Below are positions 1 to 32,000 of a DNA stretch of 32,000 nt, piece by piece (position 1 is the first letter of the stretch; the number at the start of each line of letters is the position of its first letter). The translations under genes were made by a program, and so were the position numbers. The notes below the pieces were generated by a model, which made no database searches, had not been told where the DNA came from, and worked only from the letters and a program-made list of their open reading frames with translations. The stretch covers positions 1 to 32,000 of the forward strand of contig CAZECW010000062.1 of NCBI GenBank assembly GCA_964510585.1, read 5' to 3'. Source of the DNA: an uncultured archaeon. Lineage in GTDB: Archaea; Asgardarchaeota; Jordiarchaeia; Jordiarchaeales; Jordiarchaeaceae.

Positions 1-137
1 TGCGTCTTGTTTAGCCTCCTTGAGCCCAAGCCAAACCCTTCAGCTACCAACAACTATTTATATACCATACTTTCAAATAAACTTTCTGGCGATTCATCCC
101 CACGACTTGAAGTCGGGGGCTTTCTCGCCAAGGTTTT
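1..137 (-). mobile_element. Partial non-autonomous IS200/IS605-family element (PATE-like), left end; truncated by window start
   Basis: Reverse complement of 1-137 matches 12381-12516 with 8 substitutions and 1 indel. Bulged left-end hairpin at 98-119, AAAG guide at 120-123 (minus strand), TTAC cleavage tetranucleotide at 138-141 (minus strand). Confidence 0.85.
57..64. promoter_or_regulatory. TATA-box-like motif inside the element (TTTATATA on +, TATATAAA on -)
   Basis: Matches the archaeal TATA consensus in either orientation; direction and activity unknown. Confidence 0.3.
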
Positions 138-168
138 GTAAGAATACAAAAGAAGAGGTAAGGGAAAA

Positions 169-414
169 TTGAGCCGCCCCAAACTAAGTATTGAGGAGAT
201 ACGTAGGAAGTATCAAAGGGCTCGGCGTGAAAAGATTAATTTTGACCTTTTGTCTTTTAAGCGAGAACTTGAGTACTTCATAGATGATTTGAAAGCTTCT
301 GACAGAAGGGACGAAAAACTGGTGACCGAGGCACAGGACATGCTCATTGATTTGATACAGATTATTGAGGAGAGCCATTGCCAACCATTCAAAACCAAAA
401 TACTCCAGTTTTGA
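169..414 (+). CDS. Small charged helical hypothetical protein (81 aa)
   Basis: TTG start after purine-rich GAGGTAAGGG; amphipathic, charged composition; no recognised family. Confidence 0.45.
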   Translation: MSRPKLSIEEIRRKYQRARREKINFDLLSFKRELEYFIDDLKASDRRDEKLVTEAQDMLIDLIQIIEESHCQPFKTKILQF

Positions 415-701
415 TTCACTAAATTAGAAAATTACAGAATCATGAGATAGAGGAGTCAACCTCGCGAAGTAATAGGGGACTAACCATTTTCCTACCCGTG
501 TTGTCAAAACCTGAATGGAATCAGAGGTGGAGAAAAGGGAGTTGAAAAAGCAATATTGTGAGAATTCATGTTTGTCGGTTTAAAAGGTGTTACTGATTTC
601 TCAATTTTGCAGATAGTTCCTAGAAGTGTATTTTTATGAGTTTGTTATGAGGTGATTAGTAATCTTTAATTTTACCTTGGGGCAAATATTTAGCACAGGG
701 T

Positions 702-2447
702 ATGGAGTATAGATTTAGAGGAGGCTTTGAGACGAAGAATTTTGAGGTTGCCAATATTCTTAAGGAGATAGCTGTTTTTCTGGAAATGGATGATGTGCAG
801 TTTAAACCTAGGGCTTATGAGAAGGCTGCCAGATCCATTGAGGCTTTGCAGGAGGATGTGGAGGAAATCTACAGAAAGGGTGGAATCAAGGCTCTGATGG
901 AAATTCCCGGAGTTGGTAAGAGTATTGCTGAAAAAATAGAGGAACTGATAAAAACGGGAAAGATTAAGTACCATGAGGAGTTAAAGGAGAAGGTTCCAGT
1001 AGATTTGGAAAGCCTCTCCGGGATAGAGGGTCTGGGGCCCAAAACTATCAAGACCCTCTGGCAAGAATTGAAAATCAGGAACATAGAGGACTTGGAAAAG
1101 GCCGCCTTGGCCCACAAGATTTGTAAGTTGCCCGGTTTTAAGGAGAAGACTGAGCAGAATATTTTGAAGGGAATAGAATTCGCCAAGAGGAGTAAGGGAA
1201 GATACATTTTAGGTTTCACCCTGCCCCTAATTCGGGACATAGAAAATAGATTGAAGTCGTTGCCGGAGACAAAGAGGGTTGTAGTGTCCGGCTCTGTGAG
1301 GAGAATGAAGGAGACAATTGGCGACGCCGACTTCCTCGTAATATCGGATAATCCAAAAAGGGTGATGGATTATTTTGTTTCCATGCCAGAAGTCATAGAT
1401 ATTATTGGGAAGGGCGAAACCAAATCCTCGGTGAAACTGAAAACGGGTATGGATGTTGATGTTAGGGTGGTGCCCGAAGAAAGCTTCGGAGCAGCTTTGC
1501 AATATTTTACGGGTAGCAAAGACCACAATGTTGCCCTCAGAAGAATTGCGCAGGAAAAGGGGTGGAAACTAAGCGAGTACGGCTTGTTTGAAGGAGAAAA
1601 ACAGATAGCTGGCAGAACGGAGGAAGAAATCTATGAGAAACTGGGACTACAATGGATTCCCCCAGAGTTGAGGGAGAACACTGGAGAAATAGAGGCTGCA
1701 AAGAAAAACAAACTCCCAAAACTGATTGGCTACAATGATTTGAAGGGCGATTTACAAGTCCACTCCAATTGGACTGATGGAGTCAACACCATAAGGGAGA
1801 TGGCTGAGGAAGCCAAGAAACTGGGACTGGAATACATTGTGATATCCGACCACTCCAAATCCCTAGCCATGACCGGCGGGCTAGACGAAAAAATGTTGTT
1901 AAAACAGGGAAAAGAGATAGACGCAATAAATGAGCAGATTTCTGGAATAAGGATTCTTAAAGGCGTAGAATTAAACATTTTAAAGGATGGAAGCCTAGAC
2001 ATATCAGACGAAACCCTGGAAGAATTGGATGTGGTCAGCGCCGGAATACACTCCCAATTTAAACAAAGTAGGGAAGAAATGACCAGCAGAGTCCTGAAGG
2101 CAATTGAGAACCCAAACCTAGACATTCTCTGCCACCCCACCACCAGAGAAATACAGAAAAGAGACCCCGTTCCACTAGACATGGACAAAATAATTGAAGC
2201 CGCAAAGGACAATGGAACAATTCTAGACATAGACTCCTACCCCGACAGATTAGACCTAAAAGACGAATACATAAGGAAAGCAGTGGAGGTAGGAGCAAAA
2301 CTCGGAATAAGCTCAGACGCACACAGCAAACCCCACCTACACTACCTAGAGCTGGGAATCGCCCAAGCAAGAAGAGGCTGGGCCACAGCCAAAGACATCG
2401 TCAACACCAGAAAAATAGATGAATTCCTAAAGCTGATAAAGTCTTGA
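702..2447 (+). CDS. polX: DNA polymerase X family with C-terminal PHP domain
   Basis: N-terminal 8-kDa/HhH region (IPGVGKSIAEKI, IEGLGPKT), GSVRRMKETIGDAD catalytic motif, third Asp in DVDVRVV, YFTGSKDHN, PHP motifs DLQVHSNWTDG, ISDHS, HPT, SSDAH. Confidence 0.95.
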   Translation: MEYRFRGGFETKNFEVANILKEIAVFLEMDDVQFKPRAYEKAARSIEALQEDVEEIYRKGGIKALMEIPGVGKSIAEKIEELIKTGKIKYHEELKEKVPVDLESLSGIEGLGPKTIKTLWQELKIRNIEDLEKAALAHKICKLPGFKEKTEQNILKGIEFAKRSKGRYILGFTLPLIRDIENRLKSLPETKRVVVSGSVRRMKETIGDADFLVISDNPKRVMDYFVSMPEVIDIIGKGETKSSVKLKTGMDVDVRVVPEESFGAALQYFTGSKDHNVALRRIAQEKGWKLSEYGLFEGEKQIAGRTEEEIYEKLGLQWIPPELRENTGEIEAAKKNKLPKLIGYNDLKGDLQVHSNWTDGVNTIREMAEEAKKLGLEYIVISDHSKSLAMTGGLDEKMLLKQGKEIDAINEQISGIRILKGVELNILKDGSLDISDETLEELDVVSAGIHSQFKQSREEMTSRVLKAIENPNLDILCHPTTREIQKRDPVPLDMDKIIEAAKDNGTILDIDSYPDRLDLKDEYIRKAVEVGAKLGISSDAHSKPHLHYLELGIAQARRGWATAKDIVNTRKIDEFLKLIKS

Positions 2448-2817
2448 ATAAAAACAGCACTAAAACCGTACTTGTCCAAATTGAAGCATCGAGTAACAAA
2501 AACTATACAGCTACGCTAATAGTTGAGTGATGGAGTTAAATGGCTTCCACCCAAAATTGGCATGACCTAAACACCGTTTTTACTTTTTTTATAAATACTC
2601 ATTATTTTTTTCCATAAGGTGGGGACGCTTCATTTTTCTAGTAAAAGTTTTGTTCTAACGCCTGTTGGAGCAAAAGTATTAGGGCGAGTTGTTGCTAAAG
2701 GTTAAGATGTATTTTATAGAATTTTATTTATCTAGATGGAATCGGCCAGTACATCCCGAGTTTTAAAAAAATTAAATGTATGAATTAGAAAAAAAGGAGA
2801 ATTTTGATGGTTTGGTT

Positions 2818-4080
2818 TTATTTTGCTATCCATAGGTCGCGTGGGAAGTCTTTGGTTAGGATTTCGGGTCCGTGTTTTGTCACTAGTACAATGTCTTCGG
2901 GCATTGCTCCTACCAGCCGCATTTCTAGGTCGAAGGCTCCCACCTCGACGCAGAACACCATATTTTCCTTTACTATGGTGGGATTGTCGGGTATAATCCA
3001 TGGTGGTTCGTGATTTGATAAACCCATACCATGTCCTACGAAGTTTATTATGTGCATCTGCATGGGGTCCTTTTTCTTTAACGCTTCAACTGAGGCTTTG
3101 TGAGCGTCTCCCACTTTTGCCCCTGGTACCAGAGCATCTATGGCTGCCTGTTCACCTTCTATGGCAAGTTTGCTTAGTTCCACCTGTTTTTGTGGCGGGT
3201 CACCCACATAGAAGGTTCTTTGCCAATCCATCTGGTAGCCTTTATAGGTGGGTCCGCAGTCACTAATCCCCATGTCTCCCTCCTTTATGATGCGGTCTAC
3301 AGGTCCTGTTATCCACCTGAATACCCCTCCTTCCTCCTCAGCATTGCTTGTCCAACATAGCCAGGTTGAACAGTTTGGGGACTCAAGGAGGTCTTGTTCG
3401 GCGCAGGCTTTCCAGAAGGCTCTGTGTACATCCAGCTCGTTTACTCCGGGTTTGATGGTTTCAAAGGCCGCTCTAAGAACTTTTACTGACCTCTTGCATC
3501 CTTCACGGATGATTCCGATTTCGTATGGTGTTTTTTGGCTCCTCTGCTCCCAAATGACTGGGTCTGCAGCTACTATTTTTGCGTGTGGCAATCTTTTGTT
3601 TAGGAGGTCGTATTCTTCAAATGAAAGGTAGGTGTCTATGTCGGGTCCCTTTTCGATACCAATTGTTCCTCTATCCAGTTTCAGTTCTTTTAGGGTGTCT
3701 AGCAGTAATTGCCAAAACTCGCTTGGTACCCTTTGCCCAGTTAGAAAGGAAGCCAATAATTGTCCGCCCTCAGTTTCACTCCAGAAGCGGTTTTCCTCAA
3801 CATAGGTTGTTAGTAGATTCTGCCAGTAGAATGCTCCATGACAAACATTTATGGGATTGTGGTCTCTTGGTATAATCATGCAGGAGCGCCACACCCAGTT
3901 GTGCATCTGTGCCACATCAGTCCATCCGCCATAGTATCGCCAGTTTATGGGCGAGAATAGGATCATAGCATCCATATTGTGCTTGGCTAATAGTTCTCTG
4001 GCTGTTTGGATACGTTTCTTATATTCTGAGTAGGGCATTGTCTCCCATTTTTTCTTAGCTACCTCTCCCTTTTCAACCAT
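2818..4080 (-). CDS. Xaa-Pro peptidase family (M24B) with N-terminal creatinase domain
   Basis: Metal ligands present: DCGPTYKGYQMD (two Asp), GHGMGLSNHE, CVEVG, PEDIVLVT. Start placed at ATG 4080 behind GGTGAG; the ORF track extends to 4143. Confidence 0.9.
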   Translation of the reverse strand: MVEKGEVAKKKWETMPYSEYKKRIQTARELLAKHNMDAMILFSPINWRYYGGWTDVAQMHNWVWRSCMIIPRDHNPINVCHGAFYWQNLLTTYVEENRFWSETEGGQLLASFLTGQRVPSEFWQLLLDTLKELKLDRGTIGIEKGPDIDTYLSFEEYDLLNKRLPHAKIVAADPVIWEQRSQKTPYEIGIIREGCKRSVKVLRAAFETIKPGVNELDVHRAFWKACAEQDLLESPNCSTWLCWTSNAEEEGGVFRWITGPVDRIIKEGDMGISDCGPTYKGYQMDWQRTFYVGDPPQKQVELSKLAIEGEQAAIDALVPGAKVGDAHKASVEALKKKDPMQMHIINFVGHGMGLSNHEPPWIIPDNPTIVKENMVFCVEVGAFDLEMRLVGAMPEDIVLVTKHGPEILTKDFPRDLWIAK

Positions 4081-4479
4081 TTTAAACTCACCCATTTTTT
4101 GCCTATTCTCTGATAAGAAATGTCTAAAAAAGTCTAAAACCAATCGTTATTTCATACTTTTAATGGATATACAAGTTAAATTAACTTTTGCTAATTGTGG
4201 CTATTTAAATCCAAGCGCCCAATATTACAATCAGTGATTTATAAACAATGAAATAGCACTTGCTTTAAGAATTATCTAAAACCTTTATTTTTTTAAATAA
4301 ATCCAATTTTTAAGAAGGATGATAGAAAAATTTTTTACATTATTTTTATATAAACTTATACAAAAAAGTGATAAAATTCGTAGCTTAACGATAGAATAGT
4401 TGATTATCAGTAAAGTGAAAACATATCCGAGGGCTTTGTAAACGATCTACCAAACGAAAAATTTTTGGGTAAGGCAACA

Positions 4480-5871
4480 ATGTTAAGCAAAAAGTTGAGT
4501 TGGAAATTCAAAATAAGAAGTAGGAAACAATTATTGGATTTAACGCTATTAGCTTTGATTTTCATTTCCTCACTCATAATAATCCAGTTATTAACGATTC
4601 CTTGGGGAAATCCGTATGCTGGACAAGGACTATTTAAAAGCGGTCAGAGCATAGCTAACTACCCTAAAGATAGTATATACCTTTATCCGTTCAGTAATGA
4701 TAGTGATGTGGATAATAGTAAAAGTATCGGTTCCCACTCCTATTTTCCGAATTTAGCTATAGCAGGGGAATACGATACAATTAAAGAGAGCAACACCGCG
4801 AATGCAAATATACAAATACTAGTGCCAAACGGACCGGGAGACTATACGGAACTTTATGCTTATAGTTCAATCGGCTTAAAACATAATTGGGAATGCACCT
4901 ATTCTTCTGATGGTGATGCATCCTATGTTTATTATAATAATACTGATTGGAAAGGGGACCTATACAACATTACAGACCCTAATCCAACTGGAAGCGGAAT
5001 TATAAACTGGGTTAGAGTTGGCATAAGTGTTATAACTATTCGTTCATCCCCCAATCTAAAGGGAGATGCAGAAATTCGGGTTCTTGCTGGATCAACATTG
5101 TTTAATTATTCTGGCTACAATAACATTCCAACATCTTATACAAATTACTCAGTACTTCTTGAGGAAAGTCCAAGTACAGATGATTCTTGGACGTGGGATG
5201 AATTGGAAAACCTACAGGTAGGAGTTGCTCTTAGGCTGAGGAATACTCCTCAGAGTGGTGATATGGTAAGGTGTACTTTTGTTTGGGTAGAAGTAAATTA
5301 TACTATACCTAATTATGAGTTGGATTTAGAGCTTCAATGGAGTGGCGTTCCTGCGACCACATCTAATGGTGATTTATGCATAAAAACAGCAGTTTTTTCA
5401 GGTAATGAGAAACTTAGTGTAGAGTACTGGAATGGCGGTAATTGGATTAAAGCTATTGATAATTTGGTAGAGAATCAGTGGAATAACGTTTCATTGAATA
5501 TCAATGATTCAGTCTTAACTATCCGATTCAAAGGATTGAATGAAACTCAGGATACAATCCAAGACTATTGGGAAATTGATTTATGCCTCATATCTATAAA
5601 TTATAATCCACAAGCTATTTATCTAGAACAATTATTTTTACTGCTTTTCGGTAGCTTTTTGTTTGGGGGTGGAAGTCAGCCTAGTTTACCATTTACTGCT
5701 TTTATTGTGGGTTCTGCTGCTTTAGTTTCCATTTTAGGTCTCGTTGTAAGGTATTCTTACTTTTCGGGAGAGGCGGTTTCTTTTAGGAGAAAGCGAATAA
5801 GGCAGTTGGAGGAGGCTAGGAAGAGGGTTCAGAGAGCTTTGGAGGATGTTGGCGATGGAGGAACGTCTTAA
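4480..5871 (+). CDS. Membrane-anchored protein with large predicted extracellular, beta-rich glycosylated domain and basic C-terminal tail
   Basis: Hydrophobic N-terminal segment (LTLLALIFISSLIIIQLL), 9 N-x-S/T sequons, one or two C-terminal hydrophobic segments, tail RRKRIRQLEEARKR. ATG at 4480 (alternative TTG at 4465). Confidence 0.8.
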   Translation: MLSKKLSWKFKIRSRKQLLDLTLLALIFISSLIIIQLLTIPWGNPYAGQGLFKSGQSIANYPKDSIYLYPFSNDSDVDNSKSIGSHSYFPNLAIAGEYDTIKESNTANANIQILVPNGPGDYTELYAYSSIGLKHNWECTYSSDGDASYVYYNNTDWKGDLYNITDPNPTGSGIINWVRVGISVITIRSSPNLKGDAEIRVLAGSTLFNYSGYNNIPTSYTNYSVLLEESPSTDDSWTWDELENLQVGVALRLRNTPQSGDMVRCTFVWVEVNYTIPNYELDLELQWSGVPATTSNGDLCIKTAVFSGNEKLSVEYWNGGNWIKAIDNLVENQWNNVSLNINDSVLTIRFKGLNETQDTIQDYWEIDLCLISINYNPQAIYLEQLFLLLFGSFLFGGGSQPSLPFTAFIVGSAALVSILGLVVRYSYFSGEAVSFRRKRIRQLEEARKRVQRALEDVGDGGTS

Positions 5872-6907
5872 GATATTGGTGATGGGGCCTACTGGTGCTG
5901 GGAAAACGTCCATAATTAAGCAAGTGATGTATGGATTGGAGTCAAGGGAACTTGAACATATGGAGCCAACTATGCTGGTCAGGGTTCATCCAGATCATAA
6001 ACACGGGAATTATATTTGCAAATTTTTCGACACTGGGGGGCAAGAAAGAATGTTTGAGGAATATTACCGTCCCGAGAGGGAGGAATTTATTTTCAGCAAA
6101 GTGGATATTTTCATTTATGTCGTTGATTCGGGTGATGTTAATAGGATTCGTCTTGCGAGGAAGGAATTTTGGAGGTCTATTAGTAGGGTTACCAAGTATT
6201 CTCCTCAAGCTTTACCTGTGGTTTTTGCACATAAACAGGATTTGAGGGTTCACTTACCGCCGGATGAAGTAAGGAACGTTCTAATTGGACCAAGTGAAAT
6301 AATGTACCAAGAGTTTCTTCCTAGAGACCCTTGGGAAAGAAGACAGGTAGAGAAGATGGTGAAGAGAATCAATGTTTATGGCACTTCAATTATGGATCCT
6401 GTTAGTGTTACTGGTGGGCGTGTTGATTACTGGAAGAGGGCTGACGAAGCCGTTATTGAGGTTATAGAGGAGTATAAGAGAGTTATCAAAGAGGGTATCG
6501 TGCTGGGCGTAGAAGCAAGAAAATTGTACCCTGAAGAATTTTTGAATAGTCTTACATCTTTGCTTAGGGATTTAGACCGTATCTCAGGTTTTGTGGGAAG
6601 TGTGGTTTTGGATAAAACGAATAATTTGGTTATTGCGACAACTCTTAGAGAGAGTGAACTTAAGGATACAGTGTTGGGAAATATAGTAGCTCATGCTGCT
6701 TTAATTCTGGAGGAAAGCGAAGGAGTTTTTAAAAAGGCTGTTATTCTTAGGTTGGAAGGTTTATTAATTGTCCTTAAAAGTGTAAACAAAGAAGTAGCCT
6801 TTTTAACTGCATTTCCAGACAGTAAACTGATTGATGAGGAAGAATTACGTATATTGGTTGAAAAATTCGTGGAAAAAATTTCGGATCTTTTTAAAAATGT
6901 AAGTTAA
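5855..6907 (+). CDS. Rag/Gtr1-like small GTPase with C-terminal roadblock domain
   Basis: G1 GPTGAGKT, G2 Thr (EPTM), G3 DTGGQ, G4 HKQD, G5 TSIMD, plus Rag-like segments IFSKVDIFIYVVD and KYSP. The last ~125 aa follow the roadblock alpha-beta-beta-alpha-beta-beta-beta-alpha pattern. ATG 5855 lies 9 nt after GGAGG (alternative ATG 5846). Confidence 0.88.
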   Translation: MEERLKILVMGPTGAGKTSIIKQVMYGLESRELEHMEPTMLVRVHPDHKHGNYICKFFDTGGQERMFEEYYRPEREEFIFSKVDIFIYVVDSGDVNRIRLARKEFWRSISRVTKYSPQALPVVFAHKQDLRVHLPPDEVRNVLIGPSEIMYQEFLPRDPWERRQVEKMVKRINVYGTSIMDPVSVTGGRVDYWKRADEAVIEVIEEYKRVIKEGIVLGVEARKLYPEEFLNSLTSLLRDLDRISGFVGSVVLDKTNNLVIATTLRESELKDTVLGNIVAHAALILEESEGVFKKAVILRLEGLLIVLKSVNKEVAFLTAFPDSKLIDEEELRILVEKFVEKISDLFKNVS

Positions 6908-6921
6908 TTCGGGGGAAACGG

Positions 6922-7896
6922 ATGCCGAAGGGAGTTTTCATCACCTATTTTGACGCTGTTGAGGGTGTTGTGCTAAAACCAGAATACGTGTATATAAGAG
7001 ATGGGACACAGGTAACGGAGGGTTTGGCTCAACAGTTATACTTTGCACATTCTACTGGGGAGACCAGAGATTATCTTGAAATGAAGGTGGGAAACATTAA
7101 AGTTGCGAGCTACTACTCTGGAATGGTTCCCAAGTCTCGCAATCAGATATGTATAGCGCTTCTCCTTGAAGAGAAGGAGATGGGAGTAGCCTATAAGGCG
7201 TTTCTTAAAACTAAGGCCGCAGAAATAGTTAAACTCTTGGATAATGACCGTGAAATCAAAATCCAAGAAGTCTACAAAGAACTGGAGAAAAGGGAAAAAA
7301 TAGTGGACAGGACGCACCTCATGATAAGGTTATTAGCAGACGAGGAAACTTGGAAGAGCCTAGCCGCACTCAGAGAAGGGAAAACGGTGGACACATCAAT
7401 CTTGTCCCATCTAAAAAGGTTAGAACTTGTATCTCAAAAGGGTGATGGAGAGAAAAAGTTTGAAGTTATGAAAATAAGGGCCTTCAAAGCCCCCTCAGAC
7501 TCCATAATAGAAGCTTTAGAAAAGGGAAAAGTGCCTCCAAACATAAGGTCTGAGGTTGGCAAAGAAGTGATAAACACAATAGATGAACTCCGGACAAAAA
7601 TAAAACAGGAAATAGAAGAGAGACCAATAGAAATTCTTGAACCCCTAGTGAACTCAGTAAACTACCAAATAGTTAAAATTCTTGAAGAGGAAGGAATAAC
7701 CTCAATAAAAAACCTGGCAAAAAGAATAGGGGTTGAGGAGGAAACCATCCTGTACCACATAGAACACCTAAAAAACAGTAGGCTCGCAGACTACGCACAA
7801 GAATACGCCTACCCGCTACTAAAAGTAACAATAGAAACAAAACCCGAGGAAAAAACCTTCGCCAGAAGAATAAAAAATTTGCTCAAAAAACGCTAG
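6922..7896 (+). CDS. Longin/uDENN-like domain plus winged-helix domains (NPRL2-like architecture)
   Basis: N-terminal GVFITYFDAVEG...KVASYYSG...ICIALLLE longin pattern; C-terminal wHTH (YQIVKILEEEGITSIKNLAKRIGVEEETILYHIEHL); 14 nt downstream of the GTPase with a GGGGGA ribosome-binding motif. Confidence 0.7.
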   Translation: MPKGVFITYFDAVEGVVLKPEYVYIRDGTQVTEGLAQQLYFAHSTGETRDYLEMKVGNIKVASYYSGMVPKSRNQICIALLLEEKEMGVAYKAFLKTKAAEIVKLLDNDREIKIQEVYKELEKREKIVDRTHLMIRLLADEETWKSLAALREGKTVDTSILSHLKRLELVSQKGDGEKKFEVMKIRAFKAPSDSIIEALEKGKVPPNIRSEVGKEVINTIDELRTKIKQEIEERPIEILEPLVNSVNYQIVKILEEEGITSIKNLAKRIGVEEETILYHIEHLKNSRLADYAQEYAYPLLKVTIETKPEEKTFARRIKNLLKKR

Positions 7897-8007
7897 AACA
7901 AAAAGAACTGAGAGAAATAAGGTTGAACGTAGTTAGTTAAAGCCTTGTCAGGAACCCTAATCCTGATTTCTGGGAATTAAGGATGTAGAGAAAAAAATTT
8001 TTCAGTT

Positions 8008-8634
8008 TCAAATAAGTCTCATACCCGCTTTGAAGGCCCTCAAGTTTGTTTCGCCAGTTCCTGGAGGAGTATTCTGTATGATTCCTTCCTCCAATATTTC
8101 TTGTCTTACGGGGATCATTTTTGTGGCGTATGCCGCTCCTAACATTACCATGTTCAAAGCCCTCGCGCTTCCCGTTTCTTTGATGGAGACATCTGTGCCA
8201 TTAATGGTCTTTACATTTGTGATTTCCAATTGTTTTAGGTAGCCTAATATCTGTTCAATAGTAGGGTACTTGTGTGCCGGTTTTCCAGACATGTCTCTTA
8301 GTCCATCGCGAGATAATCCACGCGTTTCAATGGGATAATCATTGGTGATTACTAGGGTTTCTCTGTTTCCATAAATTGCAGCTACTTGGAGTGCTACTAG
8401 TGGTTCGAAGGAAACTATCAGGTTTGCCCCTCCCTCAGGTATCCTCGGAGAGTAGAGTTCCTCACCTGCCCTAATGTAACAGTAAGTTAAAGCGTTTCTA
8501 TGCGTCCATGGGGGAACATCCGCCGATAGAACATTTTTTCCCTCCTGAGATAGAGCTATAACAAGCAATCTTTCAGTGAGGATGATTCCTTGACCGGACA
8601 ACCCGCAAATTATGAGGTTCAACTCTTCACTCAT
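8008..8634 (-). CDS. iorB: Indolepyruvate:ferredoxin oxidoreductase beta subunit (POR gamma-like domain)
   Basis: GLSGQGIILT, ANLIVSFEPLVAL, ALNMVMLGAA, NLRAFKAG; same operon as iorA. Confidence 0.88.
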   Translation of the reverse strand: MSEELNLIICGLSGQGIILTERLLVIALSQEGKNVLSADVPPWTHRNALTYCYIRAGEELYSPRIPEGGANLIVSFEPLVALQVAAIYGNRETLVITNDYPIETRGLSRDGLRDMSGKPAHKYPTIEQILGYLKQLEITNVKTINGTDVSIKETGSARALNMVMLGAAYATKMIPVRQEILEEGIIQNTPPGTGETNLRAFKAGMRLI

Positions 8635-8650
8635 AGTTAGGCTTCCTCCT

Positions 8651-10270
8651 TCACTTGATTTCCTCTATTGCCTTATGGGGGCATATCTGGGGACAGACAC
8701 CGCAGCCCACGCATAGAGCCAGGTCTATTTCGGGGGACCGATACTGAAGATTGGGGTTATCTGTCCAAATTAATGCTATGCATCCAAAGTTTTCGATACA
8801 GTAGCCGCATATGGCACAGTTTAAGCAGCGTTTAGCCTCCATAACCGCAAACTGCTCAGAGTATCCCAACATTATCTCCTTAAAGTTCTTCTTCCTCTCC
8901 TCTGGACTTAAAACGGGCATGGATACCCTCTTTTTTCTAACTATGCCTCGGGGAACCGCTACCACTTCGGGAGGTTTATTTCTGACTTCTTTTCTTCCCT
9001 CAACTAAGTTTTCGCCCTTTAGGTAGCGGTCTATGCTCTCTGCAGCCATGTGCCCGGTTTGCACTGCCTCCACAAAGCTTGCAGGGCCATTAACACAGTC
9101 GCCAGCCGCAAAAACTCCCGGGACGTTGGTTTCAAGGGTCTCGGGGTTAACTTTGAAGGTTCTGAGTGGAGTTTTGTCCAATTTTTCAAATCCTTTAAAG
9201 TCTGGTTCCTGACCGATGGCTATGATTATGGTGTCGGCTTCCATGATTGTTTCTGTGCCTTCAACGAATTGTGGGGAAAATCTTCCTTGGGAGTCAAATA
9301 CGCAGCTGCAAACTATGGTTTCTAAGCCTACCACTTTGCCTCCCCTTGTGAGAATTCTTTTGGGTCCAAGCGAGGGACATATTTTGACTCCCTCCTCTAC
9401 TGCCTCTTCTAATTGCCATTCGTGGGCGGGCATCTCATCACGCGACTCTAAGCAGACCATGGAAACCTCTTTCGCCCCCAGCCTTACTGCACACTGGGCA
9501 CAGTCCACCGCCACATTTCCCCCGCCGATAACAATTACTCGTTCTCCCAGCTCCACCCTTTTTCCCATCTTCACTTCTCTCAGGAAAGGCAGTCCGTAAA
9601 TTACGCCCTTACTCTCTATTCCTTCCAGTTTGATTCTTCGAGGATTCTGGGCACCTATAGCCACTAGTATAGCCGTGAACCCCTCACTCCAGAGCTTATC
9701 AATGTCGTATATGGGAGTCTCAGTTCTTATCTCTATTCCGGCTTTTAGAATCTGGTTGATTTCTTTTATGGCGACTTCCCGTGGAATTCGGTAATCTGGA
9801 AGGCAACTTGTTATCATTCCTCCGGGCTGCTTTGAAGCTTCGAAAACTGTTACTCTATAGCCCAGCTTTAGCAAATCGTAGGCCGCTGTTAGCCCCGCGG
9901 GGCCCGCTCCCACTATTGCAATCTTCTCTTCTCTTTTTGGCTCAATCTTTTTCAGCCAAGGCTGGTCTGAGTAAAAATCGGCTAGGAAGCGTTTCAAATC
10001 CCTTACTGCTATGGGTTGATCTATGCTGCTTCTTGTACAATATGTTTCGCAGGGATGATGGCAAATTCGTCCACAGATGGCTGGGAAGGGCATCCTCTCC
10101 ACAATGGTTTCCAAGGCCTCCCTAAACTTTCCCATAGATATTAAAGTTACATATTTCGGGATATCTATGTCTGCGGGGCAAGCTGCATGGCAGGGGGCCC
10201 TATTTCCAGTCCAAGCTTGACACAGCTCTCTATTTATTTTCCACTGGTTTCCTAAAGGTTTCAAACTCAT
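8651..10270 (-). CDS. GltD-like FAD/NAD(P) oxidoreductase inserted in an IorA-type 2x[4Fe-4S] ferredoxin domain
   Basis: PCHAACP, CGRICHHPCETYC, FAD motif VGAGPAGLTAA, second Rossmann IGGGNVAVD, FAAGD, EAKRCLNC, then CAICGYCIENFGC and CVGCGVCPQICP. Confidence 0.85.
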   Translation of the reverse strand: MSLKPLGNQWKINRELCQAWTGNRAPCHAACPADIDIPKYVTLISMGKFREALETIVERMPFPAICGRICHHPCETYCTRSSIDQPIAVRDLKRFLADFYSDQPWLKKIEPKREEKIAIVGAGPAGLTAAYDLLKLGYRVTVFEASKQPGGMITSCLPDYRIPREVAIKEINQILKAGIEIRTETPIYDIDKLWSEGFTAILVAIGAQNPRRIKLEGIESKGVIYGLPFLREVKMGKRVELGERVIVIGGGNVAVDCAQCAVRLGAKEVSMVCLESRDEMPAHEWQLEEAVEEGVKICPSLGPKRILTRGGKVVGLETIVCSCVFDSQGRFSPQFVEGTETIMEADTIIIAIGQEPDFKGFEKLDKTPLRTFKVNPETLETNVPGVFAAGDCVNGPASFVEAVQTGHMAAESIDRYLKGENLVEGRKEVRNKPPEVVAVPRGIVRKKRVSMPVLSPEERKKNFKEIMLGYSEQFAVMEAKRCLNCAICGYCIENFGCIALIWTDNPNLQYRSPEIDLALCVGCGVCPQICPHKAIEEIK

Positions 10271-12096
10271 TTGGCAATCAACCCCTTTATTCTTTGTGCC
10301 AGAAGGGCGCAGGTTTGCCTAGCTATCACCACAGCCACCCCCTTAACCTCTAAGGCTTCTCTGAGGGTTTTGGTGGTTTCCTCAAAGTTGTATGGGTCTA
10401 CCACCTTAACGTAGTCTACCTGAAAGGATTTCACTATTTCCTCAATGTCCAAAATCTTGGTGGGTTCCCTAGTTGCGGTAATGCCGAAGGCACCCGGATG
10501 GGGCTGATGCCCAGTATTCCCAGTTGTCCTGTTATCTAGAACGTAGAGCAGTAAGTTGGCTTTGTTATAAACAGCATTAACCAACGCCGACATTCCCGAG
10601 TGGAAAAACGTACTATCTCCGATGTATGCGATTATTTTATCTTTTGAACCCGCGTGGTAGATTCCGCTGGCCATGCTGATTCCAGAACCCATACTAAGGT
10701 TTGCATGTGAAGCATTAAGTGGCGGTACAGCCAACATACCGTAGCAACCCACATCTCCAATAAAGGTAACATCATCTCCATAAAGCTCATTGCAAACAGT
10801 CTTCAGAGCAAACCCAGCGGCCAATTCTGGGCATCCGGGACAGAATCTGGGAACATTAATAAAGAACAGCTCCCTGTATAGCAGATTTTTGCCCCTCTCA
10901 ATTCTTTCCTCTTCCTCTTTTGGCAGGAAGGTTACATTTAGCATTTTGCCCAGTGCTCTTCCAATCATGTTTCGAGTAACCTCGTTGCAGATGGGAATGT
11001 CACCGGTGAGTTTGCCAAAAATCTTGGCGTGTCTGTCCATGTTTGCCGAGAGGGCACGCACCTCTGTCTCTACGAAGGGTTCAATCTGCTCCACAACTAA
11101 AACTTTCTCCGTTTTCTCCAATATTTCGGCAACCTTACTTTTGGGCAGGGGGTAGGATGTGACCAGTTTCAGGATTGCCACCTTTTCCTCTGCGCCTAGA
11201 AACTTTATGGCTTCCATTGCCTCCTGGTAACATTCACCAACTGCAATCACTCCAAATTGGGCATCCCCACCAAAAACCAGAGTGTTCCAGGGTAACTCAT
11301 CCACAACTTTTTCAGTGTAATCAGCCTTGGGCAGTGAACCAACAGTGTTCTCCCACTCCTTCACTGGTAATTCGTCGTGAAACCTCATGTGCTTTGCACC
11401 GAAAGGCTTCATGGGCCAGGGGAAGGCGTCTCCTAGAAGCCATCGGCGGTTCTTATCAAAGCTTGGTTTCCTCTCCCTTATGTCGTGGCGAATTTCTCCA
11501 AAGGTGACTGGAGCTCTTTGATAAGCCAGCCCAGTCGTGATTCTAACCACAACAGGAAGTTTAACCTTCTCCGAAAGCTCAAAGGCCTGAAACGTATAGT
11601 CCTTAACCTCCTGTATGGAGGTGGGCTCGATGACTGGAACTTCAGCATACCTTGCCAAATAGCGGGTGTCCATCTCATTCTCCGTTTCTAAAGCGCCCGG
11701 ATCGTCGCCTACCGCCAAAACTAGCCCTGAGGGGCCGAGATTGGCTCCCTGAACCAGAGAATCTATGATAACATTCATGCCCAACTGTTTCATGGGTGAC
11801 AGGGCCCGCACGCCAGCCATTGCTGCCCCTAGAGCTACATCATATGCGACTTTTTCGTTAGATGACCATTCCACGTGCATTGAGGGGTAGATTTTTGCGG
11901 CCATAGCTAGGCTCTCGATTGTGTACTGTAGGGGTGAACCGGGATAGGCTGCCACCACCTTTACACCGGCTTCGATGGCACCTCTGGCAATCGCCTCGTT
12001 ACAGCTAATCATGAATGTTTTTCCCGGATAATCCTTGGCTACATCACCACTAGCCCACTTCAGAAAAGTGGGAGGCGCATAAGTTTCTTTAACCAT
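10267..12096 (-). CDS. iorA: Indolepyruvate:ferredoxin oxidoreductase alpha subunit lacking the C-terminal ferredoxin domain
   Basis: NEAIARGAIEAG, YPGSP, EWSSNEKVA, FCPGCP, GDVGCY, TPP motif GDSTFFHSG...DNRTTGNTGHQP. ATG 12096 lies 9 nt after GAGG (ORF track uses TTG 12102). Confidence 0.92.
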   Translation of the reverse strand: MVKETYAPPTFLKWASGDVAKDYPGKTFMISCNEAIARGAIEAGVKVVAAYPGSPLQYTIESLAMAAKIYPSMHVEWSSNEKVAYDVALGAAMAGVRALSPMKQLGMNVIIDSLVQGANLGPSGLVLAVGDDPGALETENEMDTRYLARYAEVPVIEPTSIQEVKDYTFQAFELSEKVKLPVVVRITTGLAYQRAPVTFGEIRHDIRERKPSFDKNRRWLLGDAFPWPMKPFGAKHMRFHDELPVKEWENTVGSLPKADYTEKVVDELPWNTLVFGGDAQFGVIAVGECYQEAMEAIKFLGAEEKVAILKLVTSYPLPKSKVAEILEKTEKVLVVEQIEPFVETEVRALSANMDRHAKIFGKLTGDIPICNEVTRNMIGRALGKMLNVTFLPKEEEERIERGKNLLYRELFFINVPRFCPGCPELAAGFALKTVCNELYGDDVTFIGDVGCYGMLAVPPLNASHANLSMGSGISMASGIYHAGSKDKIIAYIGDSTFFHSGMSALVNAVYNKANLLLYVLDNRTTGNTGHQPHPGAFGITATREPTKILDIEEIVKSFQVDYVKVVDPYNFEETTKTLREALEVKGVAVVIARQTCALLAQRIKGLIAK

Positions 12097-12380
12097 CTTC
12101 AAAATCCTCTCAACGAATAACTTTTAAAACATTATAGTGACAATTCATAAGTCTATCTATTGTCCTGTCCTAAATAGTTTCGCAAACTCAAATGAATGAA
12201 CTGCAGGAATTTATTAAGTTTTTGTGCTTTTGAAGATATGCAAAAAGAGATGAAAATTGTGAAACTGATTGCTTGACCAGTATTTTTATAAGTATGAATT
12301 ATGCAAACGTTTGGTAAAAACCTATTTTTAATTCTCTTACGATTCTTTCCCTTCTATTTTTTGTTGAATTCCTTATTTAC

Positions 12381-12658
12381 AAAACCTTGGCGAGAAAGCC
12401 CCCGACTTCTAGTCGTGGGGATGAATCGCCAAAAAGCTTATTTGAAAGTAGGGTATACTAATAGTTGTTAGTAGCTGAAGGGTTTGGCTTGGGCTTAAGA
12501 GGCTAAACAAGACGCAGCCCCCATGAGGGTGCCAACATAGACGCCGTTCCCTTTGAGGGAAGGGCGTGTTAACTGGGTGATGGCACACCCATTGCTTCCT
12601 AAGGCTCCCGATGAGCCAGAAGCAAGAATCTCCCGACTTTAGTCGCGGAGAGTGTCAA
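12381..12658 (+). mobile_element. Complete 278-bp non-autonomous IS200/IS605-family element (PATE-like), no transposase or TnpB
   Basis: TTAC at 12377-12380 precedes the left end; AAAG (12395-12398) precedes a bulged hairpin (12399-12420); GAAT (12626-12629) precedes a bulged hairpin (12630-12650); ends in TCAA (12655-12658). These four tetranucleotides equal the known IS608 CL/GL/GR/CR set. Second copy at window start. Confidence 0.9.
12481..12658 (+). ncRNA. Putative structured RNA, possibly a TnpB omega/reRNA-type scaffold
   Basis: Consecutive hairpins at 12482-12508, 12541-12567, 12574-12591, 12592-12625 and 12630-12650, running up to the element right end. No expression evidence. Confidence 0.4.
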
Positions 12659-12707
12659 ATTTCGCAAAAATAGAAAAGAATAAACCAATGGGTGCGGAAA
12701 GTGGGTT

Positions 12708-13517
12708 TCAAAAATAGTTTCTACATTTATAATTTGAACAAGTAGGGTCACTTCCTCTTTTTATCTTATCTACTAGTTTCGGGAGAAATTCGCCTGCGCT
12801 CGCATAAATTCTCACATCTGCGATTTCTTCCATTTGGGTTTCACCCAAATTTATTATTACTATTTTGGCACCATGTCTTTTTGCGATGAGCGGGAACTGG
12901 TTGGCAGGAGACACACTAAGGGAGGAACCTATCACCAACATCACATCACATTTCTGTGCCTGCTTAAGTGATTCCTGCATTTCCCGCTCAGGCATTGGGT
13001 CGCCAAAGTTTACCACGGAGGAAATAATTCTGCCCGAACACTTGGGACAAACAGGTTGGCCGGGAACCGGCTGCTCAGTTCTGTAGCCCTTACCAAATAA
13101 TAGGTCGTCCCACCCTATTTCCTTCTTCGAAAAACGTGCGTCACAATTTATACATTTCATCAAAGTGTAGTTGCCGTGAAGCTCAGAGAGAATGTTGGAG
13201 GGAATACCCGATTTTAAATGGAGATTATCAACGTTTTGAGATATAAGATATTTCAGTATACCCATACGGTAAAGCTCAACAAGAGCATAATGGCCCGGAT
13301 TAGGCTCAATTTGATCCATAGGCTTAACCGGTAACTTGGGCTTCAAACCCTTAGCTTTAAGTGTCCAAACCCCTTCCGGGCCCCTATAGTCCGGAAGCCC
13401 AGACTCAGTCGAGATACCCGCCCCAGTAAACGCAACCAGATAGGAAGAATTAATTATAAGTTCAGCAACCTTCTCCAAATCTTCCACAGTGAAAGACAAA
13501 AACACTCCATCCTCCAA
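12708..13517 (-). CDS. Sir2-family NAD-dependent deacylase, class IV (SIRT6/7)-like N-terminal half
   Basis: GAGISTESGLPDYRGPEGVWT, ISQNVDNLH, ELHGN catalytic His, two CxxC Zn pairs, VNFGD, GSSL, INL. Exact start uncertain. Confidence 0.93.
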   Translation of the reverse strand: MEDGVFLSFTVEDLEKVAELIINSSYLVAFTGAGISTESGLPDYRGPEGVWTLKAKGLKPKLPVKPMDQIEPNPGHYALVELYRMGILKYLISQNVDNLHLKSGIPSNILSELHGNYTLMKCINCDARFSKKEIGWDDLLFGKGYRTEQPVPGQPVCPKCSGRIISSVVNFGDPMPEREMQESLKQAQKCDVMLVIGSSLSVSPANQFPLIAKRHGAKIVIINLGETQMEEIADVRIYASAGEFLPKLVDKIKRGSDPTCSNYKCRNYF

Positions 13518-13699
13518 TCAATCGCTACAGTTCCAATGACTACACTAGTTAAAATATTTTTCAGAACCAAATAAACGATTTCAAGCTTCTAAAATTAGAA
13601 AAAGGGTGGTTAAGCTTTTTGGCTGAACACACCCGTTGACTTGCAATATTTTTATGGAGTAGCACTTTTGTATAAAGGGGAAATGGGAGAAAAAAAGGG

Positions 13700-14842
13700 T
13701 TAACCGGCCAACATTTTTGAGGCAAGCAAGGCATATATCTTTGTTGTGTCAATCACGTCTTCTACTTTAAAGTGCTCATCCGGTTGATGCCCCACCTTGG
13801 GGTCGCTGGGACCAATGATTATTGTGGGAATTCCGATTTCGGCAAAAAATCGCCCATCACTTATTTGGGCGTAGCCCGTGAGTTTAGGATCTAATTTTAG
13901 CTCTCTATAGACTTCTTGAGCCACCTTGACCAATTTGTTCTCCGGAGATGTTTCAAAGGGATGACCCTCAGCCAGTACTATAACGTCTGCCTTAAAGTCC
14001 GGATCTCTATTCTTGAGGTCTTCTATAATCTCGAAGATTTCTTTTTTAATTTCTTCTGTGGTTTGTCCGGGTATCATTCTTCGATCAATGGTTACTTCGC
14101 ATGAGTCTGGTACCATGTTAAGTCTTACTCCACCACTAATGGTTCCCACACAAATGGAGGGAGGTGTGGTTAGTGGGTGGCGTTGCTTGGCGATTTTTTT
14201 CTCAATTTTTTCTTCGATCTCGTTGAGAAATTTCCTCATTTTATCTATGGCGCTGATTCCCTCCCAAGGTGTACTGGCGTGTGCAGCCCTTCCCTTGGTT
14301 TTTACGTAGAACCAGACGCCCCCCTTCTCTGCTATTGCAATTTTGTTATCAGTTTGCTCCCCAATGACCACATAGTCGGGACGAAGCCCCTTATTCAAAC
14401 AATGCTTCGCACCTGCCAATCCTCCGGACTCCTCGTCACTTACTGGGTTTAGAATCATGGTTCCCTCAAGTTTCAATCCCTCCTCCACTATGGCTTTGCC
14501 CGCCATAACCATGGCTACAGTATTGGCCTTAGCATCTGCACATCCCCTACCATAGATGATTCCATTTACTATCTCAGCGCCGAAAGGGTCGTGAGTCCAA
14601 TTGTTAAGATCTCCGGGAGGAACAACATCCAAGTGGCTATTGAAACACAGTTCAGGCCTGCCCTCCCCTATTCTTGCGATGATGTTGGGCTTATCGTCCT
14701 GAATTTTTTCGATAGTGTATTTGATGCCTGCTTCTCTTAACTTTTGCTCAACAAGTTGAAAGGCTTTCCTTGTGTCCCCTGGAGGGTTAACCGTGTTTAT
14801 CCTTACCAGTTCGACCAGAAAATCAATGATTTCATCGTGCAT
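13700..14842 (-). CDS. M20 family metallo-amidohydrolase (ArgE/DapE/YgeY-like)
   Basis: NSHLDVVPPG, GRGCADAK, DEESGG, GEQT, GRAAHAS dimerisation domain, GHQPDE. Confidence 0.9.
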   Translation of the reverse strand: MHDEIIDFLVELVRINTVNPPGDTRKAFQLVEQKLREAGIKYTIEKIQDDKPNIIARIGEGRPELCFNSHLDVVPPGDLNNWTHDPFGAEIVNGIIYGRGCADAKANTVAMVMAGKAIVEEGLKLEGTMILNPVSDEESGGLAGAKHCLNKGLRPDYVVIGEQTDNKIAIAEKGGVWFYVKTKGRAAHASTPWEGISAIDKMRKFLNEIEEKIEKKIAKQRHPLTTPPSICVGTISGGVRLNMVPDSCEVTIDRRMIPGQTTEEIKKEIFEIIEDLKNRDPDFKADVIVLAEGHPFETSPENKLVKVAQEVYRELKLDPKLTGYAQISDGRFFAEIGIPTIIIGPSDPKVGHQPDEHFKVEDVIDTTKIYALLASKMLAG

Positions 14843-14878
14843 AGAGTTTATTCTTCTAACTATGGGATCTATTTTTAT

Positions 14879-16276
14879 TCACCTCACTGTTTTTACTATT
14901 TCCTCGTCTATTTTTCCCTTGACTGGTTTTCCATGGCCAGGTTTGCCTACTAGCTGTCCTTCTTCTATCACAAGTGTACCTCTTGATATGACCACCGTTG
15001 GCCAGCCTGTTAATTCCCAACCTTCCCAATTTACATAGTCGATATCCATGTGAAGGTCTTCTAAACGTACCTTTCTCTTCAATTTGGGATCTAAGATAAC
15101 TATGTCTGCATCAAAACCCGGTGCTATCAGCCCCTTTTTAGGATACAAACCAAAGAGCTTAGAAGCGTTTAGGCTGGAAACCTCCACAAGCCTAGGCAAA
15201 GTAATCCGCCCCTTATTCACTCCCTCAGAATACAGTATCGGCAACATCAGCTCATTACCGGGTGCGCCATTCGGAGTTTCGTTAAAGGACTTGGCAGCCA
15301 TCTTTGCTTCACTCGGCAGAGGAACATGGTCTGAACCATAGAGGGCAACGTAACCCTCTGCAAGTGCTTTCCAAAGAGCCTCATTGTCCTCCTTCTTTCT
15401 CAGGGGAGGACTTATTATGAAGTTTGCACCGTCAGGACGTTCGTAGAGATCATCCGTTAGTGTTAGGTACTGGGGACATGTTTCTGCATAAACTGCTACG
15501 CCTCTAATTCTAGCGTTTCTTACTAGTTCCACCCCTTCCTTCGTAGACATATGCGCAATATAGATTCTGGATTTAGCCCATTCTGCAAGAAGTATGGCCC
15601 TCTGTATCGCTTCTGCTTCCACCAGATTTGGTTTGGATAGCGGATGGTATTTTGGCTCCTTCTTTCCTTCCTCAACAAATTTTTTAACCATACCCTCTTC
15701 CAACGAATAGTTTTCCGCGTGAACACCAATAATTGCACCTATCTCCCTCGATTTATTCAACATCGTATATAGGTTCCAATCGCTAATCGCCAAAAGTAGA
15801 TAGGTCATGAACTCCTTGAAAGAAGGGTAGCCATACTTAACGACTTCTACCATTTCCCTCAGTACAGCATTCATATCGGAAAAATCAACAAATATACCAT
15901 GAAAAGCAAAATCTATAACCGACTGCTTACCAGCAATTTCTTCTTTCCTTTTAATATCGCCCATCACCCCCAACTTCTCATAAGTTATGGGGTCAAACTG
16001 CGCCGCAAAATCAATCACAGTAGTTATGCCACCGAAAGCCGCAGATATAGATCCAGTTTCCCAAGTCTCTTTGGGGAGAGCCCCCTGAAAGGGCTGTGCA
16101 ATGTGACTGTGGCTATCAATTAGTCCGGGCAGAACTAACTTTCCACGCGCATCGATGACTTTATCCGCCTTTTCAGTCTTTCCAACACTAACTATTTTTC
16201 CATTCTCTACCCCTACATTCGCCTCAAAAACACCGCCAGGCGTCACAACCTTTCCATTTTCAATAACAAGCTCCAC
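14879..16276 (-). CDS. hydA: Dihydropyrimidinase / D-hydantoinase (cyclic amidohydrolase)
   Basis: PGLIDSHSH, SFKEFMTY (carbamylated Lys), VHAEN, IAHMST, ETCPQYL, SPPLR, GSDH, GLIAPGFDADIV; GTG start behind AGGAGG. Confidence 0.88.
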   Translation of the reverse strand: MELVIENGKVVTPGGVFEANVGVENGKIVSVGKTEKADKVIDARGKLVLPGLIDSHSHIAQPFQGALPKETWETGSISAAFGGITTVIDFAAQFDPITYEKLGVMGDIKRKEEIAGKQSVIDFAFHGIFVDFSDMNAVLREMVEVVKYGYPSFKEFMTYLLLAISDWNLYTMLNKSREIGAIIGVHAENYSLEEGMVKKFVEEGKKEPKYHPLSKPNLVEAEAIQRAILLAEWAKSRIYIAHMSTKEGVELVRNARIRGVAVYAETCPQYLTLTDDLYERPDGANFIISPPLRKKEDNEALWKALAEGYVALYGSDHVPLPSEAKMAAKSFNETPNGAPGNELMLPILYSEGVNKGRITLPRLVEVSSLNASKLFGLYPKKGLIAPGFDADIVILDPKLKRKVRLEDLHMDIDYVNWEGWELTGWPTVVISRGTLVIEEGQLVGKPGHGKPVKGKIDEEIVKTVR

Positions 16277-16511
16277 TAAAAACCTCCTTCTTTACCTATT
16301 CAACATAAAAGATTTTTTCGTTCTCTTTCGTAAAAAAGCTTTTCGTTGAAAAACTCCTAGAAAGCGCAATAATACGCTTTTTAGAATTAATAAGATTTAA
16401 ACTTTTAACCGTATAAATAACATATTGCCAAAAGCCTCCAAAACTTGAGACCAACAAAAAATTATAAAGAAAATAACACTTAACATAATAGATTACGAGG
16501 GTTGATAAGAT

Positions 16512-17132
16512 TTGGCTGAAAAAATTTCCCCTCTTGAAATCGTTGTTTTTTCAGATTACATTTGTCCATTCTGTTTTGTAGGGTACCTCACCCTGAAAAA
16601 ACTTAAGGAAGAGTACGGTGACAGAATTAGCTTCACCTGGAAGCATTATCCCCTCTATCCGGGAACAGTCAAACCCTACTTTTCCGATGAGTACATTCTC
16701 AACGTCTTTGAGCGCATAAAGAAACTGGTTGAGGAGAGGGGGCTAGACTTCGATATTGTTCCTCCAAAGCTTCCCTTCACGCTCCCCGATTCTATGAAAG
16801 CCTTCGAGGCCAGTGAGTGCGTCCGAGACCAAGGCAAATTCTGGGAGTTTCACGAGAAGGTTTTCGAAGCTTTATTTAGGGAACACAAAGACATTGGTAG
16901 CATCGAAGTCTTGAAAGAAATAGCTGCCAGCATTGAAATAGATATGGAAAAGTTCGAAAAATGCCTGAAAAACGGGTCAAAGAGGGAAATTATAAAGCAA
17001 AACTTCCGCGAGGGAAGAAACAGAGGAATCACAGGGGTTCCAACTTTCATAATAAAGAACCACGCAGTCATAATTGGAGCCGAACCCTACTCTCTCTTCA
17101 AAGAAGAAATTGACAGAGCCCTAAGCATATAA
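16512..17132 (+). CDS. DsbA/FrnE-like thioredoxin-fold oxidoreductase
   Basis: FSDYICPFC active site, helical insertion, GITGVPTF cis-Pro loop. Confidence 0.88.
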   Translation: MAEKISPLEIVVFSDYICPFCFVGYLTLKKLKEEYGDRISFTWKHYPLYPGTVKPYFSDEYILNVFERIKKLVEERGLDFDIVPPKLPFTLPDSMKAFEASECVRDQGKFWEFHEKVFEALFREHKDIGSIEVLKEIAASIEIDMEKFEKCLKNGSKREIIKQNFREGRNRGITGVPTFIIKNHAVIIGAEPYSLFKEEIDRALSI

Positions 17133-17190
17133 AGCAAATAAAAAATCTTCTAAACCATTAAAGATAAATGAATAGGTGAATTTTGAGAGT

Positions 17191-18504
17191 CTATTCTCCA
17201 TAACGGCGCCCCAAGGACCCCGACTTCTCTGCGTACTTATAGCCCCACTTATCCAAAGCCCTTTTCAGTTCAGGGTGAGTCTCCGCATATCTCTCGAGGG
17301 GAATTTTTTTCATAACAGCATCAATAGCTTGCCTCATTGCAGTAGCCCCAGCCCTAGTACCGTCCGGATGGCCATGAATACCGCCTCCCGCATTGATAAC
17401 AAGATCTGTTCCCAACAACTCAATATTTTTGGGAACAAGCGCCGGGTGAATTCCACCCGAAGCCACGGGCATTACTGGTTTAATATTGCCCCAACCTTGG
17501 ATTAAAACTTCCCCAGACTCCTTCGCCTCAGCTACCTCCTCGGGAAGCCCCATTTTACCAGCAGCTGTTCCACTGTGCAACTGATCCCCCCCAGCAAGCC
17601 TAGTTAATTTGGCTATCACCCTCATGTGGACTCCGTGAAGAGGATTCCTAGTGAAAGCAGCATGAAATGTTCTATGACAGTGGATGGGAAGCTTTATTGA
17701 TGGATCCTCTGCAAGATGCTGTAGTGCAGCTAGGCCAGAGAGCAGTATGTCGAGCATAATCATGTTTGCTCCGTTCTCCACAGCGTAATCTGCAAACTCC
17801 AGCAACCTGTTTAGGTTTCCAGTTATGTTTAACGCGTAAAATACGGTTCTTCCAGTTTCCTCTTTTACTAGGTCTATTTTCTCCATAACCTTGGAGAGCC
17901 TCTCCTCAAGGGGACAGAAACTCTGAGAAACTAGGGTTTCGTCGTCCTTGATAAGGTCCACTCCGCCCACTGCTGCTTCGTACGCTACCTCGGCGGTCTG
18001 CGAGGGATTGAGCCCAACCTTAGGTTTAATGATGGTCCCCAAATGAGGCCTTCTATCTTTTTTGGTGCCCACAATTTCCCGTACACCCTCTAAACCAAAT
18101 TTTGGTCCCGGAAAATATGTGAGCACAGACTTGGGAAATTCGGCATCCAGCAGCCTCACATTTTTCAGAGCGGTTAGGCCAAATAGATTTCCCATAATCA
18201 TACTCATTATGTTGGGGATACCTCCCTTTTCCAAGTCAAAGAGTTCAACGGGAAAGGCTATCTTAACTAGGCCAACTCCCTTCTTCCCCTTTTCTTCGAA
18301 TTGAAAAGCCTTAGCAGCAAGTCTCCGCTGAATATCAGTAGTAACGGTTCCAATGTCGGTCCAAGTTCCTATGGATTCTTCCGCCGCTATAGCTTCACCA
18401 GCACCTTTAAGGCTGCCGTCGGTCTCCACATAGTAGGTGCAAATAATATGATTTTCAGGGTCGATTCCCGAAACATCAGAAAAAAATATCCCTTCCAAAA
18501 CCAT
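17191..18504 (-). CDS. rbcL: RuBisCO large subunit, form III-type
   Basis: Catalytic equivalents present: E60/T65/W66 (AEESIGTW), N123 (GNLFG), K175/K177 (IKPKVG), K201-D203-E204 (IKDDE), H294/R295, H327, K334 (AGKM), S379-G380-G381, GGG-GHP. Confidence 0.88.
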   Translation of the reverse strand: MVLEGIFFSDVSGIDPENHIICTYYVETDGSLKGAGEAIAAEESIGTWTDIGTVTTDIQRRLAAKAFQFEEKGKKGVGLVKIAFPVELFDLEKGGIPNIMSMIMGNLFGLTALKNVRLLDAEFPKSVLTYFPGPKFGLEGVREIVGTKKDRRPHLGTIIKPKVGLNPSQTAEVAYEAAVGGVDLIKDDETLVSQSFCPLEERLSKVMEKIDLVKEETGRTVFYALNITGNLNRLLEFADYAVENGANMIMLDILLSGLAALQHLAEDPSIKLPIHCHRTFHAAFTRNPLHGVHMRVIAKLTRLAGGDQLHSGTAAGKMGLPEEVAEAKESGEVLIQGWGNIKPVMPVASGGIHPALVPKNIELLGTDLVINAGGGIHGHPDGTRAGATAMRQAIDAVMKKIPLERYAETHPELKRALDKWGYKYAEKSGSLGRRYGE

Positions 18505-18559
18505 TCCACCACCATATTTATTAAAAATATAAATTTTAAAAATACTTTTCTAATGTAGA

Positions 18560-19228
18560 CTAGGATTCCTTTCCTATTACTAAGTCTATATTTTTAACTT
18601 TTGCCATTCTTCTCATTTCTTTGGCTACGTTGCTGGGTGCGGTTAAAACGCGTAGAAACAGGTATCTGGGCTCCTTTTTGTATTTCTTCTTTGCCGCCTC
18701 AGCCTTCCTCAACAACTTGGATATTTCCTCAACACTCTCAGCATAGGCGGTAACCTCACCCACAACTAGGGGCTCCTCACTGAAAAGATTTATTTCCTCC
18801 CCATCCACAACCGCCCTCTCCAGACTCACCCCCACGGGCAGAATTCCCCGCTCCCTAAGAGAGCCACTCATCCAGTCCCTCACAAACTCCTCCAAACTCA
18901 CCCCAGCAAACCTCCTCATAGAATCAAAACCCACAAAAAGCTCAGACCTAAGATCTACATGTCCCTTCTCCAAAGCCTTAATCCTCTCCAACATCTCATT
19001 GAAATCTTTCCTCAGCTGCCTAATGTCCTCCTTAATACCCCTAATCTCCTCCCAGATTTTGAGCTGATCCTCCTTAATACCCCTAATGTCCGCCCAGATT
19101 TTTGTTTGTGTTGCTTCGTGGGCGTCCATCCTTCGGATTATCTCATCTAACCCGAGGTATCCTAGGACTGTATACCTGAACTCTTCGTCTTTCTTCAATA
19201 ACGCTAAGAAATCTTCCTTTAGACTCAT
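18560..19228 (-). CDS. paREP15/DUF3782-like coiled-coil protein with degenerate PD-(D/E)XK-like C-terminal domain
   Basis: N-terminal LKEDFLALLKKDEEFRYTVLGYLGL, heptad repeats, C-terminal EINLF...VVGEVT. Confidence 0.65.
   Translation of the reverse strand: MSLKEDFLALLKKDEEFRYTVLGYLGLDEIIRRMDAHEATQTKIWADIRGIKEDQLKIWEEIRGIKEDIRQLRKDFNEMLERIKALEKGHVDLRSELFVGFDSMRRFAGVSLEEFVRDWMSGSLRERGILPVGVSLERAVVDGEEINLFSEEPLVVGEVTAYAESVEEISKLLRKAEAAKKKYKKEPRYLFLRVLTAPSNVAKEMRRMAKVKNIDLVIGKES
19029..19102. repeat. 42-bp-period coding tandem repeat
   Basis: tccttaatacccctaat(c/g)tcc(t/g)cccagatttt starts at 19029 and 19071, 30/32 identical; encodes KIWADIRGIKED / KIWEEIRGIKED. Confidence 0.85.
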
Positions 19229-19490
19229 GGGTAAACAAAAACACCTGATGTATATAAACCTTAGTGGTTAAGGATAAAATGGTGAAACTTTAAAGAGGGT
19301 TCTAAAAAATTACTTGCGCTAAAAAGATTTTTAGACCAGAATAAAAATGTGTTTCCATAAAAAACAATAGGGAATAGGATTGAAAACGACTGCAAAGTGA
19401 TTTTTTCTAAAGGGGGAATCTAGCAGAAGGGCGTTTTAACTACTGAGACTTATCTTCCTGGAAATAAAGGGGAAGGAATGGTGTTGTTGG

Positions 19491-20588
19491 CTAGATTCTG
19501 ATTTTTATGTTTTCAATAGGGTATGCCATGCACGGGTGGATGTATCCGAATTTGCGGTCGGCTTCCAGCAATGTCACGGTGTTGGGCATGAATACCTTTC
19601 CTGAAACTAGTTTGGTGCGGCAGGTTGTGCATACCCCCGAGCGGCAAACTGCGGGGATGACTATGCCCTCCCTTTCCAGCGAGTTCATAAGTGGCTCGCC
19701 AGCACGAGCTTTGAAGGTCTTTTTTCCGATTACCTCCACGGTGAACATATCGTCTGCCTTTATGCCTTTTGGCCAACCTGGCTCCAATGTTACATCGTCT
19801 GGTGGACCGTAAGCCTCACGTTTGAGTCTCCTTCTGGGCAGGTTTAAACTAGCCAGTTCAGTATCGCAGAAATTGTACATTGCTTCCGGTCCGCACATGT
19901 AGAATGTTTTACCATTGGGGTCGCCGATCTGGTTCAAAATGATGTCCCTAGTTAAGAAGCCGCATAGTCCCTTGTAACCTTCTGGTGGCTCGGAAATAAC
20001 CACGCTGTAGTGGATGTTTTTATTCTTTTTTGCTATTTGTTCTAGTTCCTTTCCGAAAATTATGTCTTCTGGAACGCGGCTACCGTAAATAAGCCAAATG
20101 TTTAGATCGAGTTTCCGCTCCACAACTTCTCTTATGATGCTCATGAAGGGAGTTATTCCACTGCCACCTGCAAGAAATACAAGGTTTTTTCCATCTGTGA
20201 GTGGTTCATAATAGAACTGCCCCATGGGACCCGTGGTTTCGAACTCGTCGCCAACCTTTACTTTGTCCAGCAGATAATTGGACACAAAGCCACCCTTCTT
20301 TCGGCGAACTGTGAGGTCAATGTAGTCAGTCTTCGTGGGAGGAGAAGATATACTGTAGGGTCTGCTGGTGAGCACATTTCCTATTTTGACGAAGAGGTTA
20401 ACGTACTGCCCAGCTCTGAATGGTGGTAGCTTTCCCTTGGTTGGCACCATTCTGAAGGTCTTGGTGCTCGGCGTCTCCTGAATTATTTCTTTTACTTTAA
20501 GATACATTCTTTCTGGATGTAGGCTTTCCACGATTTTCTTCACAAAGTCTGGCTCTTTAGTATAATCTCTCGGTTTTGCTTCCGACAT
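19491..20588 (-). CDS. FNR-family FAD/NAD(P)-binding reductase with C-terminal plant-type [2Fe-2S] domain
   Basis: RPYSISS, GFVSNYL, GPMG, AGGSGITP, MCGP, CRSGVCTTC...C. Confidence 0.92.
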   Translation of the reverse strand: MSEAKPRDYTKEPDFVKKIVESLHPERMYLKVKEIIQETPSTKTFRMVPTKGKLPPFRAGQYVNLFVKIGNVLTSRPYSISSPPTKTDYIDLTVRRKKGGFVSNYLLDKVKVGDEFETTGPMGQFYYEPLTDGKNLVFLAGGSGITPFMSIIREVVERKLDLNIWLIYGSRVPEDIIFGKELEQIAKKNKNIHYSVVISEPPEGYKGLCGFLTRDIILNQIGDPNGKTFYMCGPEAMYNFCDTELASLNLPRRRLKREAYGPPDDVTLEPGWPKGIKADDMFTVEVIGKKTFKARAGEPLMNSLEREGIVIPAVCRSGVCTTCRTKLVSGKVFMPNTVTLLEADRKFGYIHPCMAYPIENIKIRI

Positions 20589-20606
20589 TTTTTTCTTCCT
20601 CCTTTT

Positions 20607-22103
20607 TTATTTGTTCTTTATTTCTTTTATTACCTTTTCTGCGGCCCAGCGGCCTGATGTTATGCAGGGCTCGTACCCTCCTCCTGGCTGAGTCCAAGCC
20701 CCGGCAAAGTAGAGACCCTTAACGGGGCCCTCATTAGATAAGCGTGAGAGTGGTCCGTCCTTTACAGAATAGGTGAATCCCAGATATGTTCCTCCGGGGT
20801 TGCCCGAGTATCTCATGAGGGTTATTGGGGTGGCAACTTCAATAACCTCTATGTGCTCTCTTAAGCTGGGTATATGTTTTTCCGCCTTTTCAATCAGCAT
20901 TTCTGCATACTTGTTTTTAGTTTCTACATATTTTGAGGGCGGGGTGCTGTACCATGGTTCGGGGTCGCTGAGGGCTGAGAGTACAATTACGGAGGTCCCC
21001 GGAGGGGAAAAGTTTGGGTCGCCCTTATTGTACGCTGTTAATAGTAGTAAATCGGTGTCATTTAGTTTCTTCCTTGATTCGTAAACTTGGTCATGATTAT
21101 ATGTGTCGTAGTACCAGATTTCGAAATCATCAACACCAAGTTCCTTGCATGAGACATCCATCCCCATATAGGCGGTTACCAATGATGTACTGATTTCACT
21201 GGATCTTATCCTTTCCAGAAAGGATTCGGGCACCTTATCCTTTCCGATTAGGTTGACTGCAGTGGAGATAGGATTAACATTTGAAATAATGTAGTCACTA
21301 TATATTTTTTCACCTTTCTCAGTGATTACTCCTTTCACCTTGCCTCCCTCTGTGAGGATTTGTTTGACTCCGCAGCCAAGCCTTACCTCTCCACCGTTTT
21401 TCTCTATGACATCTACAAATGCGCCGGATAACATGGCGGATTTTCCAAAGATTTGTTTGGGTCCATTCCCTATGTATGAGGAGAGGGCAATGGCGAATAG
21501 AACGTAGGATATTTTTGAGGGCGGTAAGCCGAAGTAGGGCCAGTACACGCTGAGCACCGCCCTGAGCTTCTCATCCTTAACGTAGGAGTTTACCACCTCG
21601 CCCCAATTCTTATCCATCTTTGTGAGCAGGTATTCTTGGAGTTGCTCCTGAGTCATCTTAGGCTTTCCTGTTTGCAGATAATCAATCGCGTAGCCCGTGT
21701 TAAAAGACAACTCAAAAATTTTCTTGATTCCCTCCGCCTCCCTAGGAAAATGGTCTATGAGAATGCCCTCCGCAGCCTCCCGGTTGGCCGGAATTGTTAT
21801 GTCAATGTCGGGAAACACCGCCCTATAACAGTCCTCCAGACTCACAAATTTAACTCTGTCCATTACGCCCAATTCCTCAAGAAAGAGGCATAGCCCACTC
21901 TTCTCCTTCAAATTTAGCCCAGACATCTGGTGGAGAGCAATTTCAAACTCGAAGCGCCCCCTAACAAATGTTGAAGCGTAGCCTCCAGGCTGATTGTGGC
22001 GCTCTAAAAGCAATACGTTTAACCCATTTTTAGCAAGCGTCGCCGCCGAAGCCAGGCCGCCCAAGCCTGCACCTATAACTATTGCATCGTATCGGTCAGC
22101 CAT
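20607..22103 (-). CDS. CrtI/phytoene-desaturase-like (COG1233-type) FAD oxidoreductase
   Basis: IGAGLGGL...ER...PGG dinucleotide fold, GGEVRLGCGV, ATPIT, GLYFAGAWTQPGGG. Confidence 0.85.
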   Translation of the reverse strand: MADRYDAIVIGAGLGGLASAATLAKNGLNVLLLERHNQPGGYASTFVRGRFEFEIALHQMSGLNLKEKSGLCLFLEELGVMDRVKFVSLEDCYRAVFPDIDITIPANREAAEGILIDHFPREAEGIKKIFELSFNTGYAIDYLQTGKPKMTQEQLQEYLLTKMDKNWGEVVNSYVKDEKLRAVLSVYWPYFGLPPSKISYVLFAIALSSYIGNGPKQIFGKSAMLSGAFVDVIEKNGGEVRLGCGVKQILTEGGKVKGVITEKGEKIYSDYIISNVNPISTAVNLIGKDKVPESFLERIRSSEISTSLVTAYMGMDVSCKELGVDDFEIWYYDTYNHDQVYESRKKLNDTDLLLLTAYNKGDPNFSPPGTSVIVLSALSDPEPWYSTPPSKYVETKNKYAEMLIEKAEKHIPSLREHIEVIEVATPITLMRYSGNPGGTYLGFTYSVKDGPLSRLSNEGPVKGLYFAGAWTQPGGGYEPCITSGRWAAEKVIKEIKNK

Positions 22104-22207
22104 AATTTTCCCTCTACTAACTTTCTTAACACACCTCCTAGAGCCAAATTTTCTATTTTAGATTTAATATTCTTTGGAACTGCCCATATTTTTATTTTAC
22201 TTTTAAA

Positions 22208-23710
22208 TTAGTGTCCTTCATCCTTTTTCCTGATTATTGCCTCAGCTGCAGCTTTACCGGATAATATGCAGTTTTCATAAGCTCCTCCAGGCTGGCTCCA
22301 AGCATTTGCCAGGTAAAGTCCTTTTAGGGGTCCCTCTTGAGGAAGTCTCAAGGGTGGAGATCCAGCGGTGGAGAAACTAAATCCAAGATAGGTTCCCCCA
22401 TGGTTCCGGGTATATCTCATTATGGTTAAAGGTGTGAACACTTCTACCACTTCTATGTGTTCTCGAAGCCCCGGAGCCACCCTTTCTGCTTTTGTAATTA
22501 GTCTGTCTGCAAGTCTATTTTTTGTTTCTACGTATTTGTGGGGTGACAAATCGTACCAAGGATCAGCATAACTCGGGGCTGTGAGTGTAACAACTGAGGT
22601 GCCCGGCGGTGAGAAGTCGGGGTAGGCTAAGTTGTATGTGGTGATTAATTGGTGTTCTGGCTCTTCTAGGGTAAAAGCTTTTTGGTAGGCTTTGTCAAAG
22701 TCTGGATGGTCGTTTAAACCTATTTCAAATTCTTTTATCCCAAGCTTATTATGTGGAACATCGAGCCCTAAGTAAACTCCAATGAGGGAAATTCCCACTT
22801 CATTTGACCTGAGTTTATCAAAATATGTGCTTGGTATTTTCTCTGCTCCTATTAGGTCTAGTGACATGGTTATCGGGTTAGCATTGGAGACAATGAAATC
22901 CGATTTTATCTGTTCACCGTCATCTGTTATAACCCCAGTTACTTTGTCTCCCTCTGTGAGTATCTTCTTAGCCCCGCAGCCGAGGCGCACTTCACCTCCA
23001 TACTCATTGATAAGCTCCACAAAGGCCGCGGCTAGGCCGTGAGATTTCTCTTTGGGTTGTGCTCCACCATAGTGGAATAGATGGGACATGGCAACTGCAA
23101 AAATTATGTAGTCCACCTTTTTGGGTGGTAGACCCAGGAACATCCATAACTGGGAAATTATTGCTCTTACGATGGGATTCTTAACTTCGGGATACATTAT
23201 GTCGGCACAAGTTTTTCCCAAGTAACCGAGCAGGTTTTTTGAGAGCTCCTCCTGAGTGAGGCTGGGGTCTCCTTTGCGGAACTTGTTTATGGTTTCGAAG
23301 GTTGCAAACATCCGGTTTAGAAATTTTGTTATGTCTTCGCTGTCCTTGGGAAAATTTTCCTTCAACACGTTTTCAATATTTTCTTTACCGGTGGGTAGAG
23401 TGATTTCAAAGTCTGGAAATACACATTGGTAAACGTTCTTCAGTTTTGTGAATCCCACCTTCTTGGTAATTCCCAATTCCTCAAGGTAGGGAATAAGATT
23501 TCCAGTTTTCCTCTCCAGATCTGTGCCAGAAAGCATATGGAGTGAAGAGTCAAATTCGAAGCGCCCCCTAACAAAACCAGTGGCGCAACCTCCGGGCAGC
23601 TCCCTCTTTTCAAGTAGGAGAACACTCAGCCCACTCTTAGCTAACAGAGCAGCAGAGGAAAGACCACCAAGACCACCGCCTATGACTATCACATCATACT
23701 TATCAGGCAT
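22208..23710 (-). CDS. CrtI/phytoene-desaturase-like FAD oxidoreductase, paralog
   Basis: IGGGLGGL...EK...PGG, GGEVRLGCGA, FTPLT, GLYLANAWSQPGGA. Start placed at MPDKY (23710); ORF track extends to 23731. Confidence 0.85.
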   Translation of the reverse strand: MPDKYDVIVIGGGLGGLSSAALLAKSGLSVLLLEKRELPGGCATGFVRGRFEFDSSLHMLSGTDLERKTGNLIPYLEELGITKKVGFTKLKNVYQCVFPDFEITLPTGKENIENVLKENFPKDSEDITKFLNRMFATFETINKFRKGDPSLTQEELSKNLLGYLGKTCADIMYPEVKNPIVRAIISQLWMFLGLPPKKVDYIIFAVAMSHLFHYGGAQPKEKSHGLAAAFVELINEYGGEVRLGCGAKKILTEGDKVTGVITDDGEQIKSDFIVSNANPITMSLDLIGAEKIPSTYFDKLRSNEVGISLIGVYLGLDVPHNKLGIKEFEIGLNDHPDFDKAYQKAFTLEEPEHQLITTYNLAYPDFSPPGTSVVTLTAPSYADPWYDLSPHKYVETKNRLADRLITKAERVAPGLREHIEVVEVFTPLTIMRYTRNHGGTYLGFSFSTAGSPPLRLPQEGPLKGLYLANAWSQPGGAYENCILSGKAAAEAIIRKKDEGH

Positions 23711-23947
23711 TTTTCTCTCTCTCCATTTCAAAGCCAGTACAACAATTTTTTGAAAAAGGCCTTCTTTTCAGATTCTTGATTTTAGTCTTTTAGGTGGAAA
23801 AATTATTTATGCATATTCTAAGCGCAATCCTAAAATTTTAGCATCGATTTCTAGTAGCTAACACCCCTAAAAACTTCATAAAAGAGCATGGGAATGAAAC
23901 ATACCGCCTATTTCGTCGCCTTAGGGACTAAGAATTAAATTGTAAAG

Positions 23948-24418
23948 GTGGAGGAGTACGTTTTGTCCAAAGTTTTAATCGTTTATTGGAGTAAGTATGG
24001 GAACACCAAACAGGTGGCTGAAGCAATAGCTAAAGGTATTAATGAAGCGAAAAAGGCTGAGGTAGTGGTCAAGATTGTTAAAGACACCAAACCCGAAGAA
24101 GTCCTAAAGTACGATGCTTTAATTATTGGTTCCCCAAATCATGGGGGAGGACCTGTGGGGGGCATCAAGAATTTCTTAAAAAAACTAGAGAAAATTAACT
24201 TGAAAGAGAAGTCAGCTGCCGTTTTTGACACGCATGCCAGAGATGACATTAAAACGGTTCAAAAAATGGAGAAACAAATACGGGAAAAACTTCCCAGCCT
24301 AAAACTCGTAGCTCCGGGCTTAGCAGCGCAAGTCAAGGGATATTTGAAGGGCCCACTTGTTGAGGGGGAACTCGCCAAAGCTGAAGAATTCGGAAAAAAC
24401 ATTTCCCAAAAGATTTAA
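23948..24418 (+). CDS. Short-chain flavodoxin-like protein
   Basis: VYWSKYGNTKQVAEAI FMN loop, IGSPNHGGG, AVFDT. Confidence 0.85.
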   Translation: MEEYVLSKVLIVYWSKYGNTKQVAEAIAKGINEAKKAEVVVKIVKDTKPEEVLKYDALIIGSPNHGGGPVGGIKNFLKKLEKINLKEKSAAVFDTHARDDIKTVQKMEKQIREKLPSLKLVAPGLAAQVKGYLKGPLVEGELAKAEEFGKNISQKI

Positions 24419-24479
24419 AAAAGGCACATTAAAAAAGCCTTCAAGGAAGTGAGTCTAGCAACTTTTAACCCGCTGTTTT

Positions 24480-25637
24480 TTATTTATTATTGTTTTTGTT
24501 GCGTCGTAGGTAGAGTATGAAAAACAAAAAGCCAGCAATTGCCATGACCAGGGCGAAGAGCATGGTGTATCTGTATCCCCATATTTGGCTGATGACTCCT
24601 CCTATTATGGGCCCTACAACGGTTGAGAGGCTTAGTGTGAAATTGAGTAGGCCTACTGATGTTCCTCTTTCGATTCCGCTTTCGGCTACAAATTTTAGGG
24701 AGCCTATATAGAGTAGTGACCATGAGAGGGCTAGAACTAGTTGTATGGGGATTGTCTGCCAAAAGTTTTGTGCAGCGAAGTATAGGGCGAAGGTTAATGC
24801 AGAGAATGAGAGTCCTCCGACAACTAGGGATGTGCTTTTGAATCGGTCTAGGGGTCTCATTATGAAGAATTGACCGATGGAATTTATTGCGTATAGCATT
24901 CCTATCCAGAGCTCGTTTGCACCAAGCTGGCTTAGGAAAAGTGGGAAAATTATCCATGTAGCGTATGCACCCGTGTGCCTCATGAAGAAAGCTATGTAGA
25001 TGGAGATATTTCTTTTAATTACATTTTTGGGAAACATTGGTACTTTGAGTCTAACATCTGGTATTGACATTTTGAGGGCCATTAGAAAACCCAAAAAGAA
25101 GAAAATGCCGGCCAATACAAACACTTGCCAGTAGACTGCGACGATGCCCGCCAAGAGGTTACCCACACCCCAACCTAGGGAACCGTAAGAGACAAATTTG
25201 CCCATTTTTCTCTTTATCTCGTAGCCATAGGCGATTAAGGCTTGGGGATAGATTCCCACACAGAAACCCGCCGCCGCCCAAGTCATTGTAAAGATTGTAC
25301 TGTTGGGAGCCAAAGGCTGCAGGGAGAACAACAGTGCGGATGATAACAGGCCAGCTACTAACAATGTTTTTCTTCCCGTAACATCAGCTGCTCTACCAAA
25401 AATGTAGTTGGAAATGAGCTGGGCTAACCCGAAAAGGGTGCCAATCAGGCCTATTTGGGTGTCGGTGGCACCCAAATCTTTAGCAAAGAGGGGAATAATT
25501 ATGAAGCTGGTGGCTACAGAAACATTGGCCAAAAACATTATGGCGTTAGGCTTAAACATCGAAACCTGGTTAGCCTCTACTTGTTCAGTCTCCGACTTTT
25601 TCCCGAACACTCTGCTTAGCAGGTTACTCTTCACCAT
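24480..25637 (-). CDS. Major facilitator superfamily transporter
   Basis: About 12 hydrophobic segments; motif A variants GRAADVTGRK and RPLDRFKST. Confidence 0.9.
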   Translation of the reverse strand: MVKSNLLSRVFGKKSETEQVEANQVSMFKPNAIMFLANVSVATSFIIIPLFAKDLGATDTQIGLIGTLFGLAQLISNYIFGRAADVTGRKTLLVAGLLSSALLFSLQPLAPNSTIFTMTWAAAGFCVGIYPQALIAYGYEIKRKMGKFVSYGSLGWGVGNLLAGIVAVYWQVFVLAGIFFFLGFLMALKMSIPDVRLKVPMFPKNVIKRNISIYIAFFMRHTGAYATWIIFPLFLSQLGANELWIGMLYAINSIGQFFIMRPLDRFKSTSLVVGGLSFSALTFALYFAAQNFWQTIPIQLVLALSWSLLYIGSLKFVAESGIERGTSVGLLNFTLSLSTVVGPIIGGVISQIWGYRYTMLFALVMAIAGFLFFILYLRRNKNNNK

Positions 25638-25861
25638 TTGCCCTTCATCTTTTACCCTTTATATATGGATTCGAGAATATTTTTAAGAATAAAACTGTAA
25701 ACGAACAAGCTTTAATTCTTTATGGTAAACCCAAGACACACTATCCATAAAAAATAAGAGAAAACAAGTATAAAACTTATGATTTTCCTAAAAATAAAAG
25801 AAAAAATACTTAAAAAAATAGGTTTAAGGAACCCATCTGATGAAGCGTGCTTGTTACCGAT

Positions 25862-28800
25862 TCATATTTTTTTGGCTCTCGCAGACACGTCTTGTAGTAT
25901 CAGGTTCAGTAGTTTTATCAGCTCCATATTTGTGGTGTATATTCCCAAGGGCTCTGGCGCTGCAACTGCTAGGATCATTTCTTCACTGTCCCGGTTGAAA
26001 GCGTACACGTTTCCCGAATAGTGTTTGATTTGTATGTTTGGCGAGGATATTGGTAGAGCCTTCCCCTCCACATCTGAAACCAATATAACTCTCTGTCTGG
26101 GTATCTGCGACAGTTCACTTAAGGGTACGTCCTCTAGGGAGGGTGTTAGGATTGTTATGGTGCTCTTGGTGTTTCTTATGAAGGTTTTTAGCAGGTTGAG
26201 TATTTGCTCCCTTCCCACCACCCTCTCGGTGTCTTCGAAGGGTTTGGGCTCTATTTCCTCGGCTAGTTTCATTATTCTGGTAATTAGTTTCAGAGTATCC
26301 TGAGTGTTTTTTATGGCTTCATTTATTTTCTCAGGGATTTCTTCCGCGAAGCTGTTTAGGGCAAGGGTCGAGTCCCTCTCGTTTTCTTCAATGTTTATTT
26401 TGGTTAGGGTTATGGTTTTGCTTATTTCTTTTAGGTATTTTGAGGTTGCTTCTTGAAACTGTTGATTCAGAGACTGTTCCATAGTTGAGTAGAATGAGTT
26501 CAGGGCCTCCCCAAGTGAGGTGCAACTATCCTTTACGCTTTCAATGGTTTCATAGGTTTTGGATTTGAGGTCAGAGTGTCTTTTTTCAAATAAAAGACCC
26601 AAGTCTCTTTCAAAATCCAAGAGTTTGGTTTGAAGGCTTGCAAAGGGCTTATCCGTTATTCCAGCAATGCTTTCCAGTTCGGTTTCTGCAGCGTCTCTGC
26701 TCTCCCTACCATGTTTGTCCAGTGTGGACAACAAATCGTACTTCATTTTCTCCACGTAACTAGGCAATTCTTGACCGATGGCTGATATCACCTCCTTCAC
26801 TCCCTTTAGCACCTTATCCTGTTTATCCCTAACCTCGTTCTTGGTCTTGACCAAGTTTTCCTCGAGTTTTTCTTTAAGCTCCATGAGTTGTTTTCTGAGC
26901 ACTTGGAATTCTTGTTCTATGCCGGAGGACACATCCTTCTGCTTTACGCCCACCAGTTTTACAGCCTTCTCAACGTGGCCATTTAGACACTCCTTCAAAT
27001 TGGAGTGAAACTCTTCCAGCCTTTGGCTAGTTGCGTCCATGGACTCCTTTATCTGGGTTTCCAAGCTTTTTTCAAGAGCCTCCCTCTCACCAGATATATC
27101 CTGGATAATCTGGCTTCCAAGGGTAGGAGCCTCGCTGGCTATTTTATCCGCAAATATTTCCAAATCCGCCATCGACTCTGCTGAGAATTTTTGTATTTCT
27201 TCTCTTGAAGCTAAAATTTCGCTAACAGTTTGCCTAGTCTGTGTGAAAATTTTTTGGGCCTCTGTGTTTGTGTTTTCCAGCGTTTTCTGGAGGCCTTCGG
27301 TGGTTTCCTCAAGTGAACTCTTTAAAGTTTCAGAGAGGCTCTCCACGGTGCCTTTAAACTGGCCCACAGTGTTTTCAATCAGTGCGTTGGAATGGGCTCT
27401 TACTGATGTTAATACTTCGCTGAGGTTCTGCGAAGCTTGACTGAGTTGCTGCGTCGCCTCACTAAGCATCTTCTCTCCCTGTTGGCTCATTCTCTGAGAC
27501 AAGTTGGAGCATTGTTTCAGAATGTTTTCCTTTCCCTTTTTAATCGTATCCCCAATGCCTCGCTCCAACTGGCTTCTGAGAAATAACATGTTTTTACTCT
27601 TTTCACTTAAGGTATTGATTGTTTCCTCCGAAAACTTATTCAGCACAGTCTCAGTTTGTTCCTTGAAGCCATGTTGCTCTTCCAATATTTTCTTAATTTC
27701 GTTCTTCACAGATTCATGCATTGCTTGAAAGGTTTCAACTATTTTTCCAATCTTTGATTCCAGGTCGCCCAGTAGTGTTTTTATTTGTTCAGCTTTGTCT
27801 GACACTTCTTCAGTGGCATATTTTTCGGTGCGTTTAACCATTTCATTGCTTTCTGTAACCAGGGATGCATTGAGTTCTTCTAGTTGTTTAGAGAAGGAAT
27901 CTGTGGTCTCGCTCAACTTTGAGTGATGATTGGAAATTAGAGTGTTCAATTTTTCCCGTAGGTCATCCAAATTTGTAGCTTGAGTTAAAATGGAGTTAAG
28001 TCCTTGAAGAGAGTTTAGATTTGTTTCAGTGACCAGCTTGGCGCTGTCTGAGACCAGCATGTAACTGTTTTCCAGCACACTCTCGACTCGGCTAAAAAGG
28101 TTACCCAACTGTTCCTGAACATCTGAAGAAATGGCAGTTGTGGTTTCATAGTTTTCAATCATTGCCTTCTGTAAAACTTCAGAAGTTTCCTCCAATTGCT
28201 CGGTGATCTCAGTTTTTACTGATCCAAACGCTGTTAAACAGCTGTCCCTATAGCTCATCGTATGGCTTGATGTGTCCTTTATGATCTTCTTTATTTCTTG
28301 AAGACAGCTGTCTACTTGTTTGTCAACCTCTAGGAATGATTCACCCAAACTGCTCTCACTTATGTTCTTGAGATTGGTTATCTCGGAGTTCACAACCTTT
28401 TCATAGGTTTCTTTTACTGCTTGATCAACATCCCTCTTAGTTTGAGTGTCTTGGTCGATAAATAGGCGAATTGCTTTTTCAATGCTTTTTCCGAGGGATT
28501 CTCTAATGTAGGTTAGACTCCTGTCAAGCTCATCGAGAATATTTGTAGAAACCATGCTAATGTTCTGATTAACATCATTAACAGAGTCACGCAGCTCACC
28601 TTTTAGACTCATAATTTCCTTTTTACTTGCAGCGATTCTACTTATGAGCTCCTCTGTTTCTTCTTTATCTAGTGAGAACTTTTTCTTGTCGCCCGACTTG
28701 TCTTCGATGTACTGGAGGATGTCAATCATTTTGCTAATTGCAGTGGTGAAGGTCTCTTCAAAACTGGTCATTTTACTCTTTTGAACCGCAACACTATCTG

Positions 28801-31300
28801 TAAAGTTAACTGATAGATTTTTTTTCAGAGACTCAGACTCAGAAGCGAAGCTAGACACAAAGTCCTCCAGTTGTTTCTTGGTTAACTGCGTCCTCCTCTC
28901 CAGATACTCACCAATTTTTCCCACCAGATTCTTGTCCGCTTCGCTTACCCCTTTTAGAATATTCTCTATACCTGCTCTGAATTCTTTAAAGACGCTATCC
29001 TTTCTGTCTTTTAAGCTTTGCTTTAGAGATTTGGTCCTTCCCTCTATTTCTGCCCCTTTTGTTTCCAGCTCACTCTTCACCTTTTGGAGTTCCTCACTTA
29101 GAGATGCTTTTAACAGTTTTTCCTGCTCCCCCAGAAATTCACCAATTTTCTTCAGTTTCTCTTTTATTTTGTCCGAGTCTATGGTCTTTTTTGTAAATAA
29201 AGCCTCTTCCCACTCTTTGACCTTTTTCTCCAAGTCCTCTCTCAACTGTGCGAGACTTTCACTAAGCTCTTTTTGGTTGGTTCCAAGAGTTGATGCAACC
29301 TGCTGAGTCTGCGCATTTACTTTTTCTTCTACGCTCGTCCGAGTTTTGTTAAAGGACTCCATTATGTAGTTAACCTTGTTCTCCAATTCCTCAATTGCTT
29401 GTTTTAGGGTTTCATTGATTTCCACCAAGTAACTGTCCCTAAGGACTGTGATTCGGTCACCGACACTCTTTGCCAGATTCCCGAATCTCTGTAGCATCTG
29501 GTCGCTTTGTTTACTAAATTCTTGAACCAAATTTTTCTGAAGTACACTTAGTGTGCCGCCGAATTCTTGAGCTGCATCTTTGACTAAGTTTTTCACAGCT
29601 TCATTAGTCTGGCTAGTTACAGAGTCGGAAGCCTGTTTTGACCAGTCATCGAAACCAATCAAACTATTTTCCTGAGCATCCAAAACTTTGTTGAAATTGT
29701 CCAAGGAATTTTGCACTGCTTCCTTAAATGTGTCCTGAAGCTTGTTGAGAATGGCGACCTGTTCTTTCACGTAGTTTTCCACTTCGCTCATAACCATTGC
29801 GGAGTAGCCTTCGAGAATATCTGTGGTGGACTTTTCAATTATTGTTCCCTGTTCTTCCACAGTTCTCATAAGAGACTCGTTTAAGTTTTGGGAAGCTTCC
29901 CCCACTAAGTTTATGCTAGTTTGGATTCTCTCCCCCAATTTTATTAGGTTACCGTCCAAAGAGTCAGCCATTTGTTCCCATTGTTTTGAAATCTGGGATA
30001 CTGTCTGCTCAAAAAGGGCTCCTTGCTCACCCACATATTTACTGAGTGTGGATGTGATATCTTGCATCCTCTGCCTTAATGTTTCAAATGATATGGCTAG
30101 TGCGCTGAGGGATTCTGTGGTTTCATCCTTATATTTCTCAACTATGCGTAGGGCTCCTAGTTGGAAATTGTTTATGAATTCTTTTATCTTGGAGGTTACT
30201 CTTTTTGATTCTCCAAGTATTAGCTCTTTGAGCTTTGTGGCTTGAACTTTGACCTTTTCCTCAGCCTCTCCCATGAAGCTGACTAATCTTTTCTGATTCA
30301 AATCAAGGCTTTTTCCAATATACTCTAGAAGTGCCGAGTTAACGTCCCGTACCTTTGATAGTTGAGTTTCAGTTAGGGGCTTCAATTCCTCCACAAATTC
30401 TGAAACTACAGATATGACGGCCTTAGCAATTTTTAGGGTGTTATCCTTTATGGTGTTTAGTGATTGAAGGTTAATCTCTCTAACTCCTTTTAGAGATTGG
30501 TCTAGGGTGTAATCTACGTTTGAGAATAGGGATGTGAGTTCAGAGTTTGTTCTTGCGGATAAATCTACTATCCTCGTTTCTGTAGTTTTCAAAGTATCAT
30601 TTACAGCGGTTTCCAGCTTTTCTTGGAACTCATTTAAGGAGATTCTTGTATGTTCTATGAAATCTTTCAATACGCTCTCAGAGGTATCCTTTAACCGATC
30701 TATGTCGCTTCGAAACATGTCCACTGCTTCTTTAGCCCTATTGACGAGAGTCCTTATTATTTCTCGGGAGTCATTTTCGTGATGTTCAAGCATTTGTGTC
30801 AGGAGTTCTCCAATGCTTTGTGATTGTTGATTGGCTTCGATTTGGAAATTGTCCAGAGAGCCTCTGGTTGAAGCCAGAAGCTGGCCTAGCAGTTGAGAGC
30901 TGCTGTCTTTAACCTCCCTCAAATGACTGGATAAGCGCTCATCGAGCTGAGATTTGAGAGAAGACACGCTCCTATTAAGATGGTCGATGGCGCTTTTGGC
31001 ACGTTCCACCATGTTTTTTTTCAAGTTTTCCAGCTTTAACTGAAGTGTTTCGGCAACCATACCAGTAAGAGCTATGCGGGGTGTTAAAGCAATGTAGAAG
31101 TCGATTTTCCCCGGAATTTTTTTAACAACTCCCATAGACTCCAGTTTTTCAAGCTCCCGCGTAACTTCCGGAATAGTTAGATTCGTATAAACTGCCAATT
31201 CTGAGGCTGTTTTTGCACCCAACCCCACACACGTTGCGTAAACTTTTGCCTGTACGCCGGTTATTCCAACATCCTTCAGAGTGTCTTCCCAAACGGACAT
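25862..31300 (-). CDS. 1812-aa protein: TrmB-type HTH, ~1600-aa helical rod, TrmB effector/PLD-like C-terminal domain
   Basis: N-terminal GITGVQAKVY...TASELA...LEKLESMGVV...FYIALTP; C-terminal VVGREQILNLLKTFIRNTKSTITILTP...AFNRDSEEMILA; middle is L/E/K/S/Q-rich with only 5 Pro between about residues 75 and 1680. Confidence 0.85.
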   Translation of the reverse strand: MSVWEDTLKDVGITGVQAKVYATCVGLGAKTASELAVYTNLTIPEVTRELEKLESMGVVKKIPGKIDFYIALTPRIALTGMVAETLQLKLENLKKNMVERAKSAIDHLNRSVSSLKSQLDERLSSHLREVKDSSSQLLGQLLASTRGSLDNFQIEANQQSQSIGELLTQMLEHHENDSREIIRTLVNRAKEAVDMFRSDIDRLKDTSESVLKDFIEHTRISLNEFQEKLETAVNDTLKTTETRIVDLSARTNSELTSLFSNVDYTLDQSLKGVREINLQSLNTIKDNTLKIAKAVISVVSEFVEELKPLTETQLSKVRDVNSALLEYIGKSLDLNQKRLVSFMGEAEEKVKVQATKLKELILGESKRVTSKIKEFINNFQLGALRIVEKYKDETTESLSALAISFETLRQRMQDITSTLSKYVGEQGALFEQTVSQISKQWEQMADSLDGNLIKLGERIQTSINLVGEASQNLNESLMRTVEEQGTIIEKSTTDILEGYSAMVMSEVENYVKEQVAILNKLQDTFKEAVQNSLDNFNKVLDAQENSLIGFDDWSKQASDSVTSQTNEAVKNLVKDAAQEFGGTLSVLQKNLVQEFSKQSDQMLQRFGNLAKSVGDRITVLRDSYLVEINETLKQAIEELENKVNYIMESFNKTRTSVEEKVNAQTQQVASTLGTNQKELSESLAQLREDLEKKVKEWEEALFTKKTIDSDKIKEKLKKIGEFLGEQEKLLKASLSEELQKVKSELETKGAEIEGRTKSLKQSLKDRKDSVFKEFRAGIENILKGVSEADKNLVGKIGEYLERRTQLTKKQLEDFVSSFASESESLKKNLSVNFTDSVAVQKSKMTSFEETFTTAISKMIDILQYIEDKSGDKKKFSLDKEETEELISRIAASKKEIMSLKGELRDSVNDVNQNISMVSTNILDELDRSLTYIRESLGKSIEKAIRLFIDQDTQTKRDVDQAVKETYEKVVNSEITNLKNISESSLGESFLEVDKQVDSCLQEIKKIIKDTSSHTMSYRDSCLTAFGSVKTEITEQLEETSEVLQKAMIENYETTTAISSDVQEQLGNLFSRVESVLENSYMLVSDSAKLVTETNLNSLQGLNSILTQATNLDDLREKLNTLISNHHSKLSETTDSFSKQLEELNASLVTESNEMVKRTEKYATEEVSDKAEQIKTLLGDLESKIGKIVETFQAMHESVKNEIKKILEEQHGFKEQTETVLNKFSEETINTLSEKSKNMLFLRSQLERGIGDTIKKGKENILKQCSNLSQRMSQQGEKMLSEATQQLSQASQNLSEVLTSVRAHSNALIENTVGQFKGTVESLSETLKSSLEETTEGLQKTLENTNTEAQKIFTQTRQTVSEILASREEIQKFSAESMADLEIFADKIASEAPTLGSQIIQDISGEREALEKSLETQIKESMDATSQRLEEFHSNLKECLNGHVEKAVKLVGVKQKDVSSGIEQEFQVLRKQLMELKEKLEENLVKTKNEVRDKQDKVLKGVKEVISAIGQELPSYVEKMKYDLLSTLDKHGRESRDAAETELESIAGITDKPFASLQTKLLDFERDLGLLFEKRHSDLKSKTYETIESVKDSCTSLGEALNSFYSTMEQSLNQQFQEATSKYLKEISKTITLTKINIEENERDSTLALNSFAEEIPEKINEAIKNTQDTLKLITRIMKLAEEIEPKPFEDTERVVGREQILNLLKTFIRNTKSTITILTPSLEDVPLSELSQIPRQRVILVSDVEGKALPISSPNIQIKHYSGNVYAFNRDSEEMILAVAAPEPLGIYTTNMELIKLLNLILQDVSARAKKI

Positions 31301-31301
31301 T

Positions 31302-32000
31302 TTAAGCTCCCCCTACTTTTGAGATTTCTTTTTCGACGGCCTCTAATTGTTTTTGAGCATCGCTCACAGTCTTCAAAAAGTTTGCGAGGCCCTTTGATAT
31401 TGTCCCTCCACTCTTTTTTACTTCACCCTCAACAGAGGAGAGGCTGGTAATGAGCGTTTTAATGTTTTCCTGTATACTGCTCATCCCCTCCTTCAATTCT
31501 TTAAGCAACTGGTTTCCCTGCTCTGATAATTCACTGCTTGTTTTTTCACCCTGCTCCGAAAGTTTTTTAGAAATACTTGTGTAGGAACCTTCAAGGCTTT
31601 CCTTCACCTTTACCTTAACAGAAGTCAAGTTGGGTTCAGCGTCCTCAGCCACACTTTTTATATGTTCGCTCAGGGAAGATTTTTCCACCTCTGCTGTTTC
31701 CAAAATGCTCGACTTGCTCTCCTCCAGCTCCTTCTTGAGACTATTTATACTATTTGTGACAATGCTTTTTAGGGAGGACTCCAATTTTTCAACAGACTCT
31801 ATGGTTGTTGAGGAGCTCCCATTTATTCCCTCATCCATTTTTTGTTGGAATTCTTTTACCAGATTTTCAATACTTCTTCCCAGATTCTGGTCCAGTTCCT
31901 GTAATTTCTTTATAAAAGCTTCCTGTGCTTCTGCCGTTCTCGTCTTGGTTCCTTCAAGAATTTGGCCAAATTTCCCTTTTGATTCTCCAACGTCTCTAAC
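31302..32000 (-). CDS. Partial helical/coiled-coil protein, 5' end outside window
   Basis: I read the frame from 31838 to 32000 and found no stop codon, so the ORF is open to the window edge; stop codon lies 1 nt before the start of the 1812-aa gene. Confidence 0.8.
   Translation of the reverse strand, partial: VRDVGESKGKFGQILEGTKTRTAEAQEAFIKKLQELDQNLGRSIENLVKEFQQKMDEGINGSSSTTIESVEKLESSLKSIVTNSINSLKKELEESKSSILETAEVEKSSLSEHIKSVAEDAEPNLTSVKVKVKESLEGSYTSISKKLSEQGEKTSSELSEQGNQLLKELKEGMSSIQENIKTLITSLSSVEGEVKKSGGTISKGLANFLKTVSDAQKQLEAVEKEISKVGGA

Follow-up and report, generated by a model that had tools for sequence, protein, structure and literature searches.

The locus and its three-gene unit

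The window, by which we mean the whole 32,000-nt stretch of DNA that was analysed, comes from an Asgard archaeon of hot springs. It carries three forward-strand genes that encode a surface membrane protein (gene 1), a RagA/Gtr1-like GTPase (gene 2) and an NPRL2/NPRL3-like protein (gene 3). The corresponding open reading frames are listed at 4465/4480-5871, 5846/5855-6907 and 6922-7896. The starts of the first two genes were set from orthologues (P0026 for gene 1) at ATG 4480 and ATG 5855; residue numbers, however, count from the TTG at 4465 for P0001 (gene 1) and from the ATG at 5846 for P0002 (gene 2). Features of the unit are collected in Table 1.

The three genes are as tightly coupled as the original prediction had described. 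Gene 2 starts inside gene 1, with a 17-nt overlap (the stop codon of gene 1 is at 5869-5871), and its own stop (6905-6907) is followed by a gap of only 14 nt. Purine-rich motifs precede both downstream genes: GGAGG lies within the 3′ end of gene 1, 9 nt ahead of the gene 2 ATG, and GGGGGA lies in the gap, 5 nt ahead of the gene 3 ATG. The unit is flanked upstream by a divergent M24 peptidase gene (2818-4143, minus strand) and downstream by convergent POR/IOR genes (from 8008 on, minus strand), and is probably transcribed as one operon. Coat, translocon and roadblock-only genes are absent from it. A search for sequencing runs with the unit, or with genes 2-3, listed no RNA runs, and the only matches were DNA runs from hot-spring metagenomes.

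Table 1. Features of the three-gene unit (window coordinates; residue numbers for genes 1 and 2 as in P0001 and P0002)
Feature	Coordinates	Strand	Remarks
Presumed promoter region	4144..4479	+	AT-rich, 32% GC; TATA-like TTTATATA at 4345-4352
Gene 1, surface membrane protein	4480..5871	+	463 aa from ATG 4480
Signal-anchor span, N-terminal (P0001 27-45)	4543..4599	+	Hydropathy 2.52; preceded by +6 basic stretch
Ectodomain (46-385)	4600..5619	+	Module A ~75-280, module B ~281-378; all 9 sequons
C-terminal anchor	5626..5748	+	Gly-rich hydrophobic 388-403, SQPSLP, membrane span 410-428
Basic helical tail, 40 residues (429-468)	5749..5868	+	Net +4; probably cytoplasmic by the positive-inside rule
GGAGG before gene 2	5841..5845	+	
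Gene 2, RagA/Gtr1-like GTPase	5855..6907	+	350 aa
G domain (P0002 6-198)	5861..6439	+	G1 GPTGAGKT, G3 DTGGQE, G4 HKQD, G5 TSI
C-terminal roadblock-type domain (230-350)	6533..6895	+	Helix-strand-strand-helix-strand-strand-strand-helix; full-length alignments to RagA/Gtr1, LokiRagO
GGGGGA before gene 3	6911..6916	+	
Gene 3, NPRL2/NPRL3-like protein	6922..7896	+	324 aa
Longin domain (1-125)	6922..7296	+	VIA-align to 8fw5_B; D11, G15, K71 invariant
First winged-helix domain (130-192)	7309..7497	+	Model
Second winged-helix domain (236-308)	7627..7845	+	Model; weak HTH_AsnC/HTH_24 and PH1519 matches

The three encoded proteins

Gene 1 is predicted to encode a two-span surface glycoprotein, although Pfam and NCBIfam searches assigned it to no family. 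Two strong hydrophobic spans (residues 27-45 and 410-428) are accompanied by a weaker, shorter one at 388-403. Since both termini are basic (charge counts of +6 for the N-terminal stretch and +4 for the tail), all nine N-x-S/T sequons fall between the strong spans, and the 388-403 segment is not long enough to span the membrane, the most likely location of the tail is the cytoplasm; the original prediction had made this depend on one of the two C-terminal hydrophobic segments crossing the membrane. It is as conserved as the ectodomain, with 59-85% identity among orthologues. These orthologues are restricted to Jordarchaeia/Freyarchaeota, and the C-terminal anchor region was seen only in the Jordarchaeial ones. 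The ectodomain, by comparison with the library, matches 1745 proteins at E<=0.001; module B is repeated in tandem in archaeal proteins that reach 3849 aa, and some of the matching proteins bear Pilin_N, F5/8 type C or Laminin_G_3 domains. A feature-based atlas search with the ectodomain was uninformative, its hits all being unnamed clusters from phages and bacteria that scored 0.90 or less. Because archaeal surface proteins commonly contain such modules, assigning the ectodomain a sensor role is speculative.

The original prediction called the second protein Rag-like, and both its sequence and its modelled two-domain architecture identify it as a Rag/Gtr-type GTPase. Its best Pfam family is Gtr1_RagA (1.1e-20; 74.5 bits against a cut-off of 22), ahead of Arf at 59.8 bits, and a profile search of PDB ranked Gtr1 (6e-17) and RagA (3e-14) before the best Arl (2e-13), so the margin of Gtr1/RagA over Arf is modest at the sequence level. 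In a Foldseek search with the model, ranks 1-40 are all full-length Rag, Gtr or LokiRag entries with ~350 aligned columns, and Arf/Arl appear from rank 41, aligned over the G domain only. The motifs GPTGAGKT, T42, DTGGQE, HKQD and TSI are conserved in 18-19 homologues. Residues 230-350 have a roadblock-type order of secondary structure in the AF2 model, although a sequence search found no match to Pfam Robl_LC7 in P0002, nor to any other Pfam or NCBIfam family in the C-terminal domain. Assignment to the Arf family was considered and rejected: only ~5 residues precede strand 1, the G4 motif is HKQD rather than NKxD, and Arf/Arl proteins match the G domain alone.

The gene 3 product is modelled (pLDDT 83.8) as a longin domain followed by two winged helices, which is the architecture described for NPRL2/3 (Levine 2013, PMC3747258). 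Residues 1-124 of the model run strand-strand-helix-strand-strand-strand-helix-helix. The seven best Foldseek hits all come from SEA-complex/GATOR1 entries and are full-length chains (identities unchecked), with 324-427 aligned columns at probabilities of 0.89-1.0; TM-scores are only 0.24-0.30, since the domains are oriented differently. For the longin domain on its own, VIA-align gave the GATOR1 NPRL2 chain 8fw5_B as the best match (Z 10.8, rmsd 2.9 over 120 residues), tied with other longins within 1 Z unit. The longin and winged-helix assignment made in the original prediction is upheld by these fold matches. At the sequence level the NPR2 and NPR3 Pfam families gave no match at E<=1, and a PDB search found nothing beyond a weak helix-turn-helix (HTH) match.

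NPRL2 switches RagA off in eukaryotes, and the original prediction pointed to such longin-domain GAPs as the parallel for gene 3. The sequence of the gene 3 product makes that mechanism doubtful. The GP motif that stands before strand 2 of GAP-type longins reads G15-V16 in P0003 (gene 3) and in all 15 orthologues, and the position of Arg73, a candidate counterpart of NPRL2 Arg78, varies between R, S and H in the orthologues. Across the family the G is invariant and is followed by T, A or V. D11 and G15 (in F-D-x3-G-V, with the D-x3-G spacing of W33-D34...G38-P39 in C9orf72) are invariant, and so is K71, in a strand 4-5 loop that is poorly modelled around 70-72. Given these degenerate catalytic motifs, the protein may be a weak or atypical GAP, or a non-catalytic platform, in the source lineage.

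Conservation of gene order

All Jordarchaeia/Freyarchaeota relatives that were examined preserve the order of the trio. Four other genomes of the genus (G117-G120) have the genes together in this order, and so do more distant Freyarchaeum deiterrae and Jordarchaeaceae records, where the flanking genes differ; the linkage therefore exceeds chance, and the synteny check that the original prediction had set for the membrane gene is passed in all relatives. A trio of the same order, with a different surface protein, occurs in a distant Asgard family, f20 (five loci in four genomes). The GTPase there matches Gtr1_RagA at 3e-41, with Robl_LC7 detected, and the NPRL2-like longin protein retains GP and the Arg in the equivalent loop. 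The surface protein of f20 is not detectably homologous to gene 1 but occupies the equivalent position, with a 4-nt overlap.

At other Asgard loci an NPRL2-like longin/winged-helix gene adjoins the gene of a single-pass surface protein whose juxtamembrane tail is basic, often together with a small GTPase. A small GTPase gene is the direct neighbour of the NPRL2-like gene in 9 of 20 other Asgard loci fetched, and lies within two genes of it in 3 more. Among the 30 best tail-motif loci, 11, from five families beyond f20, have an NPRL2-like gene after the single-pass surface protein, and the remaining 19 have no such neighbour. A similar C-terminal anchor with a juxtamembrane motif is itself widespread: of 151 Asgard genomes, 91 encode several large surface proteins that carry it. 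Outside the source lineage and f20, most partner GTPases have Arf as their best-scoring family and carry an additional N-terminal domain, so they are not Rag-like. An apparent similarity of that domain to the roadblock domain of P0002, as if by domain permutation, was dismissed as an artefact of a poor alignment after a clean HMM and hhalign gave nothing.

Gene 1 has no detectable homology to the surface proteins of other lineages, in ectodomain or tail (hhalign probability 1%; HMM searches), so the wider pattern is one of protein type and not of one conserved family. The general layout of a Gly run, a membrane span and a basic helix is common to gene 1 and the IPF-type surface proteins; hhalign aligns the same 13 residues that had been matched by eye, at a probability of 1% and E 0.056, and a search with an HMM of the IPF-type tail did not hit P0001.

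Relation to known systems and possible roles

In eukaryotes RagA/B or Gtr1 and GATOR1/SEACIT (NPRL2-NPRL3-DEPDC5; Npr2-Npr3-Iml1) constitute a GTPase and its GAP at a membrane. The trio resembles that system in combining a Rag-type G domain and roadblock domain with a partner made of a longin domain and tandem winged helices. It differs in that the three genes share a presumed operon that includes a surface protein and encodes no DEPDC5-like or second NPRL-like subunit, and in that the Arg finger and GP motif of gene 3 are degenerate (K71/R73, G-V). Eukaryotic Rag GTPases dimerise via their roadblock domains, as a heterodimer; unlike the obligate RagA-RagC pair, the unit has one GTPase gene. 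A Rag-like paralogue, 35-38% identical, occurs in relatives and stands alone in the same genus. SLC38A9 and Ragulator (LAMTOR1-5) tether Rag GTPases to membranes in eukaryotes, and gene 1 is like them in concept only, as a membrane-bound partner whose cytoplasmic part would dock the Rag module: there is no homology, and a predicted two-span surface glycoprotein with a 40-residue tail is neither a transporter nor a lipidated scaffold. Asgard archaea have no known TOR kinase (10.1101/2020.10.19.343400).

As the original prediction acknowledged, RagA-like GTPases and NPRL2-like longins have already been reported from Asgard archaea (10.1101/2020.10.19.343400; PMC10933270). Gene 2 has the two-domain architecture of the Asgard RagA-like GTPases (LokiRagO 8yl2; LokiRagM 9m28/8zla; GTPase-RB, PMC10933270), which Foldseek aligns with it full-length at 8e-13 to 1e-10, and eukaryotic Rags have been placed among Asgard RagGtr proteins (Vargova et al., 10.1101/2024.02.28.582541). 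Gene 3 shares an NPRL2-type longin and an NPRL2-like C-terminal part with the NPRL2-like longins of Liu et al. (10.1101/2020.10.19.343400), and unlike the GP-motif FLCN/SMCR8-type longins (Traffic 2025, PMC12290439) it lacks both the Pro and the conserved Arg. What appears new is the operon link: in the literature open without subscription we found no description of an operon joining a Rag-like GTPase, an NPRL2-like protein and a surface protein. In MK-D1, small GTPase genes generally do not share operons with genes for roadblock or longin proteins, and partners could therefore not be assigned (Tran et al. 2024, PMC10933270), whereas the candidate partner of gene 2 is encoded in its own operon. 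Neither a partner GTPase nor a membrane protein is named for the NPRL2-like or GAP-type Asgard longins (10.1101/2020.10.19.343400; PMC12290439), and the GTPase partner of the GAP-type longins has been posed as an open question (Traffic 2025, PMC12290439). Unlike the Asgard clusters of surface-protein and longin genes outside f20, the trio has a GTPase of true Rag architecture, and this is placed between the other two genes.

On balance we lean towards reading the trio as a single operon whose products make up a Rag-type GTPase switch at the membrane, with the GTPase and the NPRL2-like protein recruited by the gene 1 tail. The glycosylated surface protein, held by its two-span anchor, would present a short basic helical tail on the cytoplasmic side. 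The roadblock domain, the usual dimerising and docking platform, would serve as such in the RagA/Gtr1-like GTPase, and the longin domain of gene 3 would bind that GTPase and set or read its nucleotide state. The winged helices would be protein-binding modules, as in GATOR1. By bringing both of these partners to the membrane, the tail could couple the state of the surface protein with that of the GTPase. All of the binding and the direction in which a signal would run are our inference. Complex prediction with the GTPase, the gene 3 protein and the 40-residue tail scored 0.68, against 0.75 for a control with the GTPase replaced, and so speaks neither for nor against binding. A bolder claim, possible but doubtful, is that the trio is a surviving prokaryotic Rag-GATOR axis at the cell membrane, where a receptor tail signals to the NPRL2-like protein and the Rag-like GTPase. 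If true, it would represent receptor-coupled small-GTPase signalling in an archaeon, and the eukaryotic lysosomal arrangement of membrane tail, Rag and longin GAP would descend from such plasma-membrane modules.

The same genes could instead handle cargo, the GTPase and longin protein forming a device that targets, sorts or positions the co-encoded surface protein, whose tail would be a cargo tag and not a signalling output; the models would be the longin-type SRX domain paired with SR-beta, or the sigma/mu adaptins, which have a longin fold and read the tails of cargo. We consider this unlikely, though it has points in its favour: the cytoplasmic genes are paired with a different, fast-changing surface protein in each lineage, the similar anchor and motif recur on many Asgard surface proteins as noted above, P0002 weakly matches SRPRB, and the fold search with gene 3 also brought up the longins of SRX, adaptin sigma/mu and COPI zeta. 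Rag/Gtr and NPRL2/3 are nevertheless clearly the best matches, well above SR-beta/SRX, the unit has no coat or translocon genes, and most of the best tail-motif loci (19 of 30) lack such a neighbour.

Gene regulation would require that gene 3 be a DNA-binding winged-helix regulator whose activity the GTPase gates and which the tail might keep at the membrane, making a relay from membrane to transcription. The protein has two winged helices and gives weak matches to HTH families of the AsnC/ArsR/Csa3 type and, by fold, to PF0095, a tandem winged-helix archaeal factor; the whole protein has a pI of 8.3 and the first winged helix a net charge of +4. DNA binding by the winged helices of NPRL2 was left open by Levine 2013 (PMC3747258). 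Every HTH family match is nevertheless under its curated cut-off, and the second winged helix has a net charge of -4 with an acidic candidate recognition helix, which makes the relay quite improbable. The equivalent domains of GATOR1 also make contacts with proteins. Least probable is that the real unit is the GTPase and longin protein and that gene 1 is adjacent merely by descent. Its orthologues are indeed confined to one lineage, and shared order inside one genus may just reflect relatedness, but the comparative data are strongly contrary: the order survives changed flanks, and f20 has its own surface protein in the equivalent position. The 17-nt overlap, moreover, puts the start of gene 2 and its GGAGG inside gene 1.

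Asgard archaea are rich in Rag-, Arf- and Rab-like GTPases as well as in longin and roadblock proteins, and how these pair is an acknowledged open problem. For the membrane-associated switch that we favour, the operon names a concrete candidate pair, a RagA-like GTPase and an NPRL2-like protein, with a membrane protein as the third member. Its recurrence in f20 makes it a candidate forerunner of the Rag/GATOR nutrient switch that can be put to the test: with GP and Arg kept in the longin protein there, one can ask directly whether the RagA-NPRL2 relationship is older than eukaryotes and whether it first worked at the cell surface. With lengths of 324-463 residues and a hot-spring source, the three proteins should suit expression and biochemistry.

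Locus and conservation of the gene order

The window is contig C62 of an Asgard genome (3.78 Mb, 96% complete), and its DNA is found in hot-spring metagenomes. Judged by the lineages of its homologues, it belongs to Jordarchaeia/"Freyarchaeota". Three consecutive genes encode a surface membrane protein (gene 1), a GTPase (gene 2) and a longin protein (gene 3), flanked by a divergent M24 peptidase gene on one side and convergent 2-oxoacid:ferredoxin oxidoreductase genes on the other. The original prediction described a tightly coupled unit with ribosome-binding motifs, and the coordinates bear out every part of this. The gene 1 stop codon occupies 5869-5871, so that the last 17 nt of gene 1 also belong to gene 2; GGAGG lies 9 nt 5′ of the gene 2 ATG at 5855; and the 14-nt gap between genes 2 and 3 contains GGGGGA. 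Gene 1 and the peptidase gene share a very AT-rich, 336-nt intergenic region with several TATA-like boxes, one of which, TTTATATA, would imply a gene 1 5′ leader of ~100 nt.

Synteny of the membrane gene with the GTPase gene was checked in relatives, and the proposed linkage held. The order of the trio is the same in four other genomes of the genus (G117-G120), and also in Freyarchaeum deiterrae and Jordarchaeaceae records. In F. deiterrae genes 1 and 3 are at 52-63% identity and the flanks are different. A paralogous GTPase, 35-38% identical to gene 2, stands alone.

Coordinates of the trio, of the predicted gene 3 domains and of other features (nucleotides in the named sequence unless residues are specified)
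Feature	Location	Strand	Remark
Intergenic region	window, 4144-4479		
TATA-like box	window, 4345-4352		
Gene 1	window, 4465/4480-5871	+	start 4480 set by orthologue starts
Gene 2	window, 5846/5855-6907	+	start 5855 set by orthologue starts
Gene 3	window, 6922-7896	+	
Gene 3 longin domain	residues 1-124		model
Gene 3 first winged helix	residues 130-192		model
Gene 3 second winged helix	residues 236-308		model; after long helix
Tail-anchored JAMM/MPN-type proteins (f26/f27)	L029:5845-6507	-	
	L030:5826-6500	-	
	L042:3790-4545	+	
Surface protein (f6)	L105:1155-4127	-	
Roadblock-like ORF	C117:1615-2205	+	
Small GTPase	C117:2237-2767	+	
511-aa protein	C117:4568-6103	+	residues 46-171 match gene 3 longin profile
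303-aa GTPase	C81:258-1169	+	258 nt from contig end
Gly-rich/IPF-type tail proteins	C79:23420-27304	-	
	C174:1784-2797	-	

Architecture of the three proteins

The top Pfam family of gene 2 is Gtr1_RagA (1.1e-20), with Arf behind (3.1e-16), and with an 18-homologue profile its best solved relatives are yeast Gtr1 (6e-17) and human RagA (3e-14), before Arl/Arf. A KYSPxA...HKxDL stretch aligns with Gtr1. The G4 and G5 motifs of Rag proteins read HKxD and TSI, and the Arf forms differ; gene 2 has HKQD and TSI, which we take to be the Rag forms and not those of Arf. An AF2 model (pLDDT 78, pTM 0.78) shows a G domain joined by a helical linker to a C-terminal domain whose secondary-structure elements follow a roadblock-type order. 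In a Foldseek search of the PDB with this model, ranks 1-40 go without exception to full-length Rag/Gtr proteins or to the Asgard structures LokiRagO and LokiRagM, and Arl/Arf proteins appear from rank 41 on, with coverage of the G domain only. Together the Pfam, profile, motif, model and Foldseek evidence indicates that gene 2 is a Rag-architecture GTPase, in agreement with its initial description as Rag-like. Solved structures of Lokiarchaeota Rag-like GTPases and of one Roadblock-Longin protein are available (PDB 8yl2, 9m28, 8zla, 8yqg); of the GTPases, 'LokiRagO' is homotetrameric and 'LokiRagM' monomeric.

Sequence searches with gene 3 found only a weak winged helix (residues 247-286). 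A structural model that draws on 26 family members (pLDDT 83.8, pTM 0.76) has a longin domain and two winged helices, the architecture described for NPRL2/NPRL3 by Levine et al. (PMC3747258), and thus upholds the earlier longin-wHTH call. In the top seven Foldseek matches (E to ~1e-3) the alignment is full-length, to chains from the yeast SEA complex or human GATOR1, and the top matches include NPRL2-sized chains (probability 0.89-1.0); TM-scores against SEA/GATOR1 chains are low because the domain orientation differs. With the longin domain an independent aligner placed NPRL2 (8fw5_B) first at Z 10.8, other longins being tied within one Z unit. Matches to the fold in the ESM Atlas were unnamed Asgard clusters only.

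Two features define GAP-type longins, an arginine finger and a GP motif that precedes strand 2, and C9orf72 carries W33-D34...G38-P39 (2025 Traffic paper). D11 and G15 do not vary across the gene 3 family and are spaced like D34...G38 of C9orf72. Since V, T or A follows G15 in place of the P of GP, and 15 orthologues vary between R, S and H at the Arg73 position (K71 being invariant in them), a classical arginine-finger GAP role is not supported by the gene 3 sequences. Relatives in the distant Asgard family f20 have the GP and an Arg in the same loop; the f20 GTPase/longin pair NHJ19366/NHJ19367 is one that retains both.

Gene 1 matched no known family in Pfam or NCBIfam. Its ectodomain comprises two modules, which an exhaustive search found in 1745 archaeal proteins; one module forms tandem repeats in very large proteins, and some proteins sharing the modules have pilin-type signals or lectin domains. 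MAGs of Woesearchaeota and Bathyarchaeia supply two of the matching proteins. Only Jordarchaeial orthologues share the C-terminal anchor and the tail; the tail (residues 429-468, numbered from 4465) is conserved to the same degree as the ectodomain. The two strong spans enclose all nine sequons, the protein is basic at both ends (+6 at the N, +4 at the C terminus) and the extra hydrophobic segment is short; because these features agree, we infer that the N terminus is inside, the ectodomain outside and the tail inside.

Relatives in other Asgard lineages and the proposed switch

Many Asgard families have full-length gene 3 relatives. A small GTPase gene lies directly beside the relative in nine of 20 fetched loci, and within two genes in three more; Arf is the best-scoring family for these GTPases, which carry an extra N-terminal domain. 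Large single-pass surface proteins also flank gene 3 relatives, their tails sharing a Gly-rich span and an IPF-type juxtamembrane motif. This anchor occurs in 91 of the 151 Asgard genomes searched. Of the 30 best loci, 11, from five families, have a full-length gene 3 relative directly after the anchor protein on the same strand.

The closest parallel to the trio is in family f20 (records labelled Lokiarchaeota or Hodarchaeota MAGs), with five loci in four genomes and overlapping or near-touching junctions. There a surface protein of 1212-1362 aa (Laminin_G_3, Big_7) is followed by a ~400-aa GTPase (Gtr1_RagA 3e-41, plus Robl_LC7) and a ~290-aa NPRL2-like longin protein. Two distant lineages therefore have genes for a surface protein, a Rag-like GTPase and an NPRL2-like protein in this same order, and their surface proteins are not homologous.

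The trio is best read as a membrane-associated Rag-type switch, whose binding steps and direction of information flow we infer. The longin domain of gene 3 would engage the gene 2 GTPase, as longin platforms generally do, and the surface protein would recruit this pair through its cytoplasmic tail. That gene 1 is merely adjacent to the GTPase/longin pair is unlikely, as the comparative data speak against it. Rival explanations that give the genes other roles are that the trio serves to sort the surface protein as cargo, or that gene 3 is a winged-helix transcription factor gated by the GTPase.

Asgard archaea are already known to have RagA-like GTPases, roadblock fusions and NPRL2-like longins (10.1101/2020.10.19.343400; PMC10933270; PMC9834061; 10.1101/2024.02.28.582541). 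Our literature search found no paper that reports these classes as operon partners or connects them with surface proteins. The window contributes a case in which the GTPase linked to a longin and a surface protein has the full Rag architecture.

Variant loci and related genes in the source genome

At f26/f27 loci a 220-250-aa tail-anchored protein with a JAMM/MPN-type H-T/S-H-P-x-M-G-A motif precedes the NPRL2-like gene, which suggests a membrane-bound isopeptidase as its partner instead of a surface protein. In one family f6 genome a 990-aa surface protein, whose ~240-residue cytoplasmic tail resembles a roadblock/longin domain by eye, is encoded two genes away from a Rag-like GTPase of 308 aa (A2 profile 5e-35).

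Elsewhere in the source genome, the Gly-rich span and IPF-type juxtamembrane tail are found in two proteins, on contigs C79 and C174, for which an HMM search detected no longin or GTPase neighbour. Contig C117 has another cluster, in which a roadblock-like ORF accompanies genes for a small GTPase of 176 aa and for a 511-aa protein with a longin match (1.4e-24). The C81 GTPase has an extra N-terminal domain; in the sister species (L040) a GTPase of this type is paired with a gene 3 paralogue. In the source genome the paralogous longin/winged-helix gene may have been lost to the assembly gap.

What the first reader, a model, noticed from the sequence alone, without database searches (positions are those of the whole stretch)
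6922..7896. Longin protein carries an Arg in register with the NPRL2 Arg78 GAP finger
Against human NPRL2 as I recall it, F10/G15 (YFDAVEG) match F15/G20 (EFHPTLG), and S72-R73-N74 (codon CGC at 7138-7140) match S77-R78-N79 at the same +5 offset. The Arg sits in the loop before the last longin strand, followed by a hydrophobic strand and helix as in NPRL2. NPRL2 also has downstream winged-helix domains. Arg78 is the established catalytic finger of GATOR1 toward RagA, and FLCN uses an equivalent longin Arg toward RagC. Being encoded directly after a Rag-like GTPase, this protein is a strong candidate for an archaeal Rag GAP. Caveats: overall identity is low, the reference is from memory, and a 3-residue match can be chance.
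Basis: partly seen in the sequence, partly recalled or inferred. Interest (0 to 1): 0.9.

Follow-up and report, generated by a model that had tools for sequence, protein, structure and literature searches.

The report
Asgard NPRL2-like longin beside Rag GTPase
This Asgard archaeal gene encodes a longin plus winged-helix protein that resembles the eukaryotic Rag regulator NPRL2 and always follows a Rag-like GTPase gene, but the arginine proposed as its catalytic finger is replaced by serine or histidine in sister species, so it is very unlikely to be one.

Summary
I checked the NPRL2 residues recalled from memory against PDB 6ces_N, and they are correct. An AF2 model (pLDDT 86) shows a longin fold with R73 in the loop before the last strand, followed by two winged-helix domains. 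NPRL2/Npr2 chains are the top structural matches, but only marginally above other longins.

The gene is the last of a conserved three-gene cassette in Freyarchaeia/Jordarchaeia: membrane protein, RagA/Gtr1-like GTPase, longin-wH protein.

In Rag-linked orthologs, position 73 is R, S or H. A 17-member tree needs at least 5 changes there, while its neighbours K71, S72 and Q75 are invariant and N74 nearly so. The sequence match to NPRL2 is no better than shuffled controls.

The motifs conserved across the family are [W/F]-D-x3-G, SYY and LxLxxxE.

The most likely reading is a GTPase-binding longin partner of the adjacent Rag-like GTPase, acting as regulator or effector, not an R73-finger GAP.

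NPRL2-like Asgard longins are already published. This scan has also found similar Rag-longin pairs in other Asgard genomes.

The parts
6922..7896 (+). Gene for the 324-aa longin + wH + wH protein (P0001)
   Evidence: ORF and translation. There are 16 homologs at 59-99% identity, the named ones from Freyarchaeota/Jordarchaeia. AF2 model pLDDT 86.
6922..7305 (+). Longin domain, residues 1-128 (b-b-a-b-b-b-a-a)
   Evidence: AF2 secondary structure. VIA-align gives NPRL2 Z 10-11.6, a Lokiarchaeal longin (8yqg) Z 11.3 and Ykt6 Z 10.7. A profile of this domain hits 309 of 400 Asgard genomes.
6949..6969 (+). F10-D11-A-V-E-G15-V16, the b1-b2 turn motif. Superfamily consensus is W-D-x3-G.
   Evidence: D11 and G15 are invariant in A4 and nearly invariant in A2/A3. 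The spacing matches C9orf72 W33-D34...G38-P39 and NPRL2 F15...G20-P21. The Pro of the GP motif is Val here, and V16 is invariant within the family.
7117..7146 (+). b4-b5 loop, residues 66-75 (S-G-M-V-P-K71-S72-R73-N74-Q75)
   Evidence: AF2 model. P70, K71, S72 and Q75 are invariant and N74 nearly so, while position 73 is R/S/H.
7138..7140 (+). Codon CGC for R73, the proposed finger. It is variable among orthologs.
   Evidence: Sequence. R in 10, S in 5 and H in 2 of 17 family members. At least 5 changes are needed on the tree.
7132..7134 (+). Codon for K71, the only invariant basic residue of the loop
   Evidence: Invariant in A1. The aligned column holds Arg followed by Gly in several paralogous subfamilies (loops ..RGEPQ..RGRPQ). 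This resembles FLCN A-R164-G165.
7309..7494 (+). Winged-helix domain 1, residues 130-191, net basic
   Evidence: AF2 elements H130-138, H141-151, H158-166, E170-172, E180-191. Net charge +3 to +9 across the family.
7624..7842 (+). Winged-helix domain 2, residues 235-307, ArsR/SmtB-like fold, net acidic
   Evidence: Sub-threshold Pfam/NCBIfam HTH hits. Foldseek and VIA hits to ArsR/SmtB/CzrA, Z 6-6.7. The recognition helix and wing are net acidic in nearly all family members.
5855..6907 (+). Upstream Gtr1/RagA-like GTPase with a C-terminal roadblock-like domain (P0002). The ORF opens at 5846, but orthologs start at the Met at 5855.
   Evidence: Pfam Gtr1_RagA E 1.1e-20. Best PDB sequence hits are Gtr1 and RagA. 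Conserved G motifs GPxxAGKT, DTGGQE, HKQD and TSI. The C-terminal profile weakly hits Robl_LC7 chains, E 0.17 and 0.62.
4465..5871 (+). First gene of the cassette: 468-aa protein with no known family, hydrophobic segments near both ends and a basic C-terminal tail (P0003)
   Evidence: ORF. No Pfam or NCBIfam hit. A 459-488-aa gene, split in two in one case, precedes the GTPase in orthologous loci whose outer flanks differ.

Best explanation
The gene encodes a member of a large Asgard longin superfamily. Structurally it is closest to the NPRL2/FLCN/C9orf72/DENN-type longins, and here the longin domain is fused to two winged-helix domains. It is co-operonic with, and most likely binds, the RagA/Gtr1-like GTPase encoded immediately upstream. 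The first gene of the cassette, a membrane protein, probably anchors the system or feeds it a signal.

The likely mechanism, by inference from longin/roadblock platforms in general, is as follows. The conserved face of the longin domain docks on the GTPase in a nucleotide-dependent way. That face comprises the F/W-D-x3-G turn, the invariant helix a1 (residues 35-48), the S63-Y-Y strand and the P-K71-S-x-N-Q loop. The winged-helix domains then couple this to other partners, either proteins or DNA.

R73 occupies roughly the place of NPRL2 Arg78 but is a freely varying residue, not a catalytic finger. If the loop supplies a catalytic basic residue at all, invariant K71 is the better candidate.
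For: Shown:
- Longin + wH + wH fold, pLDDT 86.
- The top five Swiss-Prot AFDB matches are all NPRL2 (query 2-307 against NPRL2 7-238, E about 3e-4, probability 1.0).
- The top PDB Foldseek hits are SEA/GATOR1 chains. VIA gives NPRL2 Z 10-11.6.
- The membrane protein, Rag-like GTPase and longin-wH genes stay together with 14-16 nt gaps or overlaps in loci whose outer flanks differ.
- Linkage of this longin family to small GTPase genes recurs in distant branches. P0023 follows a Gtr1/RagA-like gene. The family-f2 paralog precedes a longin-GTPase fusion.
- Position 73 is R/S/H with at least 5 changes on the tree, while K71, S72 and Q75 are invariant and N74 nearly so.
- Invariant or near-invariant across the wider family: D11, G15, S63, Y64, L82, E86.

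Weak: complex prediction of P0002 + GTP + Mg with longin residues 1-128 gave 'weak support'.
- Score 0.37, best control 0.00.
- The mark was reached by 58 of 80 solved complexes and 2 of 110 mismatched pairs. At 0.60 or under it was reached by only 7 of those 80 and by both mismatches.
- The runs agree in at least 0% of their contacts, and the partner's pLDDT is at least 79.
- My own alignments were used and small molecules rode along, so the calibration holds only roughly.
- Solved Rag-GATOR1 complexes exist, so the pass may reflect likeness. No contacts were reported.
Against: - No binding, GAP, GEF or DNA-binding activity has been measured.
- The complex prediction is weak and gives no interface.
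- There is no sequence-level link to NPR2, NPR3 or folliculin Pfam families.
- The structural preference for NPRL2 over generic longins (Ykt6, Sec22b, sigma-adaptins, Z 10-10.7) is within about 1 Z unit.
- Taken alone, the C-terminal half matches ordinary ArsR-type wHTH regulators, not the NPRL2 C-terminal domain.
- Gene adjacency alone does not prove interaction.
Confidence: 0.6

Rival explanations
1. One reading: the protein is a Rag GAP that inserts R73 into the nucleotide pocket of the upstream GTPase, as NPRL2 Arg78 does for RagA.
For: - S72-R73-N74 matches NPRL2 S77-R78-N79 at the same +5 offset as F10/G15 against F15/G20.
- R73 lies in the b4-b5 loop.
- NPRL2 is the top structural match.
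- The gene is adjacent to a Rag-like GTPase.
- R is the commonest state, in 10 of 17 members, and is present in both deep clades.
Against: - R73 is S or H in 7 of 17 family members, including Rag-adjacent orthologs of sister species, while its neighbours are invariant or nearly so.
- At least 5 changes are needed on the tree, close to the shuffled mean of 6.3.
- The distant Rag-adjacent homolog has Asp at this position.
- Eukaryotic longin-GAP fingers are described as universally conserved (PMC12290439).
- The sequence match is not above shuffled controls.
- The Pro of the GP motif is Val.
Confidence: 0.07
2. The protein is a GAP, or a GAP subunit, for the Rag-like GTPase but uses another element. 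Candidates are invariant K71, which sits at the column that holds an Arg-Gly pair in paralogous Asgard longins and resembles FLCN R164-G165, or a finger supplied by a second longin partner in a heterodimer.
For: - K71 is invariant.
- Paralog loops read ..RGEPQ and ..RGRPQ at the same column. FLCN reads A-R164-G-F-Q.
- The genome has two more family members.
- Tandem longin gene pairs exist in other Asgard genomes.
- Asgard GP-motif longins with an Arg finger have been published as candidate GAPs (PMC12290439).
Against: - A Lys finger is not known for longin GAPs (my own knowledge).
- Some GTPase-linked paralogs have no basic residue in this loop at all (GGWDI--NYY).
- No second longin gene lies in the cassette.
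- No residue-level structural superposition or complex interface could be obtained.
Confidence: 0.2
3. The protein is a GTPase-controlled transcription regulator. The longin domain senses the nucleotide state of the Rag-like GTPase, and the winged-helix domains bind DNA.
For: - wH2 gives sub-threshold hits to AsnC, ArsR and HTH_24 models (E 4e-4 to 6e-3) and to NCBIfam ArsR/SmtB and Csa3 HTH.
- Structural matches to ArsR/SmtB/CzrA and to the tandem-wH factor PF0095.
- NCBI names one ortholog a wHTH transcriptional regulator.
- The top AFDB cluster hits are archaeal proteins auto-annotated as ArsR family.
- wH1 is net basic, +3 to +9.
Against: - The wH2 recognition helix and wing are net acidic in nearly all orthologs, which is unusual for a DNA-reading head.
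- All HTH hits are below the curated cut-offs.
- Winged helices in NPRL2/NPRL3 serve protein contacts (my own knowledge).
- No operator-like repeat was looked for or found.
Confidence: 0.13

Closest known systems
NPRL2 / Npr2, catalytic subunit of GATOR1/SEACIT (PDB 6CES, 7T3B, 8ADL)
   Same: - N-terminal longin domain followed by winged-helix-type domains.
- Best whole-protein structural match.
- Aromatic-x4-G turn at the same offset, and an S-R-N tripeptide before b5 in this particular sequence.
- Genomic partner is a RagA/Gtr1-like GTPase.
   Different: - The Arg is not conserved.
- The GP motif is G-V.
- No Pfam NPR2 signal.
- No NPRL3- or DEPDC5-like partner in the cassette.
- The C-terminal half alone looks like a generic ArsR-type wHTH.
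Asgard NPRL2-like / FLCN-SMCR8-type longins (Liu et al. 2020 preprint, doi 10.1101/2020.10.19.343400; Traffic 2025, PMC12290439)
   Same: - An Asgard longin with structural similarity to eukaryotic GAP longins.
- It belongs to a superfamily present in 309 of 400 Asgard genomes sampled.
- It shares the W/F-D-x3-G turn.
   Different: - The published class is defined by the GP motif plus a conserved Arg finger. This family has G-V and no conserved Arg.
- This family is fused to two wH domains and sits in a conserved cassette with a RagA-like GTPase. Asgard GTPases are reported to be mostly not in operons with longins (PMC10933270).
C9orf72, the non-catalytic longin partner of SMCR8 in the CSW Arf GAP
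   Same: - W33-D34-x3-G38-P39 has the same spacing as the superfamily's W/F-D-x3-G.
- Paralogs read WDNKVGP and WDNEIGP.
- Like this family, C9orf72 has no arginine finger of its own; the paper assigns the finger to SMCR8 R147.
   Different: - C9orf72 carries a DENN module, not winged helices.
- The structural match is weaker than to NPRL2 (ranks 20 and 24).
MglB / Roadblock-LC7 and Ragulator platforms for small GTPases
   Same: The same alpha/beta platform superfold is also matched, Z about 9. This supports a role as a GTPase-binding platform without an Arg finger.
   Different: The topology here is longin (C-terminal extra helices), not roadblock. The protein is fused to wH domains.

Membership tests
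Longin-domain superfold | b-b-a-b-b-b-a-a topology of about 120-130 residues | tested here: met
   AF2 model, pLDDT 86, with the elements in that order. Z 9-11.6 to many solved longins.
Eukaryotic GAP-type longins (NPRL2, FLCN, SMCR8) | Conserved arginine finger in the loop before the last longin strand | tested here: not met
   Position 73 is R/S/H among Rag-linked orthologs, with at least 5 changes on the tree. No other Arg is conserved in the longin domain across the wider family.
Eukaryotic GAP-type longins (NPRL2, FLCN, SMCR8, C9orf72) | Gly-Pro motif at the b1-b2 turn (PMC12290439) | tested here: inconclusive
   G15 is invariant, but the next residue is an invariant Val in this family. 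Some paralogs do have GP.
NPRL2/NPR2 family (Pfam PF06218) | Sequence match to the NPR2 profile | tested here: not met
   No hit for P0001 at E up to 1. No NPR2 hit among the 18 longin domains at E up to 10. A genome-wide PF06218 search hits only an unrelated contig at E 0.06. Lead only: an Atlas cluster of Asgard longins has 19% of members with PF06218, score 0.82.
NPRL2/NPR2 family | Longin domain followed by NPRL2-type C-terminal (winged-helix) domains | tested here: inconclusive
   Whole-protein Foldseek alignments span query 2-307 against NPRL2 7-238 with probability 1.0 but TM 0.27. The C-terminal half alone finds ArsR-type wHTH proteins at Z 6-6.7, which is not discriminating.
GATOR1/FLCN-FNIP/CSW complexes | Heterodimer of two longin subunits | not tested
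   No second longin gene in the cassette. Two paralogs lie elsewhere in the genome. Dimerisation was not modelled.
GAP for a Rag-family GTPase | Stimulates GTP hydrolysis by the Rag-like GTPase | not testable with these tools
   Only gene adjacency and a weak complex score of 0.37 against 0.00 for the best control, with no interface given.
ArsR/SmtB-type wHTH transcription regulators | Profile match above the curated cut-off and a basic DNA-reading helix or wing | tested here: not met
   The best hits score 16-26 bits, all below their curated cut-offs. The recognition helix and wing of wH2 are net acidic in nearly all family members.

The most novel reading that the evidence does not exclude
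The three-gene cassette is a minimal, self-contained proto-Rag/GATOR switch. A membrane protein acts as sensor or anchor, a homodimeric RagA-like GTPase is the switch, and an NPRL2-like longin-wH protein regulates it without an arginine finger (for example through invariant K71 or by positioning the GTPase's own Gln). That protein then relays the state through its winged helices, possibly directly to DNA. If so, this would be an archaeal link between a Rag-type switch and gene expression that predates TORC1.
Probability: 0.15. Interest if true: 0.8.

Novelty: new member of a known kind. Interest (0 to 1): 0.4.

Why it matters
Asgard genomes hold many small GTPases and many longin/roadblock proteins, but which regulator acts on which GTPase is mostly unknown, because the genes are rarely linked (PMC10933270). 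Here a RagA/Gtr1-like GTPase and an NPRL2-like longin protein are kept together with a membrane protein across Freyarchaeia/Jordarchaeia. That gives a concrete pair to express and test.

The natural R/S/H variation at position 73 amounts to a ready-made mutant series. The negative result also matters: positional identity of a single Arg with NPRL2 Arg78 in one sequence is not evidence of a GAP finger. The conserved features of this family (W/F-D-x3-G, helix a1, K71) point elsewhere.

Tried and rejected
1. Sequence searches of the protein and of a longin-domain profile against PDB chains and Pfam found no NPRL2, FLCN or longin family. The relationship is visible only by fold.
2. A profile search with alignment A2 in the 5.8-billion-protein set added no new relatives.
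3. I hoped the complex prediction would show whether R73 or K71 reaches the nucleotide. It returned only weak support and no contacts, so the geometry is untested.
4. No tool returns residue-level structural alignments or coordinates, so R73 could not be superposed on NPRL2 R78. I used local alignments of PDB-verified NPRL2 fragments instead, and these were not significant.
5. The C-terminal half folded alone gave a poorer model (pLDDT 72.5) and only generic wHTH matches.
6. A profile of the GTPase's C-terminal domain gave only weak Roadblock/LC7 hits, E 0.17 and 0.62, and Pfam gave none. The roadblock assignment therefore rests on the predicted a-b-b-a-b-b-b-a pattern.
7. I looked by eye for covariation between position 73 and the GTPase P-loop across paired orthologs and found none.
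8. The supplementary sequences of PMC12290439 are not held, so the published Asgard 'Arg finger' column could not be mapped directly.
9. The ESM Atlas fold search could not be reached.
10. Atlas feature searches gave only sub-0.9 leads.

Full report
**Observation**

The ORF at 6922-7896 (+) encodes 324 residues.

I fished the true sequence out of PDB chain 6ces_N with two short fragments and confirmed F15, G20-P21 and S77-R78-N79. The +5 offset therefore holds at both sites.

At sequence level, however, the resemblance is not above chance. The best local alignment of NPRL2 64-94 to the longin domain is the SRN match, but it scores 17. Shuffled fragments reach that score in 1680 of 2000 trials, and for NPRL2 7-40 in 1762 of 2000.

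**Fold**

I built an AlphaFold2 model from 28 aligned relatives (pLDDT 86, pTM 0.74).
- It shows a canonical longin domain: strands 4-11, 15-25, 51-56, 59-65 and 76-82, and helices 33-45, 88-107 and 114-122.
- R73 lies in the 66-75 loop before the last strand.
- Next come a winged helix (130-191), a long helix (193-228), a second winged helix (235-307) and a basic C-terminal helix.

Structural searches gave these results:
- Foldseek against the PDB puts SEA/GATOR1 chains on top (E 2e-4 to 7e-3).
- In Swiss-Prot AFDB the first five hits are all NPRL2, aligned over query 2-307. DENND11, Npr2, NPRL3 and C9orf72 follow.
- VIA-align gives NPRL2 Z 10-11.6 (124 residues, rmsd about 3 A, model 1..134 against NPRL2 6..163). 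A Lokiarchaeal longin (8yqg) scores 11.3 and Ykt6, Sec22b and sigma-adaptins score 10-10.7. The preference for NPRL2 is real but slim.
- The C-terminal half folded alone finds only ArsR/SmtB-type winged helices at Z 6-6.7.
- No Pfam or NCBIfam longin, NPR2 or folliculin profile matches.

**Context**

The upstream gene (5855-6907) is a Gtr1/RagA-like GTPase. Its Pfam E-value is 1.1e-20, and the best PDB sequence hits are Gtr1 and RagA. Its conserved G motifs are GPxxAGKT, DTGGQE, HKQD and TSI. It has a C-terminal domain with a roadblock-like secondary-structure pattern, supported only by weak profile hits.

Before it lies a 468-aa protein of no known family with hydrophobic ends.

The three genes overlap or are 14-16 nt apart. 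They stay together in Freyarchaeota/Jordarchaeia contigs whose outer flanks differ, and the GTPase-longin pair sits side by side in four sister-species genomes of the genus.

More distant members of the longin-wH family are also linked to small GTPase genes:
- P0023 follows a Gtr1/RagA-like gene.
- The family-f2 paralog precedes a longin-GTPase fusion.

A functional tie between this longin family and small GTPases is therefore well supported by gene order.

A complex prediction of the GTPase (with GTP and Mg) and the longin domain gave only 'weak support':
- Score 0.37 against 0.00 for the best control.
- The mark was reached by 58 of 80 solved complexes and 2 of 110 mismatched pairs. At 0.60 or under it was reached by only 7 of those 80 and by both mismatches.
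- The runs agree in at least 0% of their contacts, and partner pLDDT is at least 79.
- My own alignments and riding ligands make the calibration rough.
- Similar complexes have been solved, so the score may come from likeness.
- No interface was reported. The position of R73 relative to the nucleotide could not be examined.

**The arginine**

- Among 17 family members (59-99% identity), position 73 is R in 10, S in 5 and H in 2. P70, K71, S72 and Q75 are invariant and N74 nearly so.
- The S73 proteins P0006 and P0009 sit in the same cassette right after the Rag-like gene.
- Among species genomes of the same genus, Rag-adjacent copies carry R (G000, G117), S (G118, G119) or H (G120). G121 also carries R, but its locus is too short to show the neighbour.
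- A maximum-likelihood tree needs at least 5 changes at this site, close to the shuffled expectation of 6.3.
- The distant Rag-adjacent homolog has Asp there.
- By contrast, the fingers of the eukaryotic longin GAPs are described as universally conserved (PMC12290439).

R73 is therefore a relaxed position, not a catalytic residue.

**What is conserved instead**

Across the wider superfamily, whose profile hits 309 of 400 Asgard genomes with more than 1,400 matches, the constant features are:
- [W/F]-D-x3-G at the b1-b2 turn;
- S-Y-Y at the end of b4;
- L-x-L-x3-E after b5.

The turn motif has the spacing of C9orf72 W33-D34...G38-P39, and paralogs read WDNKVGP or WDNEIGP. Within the window's family, helix a1 and the following loop (residues 35-48) are 100% invariant.

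The b4-b5 loop varies in length and content between subfamilies. Several carry Arg-Gly at the column of K71 (..RGEPQ..RGRPQ), which resembles FLCN A-R164-G. Others have a basic residue one or two columns away. Some GTPase-linked paralogs have none. If this loop supplies a catalytic basic group in the window's protein, invariant K71 is the better candidate. That is inference only.

**Mechanism and rivals**

I commit to a GTPase-binding longin partner of the adjacent Rag-like GTPase, acting as regulator or effector and NPRL2-like in fold and architecture (confidence 0.6).

The rivals are:
- The R73-finger GAP (0.07).
- A GAP that uses K71 or a finger from a second longin subunit (0.2).
- A GTPase-controlled transcription regulator (0.13). 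Sub-threshold ArsR-type HTH hits and a basic wH1 support it. Acidic recognition elements in wH2 weaken it.

**Novelty**

NPRL2-like longins in Asgard archaea were reported by Liu et al. (preprint doi 10.1101/2020.10.19.343400). Asgard longins with the GP motif and an Arg finger were proposed as possible GAPs for Asgard Rag/Arf GTPases in Traffic 2025 (PMC12290439).

Earlier notes of this scan describe Rag-like GTPase plus NPRL2/folliculin-like longin pairs, and a 378-aa longin plus double winged-helix protein, in other Asgard genomes. I did not re-test those.

This locus is thus a new member of a known kind. Its useful points are the conserved three-gene cassette with a RagA-like GTPase and the natural R/S/H series at position 73.

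Noticed in passing
L056 (G004:C1:178000-186000), minus strand: 2848-3936 and 4196-4678: Two longin genes lie in tandem in family-f4 Asgard genomes. One is a 160-aa stand-alone longin with WDDATGP and loop AVRGRPQ, an FLCN-like Arg-Gly. Directly downstream is a 362-aa longin-wH-wH protein with loop VRKGEAQ. They may form a heterodimer like NPRL2-NPRL3 or SMCR8-C9orf72.
   Followed up: partly
L055 (G115:C2:286000-294000): 2925-4115 and 4145-4999: A longin-wH paralog whose b4-b5 loop is shortened and has no basic residue (GGWDI--NYY) sits directly upstream of a 284-aa protein. That protein joins an N-terminal longin/roadblock-like region to a small GTPase domain (GFSGVGKTT, WDLAGQE, NKQD).
   Followed up: partly
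L012 (G000:C117:3203-6544) ORF 1366-2901; L013 (G000:C139:27986-31333) ORFs 1483-1884 (-) and 2286-2918 (+): The window's own genome has two more members of this longin family. One has WDNKVGP and is fused to a Cys-rich zinc-ribbon-like region and a further C-terminal domain. The other is a 133-aa stand-alone longin, next to a 210-aa ORF that looks like another longin plus wHTH.
   Followed up: partly
L008 (P0023 locus), L007 (P0021 locus), L009 (P0025 locus, Odinarchaeal genome CP091871): Distant relatives of the longin-wH protein are flanked by giant ORFs (3138 and 1778 aa; 1602 and 1469 aa; 1552 aa) with no Pfam families on record.
   Followed up: no
L057-L076 (20 stand-alone longins of about 125-145 aa from other Asgard genomes): These very widespread small longins share RWDNEIGP, close to C9orf72 YWDNILGP, and an ALLLRR motif right after b5. 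They have no Arg in the b4-b5 loop.
   Followed up: partly
window 4465-5871 (+): This is the first gene of the cassette. It has an N-terminal hydrophobic segment, a large Asn/Ser/Thr-rich middle part, two C-terminal hydrophobic segments and a basic helical tail. No family was found in Pfam or NCBIfam, and the Atlas nearest clusters are unnamed Asgard proteins (scores 0.81-0.84). In one ortholog contig (L001) it is called as two genes of 169 and 301 aa.
   Followed up: partly
window 5846-5871: The GTPase ORF opens at ATG 5846, but orthologs begin at the Met corresponding to 5855 (MERLKIL...). Either start overlaps the stop of the upstream membrane-protein gene, which suggests translational coupling.
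   Followed up: partly

What the first reader, a model, noticed from the sequence alone, without database searches (positions are those of the whole stretch)
8651..10270. IOR ferredoxin domain split off and interrupted by a GltD-like flavoprotein: possible NAD(P)-linked or bifurcating IOR
IorA normally ends in a 2x[4Fe-4S] domain, which is missing here. The next gene starts like that domain (WKINRELC), then has ~470 aa of GltD-type FAD/NAD module, and resumes with CAICGYCIENFGC...CVGCGVCPQICP. Sixteen Cys can be assigned to up to four clusters: 8 for the split ferredoxin and 8 for the GltD module, with the C-terminal RCLNC completing its first cluster. Similar insertions are known in large HdrA-like proteins, but I do not know of one in an IOR. 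The complex could pass electrons from 2-oxoacid oxidation directly to pyridine nucleotide. The acidic residue in CLES after the second Rossmann strand hints at NAD(H).
Basis: partly seen in the sequence, partly recalled or inferred. Interest (0 to 1): 0.7.

Follow-up and report, generated by a model that had tools for sequence, protein, structure and literature searches.

The report
Asgard IOR with built-in NAD(H) flavoprotein
An Asgard archaeon encodes an indolepyruvate-type 2-oxoacid oxidoreductase whose iron-sulfur exit domain lies on a separate protein and is split by an inserted flavin/NAD(H) module, so it probably gives electrons to NAD+ rather than ferredoxin; the design is common in uncultured microbes, but I found no study of it.

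Summary
On the minus strand lie iorA (10267-12096, lacking its 2x[4Fe-4S] domain), a 539-aa Fe-S flavoprotein (8651-10270) and iorB (8008-8634), tightly coupled by an ATGA overlap. The middle protein is a circularly permuted GltD/NfnB cassette (residues 25-487) set between Cys1 and Cys2 of an IorA-type ferredoxin domain.

All related states exist elsewhere:
- canonical IorA
- iorA-iorB alone
- iorA plus an uninterrupted 80-aa ferredoxin plus iorB
- the three-gene form
- single fused IorA-GltD-Fd proteins: at least 120 checked, among 419 long (over 1070 aa) relatives

All 16 Fe-S cysteines, Cys17 included, are invariant or nearly so in 132 OFOR-linked homologues.

The most likely function is a non-bifurcating, pyridine-nucleotide-reducing 2-oxoacid oxidoreductase. 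NAD+ is favoured because a CLE motif replaces the NADPH-type YRR. Bifurcation is disfavoured: the cluster ligand is Lys93, not Glu; the NfnB Arg333 position is His; and no nfnA is adjacent.

The Asgard cassette groups with HdrL-type cassettes, not with bacterial IOR cassettes (AU test rejects one clade). That suggests separate acquisition or cassette exchange.

This scan had already noted the same theme on other DNA (at least 11 notes). I found no paper describing it. Verdict: a new variant of a known kind.

The parts
10267..12096 (-). iorA-like TPP subunit without the ferredoxin domain. The ORF opens at TTG 12102; the likely start is ATG 12096.
   Evidence: POR_N, PFOR_II and TPP_enzyme_C hits. 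TIGR03336 is matched over 4-539 of 595. The protein ends at the linker before the Fd domain of canonical paralogues, and the proximal-cluster Cys 421, 424, 453 and 598 are invariant. Start codon.
8651..10270 (-). Gene for the 539-aa Fe-S flavoprotein: a split ferredoxin domain carrying a GltD/NfnB cassette.
10199..10270 (-). Residues 1-24: first strand of the ferredoxin domain (E9-12) and its first cluster cysteine, Cys17.
   Evidence: Cys17 is invariant in 132 homologues. Fused forms carry a canonical Fd start here. The stretch resembles, by eye, the N-terminus of a stand-alone Fd. AF2 gives strand 9-12 with pLDDT about 86.
8810..10198 (-). Residues 25-487: circularly permuted GltD/NfnB cassette. 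It holds two [4Fe-4S] sites, FAD and NAD(P)H Rossmann folds, and the displaced NfnB N-terminal segment that ends in RCLNC.
   Evidence: The best solved relatives are 9bov_A, 8oh5_C and 9n5u_A, in which the same permuted module is inserted in a NuoG-like protein. R481, C482 and C485 are invariant.
9446..9526 (-). Residues 249-275: second Rossmann motif (GGGN...) ending in CLE, where NADPH enzymes have YRR.
   Evidence: Alignment of 71 cassettes shows CLE or YRR at this position. NfnB, StnC and NfnABC have YRR.
8654..8809 (-). Residues 488-539: the rest of the IorA-type 2x[4Fe-4S] ferredoxin domain (Cys 488, 491, 497, 520, 523, 526, 530).
   Evidence: In the own genome, the best non-self matches of residues 484-539 are the Fd domains of canonical IorA paralogues, at E 3.8e-10 and 6e-6. 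It is 44% identical to a stand-alone Fd from a related operon, E 8e-14. AF2 gives H490-495, E500-503, E512-515, H526-529 and E535-538.
8008..8634 (-). iorB-like subunit (208 aa).
   Evidence: PF01558, and TIGR03334 at 1.6e-31 but below its cut-off. A 16-nt gap with AGGAGG lies before its ATG.
12122..12129 (-). TATA-like TTTTAAAA box about 26-33 nt upstream of the iorA ATG. Promoter role is inferred, not tested.
   Evidence: Read directly from the sequence.

Best explanation
The three genes most likely encode one enzyme: a CoA-dependent, TPP-containing 2-oxoacid (arylpyruvate-type) oxidoreductase that reduces a pyridine nucleotide instead of free ferredoxin.

Inferred electron path: TPP in IorA, then the IorA [4Fe-4S] cluster (Cys 421/424/453/598), then the two clusters of the split ferredoxin domain on the middle subunit (Cys 17/488/491/530 and 497/520/523/526). 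From there electrons pass to the two GltD-type clusters (Cys 482/485/27/78, and Cys 31 with two or three of Cys 66/70/74 plus Lys93), then to FAD, then as a hydride to NAD(P)+.

NAD+ is the more likely acceptor (about 2:1 over NADP+), because the 2'-phosphate-binding YRR motif is replaced by CLE.

The flavin is expected to be non-bifurcating. The enzyme would turn low-potential electrons from amino-acid-derived 2-oxoacids directly into NAD(P)H.

Shown: the gene anatomy, the domain order, the conserved cysteines, and the existence of fused and unsplit relatives. Inferred: physical assembly, cluster assignment, acceptor, direction and substrate.
For: - Complementary domain loss and gain: IorA lacks the Fd domain, which lies on the next gene.
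- Tight coupling of the three genes.
- The three-gene arrangement is conserved in Jordarchaeia/Freyarchaeia-type genomes and in other, unnamed (probably bacterial) metagenome contigs.
- Rosetta-stone evidence: at least 120 checked fused proteins of 1078-1186 aa with POR_N + TPP_C + Fer4_20 + Pyr_redox_2, among 419 long relatives, plus L133, where the fused ORF is followed directly by iorB.
- The 16 Fe-S cysteines and Lys93 are invariant or nearly so in 132 homologues.
- The fold is confidently NfnB/StnC-like, with pLDDT 92.
- Stand-alone NfnB-like proteins are proven Fd:NADP+ oxidoreductases (PMC12221290).
- In StnC the same permuted module passes electrons between NADPH and an Fe-S chain without bifurcating (PMC10482914).
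- CLE versus YRR dichotomy.
- Neighbouring peptidase genes fit amino-acid catabolism.
Against: - No biochemical data exist for any member.
- The cluster-by-cluster cysteine assignment rests on homology and counting, because model coordinates could not be read.
- The NAD+ preference rests on one motif.
- IorA and IorB score below the curated TIGR03336/TIGR03334 cut-offs, so the substrate may not be an arylpyruvate.
- The genome keeps four canonical IORs, and a closed genome of the same genus lacks this operon, so the enzyme is dispensable.
Confidence: 0.7

Rival explanations
1. Electron-bifurcating or confurcating IOR: the flavin splits or merges electron pairs, for example coupling 2-oxoacid oxidation to simultaneous reduction of NAD(P)+ and ferredoxin.
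For: The module is homologous to NfnB, the bifurcating subunit of NfnAB. Arg161, the equivalent of NfnB Arg201, is kept. The surface ferredoxin clusters could still meet free ferredoxin.
Against: - The ligand position of the FAD-proximal cluster is Lys93, as in non-bifurcating StnC (K170), not the Glu of NfnB.
- The NfnB Arg333 position is His283, and Phe in bacterial relatives.
- There is no nfnA-like gene next to it and no extended NfnB N-terminus.
- Oxidation of a 2-oxoacid by NAD+ is already exergonic, so no coupling is needed.
Confidence: 0.07
2. Reverse direction: an NAD(P)H-driven 2-oxoacid synthase (reductive carboxylation of an acyl-CoA) for amino-acid biosynthesis.
For: OFORs are reversible in principle, and the flavoprotein could feed electrons in. 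No tool result bears on this directly.
Against: NAD(P)H (about -320 mV) cannot drive a couple near -500 mV without coupling, and no bifurcation marks are present. The neighbours are peptidases, not biosynthetic genes.
Confidence: 0.05
3. The flavin hands electrons to an acceptor other than a pyridine nucleotide, for example polysulfide/S0 as in SudA/NsoC-type relatives, or O2 as a protective sink.
For: According to PMC10482914, close homologues of StnC include an NADPH-dependent sulfur oxidoreductase.
Against: The second Rossmann fold (GGGN motif) is intact and conserved. Those relatives also use NAD(P)H at this site.
Confidence: 0.05
4. The middle gene is an independent Fd:NAD(P)+ oxidoreductase that is merely co-transcribed, and IorAB works with free ferredoxin.
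For: Relatives in this IorA clade exist as iorA-iorB pairs with no ferredoxin at all, for example in Rhodomicrobium lacus. Stand-alone NfnB-like FNORs exist.
Against: Covalently fused forms are numerous. The ferredoxin part is specifically IorA-like. The IorA truncation point matches the N-terminus of the middle protein.
Confidence: 0.04

Closest known systems
Canonical indolepyruvate:ferredoxin oxidoreductase IorAB (TIGR03336/TIGR03334; Pyrococcus furiosus enzyme, Mai and Adams 1994, cited in PMC5109826)
   Same: TPP-binding alpha subunit with a proximal [4Fe-4S] cluster; IorB subunit; an IorA-type dicluster domain with a CxxCxxCx5C-like first motif.
   Different: The dicluster domain is on a separate polypeptide and is interrupted by about 460 aa of flavoprotein. 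The predicted acceptor is NAD(P)+ rather than ferredoxin. Scores fall below the curated cut-offs.
Fused IorA-GltD-Fd proteins of about 1100 aa in uncultured Dehalococcoidales and other bacteria (database entries only, annotated as IorA)
   Same: Same insertion point (between Cys1 and Cys2 of the first ferredoxin motif), the same conserved cysteines, and iorB downstream.
   Different: These are a single polypeptide. Most carry the NADPH-type YRR motif. Their cassette belongs to another clade.
StnC of the Sporomusa ovata Stn transhydrogenase and NfnA of the NfnABC complexes (PDB 8oh5, 9bov, 9n5u)
   Same: Circularly permuted GltD module inserted into an Fe-S host domain. A Lys occupies the proximal-cluster ligand position. 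These are the best sequence and fold matches.
   Different: Their host is a NuoG/FdhF-like protein, not an OFOR ferredoxin domain. They have an NADPH-type YRR motif and belong to HydBC-type bifurcating complexes.
HdrL (heterodisulfide reductase/glutamate synthase fusion; Desulfobacterium autotrophicum, PMC2702500)
   Same: The cassette is the closest relative of the window's (50-55% identity; sister in trees with 96-98 support) and carries the same CLE motif. It is described as carrying an NADH-binding site.
   Different: The host is an HdrA-like protein, and there is no TPP enzyme.
NAD(P)-linked 2-oxoacid oxidoreductases with an extra GltD-like subunit: phenylglyoxylate:NAD+ oxidoreductase PadEFGHI and 2-oxoglutarate:NADP+ oxidoreductase of Azoarcus evansii (from my own knowledge; Hirsch et al. 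1998 is cited in PMC5109826; NCBIfam NF045764 names PadG)
   Same: The principle is the same: an OFOR core wired through Fe-S clusters to an FAD/NAD(P) flavoprotein.
   Different: There the ferredoxin and the flavoprotein are separate, uninterrupted subunits of a POR/KOR-type enzyme. No homology test against PadH was run here.
Cac_0764-type monofunctional Fd:NADP+ oxidoreductases (PMC12221290)
   Same: NfnB-like, two [4Fe-4S] clusters plus FAD, non-bifurcating, no NfnA partner, no Arg333.
   Different: They have the canonical (unpermuted) order, stand alone, and use free ferredoxin and NADP+.

Membership tests
Indolepyruvate:ferredoxin oxidoreductase (IorA TIGR03336 / IorB TIGR03334) | Alpha subunit reaches the curated family score | tested here: not met
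   490.2 bits against a cut-off of 650.9. It is the best family hit, but only over model positions 4-539 of 595.
Indolepyruvate:ferredoxin oxidoreductase (IorA TIGR03336 / IorB TIGR03334) | TPP-binding fold and four Cys of the proximal [4Fe-4S] cluster | tested here: met
   POR_N and TPP_enzyme_C hits. Cys 421, 424, 453 and 598 and the GDSTF motif are invariant in 17 relatives.
Indolepyruvate:ferredoxin oxidoreductase (IorA TIGR03336 / IorB TIGR03334) | C-terminal 2x[4Fe-4S] domain on IorA | tested here: not met
   IorA ends at the linker. The domain lies, interrupted, on the next gene.
Indolepyruvate:ferredoxin oxidoreductase (IorA TIGR03336 / IorB TIGR03334) | IorB subunit reaches the curated score | tested here: not met
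   109.8 bits against a cut-off of 205.8. PF01558 is clearly present.
Indolepyruvate:ferredoxin oxidoreductase (IorA TIGR03336 / IorB TIGR03334) | Arylpyruvate substrates and ferredoxin as acceptor | not testable with these tools
   Needs an enzyme assay.
GltD/NfnB Fe-S flavoproteins (Fer4_20 + Pyr_redox_2) | Both Pfam domains above the gathering score, and an NfnB-like fold | tested here: met
   Fer4_20 at 87 bits and Pyr_redox_2 at 118.9 bits. Foldseek E 5e-40 to 5jca_L.
GltD/NfnB Fe-S flavoproteins (Fer4_20 + Pyr_redox_2) | Canonical order, with the RCxxC segment at the N-terminus | tested here: not met
   The segment lies after the flavin domains, at residues 445-485, as in StnC and NfnABC NfnA.
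Bifurcating NfnB (of NfnAB) | Adjacent upstream nfnA, an extended N-terminus, Arg333, and a Glu ligand of the proximal cluster | tested here: not met
   The neighbours are iorA and iorB. His283 lies at the Arg333 position and Lys93 at the Glu position.
StnC / NfnABC-NfnA type (permuted GltD inserted in an Fe-S host) | Permuted module and a Lys at the proximal-cluster ligand position | tested here: met
StnC / NfnABC-NfnA type (permuted GltD inserted in an Fe-S host) | NuoG/FdhF-like host, HydBC-like partners, and an NADPH-type YRR motif | tested here: not met
   The host is an IorA-type ferredoxin, the partners are IorA and IorB, and the motif is CLE.
NCBIfam NF009410 (PRK12771, NAD(P)-binding protein) | Curated score | tested here: not met
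   470.2 bits against a cut-off of 516, although nearly the full length is covered, 35-561 of 566.
PadEFGHI-type NAD-dependent 2-oxoacid oxidoreductase | Separate ferredoxin (delta) and GltD-like (epsilon) subunits beside POR-type alpha, beta and gamma | not tested
   Only PadG (NF045764) appeared, as a weak hit of IorA at 2.7e-5. No PadH comparison was made.

The most novel reading that the evidence does not exclude
The permuted GltD module is a plug-in cassette that has been wired into the same loop (between Cys1 and Cys2) of the IorA ferredoxin domain more than once. On this reading, the Asgard enzyme got its NADH-type cassette separately, from an HdrL-type donor, and so converged on the design found in bacterial IORs. 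The alternative is that the cassettes were swapped between hosts by recombination. Either way, it would be a natural, modular way of re-routing low-potential Fe-S wires to pyridine nucleotides.
Probability: 0.35. Interest if true: 0.7.

Novelty: new variant of a known kind. Interest (0 to 1): 0.55.

Why it matters
Metabolic reconstructions of Asgard archaea and many uncultured anaerobes count every IOR as a source of reduced ferredoxin. If this class reduces NAD(P)+ directly, the redox and energy balance of amino-acid fermentation changes. Less ferredoxin would need re-oxidising through hydrogenases or Rnf, and NAD(P)H would be supplied directly.

The locus also offers a clean natural series: unsplit, split, interrupted and fused. 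That series can be used to study how redox modules are inserted into Fe-S electron wires. The CLE/YRR pair is a ready hypothesis for switching cofactor specificity.

The enzyme is testable with three genes. As far as I could find, no member has been characterised.

Tried and rejected
- Model coordinates are not exposed. Cys-Cys distances and strand pairing could therefore not be measured, and I relied on DSSP strings and comparative evidence.
- Complex prediction was not run. The numerous covalently fused forms already argue for association, and a pass would not have moved my odds.
- The genome-contig scan with the flavoprotein returned 80 relatives. Only one, a Jordarchaeia genome, had iorA and iorB flanks.
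- The metagenome scan with the IorA alignment returned mostly canonical IorA, because the search patterns were generic. It still yielded L127 and L133.
- Four literature searches for an IOR or OFOR with a GltD/NfnB subunit found nothing relevant. The Asgard wetland paper does not mention it.
- The taxon of the genome behind L001-L003 could not be fixed, because no SSU rRNA was found. Cluster look-ups gave no organism names.
- The first tree run (IQ-TREE on 101 rows) timed out, so FastTree was used instead. The second AU test (with the alpha/beta-OFOR-associated cassettes added) did not finish.
- I first considered that the C-terminal 56 residues might be a complete ferredoxin, with Cys485 as its first ligand and Cys17 belonging to the GltD cluster. 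I rejected this because of the one-residue spacing in Dehalococcoidales forms, the invariant RCxxC pair, and the canonical ferredoxin start before the cassette in fused forms.
Full report
**What is there**

On the minus strand lie three tightly packed genes.
- An iorA-like gene. The ORF opens at TTG 12102; the likely start is ATG 12096, and it ends at 10267.
- A 539-aa gene at 8651-10270.
- An iorB-like gene at 8008-8634.

The iorA stop overlaps the next start (ATGA). A 16-nt spacer with AGGAGG precedes iorB, and a TTTTAAAA box lies about 30 nt upstream of the iorA ATG. The nearest homologues are annotated as Jordarchaeaceae, Jordarchaeum or Freyarchaeota, so the window comes from an Asgard archaeon.

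**IorA**

IorA has the POR_N, PFOR_II and TPP_enzyme_C domains. It matches IOR_alpha only over model positions 4-539 of 595, at 490 bits, below the 650.9 cut-off. The same genome holds four canonical IorA paralogues with the full C-terminal dicluster domain. In an alignment with them, this IorA and its orthologues stop exactly at the linker before that domain. They keep the TPP motif and the four cysteines of the proximal cluster.

**The middle protein**

Pfam finds Fer4_20, Pyr_redox_2 and a terminal Fer4. The best solved relatives are the NfnA subunit of NfnABC (9bov, 9n5u) and StnC (8oh5), followed by NfnB, GltD and DPD.

Residues 445-485 are the segment that forms the N-terminus of canonical NfnB/GltD and ends in RCxxC. 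Here it follows the flavin domains, so the module is circularly permuted, as in StnC. The Stn paper describes that arrangement as a GltD domain inserted in a NuoG-like protein.

Comparison of 81 relatives shows the same cassette, beginning at PCxxxCP and ending at RCxxC, embedded in different Fe-S hosts. One of these is HdrL-like proteins, the published 'heterodisulfide reductase/glutamate synthase fusion'.

**Is the ferredoxin domain really split?**

The protein has 24 Cys, 16 of them in the Fe-S parts. After RC482xxC485 come C488, C491 and C497, then CxxCxxCxxxCP. That is one cysteine short of two GltD ligands plus a full eight-Cys ferredoxin. The missing one is Cys17, at the end of the N-terminal strand. 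Five observations support this.

1. Families whose cassette is followed by a separate, complete ferredoxin lack an N-terminal Cys. Families with the overlapped run have one.
2. Fused IorA-GltD-Fd proteins carry a canonical ferredoxin start (strand plus Cys) 6-9 residues before the cassette. In the Dehalococcoidales forms the spacing after RCxxC is one residue, so the second GltD cysteine cannot be ferredoxin Cys1.
3. In a related operon (L126) an uninterrupted 80-aa ferredoxin lies between iorA and iorB. Its later cysteines align with 488/491/497 (44% identity over residues 488-539, E 8e-14). Its early Cys-x2-Trp-x4-Arg stretch resembles residues 17-24 by eye; BLASTP did not report that short stretch.
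4. In 132 OFOR-associated homologues, Cys 17, 31, 70, 74, 78, 482, 485, 491, 497, 520, 523, 526 and 530 are invariant. Cys 27 and 488 and Lys93 are nearly so.
5. With that alignment AF2 gives pLDDT 92. The termini show strand 9-12, helix 490-495, strands 500-503 and 512-515, helix 526-529 and strand 535-538. This is the strand-helix order of a dicluster ferredoxin. Coordinates could not be read, so strand pairing and Cys geometry are inferred.

The C-terminal part is specifically IorA-like. In the own genome its best non-self matches are the ferredoxin domains of canonical IorA paralogues.

**Distribution**

Relatives of this IorA clade show every state.
- iorA-iorB alone: Rhodomicrobium lacus and L127.
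- iorA, small ferredoxin, iorB: L126.
- The three-gene form: the window, L001-L005, L012 and L125.
- A single fused ORF followed by iorB: L133.

A search for longer proteins gave 419 clusters over 1070 aa. The best 120 all combine POR_N, TPP_C, Fer4_20 and Pyr_redox_2. Many are annotated IorA, and those with organism names are from Dehalococcoidales or other Chloroflexota. An alpha/beta-type OFOR with the same flavoprotein also exists.

Among 301 Asgard genomes, full-length orthologues were found only in the window's own genus. A closed genome of that genus lacks one.

This scan had already noted fused and three-gene forms in other genomes. I checked that claim independently.

**Origin**

On the IorA tree the Asgard three-gene clade groups (support 91) with the small-ferredoxin clade and one canonical IorA. 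It lies apart from the bacterial three-gene and fused clade.

On cassette trees (FastTree, and IQ-TREE with LG+C20) the Asgard cassette is sister to HdrL-like cassettes, with 98 and 96 support. The bacterial IOR cassettes lie in two other clades.

AU tests reject one clade for all IOR cassettes (delta lnL 265, p 2e-78). They also reject a clade of the Asgard cassettes with the bacterial CLE-type IOR cassettes (delta lnL 157, p 1e-56). The groups were defined by gene context but were chosen after a first tree had been seen, and the tree searches were short. This points to separate acquisition or cassette exchange. The direction (fission or fusion, insertion or deletion) is unresolved.

**Function**

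The simplest reading is an electron wire: TPP, then the IorA cluster, then two ferredoxin clusters, then two GltD clusters, then FAD, then NAD(P)+.

Stand-alone NfnB-like proteins are demonstrated Fd:NADP+ oxidoreductases, and StnC uses the same module non-bifurcatingly.

The marks of bifurcating NfnB are absent. Lys93 replaces the Glu ligand, His283 replaces Arg333, there is no nfnA, and there is no extended N-terminus. Arg161, the equivalent of NfnB Arg201, is kept, but it is also kept in StnC.

At the end of the second Rossmann strand the cassettes fall into two classes. YRR is the state in the NADPH enzymes NfnB, StnC and NfnABC. CLE is the state in the window, in HdrL-like proteins and in the bacterial three-gene forms. 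The acidic residue suggests NAD(H), but that is an inference from one motif.

Peptidase M20, M24 and amidohydrolase genes nearby fit amino-acid catabolism. The substrate is unknown, because both IorA and IorB score below the curated cut-offs.

**Known or new**

OFORs wired to a GltD-like flavoprotein are known in principle, from phenylglyoxylate:NAD+ and 2-oxoglutarate:NADP+ oxidoreductases of Azoarcus (my own knowledge). GltD cassettes inserted into Fe-S hosts are known from StnC, NfnABC and HdrL.

I found no paper describing an IOR with this module, although database entries are plentiful.

I therefore rate it a new variant of a known kind. It is of moderate interest because it is directly testable and bears on redox budgets in Asgard archaea and many uncultured anaerobes.

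Noticed in passing
window 17191-18504 (-): RuBisCO large-subunit homologue (RuBisCO_large at 2.9e-79 plus its N domain) in an Asgard genome. It is presumably a form III/IV-type enzyme.
   Followed up: no
window 19491-23731 (-): An FNR-like protein (FAD_binding_6, NAD_binding_1 and a 2Fe-2S Fer2 domain) follows two paralogous Amino_oxidase/FAD proteins of about 500 aa. This may be a small redox operon.
   Followed up: no
window 2818-4143, 13700-14842, 14879-16276 (all -): Peptidase M24 (prolidase-like), peptidase M20 and an amidohydrolase flank the operon. This fits peptide and amino-acid use.
   Followed up: partly
L126:5032-5274 (P0253): The stand-alone 80-aa ferredoxin between iorA and iorB has nine Cys and a Cys-x7-Cys loop. 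The loop sequence resembles the residues that flank the cassette in the window. It could be a scar of cassette loss or a pre-existing long loop.
   Followed up: partly
L122:995-4856: A split alpha (417 aa) and beta (305 aa) OFOR is followed by the same kind of ferredoxin-GltD protein (P0130). The plug-in is therefore not limited to IOR-type enzymes.
   Followed up: partly
G038 (closed genome, same genus): This genome has no full-length orthologue of the flavoprotein (best E 1.8e-90), whereas the other genomes of the genus do (one only as a partial match at a contig end). The operon is a presence/absence polymorphism within the genus.
   Followed up: no
iorA-like proteins of the three-gene forms (alignment): The three-gene-form IorA proteins share two insertions not seen in the four canonical paralogues of this genome, around residues 215-235 and 245-265 of the window protein. 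These could be docking surfaces for the flavoprotein.
   Followed up: no
window 25862-31300 (-): A very long ORF of 1812 aa.
   Followed up: no
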